From the sequence record SRR31156797_8580: 52,297 nt of DNA. One strand, 5' to 3'. The notes beneath the pieces were generated by a model. That model made no database searches, was not told the DNA's origin, and was given only the letters and a program-made list of their open reading frames with translations. Positions 1 through 52,297 of this stretch are shown here, piece after piece; positions within the stretch are counted from its first letter, which is position 1, and each line of letters begins with the position of its first letter. Made by a program: the position numbers and the translations under genes.

Positions 1-2
1 AG

Positions 3-34
3 AAATCCCCGCCCATGAGCGGGGATTTTTGTTT
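3..34 (+). terminator. Intrinsic terminator of the gene upstream of the window
   Basis: Stem AAATCCCCGC/GCGGGGATTT with a 6-nt loop, followed by a T-run. Confidence 0.8.
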
Positions 35-45
35 GGTCTGACCAA
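33..45. promoter_or_regulatory. FadR-subfamily GntR-type operator (PdhR/FadR-like) upstream of epd
   Basis: Palindrome TTGGTCTGACCAA; matches the TGGT-N3-ACCA core of PdhR/FadR boxes. Confidence 0.4.
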
Positions 46-117
46 TCTTATGGGTGCGCTTTGCTCGTTCATCGGGTAATATCTGTGCCACGAAATTCTA
101 ATCGGTTGATAGTACGG

Positions 118-1143
118 ATGTTAAGAGTCGCAATTAATGGATTCGGGCGAATAGGGCGCAACGTTTTGCGTGCGGTTTACGAAAGTGGCAAAGCTCAGCA
201 GATAAAAGTCGTGGCTGTCAATGAATTAGCCCAGCCTGAGGCAATGGCTCACTTATTACAGTACGATACCAGTCATGGTCGTTTTGGGAAGAAAATCTCT
301 CACGACCAAGAACATATGTATATTCATCATGAAAATGGTGAGTTTGATAGTGTCCGGATACTGCATTCTTCAGAAATCCCTCTTTTACCGTGGCGTGATT
401 TAGAGGTGGATATCGTTTTAGATTGTACCGGCGTGTACGGTTCTAAAGCTGACGGTCTTCTGCATATTGAAGCTGGCGCTAAAAAAGTTCTGTTTTCACA
501 TCCTGGTTCCGCTGACTTGGATAACACCATCATTTACGGTGTTAACCATGAGACACTTACAGCTGAACACAACATCGTTTCTAACGGTTCTTGTACGACT
601 AACTGTATTGTCCCGATTATTAAAGTGTTAGATGAAGCCTTTGGTATTGAATCTGGCACCATTACCACTATTCACTCTTCAATGAACGATCAACAAGTCA
701 TCGATGCCTACCACGGTGATTTGCGTCGTACTCGCTCAGCAAGTCAATCTATCATTCCTGTTGATACAAAATTACATAAAGGGATTGAAAGGATTTTTCC
801 GAAATTTTCTAACAAATTTGAAGCGATTTCGGTGCGAGTTCCGACTGTAAATGTGACCGCGATGGATTTAAGTGTCACTATTGACGCAAATGTGAAAGTT
901 AATGACGTAAATCAAACCATGATAGCGGCATCTCAGTGTACATTAAACGGCATTGTTGACTATACTGAATCACCACTCGTTTCCATTGATTTTAATCATG
1001 ATCCACACAGTGCGATTGTCGATGGAAGCCAAACTCGAGTGAGTAACGGGCATCTGGTTAAGATGCTTGTCTGGTGTGATAACGAATGGGGATTTGCTAA
1101 CCGAATGCTGGATACAGCGTTAGCAATGCAAACTGCAAAGTAG
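118..1143 (+). CDS. epd: Erythrose-4-phosphate dehydrogenase
   Basis: GAPDH-family [12 protein letters not shown] and SCTTNC motifs, Epd-type HSSMNDQ, first gene of epd-pgk-fbaA; ATG at 118 preferred over TTG at 61. Confidence 0.93.
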
Positions 1144-1290
1144 TTACCTTCCCAGTGGGGAAATTATTTATTTTATTACTTGAAATAAATATTCAGTACC
1201 CCATATTAGTAGCAGTTTAAGATTTTACAGGCTCGGCAGGATAGCCGGGCTTACAGAAACTTTTCTTTTTAATATTTGAGAGGACAAACC

Positions 1291-2454
1291 ATGTCTGTAA
1301 TCAAGATGACTGACCTGGACTTAGCAGGTAAACGTGTATTTATCCGTGCTGACCTAAACGTACCTGTGAAAGATGGCAAAGTGACTTCTGATGCACGTAT
1401 CCTAGCTTCACTACCAACTATCAAGCACTGCCTTGCAGCTGGCGCTAAAGTAATGGTGACTTCTCACCTAGGCCGCCCAACTGAAGGTGAGTATGCGGAA
1501 GAGTTCTCTCTACTACCTGTTGTTAACTACCTAAACGACGCTCTAGATTGCGAAGTTAAACTAGCTAAAGATTACCTAGATGGCCTAGAGCTAAACACTG
1601 GTGAGCTAGTTGTTCTAGAAAACGTTCGTTTCAACAAAGGCGAAAAGAAAAACGAAGAAGAGCTATCTAAGAAATACGCTGCACTTTGTGACATTTTCGT
1701 AATGGACGCATTCGGTACTGCTCACCGTGCTCAAGCATCGACTCACGGTGTAGGTATGAACGCTCCTGTAGCATGTGCTGGCCCTCTTCTTGCTGCTGAG
1801 CTAGAAGCACTAGGTAAAGCAATGGACAAACCAGAGCGTCCACTAGTTGCTATCGTTGGTGGTTCAAAAGTTTCTACTAAACTAACCGTTCTAGAATCTC
1901 TATCTAAAATTGCTGACCAACTGGTTGTTGGTGGTGGTATCGCGAACACATTCATTGCAGCTGATGGTAACAACGTAGGTAAGTCTCTATACGAAGCAGA
2001 CCTTATCGAAACAGCTCAGAAACTAATGAAAGAGTGTTCTATCCCTGTTGCGACTGACGTTGCATGTGCTAAAGCATTCGACGAAAACGCTGAAGCTGAA
2101 ATCAAGAACGTTGCAGATGTTCAAGATGATGACATGATCTTCGACCTTGGCCCTGATTCAACAGCGGCTCTAGCTGAAATCATCGGCAACGCAAAAACTA
2201 TCCTTTGGAATGGCCCTGTAGGTGTATTCGAGTTCAAGAACTTCGAAGCGGGTACTAAAGGCATTTCAGAAGCTATCGCGAAATCTGCAGGTTTCTCTGT
2301 TGCGGGTGGTGGTGACACGTTAGCAGCTATCGACAAGTTCGGTATCAAAGCGGATGTTTCTTACATCTCAACTGGTGGTGGTGCATTCCTTGAGTTCGTT
2401 GAGGGTAAAGTACTTCCTGCAGTAGCAATGCTTGAAGAGCGTGCTAAAGCTTAA
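1291..2454 (+). CDS. pgk: Phosphoglycerate kinase
   Basis: [20 protein letters not shown] and STGGGA motifs; GAGG RBS before ATG 1291; highly biased codon usage. Confidence 0.98.
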
Positions 2455-2468
2455 TCAGTAAAATTATG

Positions 2469-2499
2469 AATAAAGCGGAAAGTATTTTTCCGCTTTATT
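2469..2499 (+). terminator. Hairpin between pgk and fbaA (terminator or mRNA stabiliser)
   Basis: 13-bp inverted repeat AATAAAGCGGAAA/TTTCCGCTTTATT. Confidence 0.6.
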
Positions 2500-2614
2500 G
2501 TTTGCTGCGCAACAGGCTTGGATCTGTTAAACTCCAAGGGTTGTGAGCAGACGTTTACAAGAATTTAAACTCACCGTTTTTATTTTTAAAACGACATAAA
2601 ATAGGATTAATTCC

Positions 2615-3691
2615 ATGTCTAAGATCTTCGATTTCGTAAAACCAGGTGTTATCTCTGGTGATGACGTACAGAAAGTATTTGAAGTTGCTAAAGAAAACAA
2701 CTTCGCACTTCCAGCGGTAAACTGTGTTGGTACAGACTCAGTAAACGCAGTACTAGAAGCGGCTGCTAAAGTTAAAGCTCCTGTTATCGTTCAATTTTCT
2801 AACGGTGGCGCTGCTTTCTTCGCAGGTAAAGGCGTTAAGCTTGAAGGTCAAGGCGCACAAGTTCTTGGTGCAGTTGCTGGTGCAAAATACGTTCACGCAG
2901 TAGCTGAAGCTTACGGTGTTCCAGTTATTCTTCACACTGACCACGCTGCTAAGAAACTTCTACCTTGGATCGACGGTCTACTAGACGCTGGTGAAGAGTT
3001 CTTCGCTCAAACTGGTAAGCCTCTATTCTCTTCTCACATGCTAGACCTTTCTGAAGAGTCTCTAGAAGAGAACGTTGAAACATGTGCTAAGTACCTTGAG
3101 CGCATGGCTAAAATGAACATGACAATCGAGATCGAACTTGGTTGTACTGGTGGTGAAGAAGATGGCGTTGATAACTCTGATATGGACGCATCTGAGCTTT
3201 ACACTTCTCCAGAAGACGTTGCATACGCATACGAGAAACTAAGCGCTGTTAGCCCACGTTTCACTATCGCTGCTTCTTTCGGTAACGTACACGGTGTTTA
3301 CCAATCAGGTAACGTTGTACTTACTCCAACTATCCTACGTGACTCTCAAGCATACGTTTCTGAGAAATTCGGCCTTCCAGCGAACTCTCTAAACTTTGTT
3401 TTCCACGGTGGTTCAGGTTCTTCTGAAGCAGAAATCAAAGAGTCAATCGGCTACGGTGTTATCAAAATGAACATCGATACTGATACTCAGTGGGCGACTT
3501 GGGACGGTATCCGTACTTACGAAGCTGAAAACCATGATTTCCTACAAGGTCAAATTGGTAACCCTACTGGCGAATCAGCTCCGAACAAGAAATACTACGA
3601 TCCACGCGTATGGCTACGTGCTGGTCAAACTGCAATGGTTAAGCGTCTAGAACAAGCATTTTCTGACCTTAACGCAGTAGACGTACTGTAA
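2615..3691 (+). CDS. fbaA: Class II fructose-bisphosphate aldolase
   Basis: HTDH, GNVHG, FHGGSG and YDPR motifs. Confidence 0.98.
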   Translation: MSKIFDFVKPGVISGDDVQKVFEVAKENNFALPAVNCVGTDSVNAVLEAAAKVKAPVIVQFSNGGAAFFAGKGVKLEGQGAQVLGAVAGAKYVHAVAEAYGVPVILHTDHAAKKLLPWIDGLLDAGEEFFAQTGKPLFSSHMLDLSEESLEENVETCAKYLERMAKMNMTIEIELGCTGGEEDGVDNSDMDASELYTSPEDVAYAYEKLSAVSPRFTIAASFGNVHGVYQSGNVVLTPTILRDSQAYVSEKFGLPANSLNFVFHGGSGSSEAEIKESIGYGVIKMNIDTDTQWATWDGIRTYEAENHDFLQGQIGNPTGESAPNKKYYDPRVWLRAGQTAMVKRLEQAFSDLNAVDVL

Positions 3692-3720
3692 TTTTATCTA
3701 GATTAGCTAGAGATAATTCG

Positions 3721-3750
3721 AAAGCCCGCTCTTGATGAGCGGGCTTTTTT
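3721..3750 (+). terminator. Intrinsic terminator after fbaA
   Basis: AAAGCCCGCTC/GAGCGGGCTTT followed by a T-run. Confidence 0.9.
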
Positions 3751-4007
3751 GTTTCTTGCTAAGGAGACATAAAAGCTATTTCTTTCAAAGCACTGGCAGA
3801 ATGGCAAATAATTGCTTAATCTGAAACTTAGCCTGTTAAATGTGGCTAGCTTTTTGTTTTTAGTTTGCAAAAAACTGACTTTGCAAAATGTTGTACGTCA
3901 TATAAGGTGCTCGACGAGTTACTCATGGGGGTAAGTGTTCGCGCTTATCATCAGTGGATTAACACGTCGGTTGAATAATAATTAAGAGTGTTAGAGGGTT
4001 TTAAAGT

Positions 4008-4874
4008 ATGGCTGGTGAATCTTTAGATATGGAAGCTCCGATTGCGGATGGTATAAGTAAAATGAGCGGGTGGATTCATGATAATTCTGACCTGTTGATT
4101 CAATATGGGGTCAACATCGTATCAGCAATTCTTATTCTGTTTATTGGTAATATCATCGTTAAAATGGTGGCTGGTAGTGTTGCCAAGGTATTACATAAGA
4201 AAGAAATGGATAAAGCGGTTGTTGAGTTTATCCACGGACTAGTGCGTTACGTTCTGTTCGTTATTGTTTTAATTGCAGCGTTGAGCCGTATTGGCGTTGA
4301 GACAACATCTGTTGTTGCTGTTATTGGTGCTGCTGGCTTAGCCATTGGTCTTGCTCTGCAAGGATCGCTATCTAACTTTGCTGCTGGCGTGTTAATTGTT
4401 GGTTTCCGTCCATTTAAATCGGGTGATTATGTAGAAGTCGCCGGAGTTGCTGGTTCAGTAGAAGCAATTCAAATTTTCCAAACGGTTTTAAAAACACCTG
4501 ATAACAAAATGGTTGTAGTACCAAACGGCGCAATTATCGGTGGTTCTATTGTTAACTATTCACGTCATGCAACTCGTCGTGTTGACCTAGTGATTGGTGT
4601 TTCTTACAAAGCGGATCTCAAGTTAACCAAGAAAGTGATTCGTGAAACATTGGAAAAAGATTCTCGTATTTTGAAAGATCCGGATATTACGGTTGGTGTG
4701 TTAGCTCTGGCTGATTCATCTGTTAATTTCGTTGTTCGTCCTTGGGTAAAAACCGCAGATTATTGGGATGTTTATTTCGCATCTATGCAGGCTATCAAAG
4801 AAGCTCTGGATGAAAATGGTATTGAAATTCCATTCCCGCAAATGGACGTTCATCTCAACAAAATCGAAGATTAA
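4008..4874 (+). CDS. mscS: Small-conductance mechanosensitive channel
   Basis: GAAGLAIGLALQGSLSNFAAG (TM3) and IPFPQMDVH; conserved position after fbaA. Confidence 0.95.
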   Translation: MAGESLDMEAPIADGISKMSGWIHDNSDLLIQYGVNIVSAILILFIGNIIVKMVAGSVAKVLHKKEMDKAVVEFIHGLVRYVLFVIVLIAALSRIGVETTSVVAVIGAAGLAIGLALQGSLSNFAAGVLIVGFRPFKSGDYVEVAGVAGSVEAIQIFQTVLKTPDNKMVVVPNGAIIGGSIVNYSRHATRRVDLVIGVSYKADLKLTKKVIRETLEKDSRILKDPDITVGVLALADSSVNFVVRPWVKTADYWDVYFASMQAIKEALDENGIEIPFPQMDVHLNKIED

Positions 4875-4894
4875 TATCAAAATCGGTTGATTTG

Positions 4895-4924
4895 AAAATC
4901 CCTCCTTTCACGGAGGGATTTTTT
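4895..4924. terminator. Bidirectional terminator between convergent mscS and argO
   Basis: AAAATCCCTCC/GGAGGGATTTT. Confidence 0.85.
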
Positions 4925-4930
4925 ATCGCA

Positions 4931-5563
4931 TCAGAAATATTGATTTATCAATCCATTAAGCAACGAAACGGCAATAATAAACATCACACTGCCGACGACG
5001 CTATCAATACCTCGTTTCACTTTCGGTTGCGAAAGCACTGGAGCCAGTTTTGCAGCTCCCATTGAGAGAGAGTAAAACCAGACAAAAGAAGCCATGATGG
5101 TTCCCACTGCAAAAGACAACCGCTCATTACCTTCAAACTGGCCACCAATAGATCCGAGAATGACAATGGTATCCAAATACAAGTGCGGGTTGAGTACTGT
5201 GACGGCTAGGGTACCTAATATGACTGCTTTTCTTCCCCTGTTACTGCTGGTGGATGAGGACTCTTGCTCCTGTGAACTTGCCGCTAATGCACTTTTAAAA
5301 GACAGTAAGCCGTAATAGAAAAGGAAAAGAACACCACCGACAGTCACACTGGTTAGCAGTGCTTCATTCGAGGCTAGCAGCGCACCACCACCAAATATCC
5401 CCAAAGAAATATAAAATACATCAAGAAAGCTACACAGTGTTGCTGTCGTGAGGTGGTGATTACGCTTTATTCCCTGATTGAGCACATATGCATTCTGAGC
5501 ACCAATCGGAATAATGGTTGCGGCACCAAAGCTAAATCCTTGAAAAAGAATCCACAAACTCAT
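4931..5563 (-). CDS. argO: LysE/ArgO family arginine exporter
   Basis: IPIGAQNAYVLNQG and LNPHLYLDT motifs; divergent from argP. Confidence 0.9.
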   Translation of the reverse strand: MSLWILFQGFSFGAATIIPIGAQNAYVLNQGIKRNHHLTTATLCSFLDVFYISLGIFGGGALLASNEALLTSVTVGGVLFLFYYGLLSFKSALAASSQEQESSSTSSNRGRKAVILGTLAVTVLNPHLYLDTIVILGSIGGQFEGNERLSFAVGTIMASFVWFYSLSMGAAKLAPVLSQPKVKRGIDSVVGSVMFIIAVSLLNGLINQYF

Positions 5564-5675
5564 AGTTATACCTAAATACTGAATAATTAAATCTTTAAAA
5601 CAAAAATACGGTATCGCCTTGTAGAAATAAAACTAATAATATTAATGCTAAATAAGTTCAACTTATAAGGTTAGC

Positions 5676-6569
5676 GTGAGGGGATTAGATTATCGATGGC
5701 TTGAAGCTTTGGATGAGATTATTGCTCAAAGGAGTTTTGAAAAGGCAGCGTCGGTGCTGTGTGTTTCACAATCGGCGGTTTCTCAAAGAATAAAACAGCT
5801 GGAAAAATGGCTAGCGCAACCCGTGCTGGTGCGAGAGAACCCTCCGAGTGTGACGCCTGCGGGGCAAAAGTTGCTTGGCCTATATCGTCAAGTTTGTGCC
5901 TTAGAGCAAGACATATTACCTGAGCTCAATAACGATACTGTTGATAAACCAGTATCGATATCGATTGCTACCAATGCCGACAGTTTAGCGACTTGGCTAT
6001 TACCTGCGATAACTTCAGTCATGCAGCAAAGCAATTTAGAAATTCATCTGGTTGTTGATGATGAGCGAAGAACGTTAGACAAGCTTAAGAAAGGCGAAGT
6101 GATTGGTGCAATCAGTCAGTCAGATAAATCGCTTCCGGGTTGCCATTCAACCTTGCTGGGAGATATGCCTTATTTATGTGTATCAACGCCAGCGTTTTTC
6201 CAACAGTATTTCTCCCAAGGCGTCAATGCGGAGTCCTTTCAAGCTGCACCAGCGGTTTCCTTTGACAGGCATGATTTTGTCAATGAACGATTTGTGTTTG
6301 ATAACTTCGGCTATGAGATGACGAGTCACGTTAAACATACGGTTGCCAGCTCTGAAGCTTGCGTGACAGCGGCTCTAGCGGGCTTTGGTTATTGCATGAT
6401 TCCCAAGGTACAAATCGAACAAGAGTTAACATCGGGCGATCTGATTGATATTTGCCCAGGGCTGTTTATCGATCAGCAACTTTATTGGCATCACTGGCAA
6501 CTTGAAACAGGAATCTTAAAGACGTTCTCCCAAGCGATTGTTCAATATGCTCGACAAGTCTTAGGGTAA
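5676..6569 (+). CDS. argP: LysR family regulator ArgP (IciA)
   Basis: SQSAVSQRIKQLE HTH, NADSLATW, LYWHHW. Confidence 0.92.
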   Translation: MRGLDYRWLEALDEIIAQRSFEKAASVLCVSQSAVSQRIKQLEKWLAQPVLVRENPPSVTPAGQKLLGLYRQVCALEQDILPELNNDTVDKPVSISIATNADSLATWLLPAITSVMQQSNLEIHLVVDDERRTLDKLKKGEVIGAISQSDKSLPGCHSTLLGDMPYLCVSTPAFFQQYFSQGVNAESFQAAPAVSFDRHDFVNERFVFDNFGYEMTSHVKHTVASSEACVTAALAGFGYCMIPKVQIEQELTSGDLIDICPGLFIDQQLYWHHWQLETGILKTFSQAIVQYARQVLG

Positions 6570-6670
6570 AGTAATGTGTCAAAGTTGTGTGATTTTCTAT
6601 TGGTGAGAGTAGAAGAAATACTGTTTTAATCTATTATTTATCAATAAGTTTTCGTGACTAGGTGGTTAAA

Positions 6671-7366
6671 ATGAAAGCATTTCTTGCTGGGTTAATGTTA
6701 GTACTAAGCAGCGTTTCTTTTGTTACTCAAGCAGACGAGCTGAACTTTCCTCATATATCAACCACCGGTTATGGTGAAGTGATTGCCACTCCTGACATGG
6801 CTAAGTTCTCGGTAAAAGTGGTCGAAATTACAATGAACGCAGAGCAGGCCAAAGCCAAAGTGGATGAGGTGGTGTCAGCGTTTATTGAACGTCTTAATGA
6901 AGCTGGAGTGGAAGAGAGCCATATTCTTAGCTCGAATTTGTATCTAACGCCTCAATACCACTATCCGAAATCCGGAAAGGCTGAGCTTGTCGGCTATAAA
7001 GCGGTTCGAAGTGTTTCAGTCGAAGTGCATGACTTATCTAAGCTCAACCAATATTTGGATATTGCTTTGGAAGAAAACATCAACCAAGTTGACGATATTC
7101 AGCTGAAAGTCCGAGATCAAGAGAAATATCAACAACAAGCGAGAATGGCTGCGATCAAGGATGCAATGGACAAGGCAGAATCTCTTGCCAGTGGTTTTGG
7201 TCGCAAGTTGGATCAAGTATGGCGAATTGATTACAACTCGCGCCAAGTTCGTCCAATTATGATGAAAGCTGCAGCGTTCAGTGACGAATCTTCAGTGAAC
7301 AAAAGCTACCAAGATTCGACAATTACCATTACAGATAGCGTTGGTGTTATATACAGACTCGATTAA
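6671..7366 (+). CDS. yggE: SIMPL (DUF541) periplasmic oxidative-stress defence protein
   Basis: Signal peptide, TTGYGEVIATPDMA, ARMAAIKDAMDKA; synteny with argP. Confidence 0.85.
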   Translation: MKAFLAGLMLVLSSVSFVTQADELNFPHISTTGYGEVIATPDMAKFSVKVVEITMNAEQAKAKVDEVVSAFIERLNEAGVEESHILSSNLYLTPQYHYPKSGKAELVGYKAVRSVSVEVHDLSKLNQYLDIALEENINQVDDIQLKVRDQEKYQQQARMAAIKDAMDKAESLASGFGRKLDQVWRIDYNSRQVRPIMMKAAAFSDESSVNKSYQDSTITITDSVGVIYRLD

Positions 7367-7560
7367 GTCATTGAGCGTCGGTGGTTATAAAGTCGACTTT
7401 TTTGTCGCATTTATGCTACGTTGTTTTATAAATGTATGATTAATATTATAAATAATTGCGATCGGTGTTGCGGGTTTTCTGTACGTTTTCGTTAAATGTT
7501 AGCCAGTTTTTTATTCAGTTAGTAGTCAACAGTGATATACTAGTCACCTTTTGACAGGGG

Positions 7561-9456
7561 ATGTACGTAGTAGTCGTTATGAGATATTCAAAGATCATTA
7601 CCATATTTCTCATAACTTGTGCTGTCATCACTCTGTTTATCTTCTCCTATTTTTATCATCGTTATAATCAAGTTCAGTTTCACAGTAATCAAGATGCTAT
7701 TCAGGAAGCTGTTCGTCAGTTTGAGTATAGTAAACGTGAATCTATTCATATTCGTGAGCAGTTGTTTTCGACCGTATCACTGTTGAGCCATGGTAGCCAA
7801 ACCTACAATTATGTGGCCTCTCCGAATTCATCGGCAAAAGAGAGTTTCCAACAAGTATTGACCTCGGTAGCGAAAGGTCAAAAGTGGTTTGTCGATATTG
7901 GGTTTATTGATAATCGCGGTTTGGAGCAGATTCACCTTAACTATCAGCCTCACAACAATAATACTGAATTTGAACAACAAGTTTCGGACATTGCCGATAG
8001 CGAGTTGTTCAAGTATGCCCAGACACTGCTGGTGGATGAAGTGGGGGTTTGGGCTGTCGATCTTGAAAACAATCCCGAAACTTTTGCGACACCTTACTCG
8101 CCAACCATTAAGGTTATTACGCCGATAACGGTCGCGGGTGAAAGGTATGGCTATATTGTGGGTTCGGTGGATGTTTCCACTTTGGTGGATAAGCTTAACT
8201 ATTCTCCTCAAATGGATATGACACCGGCTATCGTTGGTGACAATGGTTTCCTGGTCACTGGCTCTAGTGCTCTGCCTTTCTATGGTGATTTCACTAATCG
8301 ATACCATGGCTTTAACTTTCCCGATTTTTTCCCTAAAACATGGCAAGAAATGCAAAGCGGTAGCTTCAACTATGTCATGGAAGATGCAAACTTAATCGTT
8401 TTTCAACCGCTGAGTGATTTCTTTGGAAAAAAAGTTCAACTGGTGATTCGTTTTACGCCGAAGCAGTTGGCTCACCGCGCAAGCTATGAGTTAAACGATG
8501 TGGTTAAAGAAGGATTTTTCTTCTTTATGATCATGTTGGTTTTTGCTTTACCGACAGCCTCAATGTCTCTTCATTACTACCATCGCAATATTGAAAGTAA
8601 GCTTGCTCGTGCTGCTCTTGATGGCATGACCGCCGTTATGATCTCGGATACCCATCATCAAGTGATCATGGTGAATAAAGAGTTTGAAAAAACGGTAGGA
8701 CTGTCTATTGATGAAATTCAAGGTCTTAATGCGTTAAAAACTTTACTTAGCCACAATGGTATGGAGTTTGTCCTCAACGTTCTCGAACAGGTCAGTGACA
8801 ATAATTTCTGGGAAGGTGAGGTTGAGTGCATTACCCCTGAAGGTGCTCTGTTAACCACCATCATGCGCATTCAAGCGATCATCGAAGCGGGTAAAGTCAG
8901 CTACTACATTACCTCCATAGTTGATATCTCAGAACGTAAAGAACTTGAGAATAAACTGAGAGAACTAAGTGAAAAAGATTCTTTAACTCACTTATGGAAT
9001 CGTCGTAAGTTTGAGCGTGAGCTGACACTTCAAACTCAACTTATTGAGCGCTACCCCAATGATTTTGCTGTCAGTTTATGTCTGATTGATATTGATTTCT
9101 TTAAGCGGATTAATGATGAGCAAGGGCATGATGAAGGCGATAAAGTCATTATAAAAATCGCAAAAGTCTTGTCGGAAAGGCTTCGGACTACAGACTTTAT
9201 CGCTCGTATAGGGGGAGAAGAGTTTGCTATTATCATGCCTCACACCTGTGTCGAAGAAGCACAGATTGTTGTAGAACGTTTACGACAATCCATTGCATTA
9301 GACCAAAGTCTACCTGTCACTATTAGTGCTGGTATCTCTGATCTCTCCAAAGACGGAACCCGTTCATACAAATGTGCTGATATCGCCTTGTATGAGTCCA
9401 AAACATTAGGGCGAAATCAAGTTTCTCTCTGCCTAACCACTGATGATCTTGCTTGA
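7561..9456 (+). CDS. Membrane-anchored sensor (Cache-like)-PAS-GGDEF diguanylate cyclase
   Basis: Two TM segments flanking a periplasmic domain, PAS/PAC (WEGEV...DISERKELE), DSLTHLWNRR, DIDFFKRIND, RTTD I-site, GGEEF A-site; start could be 7579. Confidence 0.9.
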   Translation: MYVVVVMRYSKIITIFLITCAVITLFIFSYFYHRYNQVQFHSNQDAIQEAVRQFEYSKRESIHIREQLFSTVSLLSHGSQTYNYVASPNSSAKESFQQVLTSVAKGQKWFVDIGFIDNRGLEQIHLNYQPHNNNTEFEQQVSDIADSELFKYAQTLLVDEVGVWAVDLENNPETFATPYSPTIKVITPITVAGERYGYIVGSVDVSTLVDKLNYSPQMDMTPAIVGDNGFLVTGSSALPFYGDFTNRYHGFNFPDFFPKTWQEMQSGSFNYVMEDANLIVFQPLSDFFGKKVQLVIRFTPKQLAHRASYELNDVVKEGFFFFMIMLVFALPTASMSLHYYHRNIESKLARAALDGMTAVMISDTHHQVIMVNKEFEKTVGLSIDEIQGLNALKTLLSHNGMEFVLNVLEQVSDNNFWEGEVECITPEGALLTTIMRIQAIIEAGKVSYYITSIVDISERKELENKLRELSEKDSLTHLWNRRKFERELTLQTQLIERYPNDFAVSLCLIDIDFFKRINDEQGHDEGDKVIIKIAKVLSERLRTTDFIARIGGEEFAIIMPHTCVEEAQIVVERLRQSIALDQSLPVTISAGISDLSKDGTRSYKCADIALYESKTLGRNQVSLCLTTDDLA

Positions 9457-9643
9457 TGTCACACTTTTTATACACCTAGACTAAAGTCTAATTTTAATTT
9501 TTACTTGAGCTAAACTGTACAATAAGTAAACTATTGTTCTTTTAATCAGTAGTGATCCGGTTTTTCCCAATAGTACCAAATTACTTCGCTTGAGCTAGGT
9601 AAACGGACGGGAATCAAGCACTCTGGGCAACATGAGGCAGGGT

Positions 9644-9775
9644 ATGGTTAATCATTTTCTAGTGAGGCTAACGATAAGCTTTTTATTGGTGCTAGGAATT
9701 AAATTAAGCGCGCTTTATTTTCTTCCTATGGTGTTATTGCTTAACACCCATCACAAAGAGTTTTTTGGTTGGTAA
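9644..9775 (+). CDS. Small 43-aa hydrophobic membrane protein (not in ORF track)
   Basis: MVNHFLVRLTISFLLVLGIKLSALYFLPMVLLLNTHHKEFFGW*; GAGG RBS upstream, candidate promoter about 110 nt upstream, downstream bidirectional terminator. Confidence 0.65.
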   Translation: MVNHFLVRLTISFLLVLGIKLSALYFLPMVLLLNTHHKEFFGW

Positions 9776-9810
9776 TCGAAAACAAACTGTTTGTACTAAA
9801 AAGCAGAGAT

Positions 9811-9842
9811 AAAAAAACCAGAGCAAGTTGCTCTGGTTTTTT
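9811..9842. terminator. Bidirectional terminator between the small ORF and pykF
   Basis: AAAAAACCAGAGCAA/TTGCTCTGGTTTTTT. Confidence 0.88.
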
Positions 9843-9872
9843 GTATCTGAAGTTTGTAATTACTATTAGTAA

Positions 9873-11285
9873 TTAAAGAACGTGTACAGATGCAGTGTTA
9901 GTAGTGCCTGAAGCAACAAGTGCACCAGAAACCATAATCACGATGTCGCCTTTCTTACCTAGGCCAGAATCAAGAGCGATCTCTTTACCTTGACGGTAGA
10001 AGTCATCAGTGCTTTCGTAAGCGTTAACAACAACTGGAGTAACACCTTTAGTTAAAACAAGCTGTGCAGCAGTTTTAGCGTTAGTTGTTACAGCGATGAT
10101 GTTTGCTGTTGGGAAGTATTTACGAACTGAACGCGCAGACTTACCAGCTTCAGTTGCAACAACGATAAGTGGAGCAGCTAGTTTTTCAGCAGTGTCTACA
10201 GCGCCTTTACATACCGCTTCAGTGATACGTAGACGAGGGCTGTCTAGACGAGAACCCAGTTCAGCTTTAAGAGCAGAATCAGTGCGAGCTGAGATTTGAG
10301 CCATGATAGTTACCGCTTCAACAGGGTATTTACCTTTCGCTGTTTCACCAGAAAGCATTACTGCGTCAGTACCATCCATGATTGCGTTCGCAACGTCACC
10401 CGCTTCTGCACGAGTTGGACGAGGGTTGTTGATCATAGAATCAAGCATTTGAGTTGCAGTGATTACAACTTTACGTGCGCGGTTACATTTCTCGATCATC
10501 ATCTTCTGAGCGAAGATTACTTCTTCAGCTGGGATTTCAACACCTAGATCGCCACGTGCAACCATGATGCCGTCAGATAGCTCAAGGATCTCATCAAAAT
10601 TGTCCACACCTTCTTGGTTTTCAATTTTAGAGATGATTTGAATGCTTTCGCCACCGTTTGCCGCTAGGATTTCACGGATTTCTTTAACGTCTGAACCTTT
10701 ACGGATGAAAGATGCAGCAACGAAATCTACGCCTTGCTCACAACCAAACTTAAGGTCGCCTTTATCTTTTTCAGATAGAGCTGGTAGGTTTACAGAAACG
10801 CCAGGAAGGTTAACACCTTTGTTTTCGCCTAGAGCACCGTTGTTTAGAACTTTACAGATAACGTCAGTGTCAGTTGTAGAAACAACTTCCATTTCGATTA
10901 GGCCGTCATCAACAAGGATAGTGTTACCAGCAGATAGGTCTTTTGCGAAACCTGGGTAAGTCACTGCTACTTTATCTTTGTTACCAACAACTGAAGTATC
11001 AGTTGTGAAAGTGAACTCTTGACCAGCTACTAGATCAACGTCGTCGCCGTTTTCTAGTTTGATAGTACGAATTTCTGGACCTTTAGTATCTAGAAGGATC
11101 GCTAGTTGCTTGCCAGTGTTTTCCATTACTGTGCGGAAGTTAGCGATACGAGTACCGTGCTCTGCGAAGTCTCCGTGAGAAAAGTTAAGGCGCATTACGT
11201 TCATGCCTGCATTAACAAGTTCTGTTAATTTTTCTACAGATTCAGTTTTAGGGCCAATCGTACATACGATTTTGGTCTTTTTCAT
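9873..11285 (-). CDS. pykF: Pyruvate kinase I
   Basis: [40 protein letters not shown]; 470 aa. Confidence 0.97.
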
Positions 11286-11475
11286 GGAAGAGTCTCTCCG
11301 GTGAATTTTATCAATTTGAAAGTTAATATATAGCTTAAGAATGGCCTCGATGGCGGCAATTTTTTCTCTTTATTACCACATTACATTCACGAGTACTGCA
11401 CACTCCAAAACTGAAAGTCTTACAACAGGTTTAGTCATTTTATGACCGACTGTTGAGGGTGTTGCTTCACATTTA

Positions 11476-11491
11476 TGTGATCTATATCACC
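11476..11491. promoter_or_regulatory. CRP-binding site in the pykF/glmR intergenic region
   Basis: TGTGA-TCTATA-TCACC, near-consensus TGTGA-N6-TCACA. Confidence 0.65.
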
Positions 11492-11625
11492 GCTATTGGT
11501 GAGAATTACAAAAGTATCACACACCATTCTGTAATTTTTTTTCTTTAGGGAACGAATTCTAACACCGAATCATTTCAATATCACTGCTTAAGAATTGTCT
11601 TAGGACAAGGTTTTGCCCAGAAATA

Positions 11626-11694
11626 TTAATTTTTTGGTTCAAAATAAATGGACATAAATGTTTCGATTTAATTATAATAACTTTCGAATCGAAA
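11626..11694 (+). promoter_or_regulatory. glmR-glmS promoter region: NagC-like box, sigma70 promoter and TTTCG-N3-CGAAA operator
   Basis: TTAATTT-N9-AAATAAA (11626-48); TGGACA-18-TATAAT (11649-78); palindrome TTTCGAATCGAAA (11682-94). Confidence 0.55.
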
Positions 11695-11712
11695 CTTAAT
11701 TTGTAAACGAAG

Positions 11713-12474
11713 ATGTCTAAACGTAATACACAGCTAAGAAGACACACTATAGTTAACCTGATTAATGAATTAGGTGAGGTGAGTGTAGAAGAATTATCCA
11801 CTCAGTTTGAAACTTCAGAAGTCACAATTAGAAAGGATTTGGCATCTTTAGAGCAAAATGGACAATTACTTCGTCGCTACGGTGGCGCGATTGCATTACC
11901 GAAAGAAGTCGTTAATGACGAGTTGAATCCAAAAGTTTCAATTCGAAAGGAATCGTTAGCAAAAGCGGCCGCAAAATTGATTCGTGACCATAACCGCATT
12001 GTCATTGATAGCGGAAGCACAACGGCTGCCTTAATTAACCAGCTTAATGACAAGCGTGGACTCATTGTGATGACTAACTCTTTACACGTAGCCAATGCGT
12101 TAAACGAGTTGGAAAGCGAACCTACCTTACTGATGACTGGCGGAACTTGGGATAACCACTCTGAGTCATTCCAGGGCAAAGTCGCTGAGTCGGTTCTTCG
12201 TTCTTATGATTTCGACCAGCTTTTTATTGGTGCTGACGGCATAGACCTTGAACGAGGCACCAGTACGTTTAATGAGTTAGTTGGCCTTAGCAAAGTGATG
12301 GCTGAGGTGTCTCGCGAAGTTATCGTCATGGTCGAGTCCGACAAGGTTGGCCGTAGAATCCCGAATTTAGAACTGGCTTGGGATGATATTGATGTCCTAG
12401 TGACAGACAAAGAGCTGTCTGATGAATTTGTTTCGAAAATAGAATCTCATCAGGTTCGTGTAATACGAGCCTGA
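11713..12474 (+). CDS. DeoR/GlpR family regulator upstream of glmS (GlmR-like)
   Basis: SEVTIRKDL HTH, RRYGGA, IDSGSTT; lies directly upstream of glmS on the same strand. Confidence 0.88.
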   Translation: MSKRNTQLRRHTIVNLINELGEVSVEELSTQFETSEVTIRKDLASLEQNGQLLRRYGGAIALPKEVVNDELNPKVSIRKESLAKAAAKLIRDHNRIVIDSGSTTAALINQLNDKRGLIVMTNSLHVANALNELESEPTLLMTGGTWDNHSESFQGKVAESVLRSYDFDQLFIGADGIDLERGTSTFNELVGLSKVMAEVSREVIVMVESDKVGRRIPNLELAWDDIDVLVTDKELSDEFVSKIESHQVRVIRA

Positions 12475-12560
12475 GTAAAAACAATTAATCGTCTCTACTT
12501 TAATGCCTTGCTTGCAGCCGTAGAGCACTATAGATAAATAAAATATCGGAGTATTAAAAC

Positions 12561-14393
12561 ATGTGTGGAATTGTTGGAGCTGTTGCTCAGCGTGATGTTG
12601 CAGAAATTTTAGTTGAAGGCCTTCGCCGTCTGGAATATCGCGGTTATGACTCAGCAGGTGTTGCTGTGGTTGATGCGGAATCAAACTTAACGCGTATTCG
12701 TCGTCTGGGTAAAGTTCAGGAACTGGCTGACGCGGTAGAGTCTGCGCAGGTTGTTGGTGGTACAGGTATCGCTCACACTCGTTGGGCAACGCATGGCGTA
12801 CCTTCTGAAGAAAATGCGCACCCACATGTATCAGGTGATATCGCTGTTGTTCACAACGGTATTATCGAAAACCACGAAGAGCTTCGTTCTCTTTTACAAG
12901 AGCGCGGCTACGTGTTTGTTTCTCAAACTGATACTGAAGTTATTGCTCACCTAGTAGAGTGGGAACTTCGTACTTCTGAAACGCTTGTTGAAGCACTAAA
13001 GAAGACAGCTAAGCAATTAGATGGCGCATACGGTACTGTTGCTGTGGACCGAAAAGATCCAAGTCGTATCGTCGTAGCTCGCTCTGGTAGCCCAATTGTT
13101 ATTGGTCTTGGTATTGGTGAAAACTTCCTAGCATCTGATCAACTGGCTCTTCTAAGTGTGACTCGTCGTTTCATGTATCTGGAAGAAGGTGATGTCGCTG
13201 AAATTACTCGTCGCGACGTTACGATTTATGATGAAGTTGGTGCACTTGTAGAGCGTGAAATCATTGAATCGAACATCGAGCACGATGCGGGTGACAAAGG
13301 TCAATACCGTCACTTCATGCAAAAAGAGATCTTCGAACAACCAATGGCGCTGAAAAGCACTATGGAAGGTCGTATTACTCAGGATTCCGTCATCACAGAA
13401 AGCATTGGTGTGAATGCGGTTGAGATCTTAAAGAAAGTTGAGCACGTACAGATCATCGCGTGTGGTACGTCTTACAACTCTGGTATGGCAGCTCGCTACT
13501 GGTTTGAAGATATTGCTGGTGTTAGCTGTGATGTAGAGATTGCTTCTGAGTTCCGTTATCGTAACTTTGTCACTCGTCCAAATAGTCTTTTGATTACTTT
13601 GTCTCAGTCTGGTGAAACGGCCGATACGCTTGCTGCTCTGCGCATTGCAAAAGAGAAAGGTTATATGGCGGCAATGACCATCTGTAACGTGTCAGGTTCG
13701 TCATTGGTACGTGAATCCGACATTGCGTTCATGACTCGTGCGGGGACTGAGATTGGTGTTGCATCGACCAAAGCATTCACGACTCAGTTAGCGGCAATGC
13801 TAATGTTGGTAACGGCGATTGGTAAAGAACAAGGTCGTATTGATTCTGCGAAAGAAAAAGAAATTGTAGAGGCAATTCACGCTCTGCCAGTGCAAATTGA
13901 AAGTGCATTGTCATTCGATAAGCAAATTGAAGCGTTAGCAGAAGATTTCGCTGATAAACACCATACATTGTTCTTAGGTCGTGGTGAGTACTATCCAATT
14001 GCAATGGAAGCTGCACTTAAACTGAAAGAGATCTCTTACATTCACGCTGAAGCTTATGCTGCAGGTGAGTTGAAGCATGGTCCTTTGGCGCTGATTGATG
14101 CGGATATGCCAGTTGTGGTTATTGCACCAAACAACGATTTGCTTGAAAAGCTGAAATCAAACGTTGAAGAAGTTCGTGCTCGTGGTGGCTTACTATACGT
14201 ATTTGCTGACGAGAAAGCAGGCTTTGAAGCAGATGAGACATTGAAGATCATTCCAATGCCACACGTTAGCGAAATTACTGCTCCAATCTTCTACACCGTA
14301 CCAATGCAGCTACTGTCTTACCATGTCGCATTAATTAAAGGTACTGATGTCGATCAGCCTCGCAACTTAGCAAAAGCGGTGACTGTGGAATAA
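12561..14393 (+). CDS. glmS: Glutamine-fructose-6-phosphate transaminase
   Basis: MCGIVG N-terminus, [26 protein letters not shown]-terminus. Confidence 0.99.
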
Positions 14394-14427
14394 CGACATC
14401 TCTTATCGGCAGTTATATATAGAAAAG

Positions 14428-14460
14428 AAATGGCAGCATATTTTATATGCTGCCATTTTT
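14428..14460. terminator. Bidirectional terminator after glmS
   Basis: 14-bp stem AAATGGCAGCATAT/ATATGCTGCCATTT. Confidence 0.88.
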
Positions 14461-14503
14461 ATTTAAGCTTTGTGATGTTTGATAATGATGACAAGATAAA
14501 AGC

Positions 14504-15259
14504 TTATACGGTTACCAACTCAATGTTTCTCGAGCGGATTTGAGCCTGAATTTCATCATCAAGATTAGTGTCAGTAATGATATGTGTTGTTTCCACCAAA
14601 TCACAGGCTTTATAGAGAGAATAGGAACCGTATTTAGAGCTGTCTGCTATCAACACTTTTCGATTAGCGTTTTGGATAATATCTCTTTTGAGAGAGGCTT
14701 TTTCTTCCGTAGGTGTCGTAATGCCTTTATCTAGGCTCCAACTATTACAGGTTAAAAAAGCGATGTCAGGGTTAATTGAGCGCAATAATTGGCGGCCATG
14801 TTCACCTATCGTAGATTGACTGCTGTGATCGACTGTACCACCAGTGACAATCACTTCAATCTGTTTAAATTCAGATAAAAACAGAGCGATGTGCAGATCA
14901 ACCGTAATGACTCGGATGGGTAGGTGAATCAGGTTTTTGACCAGGGCCATAGAGGTTGTGCCCGCATCTAGAACGACTGAATCACCTGCTTTAACCATGT
15001 CTGCTGCCGTTTCTGCGATATGTTGCTTTTCTCGCATACTGCGCAGCATTTTTTCGTTGGTTGTTGGTTGATTTGCAACAAAGCGGTTAAGCGATACCCC
15101 CCCATGAGTCCGGGTGATAACACCTTGCTCATCGAGTTTGATTAGATCTCGGCGAATCGTAGCAGGCGAAGCTGCCACGACTTTAACCAAGTCATCAACG
15201 GTCACCAAATTATGGTGTTTTAGGTACTCAATTATCTGCTCAACGCGCTGGTTATTCAT
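14504..15259 (-). CDS. DeoR/GlpR family regulator of the acid-sugar cluster
   Basis: [29 protein letters not shown]; overlaps the pdxA2 stop. Confidence 0.9.
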
Positions 15260-16242
15260 ATATTGCTCAATTTAACGGCCAACTCTACCGACTTAACCAT
15301 ACTTTCAGGGTTCGCTTTACCAGTCCATGCAATATCGAATGCTGTACCATGGTCTGCTGAAGTACGGAAAAATGGTAAACCAGCAGTGATGTTAACACCA
15401 TCATAAAAGCCCATCAATTTCAACGGGATGTGTCCTTGGTCATGATACATGGCAACAACAATGTCATATTGACCTTGTGAAGCTTGTAAGAACACCGTAT
15501 CTGGTGGGCAAGGACCATATACATCAAGGCCTTCTTTCTGCATGGTTTCAATACAAGGATTCAAAATTTCGATTTCTTCATGCCCAAACAGACCATTCTC
15601 ACCAGCGTGAGGGTTAACGCCAGCAACTGCGATTCTAGGTTTATCGAATCCTGCTTTTTTCATAAATGAATCAGCGATTTTAATCACTGTGTTAACACGT
15701 GTTTTATTGAGTGTTTCCAAGAATTTTAATAGGGCGATATGAGTCGTAACATGAATAACACGCAATGTGTCTGTGTATAACACCATGGCGTAGTCTTTCG
15801 TATCCGTCAGTTTCGCCAGCAACTCTGTATGGCCAGGGTAGTGGTGGCCTGCTAGGTGTAGAGCTTCTTTGTTTAAAGGAGCGGTAGCAATAGCATTGAT
15901 ATCCCCTTTTAACGCTAAATCTGTTGCTACTTTAATGCAGCGATACGCAAGGTCACCCGCCTGGGCCTGAACTTTCCCATATTGGAAGTTTTCAATATCC
16001 CCCAAGGGGATATCAAGAACGTTAACGATACCAGGAACGAACGATGCTTCGCTTACTTCATTTATGATATTAATCTGTTGTGGTGACGCTAGATTCTTAT
16101 CGATGACGGTTTGCAGGATCTCTGCGCTACCAATCACGACACAGTTCGTACCTGACAGCGAATCTGTGGTCAGCGCTTTAAGAATAATTTCTGGACCGAT
16201 ACCCGCAGGATCGCCCATTGTAATACCAATGACACCTTTCAT
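15256..16242 (-). CDS. pdxA2: PdxA2 family 4-phospho-tetronate dehydrogenase (D-threonate 4-phosphate dehydrogenase-like)
   Basis: [43 protein letters not shown]; adjacent to a DUF1537 kinase. Confidence 0.88.
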
Positions 16243-17525
16243 TATCTGACCTCTTTTTGTAAATGTTGAATTACTTGGGAAAATGTTGCCGGATTGCCAA
16301 ATCCACCGGCTTTGGTAAATATTGGAAACGGAGTGAGCTCACTATCAAGCAATCCCCATGGGACACAGTCCGCAACGATTCCACCGATTTGATATTCTGG
16401 AGCGTTTAAACGCTGAGCGGTTGCTATGGCGATATCGCCCCCGCAGAGAATCATCCCACCCAGTTGCTGGTGGTCTGCTTCAATGATTTGATAAGCTAAT
16501 TCAGCTAAACATTCGCGAACGTGCTCAGCTAATTGCTTTTGTGATAATTCGTATTTTGCGGCAATCGCTTTCAACTCATGTCTTAGCTCTATGCTTTTAC
16601 AGCTGCGTAGAACACAGTTGTCCCCTGTACGCAAAATTTCTGCCGCTTTAAACGCAATATTTTCTAAGTAGGCTTTATGGTTTTCGGACAAAAGCTCATC
16701 GAGTTCCAAATCAACGACTTTCGCTATTTCATTATCAATTAAGTATTGAGACTGCTTGAGTGTCATTGCACTCATTGAACCGATAATCGCTAAAACAGGT
16801 GAGTCCGTCGTTTTGATAGACAATTCTGAATTCGACTTTTTATTTACTAGCGCGTGGGTGAGTTCACCAGTAGTAACAAAGACCACAGGAACATTCAGTT
16901 GGCTCGCTGCGTTATAAAGTGAGTACAAATCATCATGGGATTGCGTATCGCATACGATAATTTCAGTACCAGCTTCATAAAATTGAACAAAACTTTGAAG
17001 ATGTGACGTATTTTTTTGTTCAGGGTGGAGATATTCAGCTGTCTCACAGGTAGTTTGAGACTTAATAATGTCTTCAACTCGGGACGAGTGAATTGGTGAT
17101 TTAGGATCAGACGCAAATTCGGTTTCAGCTAGTGGTATGTCATTGACATAGCAAATACCGTTAATGGTTTTTCTTTTGGAAAAAGGCGCTGCGATGGCGA
17201 CGATTGCTAGTTTGTAGCCTGTCTCAAGCAATGCTTCTATTTCACATCCAATGTTCCCGCGTAATGTTGAGTCCACTTTTTTTATAAGAAGAGGTTGTTG
17301 CTGAGCTAATTGATAGCTCTGGGAAACAAGTTTTAGTGCTGATTTTGCTTCTGCTATTTCTAAATCTCGGGAGTCAGTACAAATAACACCAACATGAGAA
17401 GAGGTGCGTTCGGTATTCGCTGCCGCCAACAAAACTTTTGTTGCAACACCTGAAGAAGCCAGCGCGACGCCTATATCATTTGCTCCTGTAAAGTCATCAG
17501 CAATGATATAGCTCGGTTTGTTCAT
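16242..17525 (-). CDS. Four-carbon acid-sugar kinase, DUF1537 family (DtnK-like)
   Basis: IADDFTGANDIG, KKVDSTLRGNIG, GGDIA, TKAGGFG; ATG at 17525 after AAGGAAGGA. Confidence 0.88.
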   Translation of the reverse strand: MNKPSYIIADDFTGANDIGVALASSGVATKVLLAAANTERTSSHVGVICTDSRDLEIAEAKSALKLVSQSYQLAQQQPLLIKKVDSTLRGNIGCEIEALLETGYKLAIVAIAAPFSKRKTINGICYVNDIPLAETEFASDPKSPIHSSRVEDIIKSQTTCETAEYLHPEQKNTSHLQSFVQFYEAGTEIIVCDTQSHDDLYSLYNAASQLNVPVVFVTTGELTHALVNKKSNSELSIKTTDSPVLAIIGSMSAMTLKQSQYLIDNEIAKVVDLELDELLSENHKAYLENIAFKAAEILRTGDNCVLRSCKSIELRHELKAIAAKYELSQKQLAEHVRECLAELAYQIIEADHQQLGGMILCGGDIAIATAQRLNAPEYQIGGIVADCVPWGLLDSELTPFPIFTKAGGFGNPATFSQVIQHLQKEVR

Positions 17526-17578
17526 TCCTTCCTTCATGCGATTTCTGTACTCCAAGATTTATCGACTGGATTCATTGT

Positions 17579-17717
17579 AATCAAAAAATCACTTTAATAA
17601 AGCTTTTTTTGATTAAATTTAATCATTATGATTATTTGTGAGCTAAATCCCGCATTTAAAATCTGATTTTATGTATAAATATGATTGTTTGATGAATGAG
17701 GTGATTAAAACCAATCA
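17579..17717. promoter_or_regulatory. Divergent promoter with repeated TGATT/AATCA operator units and a CRP-like site
   Basis: Perfect palindrome TGATTAAATTTAATCA (17610-25), second TGATT-N6-AATCA (17702-17), TGTGA-N6-TCCCG (17637-52). Confidence 0.6.
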
Positions 17718-17736
17718 TTTAAGTCAGGGGAAAGGA

Positions 17737-18873
17737 ATGAATATATTTACAACAGTAGTAAGTGGCGGCGTAGAACAGATGCTGCAAGTCCTATCAAGTG
17801 ATGACCATTTATTACTGATGACGGACAACAATGTGATTAAGCTGGATCAAGTTCAGTCTCTATTATCATCGTTGGATAACCAAGGTTACAACTATACGCT
17901 GATTAGCGATTTGCCTGCTGAGCCGACCAATCATGATGTCGAGCATTTAATCAATACATTGCCCCAGGGCGTTGATGTTGTCTTAGGTATTGGTGGGGGG
18001 AGCGTCTTAGATATCTCTAAGTTGATTTCAGTGTTATATGTTGGTTCTTCTCCTTCTTTGGAGCGCTTCAATCAGCTATTAAACGGTGAAAAGCCAGAAT
18101 CCAGAATCCCACTTGTGCTTGTACCAACCACTGCCGGTACAGGTGCAGAAGCGACGCCAAACTCAATTATCGCTCTGCCTGAGAAAGCAACTAAAGTCGG
18201 TATTATTTCACCGGTCATGCTACCGGATTATGTTGTTTTAGCACCTGAACTAACGACTTCGATGCCTTCTCATATTACTGCTTCAACAGGCATTGATGCA
18301 TTGTGTCACCTGATTGAGTGTTATACCGCGAGTGTTGCGAATCCTGTTGGTGACAATTACGCGATGATTGGAATGCAGAAGTTTTTTGCCAATATCGAAA
18401 AGGTGATTGAAGCGCCGACGGATCTCACCGTTCGCCTGAACTTACTATGGGCGTCTTATTACGGTGGTGCCTCTATTTCACATTCGGGAACCCACCTTGT
18501 TCACGCGCTTTCTTACCCACTGGGTGGCAAATATAAGATCCCTCATGGTTTGGCGAATTCATTGTTGCTTGTTCCCGTTATGAAGCATGTTTATCGCCAT
18601 TGTGAAGAGAAGCTTGCTAACGTCTATCGTCTTCTTCCAAGCGCTGATCTTGAGTTGTCTGAGCCTGATATGGCTGCTGCCTTAGTTGAGTATCTGGAGC
18701 AACTGGTTAGCAAGCTTGGCTTGCCTACCACATTAAACGAAATTGGTATTGAACGAGACCAGTTACCTGAATTGGCTGCTGGTGCTATGCAAGTGACTCG
18801 TTTGCTGAATCATTCCCCGGTAAAAGTAACGGAAGATGATGTTCTGAAACTTTACCAAAGTATCACAAATTAA
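17737..18873 (+). CDS. Iron-containing alcohol dehydrogenase
   Basis: GGGSVLD, VPTTAGTGAEAT, GIDALCHLIE, HLVHALS, PHG; ATG at 17737 after a purine-rich RBS. Confidence 0.9.
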   Translation: MNIFTTVVSGGVEQMLQVLSSDDHLLLMTDNNVIKLDQVQSLLSSLDNQGYNYTLISDLPAEPTNHDVEHLINTLPQGVDVVLGIGGGSVLDISKLISVLYVGSSPSLERFNQLLNGEKPESRIPLVLVPTTAGTGAEATPNSIIALPEKATKVGIISPVMLPDYVVLAPELTTSMPSHITASTGIDALCHLIECYTASVANPVGDNYAMIGMQKFFANIEKVIEAPTDLTVRLNLLWASYYGGASISHSGTHLVHALSYPLGGKYKIPHGLANSLLLVPVMKHVYRHCEEKLANVYRLLPSADLELSEPDMAAALVEYLEQLVSKLGLPTTLNEIGIERDQLPELAAGAMQVTRLLNHSPVKVTEDDVLKLYQSITN

Positions 18874-18882
18874 GGACTTATT

Positions 18883-19758
18883 ATGACTAGCCCAATTACT
18901 GGTCCACACGTAGCGATTGTGACGCCTTTTGACGAGACAGGCGCTATTGATGAACAAGCGCTAAGAGCTCAGGTTCGCAGACAGATTTCTAATGGCAATA
19001 AGATTTTTTGTAACGGAACCAATGGTGAATTTTTTGTATTAAATGATGTTGAAAAGCGTCGTGTGACAGAGATTTGTCTTGATGAAGCACAAGACAGCGA
19101 TTTGGTTGTGACTCACATTGGTGAAACCACATTAGCTCAAACTATTGCTCATGGTAAAGATGTTGCTGCGATGGGAATTAAGGCGGTATCTGTGATTACC
19201 CCATGGTTCTCTGCGCTAAGACCTCATGAGCTTGTGCGTTATTTTCAACAAGTAGCTGACGCGGTTCCGGTTCCTGTTTACCTCTACAACATACCAGCAC
19301 GTACTGGTAACACTATTACTCCTGAAGTTGCGGCTGAATTAGCAAAACACCCGAATATTTACGGCATTAAAGACAGTGCTGGCTCACTGGAAAGCTTGCA
19401 AGGCTTCCTATCGGTAAGCAAAGAAGCGGAAAACTTTGACGTACTGACTGGCCCAGACTCTCTAATTCTGACCGGTTATCAGCAAGGTTGTGTTGGGTGT
19501 ATTTCTGGTATTGCCAATATCGTTCCAGAGCTAGTGAATCAGGTTTATCGTGGCTTTCAACAGGATGAGCAGGCTTTGGCTAATGAAGCTCAAGAGAGAA
19601 TTAACTACTTACGTTCAACACTCTATCCAATCGCTTTCGCTCCAGCGGTTGTGAAGAAAATGATGAATTTACTGGGTGAGGAAGTCGGTGAAAGCCGTTA
19701 TCCAGTTTATTTTACGGAAGAAGAAACCGACAAAATGTTATCGATCTTTAACGGATAA
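18883..19758 (+). CDS. DHDPS/N-acetylneuraminate lyase family class I aldolase
   Basis: IVTPF, GTNGE, LYNIPARTG, Schiff-base GIKDS. Confidence 0.9.
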   Translation: MTSPITGPHVAIVTPFDETGAIDEQALRAQVRRQISNGNKIFCNGTNGEFFVLNDVEKRRVTEICLDEAQDSDLVVTHIGETTLAQTIAHGKDVAAMGIKAVSVITPWFSALRPHELVRYFQQVADAVPVPVYLYNIPARTGNTITPEVAAELAKHPNIYGIKDSAGSLESLQGFLSVSKEAENFDVLTGPDSLILTGYQQGCVGCISGIANIVPELVNQVYRGFQQDEQALANEAQERINYLRSTLYPIAFAPAVVKKMMNLLGEEVGESRYPVYFTEEETDKMLSIFNG

Positions 19759-19796
19759 ATAGCGTTAAAAAATAGCAATAATAAGGATACCCTACA

Positions 19797-20795
19797 ATGT
19801 TAAATAAACACTTTAAATCTGCTCTAAAAACCGCAGCGTTGTGTTCAACGCTAGTTGCAGGCGTAGCGCAGGCTGCATCTACCGCAAGTATTATTTCTCA
19901 ACCACCAGGTAATGGTTGGTATACCTATGGCACAACGTTTTCTCAGTTGATCCCGAAAGCAACTAACGATGAGTACAAAATCAAACTGATCCCTCGTGGG
20001 GGCGGTATGACTAACCCTGTTGTTGTCAACCAAGCGAAAGCAGATTTTGGTTTTGCTACTTCGAATGCGGCTGTGTGGGCTCGTGATGGTCTAACTGACA
20101 TCTATAAAGGTCGCACTAATAAAGAACTGCGTATGGTTCTGGATAATGTTCAACAAGCTTACACCATTACTGTTGCTCGCAAAGGCTGGGTAGAACAGAC
20201 GGGTAACGATACTTGGGAAAAAATCATTAACGCAGATAAAGTAATTATTGCGATGAAACCAACAGGTTCTCAGGTTCCAATTATTGCTGACTACATTTTT
20301 GAATCTCTTGGTACTGATTTCGAAACCCTTAAAGCGCAAGGTAAGATCGTTCAAATGGGTAGTGGTCAAGCTAGCCAAATGATGCGTGATAATGCAATTG
20401 ATGTGTACATCGATAACGTTCCTGCTATGCATCCAAACTTAACAGAAATGACGTTAACAAGTGATGTTACTTATATTCCTTACTCTAAAAAGACTCTGGA
20501 AGATTTAGCTAAAGTTGGTTTACCTACGGGAACTATGCCAGCGGGTACATACGATGATCAAACTGAAGATTATGTAAATCCAGTTAGTGCGACTGTATTC
20601 CTGACTAACTCAAAAGTGAGTGATGATGTTGTGTATAACGTGACTAAATCACTGATCGAGAAGCAAGCTGAGATCAAGAAGACACACTCACCACTTAAAT
20701 TCTGGCACCCAGAGGAAATTGGTTCTCATGACCAACTAGTAGAGCTTCACCCAGGTGCTGCCAAGTACTACCGTGAGCAAGGTTGGATTAACTAA
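19797..20795 (+). CDS. TAXI-family TRAP solute-binding protein
   Basis: Signal peptide ending AQA, VSDDVVYNVTK, LHPGAAKYYREQG C-terminal TAXI signature. Confidence 0.88.
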   Translation: MLNKHFKSALKTAALCSTLVAGVAQAASTASIISQPPGNGWYTYGTTFSQLIPKATNDEYKIKLIPRGGGMTNPVVVNQAKADFGFATSNAAVWARDGLTDIYKGRTNKELRMVLDNVQQAYTITVARKGWVEQTGNDTWEKIINADKVIIAMKPTGSQVPIIADYIFESLGTDFETLKAQGKIVQMGSGQASQMMRDNAIDVYIDNVPAMHPNLTEMTLTSDVTYIPYSKKTLEDLAKVGLPTGTMPAGTYDDQTEDYVNPVSATVFLTNSKVSDDVVYNVTKSLIEKQAEIKKTHSPLKFWHPEEIGSHDQLVELHPGAAKYYREQGWIN

Positions 20796-20815
20796 GTTTC
20801 TTTAATAGCAAAGTT

Positions 20816-20856
20816 TAAGAGATGTATGTCCTGATTCCCCTCGCATACATCTCTTA
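20816..20856 (+). other. Intra-operonic stem-loop after the solute-binding protein gene
   Basis: 13-bp perfect stem TAAGAGATGTATG/CATACATCTCTTA, no U-tract. Confidence 0.6.
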
Positions 20857-20906
20857 CCTGGGACCTTATAGGTAGAACCCATTGGTTCGGTAAGTAGGAT
20901 ATCGCT

Positions 20907-22787
20907 ATGAAATATCGTCATTTTATGAACACTATAACGGCAGTGATTAGCATTGCTTACCTAGTGTTTTTACTTAGACAGTTCTTTTTTCCGGTTTCAC
21001 CGTTGACTGCTGCAAGTATCCACGTATACATGGCAACAGCTCTTGTTTTATGTTTTCAGCCTTTAGAGTTTAAGAATCAATCTCTTCTTTATTTGGGAAG
21101 GGTTCTCAACCTTGTTTTTGTCGGACTGACACTTTCGGTTGTATATCACTACTATACAGCGATTCCACGATTAGAAACCCGTCTGGAAATGATTGATGAC
21201 GTTTTATTCTCGGATAAATACGCATTCATCGTTGGGTTGTTAATGTTGTTTGAAGCGGTAAGACGTTCAGTTGGCTTCTCACTGTTATCTGTAGTTATTG
21301 TTTTCGTTTTATACGGTTTCTTAGGTCCATACTTCCCTGGCTGGACTGCATTTGATGGCTTTACTTTAGATACCATGACAGAGTTAATCAGTATGCAAGC
21401 TGATGGTTTGTTTGGTATTACGGCAAGTACAGCGATCAACTTTGTATTTTTCTTTGTGATGTTCGGGTGTGTGTTCACCATGACTGGTGGCGGTAGTGTT
21501 TTCATTGACTTAGCGATGAAAGCGACAGCGTCTCTAACGGGTGGTGCAGCGAAAATGTCACTATTGGGCTCTGCTTTGTTTGGTATGGTGAGTGGCTCGG
21601 CGGTAGCAAATACAACGTCAACGGGTGTATTGACGATTCCAATCATGAGACGCTCTGGCTATACCAAAGAGCAAGCGTCTGCAACAGAAGCAATTGCTTC
21701 GACTGGTGGGCAATTGATGCCGCCAATCATGGGTATTGCCGCTTTTGTCATGGCTGACATGCTGGGTATCCCTTACGCTGAAATTGCAGCAGCTGGTATT
21801 ATTCCTGCGGCAGCATTCTATTTCGCTCTGTTTGTTATTATCGATTTACGTGCTCGTAAAACTGGAGTTGGTAACATTGCAAAAGAAGATCTGCAATTTG
21901 AGCCCATTTTACCTCGACTTCACTTGATCATTTCGCCTGTATTTTTGGTTATCGCATTAGTTTCTGGTTATTCAGCACCTTATGCAGCGTTTGTTGGTAC
22001 CGTGGTTGCGCTCGTTGCGCCATTACTACGTAAAAACACTCGTTACAGCTATAAAGTGGTGTATCCGATGATTTTGGATATCGCCAAGCAAATGTCTTGG
22101 GTATCTGTTCCTCTGGCATCTGTAGGTATCATCATGGTACTGGCGACTCAATCTAACTTAGCATTTAAGTTTGTTGAGATATTGAGTGCAGTCGGTCAGG
22201 ACAACCTGTATCTATCATTAGTCATGGTAATCCTTGGTTGTGTCATCATGGGGATGGGACTTCCAACAGTTGCGGCATACATTATTGGTTCAATCATTTT
22301 TGCTCCGGCACTTATTGATATGGGCGTTAATGTTCTGGCTGCGAACATGTTTATTATGTACTACTGCGTACTATCAATGGTGACACCACCTGTAGCGTTG
22401 TGTGCTTATGCGGCATCAGCGATAGGCCATGCAGACTCTTCAAAGACTGGCTTTATCGCGTTCTCTTACGCACTGGTTATTTTCCTTGTTCCATTCAGCT
22501 TTATTACTGACCCAGTTGTACTGTGGCAGGGTAGTTGGCATCTAATTCTGATCGCTTTCGCAGGTATGCTAATGGCAACATTTTGCTGGGCCGTATTCCT
22601 GCAGGGTTGGCTGAAGAAGAATCTAAATATCGTTGAGAGAACACTGTTCTTAGTGGCAAGTTTGGGGATTGTTCTGGATAACTCAGCGACACCTCTATGG
22701 TACTTCTTCTTAGCCGTCGCTGTCGGGTTAATTGTTTGGTGCTGGAAATCTTCACCAAGCAAAGTACCCAGTGCAAATCTAGTTTAA
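20907..22787 (+). CDS. TRAP fused 4TM/12TM permease
   Basis: SALFGMVSGSAVAN, EAIASTGGQLMPPIMG, GMGLPT, TPPVAL. Confidence 0.92.
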   Translation: MKYRHFMNTITAVISIAYLVFLLRQFFFPVSPLTAASIHVYMATALVLCFQPLEFKNQSLLYLGRVLNLVFVGLTLSVVYHYYTAIPRLETRLEMIDDVLFSDKYAFIVGLLMLFEAVRRSVGFSLLSVVIVFVLYGFLGPYFPGWTAFDGFTLDTMTELISMQADGLFGITASTAINFVFFFVMFGCVFTMTGGGSVFIDLAMKATASLTGGAAKMSLLGSALFGMVSGSAVANTTSTGVLTIPIMRRSGYTKEQASATEAIASTGGQLMPPIMGIAAFVMADMLGIPYAEIAAAGIIPAAAFYFALFVIIDLRARKTGVGNIAKEDLQFEPILPRLHLIISPVFLVIALVSGYSAPYAAFVGTVVALVAPLLRKNTRYSYKVVYPMILDIAKQMSWVSVPLASVGIIMVLATQSNLAFKFVEILSAVGQDNLYLSLVMVILGCVIMGMGLPTVAAYIIGSIIFAPALIDMGVNVLAANMFIMYYCVLSMVTPPVALCAYAASAIGHADSSKTGFIAFSYALVIFLVPFSFITDPVVLWQGSWHLILIAFAGMLMATFCWAVFLQGWLKKNLNIVERTLFLVASLGIVLDNSATPLWYFFLAVAVGLIVWCWKSSPSKVPSANLV

Positions 22788-22866
22788 ATCCTCCTTTCAA
22801 TTAGCCCTCTGCTTGAGGGCTAAATTTACTCAATACATGAAACATCCACACAATGGAGTAGATTCA

Positions 22867-24018
22867 ATGAATCAAGAAGTCGTTACAGTTGTACGCGATG
22901 GCAAATTAACAGCGACCGATGGTCAGTTTTCTTCAGCGATGCTGCCTTCTGATTACCCTCAAAACCACGCGTCGAATTTATTAGTGCTGCCAAACGGTGA
23001 CATTTTATGTACTTGGTTTGCTGGTACACAAGAAGGTGTGGCTGACATTTCTATTTTATGTTCACGTCTGCGTAAAGGCAGTGATGTATGGGAACCAGCA
23101 ATTAAGCTTTCAAATGATCCGGAGCGTTCAGAACAGAACCCAGTATTATTTTTAGACCCAGACAATACACTTTGGCTGCTTTGGACCGCGCAAGTATCAG
23201 GCAATCAAGACACTGCGATTGTTCGTTACAGAAAATCAGAAGATTTTGGTGAAACTTGGCAGGATATCGACGTTTTGATTGATAAGCCCGGCACATTTAT
23301 TCGTCAGCCTATTGTTGTTCTTGATAATGGGAACTGGCTGCTACCAATTTTTAACTGCACAGTTAACCCTGGTGAGAAATGGGTTGGAAACTATGATACA
23401 AGTAGCGTAAAAATCTCTGAAGACAAAGGTAAAACCTGGCGTGATGTTGATGTTCCGGAAAGTCTGGGTTGCGTTCACATGTCCATAGCTCCGTTAAAGA
23501 ATGGCTCTTTGATTGCGGTTTATCGTAGCCGTTGGGCGGACAATATTTATCAAAGTTATTCACATGATAATGGCGAGACCTGGTCTGAGCCTAAAGCGAC
23601 AGAACTACCAAACAATAACTCCTCCATTCAGGTTACAGCGTTAAGTAATGGTGACTTGGCAATGGTGTTCAATAATATGAGTGCTGCTGGTGCAACCGAT
23701 CGCCGTAGCTCTCTATATGATGAAATTGAAGATGACAGCGGCGCAGTAGAGCCAGAAATTATCGATGGTAAAAGCGCATTTTGGGGTGCTCCACGAGCAC
23801 CAATGTCACTGGCAGTATCGAAAGATAACGGCGAAAGCTGGACGATTGTTGCCAACCTTGACGAAGGTGACGGTTTCTGTATGACCAATAACTCACAGGA
23901 AAAACTCAACCGAGAGTTTTCTTACCCGACGATTACTCAATCAGAGGATGGTGTTGTTCACGTCGCTTACACCTATTTCCGTCAAGCTATTAAGTACGTT
24001 CGTATTAATCACCTGTAG
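22867..24018 (+). CDS. Cytoplasmic BNR/Asp-box beta-propeller, sialidase-like glycoside hydrolase
   Basis: Asp boxes SEDFGETW, SEDKGKTW, SHDNGETW, SKDNGESW; EFSYP; no signal peptide; GGAG RBS before ATG 22867. Confidence 0.82.
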   Translation: MNQEVVTVVRDGKLTATDGQFSSAMLPSDYPQNHASNLLVLPNGDILCTWFAGTQEGVADISILCSRLRKGSDVWEPAIKLSNDPERSEQNPVLFLDPDNTLWLLWTAQVSGNQDTAIVRYRKSEDFGETWQDIDVLIDKPGTFIRQPIVVLDNGNWLLPIFNCTVNPGEKWVGNYDTSSVKISEDKGKTWRDVDVPESLGCVHMSIAPLKNGSLIAVYRSRWADNIYQSYSHDNGETWSEPKATELPNNNSSIQVTALSNGDLAMVFNNMSAAGATDRRSSLYDEIEDDSGAVEPEIIDGKSAFWGAPRAPMSLAVSKDNGESWTIVANLDEGDGFCMTNNSQEKLNREFSYPTITQSEDGVVHVAYTYFRQAIKYVRINHL

Positions 24019-24079
24019 CAATCACAACGAATATGTAGCTCTTCAGTACAGGGCTACATATTAATCGAGGGATACCGTC

Positions 24080-24556
24080 ATGATATGTGGAAGCTTATTT
24101 TCATTGCAAACAGCGGGATTACCCGCTCCTTTCAAAAAAATCCTTTCTTCTCCTCAATGTACGTTTGAAGCTTTAACGAGTGCCGATGACCAAAAAATGC
24201 AACTTGCTGGTGAAGCATGGTTTTGCAATATTGGACCAGCATCGACTCAAGAAGCAGAGTTGCGCCATACAGAGTTCCATAAACTGTACGCTGATATTCA
24301 GGTTGTATTGGATGGTGAGGAGATTATTAACTACGGTGTGCTCAATTGTATGGCAGAGGACGCTATTGAGAAAAAGCCTGATTTACTAATATTGAGTCAA
24401 CCCAAGCTTACACAATCCGTGCACCTGAAGCCGGGCGATTTTGCGATCTTCTTACCTGGGGAACCTCATCAGGCTTTATGTATGGTGAAAGAACCGAAAT
24501 CTGTTCGGAAAGCGGTATTTAAAGTACCTTTGTCGATGATTGAGGAGCTGCTATGA
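24080..24556 (+). CDS. YhcH/YjgK/YiaL family protein
   Basis: EFHKLYADIQ, PGDFAIFLPGEPH, VRKAVFKV. Confidence 0.88.
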   Translation: MICGSLFSLQTAGLPAPFKKILSSPQCTFEALTSADDQKMQLAGEAWFCNIGPASTQEAELRHTEFHKLYADIQVVLDGEEIINYGVLNCMAEDAIEKKPDLLILSQPKLTQSVHLKPGDFAIFLPGEPHQALCMVKEPKSVRKAVFKVPLSMIEELL

Positions 24557-25233
24557 GCCGCCATGCGCTAGTAACCGGTGTCAGTTCAGGAATTGGTCAG
24601 GCAATAGCAGAAACACTGTTATCTAAGGGCTGGAAGGTGACGGGGTTAAGCCGAACTAAAGTGGAGCATGAAAATCCTTACTTTGTCAGTCACTCTGTAG
24701 ACCTATTTGATACCAATGACTTGGTTGAATGCTTAGAGCAGTTACCTCCGGTGGATGCTGTTATTCATGCCGCAGGAAAAATGGTGGCGGCTCCGCTCGG
24801 AGAGTTAAATACAGAAGAGAGTCGATCGATATGGCATCTTCACGTCGGCGTCGCAGAAATTTTGGCAAATCACTTTGCTGATAAGCTCGGAGATGGTGGT
24901 CGTATTGTTATTATTGGAAGTCGAACATCGAAAGGAGTTGCGGGGCGTTCTCAATATGTCGCAACAAAATCTGCATTGTTTGGAATGGTACGTAGTTGGG
25001 CTGCAGAGCTTGCACCTAAGGGCATTACCGCTAATATCGTCGCACCTGGAGCAACAGAAACGCCAATGCTGCTCAATCCAAACCGGAAATCATCCCCTCC
25101 TAAACTGCCACCAATGGGACGTTATATCTCGCCTTATGAAGTCGCAGAATATGTAAACTTTATCCTCTCCCCCTATGCTGGCGCTATTACAGGTCAAGAG
25201 CTTGTAATGTGTGGAGGCGCATCTCTTCAGTAG
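24553..25233 (+). CDS. Short-chain dehydrogenase/reductase
   Basis: TGVSSGIG, YVATK catalytic motif, NIVAPG; overlaps the yhcH-like stop (ATGA). Confidence 0.9.
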   Translation: MSRHALVTGVSSGIGQAIAETLLSKGWKVTGLSRTKVEHENPYFVSHSVDLFDTNDLVECLEQLPPVDAVIHAAGKMVAAPLGELNTEESRSIWHLHVGVAEILANHFADKLGDGGRIVIIGSRTSKGVAGRSQYVATKSALFGMVRSWAAELAPKGITANIVAPGATETPMLLNPNRKSSPPKLPPMGRYISPYEVAEYVNFILSPYAGAITGQELVMCGGASLQ

Positions 25234-25260
25234 TTGTTTAACCATGATGATTGATGAATT

Positions 25261-25296
25261 AAAAAAGCGATGACTGATAAAGACATCGCTTTTTTT
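25261..25296 (+). terminator. Intrinsic terminator ending the acid-sugar operon
   Basis: AAAAAAGCGATG/CATCGCTTTTTTT. Confidence 0.8.
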
Positions 25297-25475
25297 ATAT
25301 TCTTGTTCGTAAGCGTTTTGATGTAGTGAACAAGTCGTTGACAGCACTGAGTTTTTGAAGGCAGAGGTTCATCTAGTAAACGATCATAATAAGCCTAACA
25401 TCACTTTTTATGGCTTTGCTACTCATCAACAACTAGTTAATAAATAATAACTTTAATATAAATGCTGTTTGTTAT

Positions 25476-25494
25476 GAAAATGATTCTCATTTAT
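25476..25494 (+). promoter_or_regulatory. Fur box upstream of the fhuC-like gene
   Basis: GAAAATGATTCTCATTTAT, 13/19 to GATAATGATAATCATTATC. Confidence 0.75.
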
Positions 25495-25551
25495 TTGTTA
25501 GCGTGATATGTTGAGCGCAACATAACCAACATTTAACTTACTAATTTACTT

Positions 25552-26319
25552 ATGTATCAACTTGTCGACGCGTCATTTCTTATCGATGGCAAGACTATTC
25601 TTTCACCCACTAACCTCACTTTTTCACCGGGAAAAGTAACAACGCTGCTTGGTCATAATGGGTGTGGTAAGTCGACGTTAGTGAAACTTCTTAGTCGTCA
25701 AAACTCTCCAACTAGCGGACAAGTTTTATTTAATCAGCAACCCGTCTCGTCATTTTCAAACTTAGAGTTCGCCCATCAGGTTGCGTACCTTCCGCAACAT
25801 CCACCAATAACCGATGGTGTCACGGTGCGTGAGCTGGTTTGTTTCGGCCGTTACCCGTGGAAAGGGGCGTTTGGACGCTATGGAAAAAGTGATTATGACA
25901 TTGTTGACCAAGCCATTGAGAAAGTGGGGCTAACCTCGTTTGCTGATCGCTTTGTTGCGACCCTTTCCGGAGGCGAAAGACAAAGAGCTTGGGTAGCCAT
26001 GCTACTTGCTCAACAAAGCCAGTGTATTTTGCTCGATGAACCCACATCAGCGCTGGATGTCGCTCATCAACATGAGCTGTTGGCTTTGATCCGAGAACTT
26101 AATCAAACCATGGGCTTAACGGTGATCATGGTGCTGCACGATGTCAACATGGCGGCAAAGTTTAGCGACCACCTTATTGCTCTCCATTCGGGAAAGATCA
26201 TTGCATCTGGATCTCCTCAAGAGCTGATGACACCTAAAACGTTAATGAAAATATACGGTATGGAATTAGCGATCTTTGATCACCCGAACACCGGAAAACC
26301 GATCAGTTATATACCGTAA
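25552..26319 (+). CDS. fhuC: Ferric-hydroxamate ABC transporter ATPase
   Basis: GHNGCGKST, GRYPW, LSGGERQRAW, LLDEPT. Confidence 0.88.
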   Translation: MYQLVDASFLIDGKTILSPTNLTFSPGKVTTLLGHNGCGKSTLVKLLSRQNSPTSGQVLFNQQPVSSFSNLEFAHQVAYLPQHPPITDGVTVRELVCFGRYPWKGAFGRYGKSDYDIVDQAIEKVGLTSFADRFVATLSGGERQRAWVAMLLAQQSQCILLDEPTSALDVAHQHELLALIRELNQTMGLTVIMVLHDVNMAAKFSDHLIALHSGKIIASGSPQELMTPKTLMKIYGMELAIFDHPNTGKPISYIP

Positions 26320-26336
26320 ACAAAAAGGAACCTGTT

Positions 26337-27230
26337 GTGAAAAAACTCATATTAATGCTCTCAGCAGTAGTAGCATTCAATAGTTACGCATTCGATATTA
26401 CCCATGAAATGGGCACAGCCTCTTTTGCAACAACACCAAACAAAGTGGTTGCGTTAGATTGGGTACTGACGGAAACAGCACTGAGTTTAGGTGTTGAACT
26501 TGAAGGGGTTGCAGATACTGAAGGCTATCAGCAATGGGTGGTAGAACCCAGTTTAAACGCTGATGTGATAAATGTTGGGTCACGCCGTGAGCCAAACTTA
26601 GAGCTGCTGACAGAGATTAAGCCTGACGTTATTTTAATTAGCAAGCACATGGCTGCGGCTTATGAGCAACTGAATAAGATTGCTCCGGTGCTGGTTTACA
26701 GTGTTTACAGTGAGAAGAAGCAACCGATAGAATCAGCAAAATCTATTACGATCTCTTTAGGTAAACTGTTTGGCAAAGAGCAGCAAGCTCAACAAGTCAT
26801 TGCTCAAACAACAGAACGATTAGAAAACAACGGCAAAAAAATCGCTTCTGCAGATAAAGCTAATAAACCGCTTCTATTTGCCCGTTTTATCAACGACAAA
26901 ACACTTCGCATTCATAGTCAAGGCTCGCTGGCACACGACACCATTAACGCAATGGGGTTAAAGAATGACTGGCAAGAACAAACGAATTTGTGGGGATTTA
27001 CTACTGCAGGAACAGAGAAGTTAGCGGAACATCAAAAGGCTAACGTACTGCTTTTCGGCCCTTTAAAACCGGAACAACGTAATCAACTTACTCAATCTCC
27101 TCTTTGGCAAGCGATGGAATTTACCCGTACCAACTCGGTCTATGAACTTCCTGCGATTTGGACTTTTGGTGGTTTGATCGCAGCGCAAAGATTCAGTGAT
27201 CATATTACTGAGCAACTTATCCAACAGTAA
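26337..27230 (+). CDS. fhuD: Ferric-hydroxamate periplasmic binding protein
   Basis: Signal peptide, VVALDW, VGSRREPNLE, WTFGG. Confidence 0.85.
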   Translation: MKKLILMLSAVVAFNSYAFDITHEMGTASFATTPNKVVALDWVLTETALSLGVELEGVADTEGYQQWVVEPSLNADVINVGSRREPNLELLTEIKPDVILISKHMAAAYEQLNKIAPVLVYSVYSEKKQPIESAKSITISLGKLFGKEQQAQQVIAQTTERLENNGKKIASADKANKPLLFARFINDKTLRIHSQGSLAHDTINAMGLKNDWQEQTNLWGFTTAGTEKLAEHQKANVLLFGPLKPEQRNQLTQSPLWQAMEFTRTNSVYELPAIWTFGGLIAAQRFSDHITEQLIQQ

Positions 27231-29227
27231 TGAATACCTTAAAGATCGCGAACCCTACTAACGGTCGATTAAATATCAAAGCAGCAACGTTATTAAGCAT
27301 TGCTGCTTTGATCATTGGAACGCTGATCCAAATAACGGCTCCTTATTCACAAGGGTTCGGCCTGATTTGGGATACTGTTTTTCATTTTGACTCAGCAAAC
27401 TATCAGCACTTAATCACTTACTTCACCTATTTACCACGGTTGTCGGTTGCGATTATTTGTGGGTTCGCACTCGCTATCGCAGGCTGTGTCATGCAGTTTA
27501 TATTGCGTAACCCCATTGCTTCGCCAACAACATTAGGTGTTGCTGCAGGGGCAGAGCTTGGCATGGTGCTTGGCCTTCTTCTTATTCCTGCCCACGTTAT
27601 GGTTCCGGCATTTGTCCCCGCTTTTGTAGGGGGCTGTCTATCGACGCTTTTGGTCTTTGCGCTCAGTTCAGTAAGAGGGTTTTCGCCACTGCATATGGTA
27701 CTCGCTGGCATGGTGGTCAGCCTGTTCTTAGGCTCGTTAAACACGATGCTGCTGATGCTGCATGAACAGAAGTTAACCAGTATTTTTGTGTGGGGAGCTG
27801 GGGCTCTCAATCAAAATGATTGGTCGAGTACCCAAGTTTTATTGCCTTTGGTTCTGCTGCCAGTGCTGTTGCTTTTGATTCTACAGCGTCCTTTATCCGC
27901 GCTGCAGTTTGGTGATGATGTTGCCACTTCCTTGGGTGTTAATATCAAACAGATCAAATTGATGTGCTTATCGTTAGCGATATTTATTACAGCGTCAGTG
28001 GTCAGTGAAGTCGGATTGATAGGTTTTGTTGGCATTGTTGCGCCTGCTATCGCGAGAATGTTGGGTGTTAGAGCGCTTGCCAAGCAGATTATGGCCAGTG
28101 GTGGGATTGGAAGTGTCATCTTGCTTACCGTCGATTTAGTCAGCCAACCGTTATCCGGTGTGGGTGGTGAGCTTGTACCTACTGGTGCGATGACAGCATT
28201 GATCGGCGCACCATTTTTATTATGGTTATTGCAACGTACTAAGCTTCAATCCGAGCTTAAGGCTCGCAGTGAAAGCGTAGCGAATTACAAGTTGGTTGAT
28301 ACGCGAAAAACCTTGCTGGTACTGACGTGCGTGGTGGTCATTGTTTCTCTGTTTGCAGTTGTCGTCGGTAAGAATCAGTTCGGTTGGAGCTTGAGCATTA
28401 ATCCATCGATGTTTGAATTACGCGCTCCTCGAGTTCTGGTGGCATTGGTGGCAGGTATTGGATTAGCTTTTGCCGGTACGATCATTCAGCGTATCTCTCA
28501 GAACCCAATGGCAAGCCCTGAAGTATTAGGTATCAGTTCTGGTGCTGCGTTAACTCTGGTTTTAGGTTCTGTGCTTGGTGTTGCCGCCACTCGAGAACAG
28601 CAAATGTTGCTGGGTACTCTCGGTGCAGTAGCTGTGACAGCCGTAGTTTGGTTAATGGGCCGCAAACATAATTTTGCTCCAACACAAACGTTGTTGACTG
28701 GTATTGCATTGAGCGCAGGCTTAGATGCGCTACTCAGAATTGCCATGAGCTCTGGACATGATAATGCAGCCGCTCTATTGACTTGGTTGTCGGGCTCGAC
28801 TTACTTAGTTTCCCATAATGATGTTCTGTTGTTAGCTATTGGTGTGGCTTTTATCGGAATCATCGCGCTAGCACTCAATCGTTGGATCGACCTTATTGGT
28901 CTCGGTGAAGTCACCGTGAGTAGCTTGGGCATCAATGCAACCTTGGTGAGGTTAGTGTTGCTGCTGCTGGTGGCGGCATTAACAACCTTATGCACCATAG
29001 TGATTGGCCCGCTGAGTTTTATTGGTTTATTAGCCCCGCATATGGCGCGTTCACTTCACCATTTCCGTGCTATACCACAAATGCTAACTGCTGCATTGCT
29101 TGGTGGCATTATTATGGTATTGGCAGATTGGATTGGTCGAGTGGTTTGGTTTCCTTGGCAGTTCCCGGCCGGTTTACTTGCATCCTTGATTGGTGGCGGA
29201 TACTTCCTCTATCTCATGCGGCGTTAA
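27230..29227 (+). CDS. fhuB: Ferric-hydroxamate ABC permease (two FecCD halves)
   Basis: RNPIASP and QNPMASPE repeats; 665 aa. Confidence 0.9.
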   Translation: MNTLKIANPTNGRLNIKAATLLSIAALIIGTLIQITAPYSQGFGLIWDTVFHFDSANYQHLITYFTYLPRLSVAIICGFALAIAGCVMQFILRNPIASPTTLGVAAGAELGMVLGLLLIPAHVMVPAFVPAFVGGCLSTLLVFALSSVRGFSPLHMVLAGMVVSLFLGSLNTMLLMLHEQKLTSIFVWGAGALNQNDWSSTQVLLPLVLLPVLLLLILQRPLSALQFGDDVATSLGVNIKQIKLMCLSLAIFITASVVSEVGLIGFVGIVAPAIARMLGVRALAKQIMASGGIGSVILLTVDLVSQPLSGVGGELVPTGAMTALIGAPFLLWLLQRTKLQSELKARSESVANYKLVDTRKTLLVLTCVVVIVSLFAVVVGKNQFGWSLSINPSMFELRAPRVLVALVAGIGLAFAGTIIQRISQNPMASPEVLGISSGAALTLVLGSVLGVAATREQQMLLGTLGAVAVTAVVWLMGRKHNFAPTQTLLTGIALSAGLDALLRIAMSSGHDNAAALLTWLSGSTYLVSHNDVLLLAIGVAFIGIIALALNRWIDLIGLGEVTVSSLGINATLVRLVLLLLVAALTTLCTIVIGPLSFIGLLAPHMARSLHHFRAIPQMLTAALLGGIIMVLADWIGRVVWFPWQFPAGLLASLIGGGYFLYLMRR

Positions 29228-29323
29228 CAAGATGATTGTTTTTTGAAATCAAAAAGACAATCAATAGTAATGAAAGGCGTTTATGTTTATGATTTGGATA
29301 ACGAATTTACCGACTTTTAATCC

Positions 29324-30274
29324 ATGAAACAGACAGAAATTACCAAACTACAGCAAGATTTAATGATAAAAGTGGTCGCTAAGCTGAAAGCTGAACAAGC
29401 GAAAATTGGCGACAGCTTGAATGAATCTTTGCTGGCGCAGCAGTTCGAAGTATCGAGAACCCCCATGCGTGCCGTGCTTGTGTATATGTCGACATTAGGT
29501 ATCACTAAGGCCGTTCCTTATAAGGGTTTTGTGTTACAAGTTGATGCGCAATCCATTGAAGCTGAAGGCGATGATCAAGCGTCTCGTCAGGAGCAACTCT
29601 ATCTGAGATTGTTAATGGATCTGTTCTTCGGCGAAATCGATACTGCGTTCTCTGAAAAAGAGCTTCAGGAACGTTATCAAGCCAACCGTGGAGAAGTACA
29701 AGGTGTGCTTCGACTGTTGGAGAACGATGGTATTTTGCGTCGCAGCCCCGGATACAAGTGGCAACTCGATGGTGTATTGAATACGCTTGAAAGGCATTCA
29801 GAAAGCTATCGATGTCGGTTGATCTTTGAACCTGCGGGTTTACTTGAACCGAGTTGGACACTTGATCGGCAGGGGTTAGAAAACTGTCGTGAGCGGCATG
29901 TTAAAGCGATTCAACATCCACAGTCGGTGACTTCAAGTGAGTTGTTTCGTCTAAGCGCAGATTTTCATGAATTACTGGCGGCTTGCTCAGGAAATCGTTT
30001 TTTACTTGGTAATATGCAGCAACATAATCGTATGCGTAAAGCTACGGATCTGGTGTCGATGCACTTTCAATCTTCGGTCAGTAAATCCTGTCAACGCCGT
30101 CTAGAGATCATCGATTTGGTGTTGGACGGAAACAATCTCGAAGCATCCAACAAACTGGCACTGCTGTTAGAAAATGATATTCGTGTCATGCAACGCACCT
30201 ATAACCATATCGTTAACCTCTCGCAATCGGAGCGTGAACAGCTCGTTGATAGCATTGCTGACATCCACATTTAA
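29324..30274 (+). CDS. GntR family regulator (IutR-like) with tandem HTH and FCD domain
   Basis: LAQQFEVSRTPMR, FHELLAACSGN; directly upstream of iutA as in Vibrio iutR-iutA. Confidence 0.8.
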   Translation: MKQTEITKLQQDLMIKVVAKLKAEQAKIGDSLNESLLAQQFEVSRTPMRAVLVYMSTLGITKAVPYKGFVLQVDAQSIEAEGDDQASRQEQLYLRLLMDLFFGEIDTAFSEKELQERYQANRGEVQGVLRLLENDGILRRSPGYKWQLDGVLNTLERHSESYRCRLIFEPAGLLEPSWTLDRQGLENCRERHVKAIQHPQSVTSSELFRLSADFHELLAACSGNRFLLGNMQQHNRMRKATDLVSMHFQSSVSKSCQRRLEIIDLVLDGNNLEASNKLALLLENDIRVMQRTYNHIVNLSQSEREQLVDSIADIHI

Positions 30275-30427
30275 TCTTGTAGGCTGCCGATTTTAGGCAG
30301 CTTATTTCCCGCTATATTATCTTTTTAAATCGAATCATCATCTTTCCAAACACCGCCAGCTAGGGCGAGCAATCACTGCAATTTCACTCTATCTGTCTCA
30401 ACTTACTTCACGCCTAATTGTACAAAA

Positions 30428-30494
30428 GAAAATAATTCTCATTAACTTATTGAGTTTTCGCTGCAGAAATACAATAATAATGATTCTCATTTAT
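30428..30494 (+). promoter_or_regulatory. Two Fur boxes upstream of iutA
   Basis: GAAAATAATTCTCATTAAC (30428-46, 14/19) and AATAATGATTCTCATTTAT (30476-94, 13/19). Confidence 0.72.
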
Positions 30495-30566
30495 GATTAA
30501 TGAAAACAAATTCGTTGCTCGAATATCACATTGAGTAACTTTATATTGATAAACAAAGAGAAAATA

Positions 30567-32723
30567 ATGAAAGCGAGTAAAAGGAAGTTTCCTCTGTCGA
30601 CTATTGCGTTAGCAATAGCTTCTGTCACCACTGTGTTTACAGCCCAAGCACAAGATCTTACAACACAAGAAAAAATGGTGGTGGTCTCAAATCGCACGCC
30701 TAAAGCGATCAGTGATATTCCTGGTACGGTTTGGTATATCGATGCAGAGAAAATTGAACAGGAGTACCGAGGCGGTAAGACGTTAGGGGACATTTTAGCT
30801 TCGGCAATTCCATCACTCGACGTCAGCAGTGGCGCACGTACCAACTTTGGTCAAAACTTACGTGGCCGTAAGATGTTGGTGATCATCGACGGTATTTCGT
30901 TGCAATCTTCACGTCAAATCAGTCGTCAATTAGACTCCATTGACCCGTTTAATATCGATCGGATTGAAGTTCTCTCTGGCGCTACGTCGATTTACGGTGC
31001 GGGTGCTTCTGGTGGTGTGATTAATATCATTACTAAAAAAGCACAAAGTGAAGATCTGGAATTTGAATCGTTTGTCGGTGGCACTTCGGGTCTTAACTCG
31101 AGTGAAGACTTTGATTACAAAGTGGCTCAATCGATTTCAGGTGGCAATGAAACGGTTCAAGCGCGTTCTTCTGTTGTTTATACCGAAACTCAGGGTGTAT
31201 TTGATAGCAATGGCACCATTGCGACTCCTGATATCTCACAAGGTTCATTGCAGTTTAACCAAACCGTCGATTTTCTAACGACGGTCGGTATTAATGTTTC
31301 AGAGACAAAGAAAGTGAACCTGTTGGCACAATATTATGATAGCCAACAAGATTCACCGTATGGTCTGTACATTGTGGGGCGTGATTTTGTCGATGTTCGT
31401 GATGGTTTTGATTCTGACCGTGAACATGGCACTGAACGTATCATGCTCAGTGCTTCTTATGTTGATGAACAAGTTCTTGGTCATCAGTTGATCGCTGAAG
31501 CGTCCTACCGTAAAGAAGATCAGACTTACACTCCGTATTATCAATCTTCAGGTCAACAAGTGACGGATGTTGTTTCACTTAAGGCTGTTTTGGCGAAAAA
31601 CTTCGAAAATTTTAATATCGTTTATGGTTTGGATGCTTATCAAGATAAGCTTGAAAGCAACCAAGCGCTTTATGATTCAACGATTGCCAACAATTCCGGC
31701 AACTTGATCAATCGAACTTATGCTCAGGTTGGCCGTTATCCGGGTGTAGAAGTCAGTTCAGTTGCTGGCTTTGTCCAAGCGGATTACTCACTGACGGAGG
31801 ATTGGATTGTAGAAGGTGGCGTTCGCTATCAATATATGTCCAATAAGATTGATGACTTCGTTGGATACAGTCAACAGAGACAAATTGCTGCAGGTAATGG
31901 TGTGACTGCTGATGCCGTTCCGGGGGGAGAAACAGACTACACAGTCGCGCTTTTTAACTTAGGTACGGTATACAGTCTGAACTCAGATTCTGAGGTTTGG
32001 GCAAACTTCTCTCAAGGTTTTGACCTTGCAGATCCCGCTAAATACTATGGTCAGGGCGACTACACCTTAGTGGGTGACCATTGGCAGCTTGATGAAAGTA
32101 TTAATGTGAATGACTCTAAAATGTTTGGTATTAAAACCAACAGTTTTGAGTTGGGATACCGCTTAGATAAAGGCGATTTCAATCTGCAAACGGCGGCTTA
32201 TTACTCCCAGTCAGATAAAAACGTCACTTACAATAAAACAACCATGCTAATCGAAACACTTGAAGACAAAAAACGTGTTTACGGTCTTGAAGCGTTGGCG
32301 TCATTGTGGGTGCATGAGAATGTTCAACTTGGCGCTTCAGGCCATTACGTCGTTTCTGAAGTGAAAGGAGACGATGGCTGGGAAGATTATGATGCGGGTT
32401 ACGCGAGTACTTCTAAGGCTAATGCTTGGGTTGGCTGGTACGATGCTGATCTTGCCGTGAAGCTACAAAGCCAAACCATGTTTGACTATGAAGATGCCTC
32501 AGAGAATAAGCTGGAAGGTTATACCTTATTTGATTTAGTCGGTAGTTATAAGCTTCCAGTTGGTAGCCTAGGCTTTGGAATTCAAAACTTACTTGATAAG
32601 GATTACACCACCGCTTGGGGACAACGCGCGCAAATTGTTTACTCTGCGCATTACGATGCAGCGGCATACGATTACAAGGGCCGCGGTCGAACCTACACAC
32701 TTAACTACCAAGTTAAGTTTTAA
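30567..32723 (+). CDS. iutA: TonB-dependent ferric-aerobactin receptor
   Basis: TonB box EKMVVVSNR, SRQLDSIDPFNIDRIEVLSGAT, PAKYYG, KGRGRTY, C-terminal F. Confidence 0.85.
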   Translation: MKASKRKFPLSTIALAIASVTTVFTAQAQDLTTQEKMVVVSNRTPKAISDIPGTVWYIDAEKIEQEYRGGKTLGDILASAIPSLDVSSGARTNFGQNLRGRKMLVIIDGISLQSSRQISRQLDSIDPFNIDRIEVLSGATSIYGAGASGGVINIITKKAQSEDLEFESFVGGTSGLNSSEDFDYKVAQSISGGNETVQARSSVVYTETQGVFDSNGTIATPDISQGSLQFNQTVDFLTTVGINVSETKKVNLLAQYYDSQQDSPYGLYIVGRDFVDVRDGFDSDREHGTERIMLSASYVDEQVLGHQLIAEASYRKEDQTYTPYYQSSGQQVTDVVSLKAVLAKNFENFNIVYGLDAYQDKLESNQALYDSTIANNSGNLINRTYAQVGRYPGVEVSSVAGFVQADYSLTEDWIVEGGVRYQYMSNKIDDFVGYSQQRQIAAGNGVTADAVPGGETDYTVALFNLGTVYSLNSDSEVWANFSQGFDLADPAKYYGQGDYTLVGDHWQLDESINVNDSKMFGIKTNSFELGYRLDKGDFNLQTAAYYSQSDKNVTYNKTTMLIETLEDKKRVYGLEALASLWVHENVQLGASGHYVVSEVKGDDGWEDYDAGYASTSKANAWVGWYDADLAVKLQSQTMFDYEDASENKLEGYTLFDLVGSYKLPVGSLGFGIQNLLDKDYTTAWGQRAQIVYSAHYDAAAYDYKGRGRTYTLNYQVKF

Positions 32724-32740
32724 ACGACACGGTTCAAAAC

Positions 32741-32769
32741 AAAACAGCCACACGAATGTGGCTGTTTTT
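32741..32769. terminator. Bidirectional terminator between iutA and the pectin esterase gene
   Basis: AAAACAGCCACA/TGTGGCTGTTTT. Confidence 0.88.
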
Positions 32770-32785
32770 GATCGTTTACGCTTTA

Positions 32786-35374
32786 TTATTTCGCGATGAC
32801 TTGGCTAAGTTTAGCCAGAGACTTCTGAGATTTGATCTCATCGAAAACTAAGTCAGCAACGGCTTCTGCACCTTGCTTCTGGAAGTGCGTTACATCCGGT
32901 TTTATCACGGTTCCTGAACGACCTTTGTAGTAAGGGTACTGTTCTGGGTTCACCGCAAGCCATAAGTTTTGCCATTCGCCTTTCGATTGTTGGTTTGCCA
33001 TATCGATAACGCGGGTTTGCATATCTAATAGTGGCACTTTATTCGCCTCTGCCGTTTGGCGAACAGTCGCTGTGTAGTCTCCAAAGAAGCGGTAGCCATT
33101 ATCTTTGTTCTGGGTTGTGATGTGCTGAACAGTTGTGATTGGCGTACCTGCTGCTTTATCTTCCGTTCTTGCTCTTGGTACCGAAGTTAACATCACAGGC
33201 GTAAGCTCGTGTTGTTTAGCAAAACTCAAGTAGCGTTCCAGAGAGCGCTGGAAAGAGTAATATTCATCCTCTTGCGGGAACTGTGGTTGACCATCGGCGT
33301 TGTTTGGATAAGTACACAGAGTACCAACATCCAATGGGCCGCGACCCGCTTTAGCACCATTACATTTTTCATCATTGTGACTGAATTGAATGAACAGGTA
33401 ATCACCCGCTTTTACCATTGGCTCAACAAAGCTTAACCAGCGACCATTGATAAAATCACGCGAACTACGGCCAGATTGTGCTGCGTTCACCACAATCAAA
33501 TCATCGTTATTGAACTTGTCTGCAAATGCTTGACCCCATCCCATACGAGGGAACACATCTTGTGGGTAGTTAGAGGCTGTTGAATCCCCGACAATGAACA
33601 GGCGCGTTTTTTTGCTCGCAACAGCCTTTGCGGATTGAGCAAGCTGGTTTTCGCTCATTTGGTAGTGAGGAATCGTATCTAAGCTGATAATTGGGTTAAA
33701 CGCTAAGTCAGATAAGAAAGTTTTTGATAACTGACCTGTGCGCGTGTTGTGGCCTAAGTTATGAATGACCTGAGAAGCGAGTTCATCTATTACGGGCTGG
33801 TACTCTTTCGCGTAACTGACCGGGTTCCAGGATTTCTTCGCATCAAGACCATGAGCTTTCACGACATTGGCAAAGGCTTTGCTGAAGTTAGTGTTCGCTT
33901 CAAGCCAAGCTTTTTGAGAAAGAGCTGGAACTTGAGTTTTTGAAGCCAACACTTGAGGGCCATCGATATTTTCATAGGCCGCAAGGCTGGAAACGACTAA
34001 ATCACTGAACGGGTTTACGTTCGCCTGAGTGATTGTATTGTTCGCCGCTTCCGGTACCAGTGCCGTTGCACACACAGAACGCTTAGTATCACTGTTTATA
34101 CAAGTGTTACCACTGTGGTCATCAACAGAAACCAGTAGTGGTGGCGTCATTGAAGCGATAGATAACTGGTAACGACCTTTAGCGTCGGTTTCTGCTGTGG
34201 CAACTTTACCTAAACTGTCTTTTACTGTGATGGCAGCAGGGAAGACCATACTGCGGTGAGTGACCTGACCCGTTAATTGACTATCTGCTCCCAGAGAAAT
34301 ATCCGGTTGCCAGCCATTAAGCACGTTGCTGGTGGTGTATTTTTCGGCTTCCGATTTACTGAGCTGAGGGCGCTTATCGGTTTTAGCTCCAGCCCCTTGG
34401 CTTGCGTACTCCCAGAAGCGAGAATCTTCTGGATGGAACCAGATCTTTTCCCCTTTAATATCCTTACCACTCATTTTATCCCAGCCGTAGATGTGATCAT
34501 CCATTTGGCAGTTGATAAAAGCGGTGTGGCCAATAGCATTCGGATCGGCATAGCGTCCGTCTTCAAACTTTGTGGTTGGGTGCCAAGGTCGGCCAAGGCC
34601 ATAGCTTCCTGCTGGAACTTGCGCTTCTTTGGTTAAGTTACAGTTTTTAAAAACAATACCGAATGGCGATTCGATATTGGTTGCTGGTGCGGTTAGATAA
34701 CCGAGTGGTTTGCCCGCTTCCGTATCTTCACGATAGCGAGCCACAATGTCACTGTTTTCAATCAGTGTGGTCCCATGACCGAAAATAAAATCAACCGTAC
34801 CGGCGATGCGAGACTCATCAAAGTATGAACGGCCAGCGCGAACATATAAGGTATCTTGATAACTGCTTAGGTTGACGTCTTTAAATTGTGCTTTGTCACC
34901 CTTGTGGGAAATCAACAGGGCTACTGCTTGAGTGCCTTTTTGACGCGTTGGATCGTCTTTCGCTTTTCTTTGGTTAGCTGGAAAGTCAAAACCATTTTCG
35001 ATGGTCAAGCTACGTGCACTAAAGCCTTCAGCATCAATCGCAACGGTGCGGCTGCCAAAAGTACCAAACTTTTTCCCCTCGGCGTTGAGCATACTGTTGG
35101 CCGTGGTCGCAGTGATGATAGTCTTGTCGCGATCTTCGCCGATGAGGTAGACATTCGGGCGAGTTATGTGGAGTTTTTCTTGATATGTGCCGTTTTTAAT
35201 GTAAATGACATACGGTTGGTCATTATTGGGTGCATTGTCGATAGCTTGCTGGATAGAAGCAAAATCGGCAGAGCCATCCTGAGAGACTTTTACATCATAG
35301 AGCGAAGTAGCAGAAGCAGAAGAAAGGTAGAGTACAGCTGCAATCCCTAGCCCGTTAACTACAGACTTATTCAT
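32786..35374 (-). CDS. Secreted pectin methylesterase (CE8) fused to an SGNH pectin/rhamnogalacturonan acetylesterase (CE12)
   Basis: Signal peptide; CE8 motifs QAVAL, YQDTLY, GTVDFIFG, LGRPW; SGNH motifs GDST, GWGQ, SGRSSR, HND, DVTH. Confidence 0.88.
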   Translation of the reverse strand: MNKSVVNGLGIAAVLYLSSASATSLYDVKVSQDGSADFASIQQAIDNAPNNDQPYVIYIKNGTYQEKLHITRPNVYLIGEDRDKTIITATTANSMLNAEGKKFGTFGSRTVAIDAEGFSARSLTIENGFDFPANQRKAKDDPTRQKGTQAVALLISHKGDKAQFKDVNLSSYQDTLYVRAGRSYFDESRIAGTVDFIFGHGTTLIENSDIVARYREDTEAGKPLGYLTAPATNIESPFGIVFKNCNLTKEAQVPAGSYGLGRPWHPTTKFEDGRYADPNAIGHTAFINCQMDDHIYGWDKMSGKDIKGEKIWFHPEDSRFWEYASQGAGAKTDKRPQLSKSEAEKYTTSNVLNGWQPDISLGADSQLTGQVTHRSMVFPAAITVKDSLGKVATAETDAKGRYQLSIASMTPPLLVSVDDHSGNTCINSDTKRSVCATALVPEAANNTITQANVNPFSDLVVSSLAAYENIDGPQVLASKTQVPALSQKAWLEANTNFSKAFANVVKAHGLDAKKSWNPVSYAKEYQPVIDELASQVIHNLGHNTRTGQLSKTFLSDLAFNPIISLDTIPHYQMSENQLAQSAKAVASKKTRLFIVGDSTASNYPQDVFPRMGWGQAFADKFNNDDLIVVNAAQSGRSSRDFINGRWLSFVEPMVKAGDYLFIQFSHNDEKCNGAKAGRGPLDVGTLCTYPNNADGQPQFPQEDEYYSFQRSLERYLSFAKQHELTPVMLTSVPRARTEDKAAGTPITTVQHITTQNKDNGYRFFGDYTATVRQTAEANKVPLLDMQTRVIDMANQQSKGEWQNLWLAVNPEQYPYYKGRSGTVIKPDVTHFQKQGAEAVADLVFDEIKSQKSLAKLSQVIAK

Positions 35375-35408
35375 TTTATTTTCCTTTTATGAAACATCGG
35401 ATCTTTTT

Positions 35409-35429
35409 AATAGAAATGCAGTTTCATTA
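35409..35429 (-). promoter_or_regulatory. KdgR-like operator upstream of the pectin esterase gene
   Basis: Minus strand TAATGAAACTGCATTTCTATT versus KdgR consensus AAATGAAACnnnGTTTCATTT. Confidence 0.6.
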
Positions 35430-35537
35430 TAGGAATTAAATAATATTAAACAGTGATCTGGTTAAGAAAAGAGCAGCTGTTTGCGTGGGTAGCATGGAGC
35501 CAAATCACTGTTTTGACATTTAGCAGGTTTGGTTGAG

Positions 35538-36821
35538 CTATTGATTAAACAACCAAATTAATCCTTTGATTAACCCTTCACGCCAAATCAACCTGTCGTG
35601 GCCACCGTCATATAACTCAATGATTACATTGTGATTGTTTTCTGACAGTTGTTTGCTTATCTGTTGGCTAAGTGGAATCATCATATCCTCTCGCTGGCCA
35701 ATCTCCATGTAAACGTTCAACGGATGTTGGTTACCGAGCAATTGGATATCACCTTCCATGTAAAGGGTTTCTGGAAGTGATTGCACAATATCGGGCTGGT
35801 GGCAGTTGTGCATCAGCGAGTAGTTTGGCCACCAAAATGATCCGGATTGAGATATCGCATTTCCAAATCGTTGTGGCCAGTTAACGGCCGCATATAGAGC
35901 GGATAATCCACCGTAGCTTTGCCCTGCAACAACGGTTTTCGTATTTTGGTTTGTGATGGGGTATTGCTCAGCGACAAGTGGGATGATCTCTTCAATGACC
36001 GCTTGCCAAAATGTTGGGTTACAAGTGAGATCTTCAGCTCTCTGAGCAAACGAAATCGCATCAATCATGACGTATACGGCGGGGGGAAGTTGATCTTTTT
36101 CAGTGCAGTGCTTCAAAGGACGCATTATGGGGAGCGATTCAACCCAAAACTCACCATCAAGAATAATCACTAAAGGAAGGTCGGAATCACTTTGGCTTGC
36201 GGTAGAGTAAGTCCAGAAACGTCTTTTCTGTTGCAGAATGTCACTTTGATAAAGGTGATTTCGGCATTGAGAAGACCAATCACTAGCACAATGATGTTCA
36301 TCAAAGTCTTGCCATGCTGGGTGAATGACCGTTGGATCCAGATAGATGCGTGAATGCATCTCTCCCCATTTTCCATGTTTAATATTGAGTTTGTTTAGTG
36401 GGTCGGCAATATGGTGCTGTCGCCTTTTCATTATCCAGTTGCGATGTTGGGTAATCTGTTGCTCATGGTTACCACAATACGCAGGTTGGGCTGCTTCTTC
36501 TGGAACAGGAATTAGAGCGTAAGTCCCGTTCCAACTGTTTTCCACATCACAAATAAAATAGTACACATCCGTGTCTTCAAAGCGTGTGAGTTCAGCTGGA
36601 TTGAAGTCGTGATGATTGATCACGCCGTTTATATCCAGATAGATTGAGTGATGTTGAAGCTTAATTTCTTCTTCTCGCCACAGAAAGATAAGTTGTGTTT
36701 GGTTAGGGCTAAGAGATACCTGAATAGGAGTGCCAATCGAAGCCACTTCATCCCACCATCGTGAACTCCCGATCGAAAACTGCTCAAGTTCTGTTTGTTT
36801 TAGTAACGTATTGAGTACCAC
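35538..36821 (-). CDS. fes: Enterochelin esterase
   Basis: WW..V...GTP N-domain, GQSYGG nucleophile elbow, SQSGSFWW, GGHD. Confidence 0.88.
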   Translation of the reverse strand: MVLNTLLKQTELEQFSIGSSRWWDEVASIGTPIQVSLSPNQTQLIFLWREEEIKLQHHSIYLDINGVINHHDFNPAELTRFEDTDVYYFICDVENSWNGTYALIPVPEEAAQPAYCGNHEQQITQHRNWIMKRRQHHIADPLNKLNIKHGKWGEMHSRIYLDPTVIHPAWQDFDEHHCASDWSSQCRNHLYQSDILQQKRRFWTYSTASQSDSDLPLVIILDGEFWVESLPIMRPLKHCTEKDQLPPAVYVMIDAISFAQRAEDLTCNPTFWQAVIEEIIPLVAEQYPITNQNTKTVVAGQSYGGLSALYAAVNWPQRFGNAISQSGSFWWPNYSLMHNCHQPDIVQSLPETLYMEGDIQLLGNQHPLNVYMEIGQREDMMIPLSQQISKQLSENNHNVIIELYDGGHDRLIWREGLIKGLIWLFNQ

Positions 36822-36904
36822 TCGTACCTCCCACAGTTGTCACTTTCAAATAAGGCTAAGTATTCATATGGCTGAAAACTATGCTAGGATACGTGGAAAT
36901 TAAT

Positions 36905-36923
36905 GTTAATGGTAATCTTTATG
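36905..36923. promoter_or_regulatory. Fur box at the fepB start, probably shared with divergent fes
   Basis: GTTAATGGTAATCTTTATG, 15/19 to consensus. Confidence 0.6.
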
Positions 36924-37853
36924 AGACGAATTATCATTTTGGTAATATCAATGTTATTTGTATCGGCTTCTTTTGCGACATTTGCAAGCGAAGGGCAGTG
37001 GCCGAGAACTTTTGTAAACTCTGATGGAACAACGACGGTTATTCCACATAAACCAAAAAAGATTCTGTCAACCACAACAACGGTGACAGGAACGTTAGTC
37101 GCTATTGATGCTCCGGTCGTTGCAAGCTCTCTTGCTGGCGATGGTCGTTTCTTTGCTCAGTGGGAAGAGATCGCTAAACAAAGAAACATTCAAGAGCTAT
37201 GGTCTGTAGGGAGTGTAGACACCGAGATGGTTTACGCTGTGATGCCTGACCTGATCGTGGTATCCGCGACAGGTGGAGACTCTGTTTATGACCTTGTTGC
37301 TGAGCTCAAAATGGTTGCGCCTGTGATCGTTGTCGATTATGGCGCTCAAACATGGCAAGAGTTGGCGGTAAAACTGGGTTATGCGACAGGTAGAGAAGCG
37401 TTTGTTGAACAGAAGATCACCGAGTTTAATGACTACATTAACTCGGTAAAACTGAAGCTTCCCGATACTCAAGCAAACATCATCTCTTATAACGGCCCAG
37501 GTATTGCCAATGCGATTGCAAAAGCGACAGGCCCGCACAGCGAACTGCTTCACTCTTTAGGTGTTGACATTGAAAGTGCCAAAGATGAGTGGGAAACGTT
37601 CAGTGATAAGAGAAGCGACTTTGCTCGAGTTCACTATGAGACGCTTACCTTGCTTACGGCTCCGATGACATTTGTTATTGTCGCTGATGACAACAAAGCA
37701 CAAAAGGTGCTGAACGATCCTGTTCTGGTTAACCTTCCTTCTGTTCAAAAGCATCAAGTTTATCCGTTAGGGCTACATTCATTCCGAATTGATTATTACA
37801 GCAGTATTGAGATCGTTGAGTTATTGAAAAAACACTTTGGTGTGGTTAATTAA
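36921..37853 (+). CDS. fepB: Ferric-catecholate periplasmic binding protein
   Basis: WPRTF, FFAQW, PDLIVVSATGGDS, SFRIDYYS; SPase I-type signal without lipobox; start 36903 also possible. Confidence 0.85.
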   Translation: MRRIIILVISMLFVSASFATFASEGQWPRTFVNSDGTTTVIPHKPKKILSTTTTVTGTLVAIDAPVVASSLAGDGRFFAQWEEIAKQRNIQELWSVGSVDTEMVYAVMPDLIVVSATGGDSVYDLVAELKMVAPVIVVDYGAQTWQELAVKLGYATGREAFVEQKITEFNDYINSVKLKLPDTQANIISYNGPGIANAIAKATGPHSELLHSLGVDIESAKDEWETFSDKRSDFARVHYETLTLLTAPMTFVIVADDNKAQKVLNDPVLVNLPSVQKHQVYPLGLHSFRIDYYSSIEIVELLKKHFGVVN

Positions 37854-37858
37854 ACTCG

Positions 37859-38878
37859 ATGTCGGTGTTAAACAATCATAAAGCCTCAACGTACTACTTG
37901 GGGCTACTGTTTTTATTGGTTATCGCGCTTGTTTGTGCGTTTACTGGTATTTTTTTTGGTTCCAGAGATATCGCACCAGAGGTCACCTGGCAGGCACTGG
38001 TGAACTTCTCTGCATCGAACAGTGAACATTTAATTGTTCACCATCTGCGATTACCAAGAGCCATGTTAGCTATCGTTGTGGGTTTAGCGATTGGAGCATC
38101 GGGCGTTCTGATGCAGACGTTAACTCGTAACCCTTTGGCTGAGCCTGGATTGTTAGGAGTGAACTCCGGTGCCACGTTTGCAGTGGTGGTGGCTATTGCC
38201 TTATTTGGCTTAACCGACATTCATCACTATATGTGGTTTAGCTTTTTAGGTGCGGCTGTTGCTGGTGGGATCATTTATTTACTCGCGGGGCTAAGCCGAG
38301 GCGTTAATCCGGTCAAAGTGGTTCTCTCAGGTATTGCTCTGTCGGTCATATTGCTTTCCTTAACTCAAATCATCACGGTTAACAGTCAAGAAGAGGCATT
38401 TAATCAATTTCGTCACTGGGCCGTAGGCTCATTACAAGGGCGAGGTTTTGATGTTCTCTATTCTATCTCTATCGTTGTTTTCGTCGGGCTAGTCTACACC
38501 ATGTTTTTGTCAAAAGAGCTCAACACGCTTTCGTTAGGCAGAGAAATGAGCCAGTCTCTTGGTGTTAATCAAAACAGTGTCTGGTTGCGTTCATCTATCG
38601 CTATTACCGTGTTGGCTGGAGCAGCTACGGCAGCGGTTGGGCCACTCAATTTTATCGGTTTAACCGCGCCACACATTGCTCGTTTTTTTGTGGGTACTGA
38701 GCATAAATGGCTATTGCCATACTCTATGGTGATTTCAGCTTTGCTTATATCTGTGGCGGATACGGTGGGTAAAATTCTCGTTTCCCCAGACGAAATCAGT
38801 GTTGGCATTATGACCGCTTTACTCGGCGGACCTATTTTCGTTTTGCTGGTTCGTAAGTGGAGGATCACCGAGTTATGA
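37859..38878 (+). CDS. fepD: Ferric-catecholate ABC permease
   Basis: LRLPR, TRNPLAEPGLLGVN, WAVGSL. Confidence 0.82.
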   Translation: MSVLNNHKASTYYLGLLFLLVIALVCAFTGIFFGSRDIAPEVTWQALVNFSASNSEHLIVHHLRLPRAMLAIVVGLAIGASGVLMQTLTRNPLAEPGLLGVNSGATFAVVVAIALFGLTDIHHYMWFSFLGAAVAGGIIYLLAGLSRGVNPVKVVLSGIALSVILLSLTQIITVNSQEEAFNQFRHWAVGSLQGRGFDVLYSISIVVFVGLVYTMFLSKELNTLSLGREMSQSLGVNQNSVWLRSSIAITVLAGAATAAVGPLNFIGLTAPHIARFFVGTEHKWLLPYSMVISALLISVADTVGKILVSPDEISVGIMTALLGGPIFVLLVRKWRITEL

Positions 38879-39930
38879 GCAAGTTAGTTCACTCCACAGT
38901 ATTAAGCGATCAGTTAGTTCAGTTTAAAGGCATCACCATTCGATTTTCCCAACGTGAGTGGATGTTTGTTGGCGCAGCGTTAATAGCACTCTTGTTGATG
39001 GGTTTTTATCTATTGACCGTGGGCTCTTATCCTCTGACCTTTGAAAAGCTGTTTATGGTTCTTTCTGGGCAGAGTGGTGAGCCGATTGCTGAGCGAATAG
39101 TCTGGAACATTCGTTTGCCAAGAATCGTTACCGCTTTGTTTGTGGGGATGGCACTTGGGGTATCGGGAGCGGTTTTCCAATCGGTGTCTAAAAATGCACT
39201 TGGCTCTCCGGACATCATTGGGTTTACCACTGGTGCTGCCAGCGGTGCACTTATTCAGATTATCGTGTTTCAAAGTTCTACACAGGCGGTGATGTTTTCG
39301 GCTGTAATCGGCGGTATGGCAACGGCATTGGTCGTTTATTTTCTGGCGAGAAAACATCGTGTGGTGGGTGGTTATCGATTGATTCTTATCGGTATTGGTA
39401 TTGGCTCCATTTTAAATGCGTTCAACGGACTAATGCTGGTTAAAGGCAACCTTGACCAAGCTATCGTTGCAAACTTATGGCTTGCAGGTTCGTTGAATGC
39501 ACGAAATTGGAATCACGCCATTCCTGTGATGGTTGGGGTTCTGCTGATTGTCCCTATTGTGATTTATAAAGCTCGAACATTGCACCTTCTTGAAATGGGG
39601 GATGACATGGCTTCGCAAATTGGTGTTTCAGTCGAAAGAGAAAGAGTCACGATGACATTCTTGTCTGTCGCACTTGCTGCTTTGGCAACGGCAGCCGCGG
39701 GACCAATTAGTTTTATCGCTCTTGCGGCTCCTCAACTGGTAAAGCGAATTTTGCGTGTTGGCAATATACCCGTTGCTGCTTCTGCCATGATGGGAGGAGG
39801 GTTGCTGCTGGTGGCGGATATGGTTTCTCAGACCAAACCTTTTGGTTTCAATTTGCCGATTGGGCAACTGACTAGCCTTGTTGGCGGCGCATATTTGCTT
39901 TGGCTACTTACCCGTAGTAAGAATTTTTAA
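38875..39930 (+). CDS. fepG: Ferric-catecholate ABC permease
   Basis: RLPR, NALGSPDIIGFTTGA, WLAGSLN; ATGA overlap with fepD. Confidence 0.82.
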   Translation: MSKLVHSTVLSDQLVQFKGITIRFSQREWMFVGAALIALLLMGFYLLTVGSYPLTFEKLFMVLSGQSGEPIAERIVWNIRLPRIVTALFVGMALGVSGAVFQSVSKNALGSPDIIGFTTGAASGALIQIIVFQSSTQAVMFSAVIGGMATALVVYFLARKHRVVGGYRLILIGIGIGSILNAFNGLMLVKGNLDQAIVANLWLAGSLNARNWNHAIPVMVGVLLIVPIVIYKARTLHLLEMGDDMASQIGVSVERERVTMTFLSVALAALATAAAGPISFIALAAPQLVKRILRVGNIPVAASAMMGGGLLLVADMVSQTKPFGFNLPIGQLTSLVGGAYLLWLLTRSKNF

Positions 39931-39939
39931 GTTGTTAAG

Positions 39940-40785
39940 ATGATGAATAGTAAACAAAACCTAGATTTGCCACTAACGGCTGAAACTCAGGAGAATAATA
40001 GTCGCCTATCTGGATCGGAGATGAGTTTGAGCTATGAAACGGGTCAAATTTTTGATTCATTGGATGTGAGTATCCCTGATAACAAATTCACCGTCATCAT
40101 TGGCCCTAACGGTTGTGGGAAGTCGACTTTGCTACGTATGTTGTGCAGGCTACAAAAACCCAACTCAGGCGACGTAGAATTGGATGGTTCAGATATCTAT
40201 TCTCTGCCCCCTAAAACCTTGGCCAAGCAAATCGGCCTCCTTCCTCAGAGGGTCCATGCCCCTGATGGTATTCGAGTGAAAGATCTGATTTCTCGTGGTC
40301 GTTATCCCTATCAAAAGTTGTTTCAGCAGTGGAGTCCGGAAGATGAGCAGGCGGTATGTGAAGCCATGCAACTTACTGACACACAACATTTGGCAGAAAG
40401 GTTGATCGAAGAGCTGTCTGGTGGTCAGAGACAAAGAGTCTGGATAGCGATGGTATTGGCACAGCAAACGCCGATTCTGTTTCTCGATGAACCCACGACG
40501 TATCTCGATATCGCTCATCAAATAGAGCTACTGGAACTGTGTCGAGACTTAAACCGCCGTAAGAACTTCACCATAGTCGCGGTGCTGCATGAGTTGAATC
40601 AGGCATTCCGCTATGCGGATCACATCATATTGATGAGCGAAGGGGAAATTGCAGCTCAGGGCAGCCCTAAGCAGATTGTCTCTAGTGAAATGATCAAGCA
40701 GGTTTTCAAACTAGACTGTCTGATCATGGATGATCCTGTGTCACACACACCTATGGTTATCCCTTGCGGTACCCCTAACCTTTAA
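39940..40785 (+). CDS. fepC: Ferric-catecholate ABC ATPase
   Basis: GPNGCGKST, LSGGQRQRVW, DEPTTYLD, DPVSHTPMVIP. Confidence 0.85.
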   Translation: MMNSKQNLDLPLTAETQENNSRLSGSEMSLSYETGQIFDSLDVSIPDNKFTVIIGPNGCGKSTLLRMLCRLQKPNSGDVELDGSDIYSLPPKTLAKQIGLLPQRVHAPDGIRVKDLISRGRYPYQKLFQQWSPEDEQAVCEAMQLTDTQHLAERLIEELSGGQRQRVWIAMVLAQQTPILFLDEPTTYLDIAHQIELLELCRDLNRRKNFTIVAVLHELNQAFRYADHIILMSEGEIAAQGSPKQIVSSEMIKQVFKLDCLIMDDPVSHTPMVIPCGTPNL

Positions 40786-40816
40786 TGGTTTATTGCTGGA
40801 GCTTAGTGCTTGAAGC

Positions 40817-40846
40817 GGTGAAAACTGTGCTCATTTTCACTTTTTT
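40817..40846 (+). terminator. Probable terminator after fepC
   Basis: GTGAAAA/TTTTCAC followed by TTTTTT. Confidence 0.5.
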
Positions 40847-40875
40847 AAATCCATACGGTAAAATAAATTGATATT

Positions 40876-40900
40876 AAGAATGATAATAAATATCATTGCG
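40876..40900 (+). promoter_or_regulatory. Overlapping Fur boxes upstream of the catecholate receptor
   Basis: AAGAATGATAATAAATATC (15/19) overlapping GATAATAAATATCATTGCG (13/19). Confidence 0.75.
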
Positions 40901-40943
40901 CTTTAGTTTTGTGTCAATAAAGAATAGTGGTAAAGGAATCAGG

Positions 40944-42998
40944 ATGAAATCTAATAACAGCATAAGGATGAACAAGTTGAGCTATAGCATTGCAGTGGCT
41001 ATGGGTGTTCTTGGTATGGCCGCATCAGCTCCAGCGTTGAGTGCCGAAACCGCAAAAACCGAAACGATTGTGGTGACTGGTGAGCGAATGGATAAAAGCC
41101 TCAAGGACACAACAACGGCGGTGACCGTTATTGATGAAGAGCAATTTGAGAACGGTGCAAAAACGTCGATTAATGATATCGCCACTTCAGCACCAAACGT
41201 TGTGACGGCTGGTTATGAATCAATCAGTATCCGTGGTATTGATGGTTCAGGCATAGCTGTTGGTGGTCAAGCTTTCTTTAGTGGCGGTAAAGCTCGAGTA
41301 ACAACAGTCGTCGATGGGGTTACTCAGGCATGGCTTGGGCAAGGGTATACACCGAGTAAATCTTGGGATGTGAAACAAGTTGAAGTTTTACGTGGCCCAC
41401 AATCTACCAGTCAGGGAACCAACTCTATTGGTGGTGCGCTAGTTGTTCAGACCAATGATCCTACTTACTACTGGGAAACAAAGTTACGTGCAGGTTTTGA
41501 AACTTACGAAAACGGTAATGTAAAAAATAACCTTGCGGTAATGACTTCTGGACCGTTGATCGAAGATGAACTGGCTTTTCGTTTAGCTCTTGACGGAACT
41601 AAAGGTGATGGCTGGATGAATTATGGTCAGACAGCAGATGAACTGGATGGATCTCCAGATCTGGAAGAAGCTGAAAATATCAATGCACGATTGAAGTTAC
41701 TTTGGGAGCCTAGTGCAATTCCAGGTTTAAGTGCGAAATTAACTTACAATCGCCATGCTTATGAAGGGGAGTATTTATCCTTTGCTTCAGCTGATTATGT
41801 AAAAGACCCTATGCTGTTATTAAATGGTGTTAGGCAGGGTCAGGTAAATACTCGTCTTCAAGACTCAAATGCACAAAGCATCGCTGCGGATATTGATTAT
41901 GATTTCGCTAATGGTATTACCAACTCTCTGCATATCGATTACGCAACTTCTGATATAGAGTTTGATCAGTATCCTTTTTCATTCGTTGTATTGTCAGATG
42001 CAGATAGTGTTACATTCGAAAACCGTTTAATGATACAGCAGCCAGGATCTAACTTCTCGACGTTACTTGGCCTTTACTACTCTGATTTAGATACTGATAC
42101 AGAACTTGTTACTCGCTCTTCAGACATTACTGGTAAAACCACGACTTCAGCGGTATACGGAGAAACGACATATACGGTTAATCCTGCGTTTAAACTTGTC
42201 GGTGGAGCCCGCTTCGAAAATGAAGAGTCTGAACACATCGCTGTTGGTATGGCTAACGACGAAGATAAACAAAGTAATAACGTCTTCTTACCTAAGGTCG
42301 GCGCGATTTATTATTTCGACGATACAACAACATTTAATTCTTCAATTCGTAAAGGTTACAACTCAGGCGGCCACGCTTTAGATATGGATAGCACTTCTGC
42401 AACTTTCTATGATTATTATGGATATGAAGAAGAAACTGTTATTGCCTATGAAGCAGGGCTTCTTAAAGAATTTGAGAGTGGTCAGGTAAGCACTAATGTC
42501 TTCTACAACGATTATTCCGGTTATCAGGCGATTGTTGATTCTCGTGTTCAAAATATTGAAGAATCACGTACATACGGTATTGAGTTAGCAGGCTCTATTT
42601 GGGCGACAACTAGCACTCAACTTCGTGCAAGTGCTGGTTTCCTTGAATCTGAAATTGTTAAAGATTCAAATGCTCAAAGTGGTGCTGAATTACCAAGTGC
42701 TCCAAGTACTAACTTAGGTGCTGGCTTCACTCAATACATCGGACAAAACTTCTCATTTGGTGCAGATGTGACTTATGTCGGTAAGTACTATTCAGATCTT
42801 GAGAATACAGAAGAATTAACGGCTGGCGATTATGTTACTGCAGATGCTCGTGTTCAATACACAATTGGTGACTTCACGTTAGATGGTTATGTAACTAACC
42901 TGACAGATGAAGAAATTGTTTATCAGTACCAAAGCACAACGAAAGCATCTGTCGGCCAAACAAGAACCTTTGGTCTAAATGCGACTTACCGTATGTAA
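40944..42998 (+). CDS. TonB-dependent siderophore receptor, ViuA/VuuA-like
   Basis: TonB box ETIVVTG, WDVKQVEVLRGPQST.QG.N.IGGA...TNDP; flanked by fep genes and viuB. Confidence 0.85.
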   Translation: MKSNNSIRMNKLSYSIAVAMGVLGMAASAPALSAETAKTETIVVTGERMDKSLKDTTTAVTVIDEEQFENGAKTSINDIATSAPNVVTAGYESISIRGIDGSGIAVGGQAFFSGGKARVTTVVDGVTQAWLGQGYTPSKSWDVKQVEVLRGPQSTSQGTNSIGGALVVQTNDPTYYWETKLRAGFETYENGNVKNNLAVMTSGPLIEDELAFRLALDGTKGDGWMNYGQTADELDGSPDLEEAENINARLKLLWEPSAIPGLSAKLTYNRHAYEGEYLSFASADYVKDPMLLLNGVRQGQVNTRLQDSNAQSIAADIDYDFANGITNSLHIDYATSDIEFDQYPFSFVVLSDADSVTFENRLMIQQPGSNFSTLLGLYYSDLDTDTELVTRSSDITGKTTTSAVYGETTYTVNPAFKLVGGARFENEESEHIAVGMANDEDKQSNNVFLPKVGAIYYFDDTTTFNSSIRKGYNSGGHALDMDSTSATFYDYYGYEEETVIAYEAGLLKEFESGQVSTNVFYNDYSGYQAIVDSRVQNIEESRTYGIELAGSIWATTSTQLRASAGFLESEIVKDSNAQSGAELPSAPSTNLGAGFTQYIGQNFSFGADVTYVGKYYSDLENTEELTAGDYVTADARVQYTIGDFTLDGYVTNLTDEEIVYQYQSTTKASVGQTRTFGLNATYRM

Positions 42999-43081
42999 GC
43001 GAGTTTTTAGATAATTTAATCGAACTCGGCTTCTTCCATGAAGGGCCGAGTTTTCCTGTTTATACAAAGTGAGAAAGTTGT

Positions 43082-43900
43082 ATGAGTGAAGAAGTGGTTT
43101 ATCCAGTTAAACCTATGTTGCTGGTGGTTAAGCGGAAAAAATATATTAGCCCACATTTAATTCGCATCACTTTTGGTGGTGATGAGCTTAATGGGTTTCC
43201 TGAAAACCGCAACGGCGGGCATATCAAAGTATTCTTCCCTAATCAGGAATCGGGTATCTTGCAACTGCCGATACGCTATGAAGACCATGTTGAATATCCA
43301 GAGCATAAGCCAGTGCCAAGAGCGTATAGCGTCAGAAAATACTATCCAGAAACGAATGAGCTAGATATTGATTTTGTTGCTCATGGAGAAGGCACTCCAG
43401 GCTCTGGCTGGGCGATAAATGCTAAACAAGGGGATGAACTTGGGGTTATTGGTCCGGGTGGCCCAGATCCATTACTTCAACCGTCTGATTGGCACATCTT
43501 AGCGGGTGATATGACGGCCGTTCCCGCGATGAGTGCAATACTTGAAGAACTACCTGAAGACGCCAAAGGCGCGGCTTTTATTGAAGTGGACTCTTTTGAT
43601 GATGTTCATGAAATCGAGCATCCTTTGGGCGTCTCTCTTAACTGGCTTAAACGTGAAGGTGAAGAGCCTGCACTCACGCTATTAAACGCAATAAAAGCAT
43701 CGGGCGAACCTGAGGTAGAGTGCTCGGTCTCGGCATTTATTGCCGGTGAAAACCGCAGCGTGATTCACTGTCGTAAGTATTTGGCGGCGAAGTTCGGCTT
43801 GAAGAAGAAAAATATGTATGCCATTCCATACTGGAAACGCGGTAATACCGAAGAAGCTTATCATGAAGAGCGTCATCGCATTATGGATGAGCAAGAGTAA
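43082..43900 (+). CDS. viuB: Siderophore-interacting protein (FAD ferric-siderophore reductase)
   Basis: RAYSVR, DIDFVAHG, GDMTAVPA, YWKRG, YHEERHRIMD. Confidence 0.88.
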   Translation: MSEEVVYPVKPMLLVVKRKKYISPHLIRITFGGDELNGFPENRNGGHIKVFFPNQESGILQLPIRYEDHVEYPEHKPVPRAYSVRKYYPETNELDIDFVAHGEGTPGSGWAINAKQGDELGVIGPGGPDPLLQPSDWHILAGDMTAVPAMSAILEELPEDAKGAAFIEVDSFDDVHEIEHPLGVSLNWLKREGEEPALTLLNAIKASGEPEVECSVSAFIAGENRSVIHCRKYLAAKFGLKKKNMYAIPYWKRGNTEEAYHEERHRIMDEQE

Positions 43901-43903
43901 CAA

Positions 43904-43937
43904 AAAATAAAACCTCCAAAAACGGAGGTTTTATTTT
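43904..43937. terminator. Bidirectional terminator between viuB and hutD
   Basis: AAAATAAAACCTCC/GGAGGTTTTATTTT. Confidence 0.88.
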
Positions 43938-43945
43938 GTTTGATA

Positions 43946-44779
43946 TTAACTCGCGATGACCACGGGGTGCCCGTAGCTGGGGTGAGGAATGATATCCACT
44001 TTGTGGTGATAAACCGTTTCAATGGTTTCCTTTTGAAGAGCTTGATTAGGTTCGGCGTCTGCAACAATGTCACCTTCGTTCAAAATCACTATTCGGTCTG
44101 CATATTGAGCGGCTAAGTTCAGATCATGCAGAACAGCAACGACGGTCGCGCCCTGATTGGCTAGTTTACGCGCCAGTTCCAGTGTTGTGTGTTGGTGATG
44201 AATGTCGAGCGCGGATGTCGGCTCATCTAATAGCAAAATTTTATTATCACGGCTCTGTTCTAGCTGAGTCAGTACCCGAGCTAGATGAACGCGCTGTTTT
44301 TCTCCGCCTGACAGCGTGGGGTAGGAACGAGATGCTAAGTGAAAAACATCCGTGAGGCGCATGTTGTATTCTACGACCGCCGCCAATTGAGCATTCGACA
44401 TCGTTAAACCAATACCCCCTAACTCAATCACTTCCTTTGCTGTAAAGTTGAATGAAAGTGAACTACTTTGAGGCAGGACTCCAAGGTGTTTGGCTAATAC
44501 TTCAGGCTGCCACTGGTCGCGGGGCTTTCCAAAAGTGGTGAATTCTCCCTCAGCCTTAATTTCCCCTGTGAGTGCTTTAAGCAATGTACTTTTACCAGTG
44601 CCATTCGGCCCCAGTAGGACGGTAAACTCTTGGCGGTTTAAGGTAAGGTCAATGTTACTCAATATCTTCTTTTGACCTAATGCGACCGAAAGATTCTTTA
44701 TGCTAATGGTCTGTTGGCCAAAATACGATATCGAGCTTTTGGCAGCTTTATTTTTAGATGATGAGAGGATGGATAACAT
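43946..44779 (-). CDS. hutD: Haem ABC transporter ATPase
   Basis: GPNGTGKST, LSGGEKQRVHLARVL, LLDEPTSALD. Confidence 0.88.
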   Translation of the reverse strand: MLSILSSSKNKAAKSSISYFGQQTISIKNLSVALGQKKILSNIDLTLNRQEFTVLLGPNGTGKSTLLKALTGEIKAEGEFTTFGKPRDQWQPEVLAKHLGVLPQSSSLSFNFTAKEVIELGGIGLTMSNAQLAAVVEYNMRLTDVFHLASRSYPTLSGGEKQRVHLARVLTQLEQSRDNKILLLDEPTSALDIHHQHTTLELARKLANQGATVVAVLHDLNLAAQYADRIVILNEGDIVADAEPNQALQKETIETVYHHKVDIIPHPSYGHPVVIAS

Positions 44780-45819
44780 TAAATTCTCCCCTTTTGCTTA
44801 ATCAGTAGCCACACAAAGAACGGTGCTCCCAGCAACGCGGTTACGATGCCAACCGGCATATCAAGAGGAGCAATGATGGTTCTGGCCAGCATGTCTGAAA
44901 TAAGCAGTAGTAGCGCGCCCATGAAAAGTGTGACGGGGAGGAGTGAGCGGTAGTTAGGGCCAATAATCATTCGTGCTAAATGCGGGACAATCAGCCCAAT
45001 GAAACCAATCATGCCAGCTAAAGCGACGGTAACCCCCACGCCAAATGCAGCCAGAATAATTAAGCGACGTTTTAAAGATTGAACATTGATTCCCATATGA
45101 CGCGCTTCGGCTTCACCTAACAGCATCGCATTGAGCTTGTCAGCATCTCGATAGTAAGCAATAAACAGAACAATGACGGTTGCAAACGCAAGCCATAAGC
45201 CTTTTTGGTTGGCTCCTGCGAGAGAGCCCATCGTCCAGAGAGACAGATCCCTTAGTGCCTGATCATCGGCAAAATAATTGAGTAGCCCCAGTGCAGCACC
45301 AGCCAGTGCTGATATGGCAACACCGGATAGCAACATCATGGTGACCGAAGTACCATTGCTACTGGTTCCTAATCGATAAACCGCGAAGGTGGTGATTGCG
45401 CCACCGATGCAAGCAAACATAGGTACCGTGCCGAACAGCAGTAGGTTAGGGTAGTGATTGGCTAAATCAGCAAATACCACGATAGCCAAAGCGGCTCCTA
45501 ATGCTGCGCCTGAAGAGACACCAATAATGCCTGGATCAGCCAGTGGATTACGAAACAGGCCCTGCATAACTGCACCACTGATGGCCAGAATGCCACCGAC
45601 CGTTATTGCCAATAAGGTTCTCGGTAATCGAACTTGTTGGACGATCATCGTGACATGTGCGGGTAAGTCGTGATTCACCATGGGTAAGACAGACTTCAAG
45701 CTATCGGTAAAACTGATGTTCATCGCGCCCATGCTGATAGAAGCCACGGTCGCAAAATAAAGCGCGACAGCCGAGAAAATACATAACGTCTTGGCTGAAA
45801 CCGTTCGTAAAGCTGTCAT
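44779..45819 (-). CDS. hutC: Haem ABC permease
   Basis: RLPR, FRNPLADPGIIGVS, WTMGSL. Confidence 0.88.
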   Translation of the reverse strand: MTALRTVSAKTLCIFSAVALYFATVASISMGAMNISFTDSLKSVLPMVNHDLPAHVTMIVQQVRLPRTLLAITVGGILAISGAVMQGLFRNPLADPGIIGVSSGAALGAALAIVVFADLANHYPNLLLFGTVPMFACIGGAITTFAVYRLGTSSNGTSVTMMLLSGVAISALAGAALGLLNYFADDQALRDLSLWTMGSLAGANQKGLWLAFATVIVLFIAYYRDADKLNAMLLGEAEARHMGINVQSLKRRLIILAAFGVGVTVALAGMIGFIGLIVPHLARMIIGPNYRSLLPVTLFMGALLLLISDMLARTIIAPLDMPVGIVTALLGAPFFVWLLIKQKGRI

Positions 45820-45820
45820 G

Positions 45821-46684
45821 TTATTTTACTGCGTCCATGTTTTGAAAAGTCTTATACAGCTCTTCGGTGAGCTGCAAACTTTCCAGACCAAAGCCACCAA
45901 TAATGGCACTGCCATTGATTGGAATAATTCTGTTTTCAGCCACGACAGGTGTGGCTGCCAGTAAAGGAAACTCTTTGAGAATGCCTTGTTGTCCCCCCAG
46001 TGCTTCCCATGCGCGAGAGCTAACTAACAGATAGTCGGGTTGCATCTGAACGATGGCTTCAGGTGATAAAGGCTTGTATGAACTCATCTGTTCTTTTGCT
46101 GGATTTTGACCACCAGCAAGATTGATGATCACATCAATGGTGGTTTTATCGCCTGCAATCGTAGCTGGACGTCCTTTGGTTAGCATAGCGAACAGCACTT
46201 TTGGTGAATGTTCTATTTGACGTGATTTGATCGCTGTGAGTTGCTCATCGATGGATTTTTTCAACAAAGTTGCTTTTTCTTCGGTCCCAGTAATCTGAGC
46301 GATTTTATCGATGCGACTGAACAGGTCTTGTTCGGTGTCACCGGAAGGGACGGTTTCTACTTTAATGCCGCCGCTTTTTAATAATGTCAGGGTGTTTTCT
46401 GGACCCATTTCATGTGAGCCAATAAGATGGGTGGGTGATAACGCCATTAAACCTTCTGCTGACAGCTGGCGGTGATAGCCCACCTGAGGCAAAGCCCCAT
46501 CACTATTGTAGTGACGACTCGTTACATCAATTGCCACTAATTGATCCTTTGCACCAAGTGCAATCAACAGTTCCGTGATGCTTGAACCGGCACTGATGAT
46601 TCGATTCTTAACCACATTATCCTGTTGAGCGTTAACAGTGGTGGCAAAAATAATAAGGCTTAATGCCCAAATGATTCTCTTCAT
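45821..46684 (-). CDS. hutB: Haem periplasmic binding protein
   Basis: VGYHRQLSAEG with the haem-ligand Tyr, YKPLS. Confidence 0.88.
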   Translation of the reverse strand: MKRIIWALSLIIFATTVNAQQDNVVKNRIISAGSSITELLIALGAKDQLVAIDVTSRHYNSDGALPQVGYHRQLSAEGLMALSPTHLIGSHEMGPENTLTLLKSGGIKVETVPSGDTEQDLFSRIDKIAQITGTEEKATLLKKSIDEQLTAIKSRQIEHSPKVLFAMLTKGRPATIAGDKTTIDVIINLAGGQNPAKEQMSSYKPLSPEAIVQMQPDYLLVSSRAWEALGGQQGILKEFPLLAATPVVAENRIIPINGSAIIGGFGLESLQLTEELYKTFQNMDAVK

Positions 46685-47103
46685 TATTGTTCTTCCATAA
46701 CGATATTAGTGGCTGAAATTTTGTGTTTTTGCATGAATGCAAAGAGGTTGAGCATGGATTCCACATCGGCTTTTTTGTCTGCGGCAATCACAAAGGGTTT
46801 ATCGGGGAAGCGGTGATGTAATTCGAGCAGCGTGACAGTGAAAGCATTCCAGTCACTGAATGTTTCTCCGTCTAATGCCCATTTTTGCTGCTCACTATTT
46901 AAAATACCGATTGAGATAACAGGTTTGTCCGGTGAAGTGAGCTGGCTGGATTCTTCTGTTTTAGGTATGTCGACATTCAGTGTCTGCACACTGACGTTTG
47001 CCGTAAGTAGCAGAAACACCATCACAATAAAGATGATGTCGATCATCGGGGTGAGATCGGGCTTAAACTCATCTTCGAGAAAGCGCGATTTAGACTCGAT
47101 CAT
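46684..47103 (-). CDS. exbD: ExbD1
   Basis: DLTPMIDIIFIVMVFLL, IAADK. Confidence 0.9.
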   Translation of the reverse strand: MIESKSRFLEDEFKPDLTPMIDIIFIVMVFLLLTANVSVQTLNVDIPKTEESSQLTSPDKPVISIGILNSEQQKWALDGETFSDWNAFTVTLLELHHRFPDKPFVIAADKKADVESMLNLFAFMQKHKISATNIVMEEQ

Positions 47104-47789
47104 TACACCACCTCATCTGTGGTTATGGTATGCGCGCTCTGATTCCCTGAGAAAGGATCCACCACGATGCCTTCAATATGCAGATTACTGTGATTCAGTG
47201 TGTACTCAATCTTGGCAAGCGTCTTCTCAACCCACATACCTAGTAGTTGAGCACCCGTAATTGCCGGCAACGCAATGATCAAACCTGCAGCCGTCGTCGA
47301 CATGGCTAAACCTAAACCATCCGCCAGAGTGGCGGGTGAAATGACGGCGGTGGCGTCGGTCATTCCACTAAACATTTCCATTAACCCCAGTACGGTACCT
47401 AGTAATCCAATCAGTGGACTTATGACGCCTATCATTGACAGTAAGCGAATACCGGAACGGAACTGCTGACGTTTTTTAAACAGCCAAATTCCCACCGCTT
47501 CTTCACGCAATGGTTTAGTGAAATGGCGGTGTCCCAGGAGCATCCGCATAGATTGGAAAATCAGCTGTCGTCCTTTCAGCTCATTTTGGATAAAAGCCTC
47601 CACATCTTGAGGGCGTGAGAAATCCAACTTGTGGATGCTTTTCAAAATCGCATTGGTGTGGGTACGGCTGTTAAGCAGCATATAAATAGTACGTTCTATC
47701 AATATTGCGATAGTGAGAAATGACATGATGATGAGTGGCCATGTCATAAGGCCGAGCTGACTTTGAATATTGGTTAATGTTTGCATCAT
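47103..47789 (-). CDS. exbB: ExbB1
   Basis: SPLIGLLGTVLG, TTAAGLIIALP. Confidence 0.9.
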   Translation of the reverse strand: MMQTLTNIQSQLGLMTWPLIIMSFLTIAILIERTIYMLLNSRTHTNAILKSIHKLDFSRPQDVEAFIQNELKGRQLIFQSMRMLLGHRHFTKPLREEAVGIWLFKKRQQFRSGIRLLSMIGVISPLIGLLGTVLGLMEMFSGMTDATAVISPATLADGLGLAMSTTAAGLIIALPAITGAQLLGMWVEKTLAKIEYTLNHSNLHIEGIVVDPFSGNQSAHTITTDEVV

Positions 47790-47794
47790 AGCGA

Positions 47795-48601
47795 CTACTG
47801 TAATTGGAAATTAATCGGAATTTGTACGCGATGGGCGATGGCTTGCCCCTGATCTGTCTGATGAGAAAATCGCCACTCTTTAATGGTGTTGAGAGCGCGC
47901 TTGTCTAGGACACTGTGCCCACTGGATGTTACGAGTAACTGTTTAATTTGATTACCTTGCTCGTCCAGCCATACTTCAATTAAAACTTTTCCTTCCAAGC
48001 CTCTTTTTCTGGCAATTTTCGGGTAAGAGACGGGGGTTGGTTTCGCGCTAAAGCGAGGCTTTTTCACCAACATAGGCTTGCTGTTTTGTGCGCTAATTTT
48101 TGCTGGAGCAGTTTGCTTTGTTGCTTCTGCTTTTGCTGTTTCCACTTTGGGCTGCTTTTCAACTGGTGTGTTGTTCTCTTTATTGCTGGGAACAACAGGC
48201 TCAGGCTTTACCGGCACTTTAGTTTTGGTGACTTGAGGTTGAACGTCTTTGCTTGGTCGAACTTTCTTAGCGGGTTCAGACTTACTTTTCTTAGCAGTAA
48301 GCACCTGCTTTTTCTCTGTTGGTTTGCTGATCGGCTTAGAGACCTGCGGTGTGGGAGGCTTAGTTATAATCTGCTTTTGTGCTGGAGGTTCAGTGACCGG
48401 TTTTGGTTCATTGGCCGTACTTTTCTCTATTTTAGATTCGGCAGGTTTGCTGGCTGTAATCGTCATAAGCTGAATTTGAAGAGATTGCGAACCTTCATCG
48501 GTCGAGACGTTGACGGTGTTTTTTTGTGGGGTATACGACAGCGCAATACCATGTATTAGGCATGCTAATAAGCCAGCAATGAGATAACGAAGCTTTGTCA
48601 T
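47795..48601 (-). CDS. tonB: TonB1 energy transducer
   Basis: TM segment with His (ACLIHG), Pro/Lys-rich linker, YPKIARKRGLEG C-domain. Confidence 0.9.
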   Translation of the reverse strand: MTKLRYLIAGLLACLIHGIALSYTPQKNTVNVSTDEGSQSLQIQLMTITASKPAESKIEKSTANEPKPVTEPPAQKQIITKPPTPQVSKPISKPTEKKQVLTAKKSKSEPAKKVRPSKDVQPQVTKTKVPVKPEPVVPSNKENNTPVEKQPKVETAKAEATKQTAPAKISAQNSKPMLVKKPRFSAKPTPVSYPKIARKRGLEGKVLIEVWLDEQGNQIKQLLVTSSGHSVLDKRALNTIKEWRFSHQTDQGQAIAHRVQIPINFQLQ

Positions 48602-48654
48602 TTTTTCCACTAGTCATTCGATTGTTATGACTATTTTGTTGCTTAAATTTTACA

Positions 48655-48685
48655 AATGCAAATGATATTAAGTATTATTTGCATT
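48655..48685. promoter_or_regulatory. Extended Fur-box palindrome of the divergent tonB1/hutX promoters
   Basis: AATGCAAATGATA-TTAAG-TATTATTTGCATT, near-perfect inverted repeat. Confidence 0.72.
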
Positions 48686-49053
48686 ATTGTTTGTTGGCGG
48701 TATTATATCGGTCAGATTCTTAATTACAATTTTATAAGATAAGAATTTGCTGTGACTTCTGTTCGTATGGCTGACTAATGCAGATATCTGCCTTTATCTA
48801 CCTCTAACTTTACTCGTCGCTAAAATTTGTCTTCGATCGCGGTGTATGAGAGTAAGGGAGAGAATGGTTTGATGTTTTATTGTTGGCGATTAATCCTTAC
48901 CAAGCTATTGGGGGATCGTTGTCATCCTCAAACTTAAAGCACAGCAAATTTAAGTCCGCGACTGTAGCGACCAATGCAATTCGCGTTATTCAGAATCAAC
49001 CTCAAGAGATACTTAAATCGGCTTGAGAGTTTAGAGCATTATTAGGAGTAAAC

Positions 49054-49575
49054 ATGTACAGCCAGATTACTGAGCAAGAAGTAAAACAAAAAGTCGATGC
49101 TGCATTGGCGGAAGATTCGTCAACACCTGTATCAACAATGGCTGAGCAACTAAGCTTAAGTGAAGGGGCTATCACCTTAGCTTTACCCGAAGAGATGATG
49201 GCTCGAGTGTCTGGTGAACATGCACAAGCTATTTTAGAGCAGCTACCAAGCTGGGGAAAAGTGACCACTATCGTGCATTCATTTGGTTCTATTTTTGAAG
49301 CGAAAGCCAACTTCCCTAAAGGTAAGGTTGCACATGGTTACTATAACTTAATGGGTCGAGAAGGTGAGCTACATGGTCACCTTAAGCTAGATTTGATCGA
49401 ACATATTGCATTTGTAAGCAAGCCGTTCCGAGGAGTGGAAAGCCACTACATTGGTTTCTTTAATGGACAAGGGAACTGTGTATTCAAAGTATATGTTGGT
49501 CGAGATAACAAGCGTCAACTGCTTACCGAGCAAGTTGAGGCATTCAAGCAAATGAAAAAGGAGTTTGCTGCGTGA
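49054..49575 (+). CDS. hutX: Cytosolic haem carrier HutX/ChuX
   Basis: WGKVTTIVH, GYYNL, LHGHL, VFKVYVGRD. Confidence 0.92.
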   Translation: MYSQITEQEVKQKVDAALAEDSSTPVSTMAEQLSLSEGAITLALPEEMMARVSGEHAQAILEQLPSWGKVTTIVHSFGSIFEAKANFPKGKVAHGYYNLMGREGELHGHLKLDLIEHIAFVSKPFRGVESHYIGFFNGQGNCVFKVYVGRDNKRQLLTEQVEAFKQMKKEFAA

Positions 49576-50147
49576 ACACAGAAAGTCAGCCACAAGATAA
49601 TGCTCAACGAGAAGATATTCGTCGCGAACGACTACAAGGCCGATTAGAGCCAGAAGTTCGTGAATTCCGCGATTCGCGAAAAACGTTGCAGTTAGCAACC
49701 ATTAGCGCGGCTGGCATCCCGAATGCCACTTATGCGCCATTCGCTTTTGATAGTAAAGCTTATTACATCCTCGTCAGTGATTTAGCCGCTCATGGGCAGA
49801 ACTTAAAAACGAACCGCAATGTTTCGATTTTAATGATCGAGGATGAAAGTGAATGTAAGAACATCTATGCACGTAAAAGACTCACTTTCGATACCCGTGC
49901 AGAGCTGGTTGAAAAGCAAACTCAAGATTGGAGCCAAGGCGTTGAAGCGCTAAAAGCTCGATTTGGCGAGATTATTGATAATTTAAGCCAACTCGGTGAC
50001 TTCAATCTTTATCGCTTGGTGCCTGAATCTGGACGTTACGTAAAAGGATTCGGACAAGCGTTCGTCATCTCTGGTGATGACATGCTCGATTTTGTTCATT
50101 TAACAGAAGGGCATGTTAAAGCTGCAAAAGAGCGTATGGAGCAATAA
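49572..50147 (+). CDS. hutZ: Haem utilisation/degrading protein HutZ
   Basis: YAPF, ARKRLTFD, GRYVKGFGQAF, VHLTEGH. Confidence 0.92.
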   Translation: MNTESQPQDNAQREDIRRERLQGRLEPEVREFRDSRKTLQLATISAAGIPNATYAPFAFDSKAYYILVSDLAAHGQNLKTNRNVSILMIEDESECKNIYARKRLTFDTRAELVEKQTQDWSQGVEALKARFGEIIDNLSQLGDFNLYRLVPESGRYVKGFGQAFVISGDDMLDFVHLTEGHVKAAKERMEQ

Positions 50148-50309
50148 ATAGTACTAACAAGTACTTAACCTAAAACCAGCTCAACAAATAACAATACCCT
50201 CAAATCGGTGCTTTAAGCGGCTCGCATGCGAATGCCGCTTAAATTCTTGCGCTTAAAATTTGAGAAATAACCATTGAGCTCACTTAAACATTTAAACATG
50301 GACTTAATA

Positions 50310-52297
50310 ATGATTAAGCAAACTCCGCTTGCCATCGTGATTGGCGCATTGCTGTCAGCGCCTGCAGTCGCTGAAGAAACTACCTACTCATTTGACGAAG
50401 TTGTTGTGTCGGCAACGCGTATTGAGCAGGATAAAAAAGACGTATCGTCCTCGGTTGAAGTTGTTGAACGTGAACAACTTGATCAATCAATGACGTCAAA
50501 TTTAAAGGATACATTCAAGTACACACCTGGTGTTGAAGCACAGGCTAACGGTCGATTCGGTGTTTCAGGCTTCAACATTCGTGGTATGGAAGATAGCCGC
50601 GTTAAAGTGATGGTTGATGGGGTTCAACAGCCAGTACCGTACAACCCGGGTGCTAGTCAGCAACGTAAATATCCAAACGCTATTGAGCTAGATACCTTAA
50701 CAGCAGTAGAAGTGAATAAAGGTCCTTCTTCTAGTCTTTATGGTTCGGATGCGCTTGGTGGTGTGGTGTTGTTCCGAACCAAAAATCCTGAAGATGTATT
50801 GGTTACTGAAGGGGATGAGCATCGTTTTGGCATCAAGAGTAGCTATGCATCCGTGAATAGTGAGTTCAAAAATACGCTTACTTGGGCAATGCGCAAAGGT
50901 GATTGGGAAACGATCGCTATGCTGACTTATGCGGATGGCAGTGAGTACCAGACTCATGGTGATGGTGCTGATATTGTTGGTACAGAGCGAGGCGCAGCCG
51001 ATCCTGCAGATACGCAGGTTATGAATGGTTTAGCGAAAATCTTCTATCAAGCGAATGAAGCACATCGTCTGGGACTGACATTTGAGTACTACGATTATCA
51101 GCACGACTCATACCTTGCTTCTCAGGAAGGTTACGAGATCATGCCTGGGTTTGTTTATAGTGATTCATCGGTCGAAGACCAGAATACGCGTATGCGTATT
51201 GGTTTTGAACACGACTGGAAAATGAACACCGCCTTGGCTGATGAGCTGTTATGGAAGTTGAGCTATCAAACCACGGAAAGTGAATCGGACAACTATGATA
51301 CGACTAACTGGGGAGTAATCTATGTTGATCGTATGCGTAATCGTCAACGAATCTCTAGCGATGATTCGATCCAGTTTGATGCTCAAGTGAACAAACTGAT
51401 TGACGCTGACACTCACTATCATCAGCTAACTTATGGTGCGAGTTATCTTCAAAATGATTTCTCTCTAGAGAATACGGATTACATTCTTAGCAGTGGTACT
51501 CAGTCTGCTGGCAGCACAGGGTTACCCAATGCCGATGTACGCCAGTGGGGGATGTTTGTTCAAGACCAGCTATTCCTGTTTGATGAAAAACTTGTCCTTT
51601 CTGCCGGTCTTCGCTACGACTCATTCAAAACGACACCTGAAACGACTGAAGGTTATGATACTGAGCAAGTTGGCAGCAGTAATGATGCTGTGACAGGCAG
51701 AGTCGGTGCGGTCTACCATGTTGCTGATATGTTCAGCCCTTATGTTCAAGTCAGCCAAGGCTTTAAAGCTCCAACGGTATATGACTTGTATTACAGCTAC
51801 AGTGAAGGCGTTATTTTCGAAGGAAACCCTGATCTAGAGGCAGAAACAAGTTTGTCTTATGAACTCGGTTTCCGTGGTGAAAATGAAAGGTTGCAGTATG
51901 AAGCCAGTGTTTTCTATAGCGACTACAAGAACTTCATTACCAGCAATAAAGTGGGTGAAGACACAAGCTCAAGTAAAGATATCATCACTATGCAGAATAT
52001 TGATGAAGCAAAAATTTACGGTGCTGAATTTGCTACCACAGTACTTGGTCCGAAAGGTATCTATAGCCGTTTGAGCTTAGCGTACTTAGATGGTGAAGAT
52101 AAGAGCACGGGCAGGCAGTTAGATTCTATCGCTCCATTCACCGCCAATATTGGTTTCGGCTACAACTCAGCTAATCAAAAATACGGTGCATTGGTTAACT
52201 ACAAGTTTGTCGCGAAGAAAGATGATTGGGAAGATGAAGATAACATTGAAGCACCTTCTTACAATGTTGTTGATTTAACCGCTTATTACCGTCCAAT
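50310..52297 (+). CDS. TonB-dependent haem/haemoglobin receptor (HutA/HutR/HuvA family), truncated by the window end; absent from the ORF track
   Basis: Read manually: MIKQTPLAIVIGALLSAPAVA signal, FDEVVVSATR TonB box, YTPGV, FNIRG, KGPSSSLYGSDALGG, FKAP...NPDL; no in-frame stop seen. Confidence 0.88.
   Translation, partial: MIKQTPLAIVIGALLSAPAVAEETTYSFDEVVVSATRIEQDKKDVSSSVEVVEREQLDQSMTSNLKDTFKYTPGVEAQANGRFGVSGFNIRGMEDSRVKVMVDGVQQPVPYNPGASQQRKYPNAIELDTLTAVEVNKGPSSSLYGSDALGGVVLFRTKNPEDVLVTEGDEHRFGIKSSYASVNSEFKNTLTWAMRKGDWETIAMLTYADGSEYQTHGDGADIVGTERGAADPADTQVMNGLAKIFYQANEAHRLGLTFEYYDYQHDSYLASQEGYEIMPGFVYSDSSVEDQNTRMRIGFEHDWKMNTALADELLWKLSYQTTESESDNYDTTNWGVIYVDRMRNRQRISSDDSIQFDAQVNKLIDADTHYHQLTYGASYLQNDFSLENTDYILSSGTQSAGSTGLPNADVRQWGMFVQDQLFLFDEKLVLSAGLRYDSFKTTPETTEGYDTEQVGSSNDAVTGRVGAVYHVADMFSPYVQVSQGFKAPTVYDLYYSYSEGVIFEGNPDLEAETSLSYELGFRGENERLQYEASVFYSDYKNFITSNKVGEDTSSSKDIITMQNIDEAKIYGAEFATTVLGPKGIYSRLSLAYLDGEDKSTGRQLDSIAPFTANIGFGYNSANQKYGALVNYKFVAKKDDWEDEDNIEAPSYNVVDLTAYYRP

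Follow-up and report, generated by a model that had tools for sequence, protein, structure and literature searches.

A conserved DeoR-linked gene module predicted to catabolise an acidic 2-keto-3-deoxy sugar through D-threonate

A divergent cluster of ten genes in a 52,297-nucleotide stretch of DNA from sequence record SRR31156797_8580 (the window) belongs to a module whose gene content and co-conservation are established here. We see an even chance that the locus forms one DeoR-controlled regulon for catabolism of an acidic 2-keto-3-deoxy sugar by a route starting from Dha (3-deoxy-D-lyxo-heptulosarate). A TAXI-TRAP system would import the compound, which a leaderless sialidase-fold protein (BNR) would prepare, with help from YhcH and an oxidoreductase in many lineages, either by freeing it from a ketoside or by converting a ring form or a derivative. 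A DHDPS-family class I aldolase would then generate pyruvate and the four-carbon aldehyde-acid D-threuronate, which an iron-type alcohol dehydrogenase (Fe-ADH) would reduce to D-threonate. Phosphorylation by a DUF1537 kinase would give 4-phospho-D-threonate, from which PdxA2 would produce DHAP and CO2 by oxidative decarboxylation. We infer all catalytic steps upstream of D-threonate and also the identity of the substrate, for which Dha is a candidate purely by deduction. Unstudied, widely conserved genes of this marine Vibrio-like bacterium probably import Dha, a rare C7 acidic sugar found in the walls of plants and green algae, and cleave it to pyruvate and an intermediate of glycolysis; a literature search found no published description of such a conversion of Dha to pyruvate and DHAP.

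Families were assigned using Pfam and NCBIfam profile matches with curated equivalog cut-offs. Together with a check of the open reading frames, these matches placed all ten genes at the coordinates and in the families given in a preliminary description of this DNA. The features are:

14428-14458, minus strand: terminator-like hairpin (14-bp stem and T run) ending the minus-strand arm
14504-15259, minus strand: DeoR/GlpR-family repressor (PF00455 and PF08220)
15256-16242, minus strand: predicted PdxA2-type 4-phospho-D-threonate dehydrogenase (decarboxylating), with DHAP and CO2 as likely products (NF002891, PDB matches)
16242-17537, minus strand: DUF1537 four-carbon acid-sugar kinase, probable D-threonate kinase (PF07005 and PF17042)
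17569-17716, no strand assigned: divergent promoter/operator region with three GATT-N6-AATC palindromes
17671-18873, plus strand: Fe-ADH (PF00465 and PF25137)
18883-19758, plus strand: class I pyruvate aldolase of the DHDPS/NAL family (PF00701)
19797-20795, plus strand: TAXI-family TRAP solute-binding protein (TIGR02122)
20907-22787, plus strand: fused TRAP permease (TIGR02123)
22867-24018 (22813-24018 as first called), plus strand: leaderless sialidase-fold BNR_2 protein, BNR (PF13088)
24080-24556, plus strand: accessory YhcH/YjgK/YiaL-family protein, NanQ-like (TIGR00022)
24553-25233, plus strand: accessory short-chain dehydrogenase/reductase, SDR (PF13561 and PF00106)

The kinase and PdxA2 genes overlap by 1 base and the PdxA2 and DeoR genes by 4 bases; the plus arm is also tightly packed, with spacings of 9 to 111 bases and a 4-base overlap between YhcH and SDR. 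The kinase frame was first stated as 16242-17555 (minus strand) from a TTG at 17555; translation most likely begins instead at an ATG (17525 or 17537) preceded by GAAGGA as ribosome-binding site.

Conservation of the module was examined in 80 related loci fetched on BNR, 63 of them with full 10-kb flanks. PdxA2, the kinase, Fe-ADH and the aldolase all lay within 10 kb of BNR in 57/80 loci (48/63 with full flanks), in shuffled gene orders among Enterobacterales, Pasteurellaceae, Bacillus, Paenibacillus, Negativicutes and Betaproteobacteria and across several phyla. On pSymB of S. meliloti, the same five genes surround an Opp-type ABC importer. All four lower genes were missing nearby in 17/80 loci, which counts against the Dha route; a DeoR-PdxA2-DtnK/Fe-ADH-aldolase set was present elsewhere in 4/5 genomes whose BNR locus lacks them. 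In a sample of 201 genomes, evenly drawn from the order and including the chosen centre, BNR (E<=1e-80), the aldolase (E<=1e-60) and PdxA2 (E<=1e-110) were each detected in the same four genomes (centre included) and not in the other 197. The three positive genomes besides the centre may be related to one another and are therefore not counted as three independent events. SDR was present in 62/80 loci and YhcH in 48/80.

The DeoR/GlpR-family repressor, 59-70% identical in 52/80 loci, is the probable regulator of both arms. Palindromes of the form GATT-N6-AATC lie at 17569, 17611 and 17703, one of them a perfect 16-bp TGATTAAATTTAATCA, and these three matches, the only ones in the window, all fall inside the divergent promoter/operator region. 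The motif recurred in 43/43 divergent kinase/Fe-ADH intergenic regions, at a density of 5.9 per kb as compared to 0.12 per kb in the loci, and is identified here as a putative operator motif common to both arms. The linkage, the split genomes, the co-occurrence and the motif together support the earlier proposal that both arms belong to a single conserved unit of function. Chance adjacency of two unrelated operons, one for sialic-acid-like scavenging (BNR, YhcH, a NanA-like lyase and a transporter) and an independent D-threonate set, is very improbable. It could draw on the resemblance of the families to nan genes at the Pfam level and on the BNR-SDR operons that stand alone in 17/80 loci. However, both sets occur in the same four sampled genomes and in none besides, their linkage survives rearrangement across phyla, the aldolase stays with the D-threonate arm when modules are split, the aldolase and YhcH score below the NanA and NanQ equivalog cut-offs, and neither nanK nor nanE was seen among the annotated genes of the window.

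The D-threonate pair DtnK (DUF1537) and PdxA2 was reportedly described by Zhang et al. in PNAS in 2016 (113:E4161) and is summarised in PMC10971088. The pair in the window comprises the same two families, adjacent, translationally coupled and beside a DeoR regulator, but comes last in a larger conserved set of genes. The other members of this set are a transporter, BNR, the aldolase and Fe-ADH, variably joined by YhcH and SDR, and together they would generate D-threonate intracellularly from a larger sugar acid. The PdxA2 protein matches Salmonella PdxA2 (PDB 2hi1, E 3.1e-150) and PDB 6e85 ('D-threonate 4-phosphate dehydrogenase', E 1.4e-144), and such matches identify it here as PdxA2-type; its score against the D-threonate-4-P dehydrogenase model NF002891 was 573.9 bits, under the cut-off of 583. 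The kinase matches PDB 4xfm (E 1.5e-66) and has DtnK as its best model, at 385.2 bits under a cut-off of 450. It is a divergent DUF1537 protein, 31-36% identical to DtnK of Enterobacterales as compared to 44-72% for other module proteins. These sub-threshold scores count against the Dha route. In Pectobacterium, both proteins of the same cluster pass (kinase 613 against 450; PdxA2 682 against 583), as do the Klebsiella orthologues; PGAP names the genes of an E. coli island dtnK and D-threonate-4-P dehydrogenase, and the kinase and PdxA are fused in Paraburkholderia. Since the cluster orthologues exceed the equivalog cut-offs and the PdxA2 of the window matches 2hi1, the earlier assignment of a D-threonate pair is retained. 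A role of the pair in vitamin B6 (PLP) synthesis or salvage appears hardly credible. Membership of the PdxA family is compatible with it and, in PMC12928451, a PLP role is suggested for the E. coli island pair; yet the genes are part of a catabolic operon that is governed by a DeoR repressor and also encodes a transporter and an aldolase, represent an accessory trait (4/201 sampled genomes) and have orthologues that pass D-threonate cut-offs, unlike housekeeping PdxA.

The aldolase resembles DHDPS (DapA) and the 2,4-dihydroxyhept-2-ene-1,7-dioate aldolase (TIGR02313), class I pyruvate enzymes with a C4 aldehyde-acid partner (i.e. aspartate semialdehyde and succinate semialdehyde, respectively), but falls under both curated cut-offs (174 < 206 and 116 < 397), as it does under that for NanA, and has a catabolic genomic setting. 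Among 62 cluster aldolases, Lys163 (the Schiff-base lysine), Tyr135 and Thr46 are invariant, and R140, equivalent to DHDPS Arg138, is kept as Arg in 58 and replaced by Lys in four. The segment YNIPARTG aligns with YNIPGRS, YNIPPRS and YNVPGRTG of solved DHDPS structures, so that the Arg of the YN(I/V)PxRT motif is kept; in contrast, Phe replaces the Tyr107 of DHDPS in 61/62 and GTNGE stands in place of its GTTGE. DHDPS Arg138 binds the carboxylate of aspartate semialdehyde, a C4 aldehyde-acid, and NAL has Leu at this position; the retained basic residue fits a predicted role in holding a distal carboxylate of the aldehyde partner. Fe-ADH reached no equivalog, its partial matches including 4-hydroxybutyrate dehydrogenase and lactaldehyde reductase. 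Its invariable pairing with the aldolase (61/80 loci) and the DHDPS-type residue agree with the step order first proposed (aldolase, aldehyde reductase, D-threonate), and the accompanying stereochemical argument, from Dha through D-threuronate to D-threonate, is correct on paper.

An alternative offered in the preliminary description, that a 3-deoxy-heptulosonate (e.g. DAH) is split into pyruvate and a tetrose which the SDR oxidises to a tetronate for the kinase and PdxA2, works arithmetically in carbon and employs an SDR that is present in the window and widely elsewhere. It is nevertheless improbable, weakened by the absence of SDR from 18/80 loci, including whole lineages that keep Fe-ADH, and from S. 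meliloti; additionally, it leaves Fe-ADH without a role, the basic residue suits a carboxylate on the aldehyde partner, and di- and tricarboxylate carrier classes recur.

The Dha route parallels D-glucarate/galactarate catabolism (GarL aldolase, GarR tartronate-semialdehyde reductase and GarK glycerate kinase), in which a keto-deoxy-aldaric acid likewise gives pyruvate and an aldehyde-acid that becomes a hydroxy acid and is phosphorylated. It would differ in having a C7 rather than C6 substrate, a class I DHDPS-family rather than class II aldolase, Fe-ADH in place of a beta-hydroxyacid dehydrogenase, and a DUF1537 kinase followed by an extra PdxA2 decarboxylation.

BNR is a core member of the module and the most conserved one (58-72% identity across the 80 loci). 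Alignment with 16 orthologues set its start at Met19 (22867), and the protein has no signal peptide, so its earlier description as cytoplasmic holds. Its sequence contains four Asp boxes, and its catalytic set is altered. An AF2 model (pLDDT 81.6) was matched by Foldseek to GH33 sialidases (TM 0.59-0.67, 11-16% identity). In the sole stretch alignable with solved sialidases (NanB/NanC), Thr, Ala or Ser takes the place of the Glu partner of the nucleophilic Tyr, and a RIP motif is not visible; a function as a classical ketosidase is therefore doubtful. YhcH passed TIGR00022 and scored 110 against the NanQ cut-off of 160. Sialic acid catabolism (NanA lyase, NanQ/YhcH anomerase, sialidase and SiaT/TRAP uptake, with the oxidoreductase NanOx/YjhC in the 2,7-anhydro-Neu5Ac route) uses, for an ulosonic acid, families that the module also has: a sialidase-fold protein, YhcH, a pyruvate lyase of class I, SSF or TRAP carriers for uptake and an oxidoreductase beside the sialidase-like gene. 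The module differs in lacking NanK/NanE among the annotated genes of the window, in its NanA and NanQ scores, in a cytoplasmic BNR without at least one canonical catalytic residue, and in a downstream C4 acid instead of ManNAc. Sialidase-like propellers acting on Dha or Kdo ketosides of RG-II are described, in PMC6811678 and PMC13501991, for Bacteroides thetaiotaomicron RG-II loci (i.e. the GH143 Dha-hydrolase, the N-terminal domain of BT1020, and the Kdo-hydrolase domain of BT1013). These domains are like BNR in fold but sit in polysaccharide-degrading loci, whereas BNR is leaderless; GH143 is described as a five-fold propeller keeping the Tyr-Glu pair, and BNR aligns best with six-bladed GH33 structures. 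No entry title for BT1020 stood out among the Foldseek matches listed.

The TAXI binding protein (TIGR02122, 129.6 against 84) and TRAP permease (TIGR02123, 492 against 321) pass their models and are 71% and 79% identical, respectively, to counterparts in Testudinibacter L002, the former in the same position beside BNR. Besides TAXI-TRAP, the transporters adjoining BNR were SSF (62/80), CitMHS/SLC13 (seven) and TTT (four). The SSF, TRAP and SLC13 carriers suggest import of a monomer; Opp-type ABC importers in S. meliloti, Veillonellaceae and BNR-flavoprotein fusion loci suggest a larger compound and count against the Dha route.

The pectinesterase gene about 8 kb away, previously taken as a link to pectin, was confirmed at 32786-35374 on the minus strand, and its product carries a signal peptide. 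It is separated from the module by a siderophore ABC importer, a GntR regulator and a TonB-dependent receptor, and no counterpart lay near the module in any of the 80 loci. Its position in an iron-uptake island and its lack of conservation with the module mean that it is not evidence for the substrate; this link is not supported, while the single unit, the D-threonate pair, the step logic and, on paper, the stereochemistry of the original interpretation are. A leaderless GH28 adjoining the module in 7/80 loci from two phyla (four Pantoea/Erwinia and three of the Bacillus pumilus group, the latter also with an adjoining altronate dehydratase) is a better link to pectin. The transporter types, together with the GH28 neighbour, are consistent with a dicarboxylic sugar acid from pectin. 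In pectin, Dha is a minor constituent, which counts against it as the substrate. It is also reported from prasinophyte scales and the Tetraselmis theca (PMC10762512 and PMC3355719).

If free Dha is imported, the obligatory BNR is left unexplained despite being the most conserved member. A possible, clearly less probable reading than the Dha route keeps the pathway logic and places at its start a Dha relative (modified, lactonised, unsaturated or glycosylated) or some ulosaric acid of plants or microbes not yet described, which BNR and the oxidoreductase would convert into the aldolase substrate. Such a conversion would suit a core BNR with altered catalytic residues that is almost always followed by an oxidoreductase, either SDR (usually directly after BNR/YhcH) or a fumarate-reductase-type flavoprotein fused to it in four metagenome loci. 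The 2-hydroxyacid dehydrogenase that joins the lower module in 6/80 loci and three split Pantoea genomes, and the highly varied transporter classes, also favour it. However, Dha is the only natural C7 2-keto-3-deoxy-aldaric acid that we know of, the Firmicute and S. meliloti versions dispense with SDR and YhcH, and the pectin-associated GH28 and plant-associated host range (334 plasmid records, mostly from Rhizobium, Sinorhizobium, Pantoea, Ralstonia and Agrobacterium) agree with Dha itself.

The ten open reading frames of the preliminary description were upheld in coordinates and family by an ORF check and profile searches. They form a module of two divergent arms, whose features and surroundings in the window are as follows.

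Upstream of the module: housekeeping genes (epd-like GAPDH, pgk, fba, mscS, pykF and glmS)
16242-17555, minus strand: DUF1537 kinase
Minus strand: PdxA-family dehydrogenase (PdxA2)
Minus strand: DeoR repressor
Plus strand: Fe-ADH
Plus strand: DHDPS/NAL-family protein (the aldolase)
Plus strand: TAXI binding protein
Plus strand: fused TRAP permease
From 22867, plus strand: BNR_2 sialidase-fold protein (BNR)
Plus strand: YhcH-family protein
Plus strand: SDR
25552-52297: iron/siderophore uptake island, from downstream of the module to the window end
32786-35374, minus strand: secreted pectinesterase-GDSL protein of 862 residues, oddly embedded in the iron island

In the minus arm, successive coding regions share 1 and 4 bases, and a strong terminator-like hairpin follows. 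In the plus arm, gaps of 9-111 bases separate the genes and the final two (i.e. YhcH and SDR) overlap by 4 bases. For the kinase, an ATG at 17525 or 17537 is the probable start codon. Orthologue alignment shifted the BNR start to Met19 (22867); with this start the protein has no signal peptide, in agreement with the earlier description of the sialidase fold as cytoplasmic. The best BNR matches are, by name, to Vibrio tritonius, V. litoralis and V. natriegens (88-92% identity), and the host is Vibrio-like. Upstream of pykF, at 7561-9456, lies a gene for a sensor diguanylate cyclase with PAS, GGDEF and Cache-like sensor domains.

Co-occurrence of the two arms across genomes, as initially proposed, was borne out in two surveys. 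For the first, loci were taken from the 80 best of 520 confirmed BNR relatives and all of their ORFs were clustered. Among these 80, BNR was unusually conserved (58-72% identity) in hosts including Enterobacterales, Pasteurellaceae, Bacillus, Paenibacillus, Priestia, Negativicutes, Bradyrhizobium, Paraburkholderia and Propionivibrio. Genes for PdxA, the kinase, Fe-ADH and the aldolase (i.e. the lower genes) were all present near BNR in 57/80 loci, or in 48 of the 63 whose flanks reach the full 10 kb; a partial set was found in 6/80, mostly on short contigs, and none in 17/80. Gene order varied between lineages, which favours selection on linkage over inheritance of a single arrangement. The same five enzymes are grouped around an Opp-type ABC importer on pSymB of S. 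meliloti, and the DUF1537 kinase and PdxA are fused into one 832-residue protein inside a Paraburkholderia module (L074:5878-8376). Whole-genome searches were performed for five genomes whose BNR locus had no lower genes. In four of these (three Pantoea and Bacillus swezeyi), an intact DeoR (or PrpR)-PdxA2-kinase/Fe-ADH-aldolase cluster was located at another site, in one Pantoea ~375 kb from the BNR locus on the same contig; the Bradyrhizobium genome was ambiguous.

The second survey was independent of BNR and covered 201 genomes of the order, evenly drawn around a Pectobacterium genome, with score thresholds chosen to exclude housekeeping DapA and PdxA. The same 4/201 genomes, i.e. the centre and three more, gave hits for BNR, for the cluster-type aldolase and for PdxA2, and the remaining 197 gave none for any of these proteins; the three non-centre positives may share kinship and are hence not taken as three independent events. 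The order-level sample was used because a class-level sample was too sparse for cross-tabulation, the module being found in 0/150 genomes besides the centre, indicating a rare accessory trait. On this comparative evidence, the two arms are judged to be one conserved unit.

A D-isomer 2-hydroxyacid dehydrogenase gene was seen downstream of the aldolase in three Pantoea loci where the lower module is apart from BNR (L089, L090 and L091), accompanied by MFS carrier(s) in L091, the annotated case. The same placement was observed in Pasteurellaceae and Negativicutes (L039 and L064).

Regulatory signals were sought in the divergent intergenic region of the window. Three GATT-N6-AATC matches lie there, one of them a perfect palindrome of 16 bp and the other two related to it, and the 52-kb window has no others. 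The motif was derived from the window and then sought in other loci where the kinase and Fe-ADH genes diverge. It occurred in 43/43 of these intergenic regions (window counted), at 5.9 per kb as compared to 0.12 per kb over the loci. Such a predicted operator is consistent with a regulon in which the DeoR-family repressor, itself co-conserved, controls the two arms. Short low-depth RNA contigs from a seawater metatranscriptome (X1) covered 19 of 30 bins across both arms at 90-99% identity. As they give neither level nor induction, they were not counted as support.

The minus arm was compared with D-threonate enzymes. A DtnK and PdxA2 pair is said to have been shown by Zhang and co-workers in 2016 to turn D-threonate into DHAP and CO2. 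The window PdxA2 aligned over its full length with Salmonella PdxA2 (2hi1, E 3.1e-150) and with a 'D-threonate 4-phosphate dehydrogenase' (6e85, E 1.4e-144). Its score against the NF002891 equivalog (573.9 bits) fell 9 bits short of the cut-off of 583, which the Pectobacterium cluster PdxA2, 67% identical to that of the window, exceeded with 682 bits. The kinase scored 385.2 bits against the DtnK equivalog NF047819, below the cut-off of 450, and DtnK was still its best model (OtnK, 124). Cluster kinases from Pectobacterium (613), Klebsiella (519) and Necropsobacter (455.5) passed this cut-off; those from B. pumilus (327) and Paenibacillus (291.5) did not. The window kinase is 31-36% identical to Enterobacterales cluster kinases as compared to 44-72% for the other module proteins, which looks like displacement by another DUF1537 lineage. 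Given this divergence, its assignment as a D-threonate kinase rests on context. The lower end of the module is thus annotated, by homology and neighbourhood, as a predicted D-threonate pathway.

How D-threonate might be supplied was examined through the aldolase and Fe-ADH, which were both present in 61/80 loci, Fe-ADH always accompanying the aldolase. The aldolase passed neither NanA equivalog (131.6 against a cut-off of 281 for NF003164 and 106.1 against 382 for TIGR00683) nor that of DapA (TIGR00674, 174.4 bits against 206). Residues K163, Y135, T46 and E49 were invariant in 62/62 cluster members and aligned with solved DHDPS structures. The presence of the Schiff-base Lys, the catalytic Tyr and a G-x-x-G-E motif places the protein, as a predicted enzyme, in the DHDPS/NAL class I pyruvate aldolase superfamily. 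Its YNIPARTG stretch aligned with the YN(I/V)PxR(S/T) of three solved DHDPS structures, and the Arg therein was Arg in 58/62 members and Lys in 4/62. In DHDPS, the C4 aldehyde-acid aspartate semialdehyde is bound by this Arg through its carboxylate; the position is Leu in sialic acid lyases. A retained Arg or Lys is what would be expected if the aldehyde partner were a C4 aldehyde-acid such as threuronate. Partial profile matches of Fe-ADH included 4-hydroxybutyrate dehydrogenase, an enzyme that interconverts succinate semialdehyde and 4-hydroxybutyrate; this reaction corresponds to the proposed threuronate-to-threonate step, carried out on deoxy analogues. The comparative evidence gives good support to the earlier proposal of one pathway into D-threonate via a pyruvate aldolase and an aldehyde reductase, and a single such pathway is probable.

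The compound entering this pathway was considered from the carriers and the genomic context. Both TRAP components passed their models, with scores of 129.6 for the TAXI binding protein (TIGR02122, cut-off 84.35) and 492.4 for the fused permease (TIGR02123, cut-off 320.65). PDB searches with the binding protein returned remote relatives only and no hint of a ligand. The YhcH-family protein failed the NanQ model NF040884 (110.1 bits, cut-off 160) and passed the broad YhcH/YjgK/YiaL model (100.9, cut-off 45.5). In related loci, the carrier adjoining BNR was SSF in 62/80, CitMHS/SLC13 in seven, TTT in four and TAXI-TRAP in the window and Testudinibacter; an Opp-type ABC system also occurs. Several of these carrier classes typically take di- or tricarboxylates. 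A leaderless GH28 from one orthologous cluster adjoins the module in four Pantoea/Erwinia and three Bacillus pumilus-group loci (e.g. L040:1848-3191 and L063:1443-2834, plus five more), and adjoins altronate dehydratase too in the B. pumilus group. Plasmid-borne copies of the module were mostly from Rhizobium, Sinorhizobium, Pantoea, Ralstonia and Agrobacterium. [quoted passage not shown] According to a 2026 preprint, an RG-II fragment loses its side chain D (Araf-Dha) on brief heating. Carriers, GH28, plant-associated hosts and Dha occurrence together fit a dicarboxylic sugar acid from pectin or algae.

The secreted pectinesterase gene had also been put forward as a clue to a pectin substrate. 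This argument was dropped, because the gene sits inside an iron-uptake island and none of the 80 related loci has a homologue in the vicinity of the module. The island otherwise encodes three FecCD-type ABC systems, three TonB-dependent receptors, an enterochelin-esterase-like protein, a siderophore-interacting protein and ExbB/TonB. A ferric-citrate-type (FecCD) ABC importer adjoins the module both in the window (25552-29227) and in a B. pumilus-group locus (L063:3008-6265). It was rejected as a module partner, as the likeness is generic (30-38% identity only) and the binding proteins are unrelated; the shared neighbourhood is probably a coincidence.

Dha is the best available candidate for the substrate, a proposal whose chances we consider evenly balanced. 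The aldolase would split it into pyruvate and D-threuronate, Fe-ADH would reduce D-threuronate to D-threonate, and the kinase and PdxA2 would carry D-threonate on to DHAP and CO2. The stereochemical argument made for this route holds on paper, since the D-lyxo configuration gives D-threuronate and threo is unchanged by end-to-end inversion. If true, the published D-threonate pathway would gain a natural feedstock, a catabolic route would exist for a rare sugar found in green-algal scales and in the plant polysaccharide of greatest complexity, and a new sialidase-fold subfamily would be defined. Free Dha would need no glycosidase, yet BNR is the most conserved, core member of the module.

The BNR protein was compared with sialidases. 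Its structural model (pLDDT 81.6) matched six-bladed GH33 structures in Foldseek (E 6.5e-15 to 1e-13, TM 0.59-0.67, 11-16% identity), and four S-x-D-x-G-x-x-W Asp boxes were invariant over 79 sequences; the modelled fold is thus consistent with the six-bladed beta-propeller with Asp boxes of GH33. An ESM Atlas search returned 'sialidase family' clusters only. The catalytic residues were assessed by HMMER alignment to NanB and NanC, in which the Glu of '..vEL.dG' is the catalytic one that pairs with the nucleophilic Tyr. BNR lacks this Glu: at the aligned position, just after an invariant GCVHM, the profile consensus has Thr and the window protein Ala. R238 aligned with the second triad Arg of NanB/NanC within the single sequence-alignable stretch. 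No RIP motif, the N-terminal (F)RIP of sialidases that supplies an Arg of the triad, was visible; the first long strand has an invariant QNHAxN, and the N- and C-terminal thirds aligned to no sialidase in the PDB. Ten Arg, three Cys and three His were invariant over the 79 sequences, and the invariant positions include H52, D78, C220, H222, R238, R240 and Y371. GH143 Dha-hydrolase is described as a five-bladed propeller with a Tyr-Glu pair (PMC6811678); the best structural matches of BNR are six-bladed GH33 enzymes.

Possible partners of BNR were seen in its neighbours. An SDR gene usually follows BNR, and four metagenome loci (L099:4122-6917, also L100, L101 and L102) encode proteins of 931-940 residues in which a domain 56% identical to the window BNR is fused to a fumarate-reductase/succinate-dehydrogenase-type flavoprotein (PF00890, PF02910). 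These fusions follow a PrpR-type sigma-54 activator, likewise present in Bacillus and Paenibacillus, and Opp-type ABC ATPases; their contigs end short of any lower-pathway genes. This arrangement is only a hint that BNR acts with a redox partner on the sugar acid in some derivatised or bound state. A more speculative joint reading, which we consider rather improbable as a whole, is that BNR is a non-glycosidase, a new kind of enzyme on a sialidase scaffold with His and Cys for the canonical catalytic residues and ten invariant Arg. Together with the SDR or the fused flavoprotein, it would turn a natural Dha derivative into the open keto-acid, and the module would be both the missing source of D-threonate and the means of mineralising Dha from pectin RG-II and prasinophyte scales in plant-associated, gut and marine bacteria.

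No published description of Dha monomer catabolism or of the module was found in the literature searched. The corresponding E. coli island (nagE..glnS) occurs in 1048/5426 complete E. coli genomes, and its PGAP annotation uses the names D-threonate kinase and D-threonate-4-phosphate dehydrogenase. In a 2026 paper, the island is filed under 'uncharacterized features' and a PLP role is proposed for its PdxA2/kinase pair (PMC12928451). The Dha route, if true, would give a function to this island and to the module of many plant-associated bacteria and bee-gut Gilliamella. In the E. coli island, a gene for a membrane protein of the TerC family (L096:8689-9447) separates the aldolase from BNR, and an SLC13 permease, which replaces SSF or TRAP, comes last.
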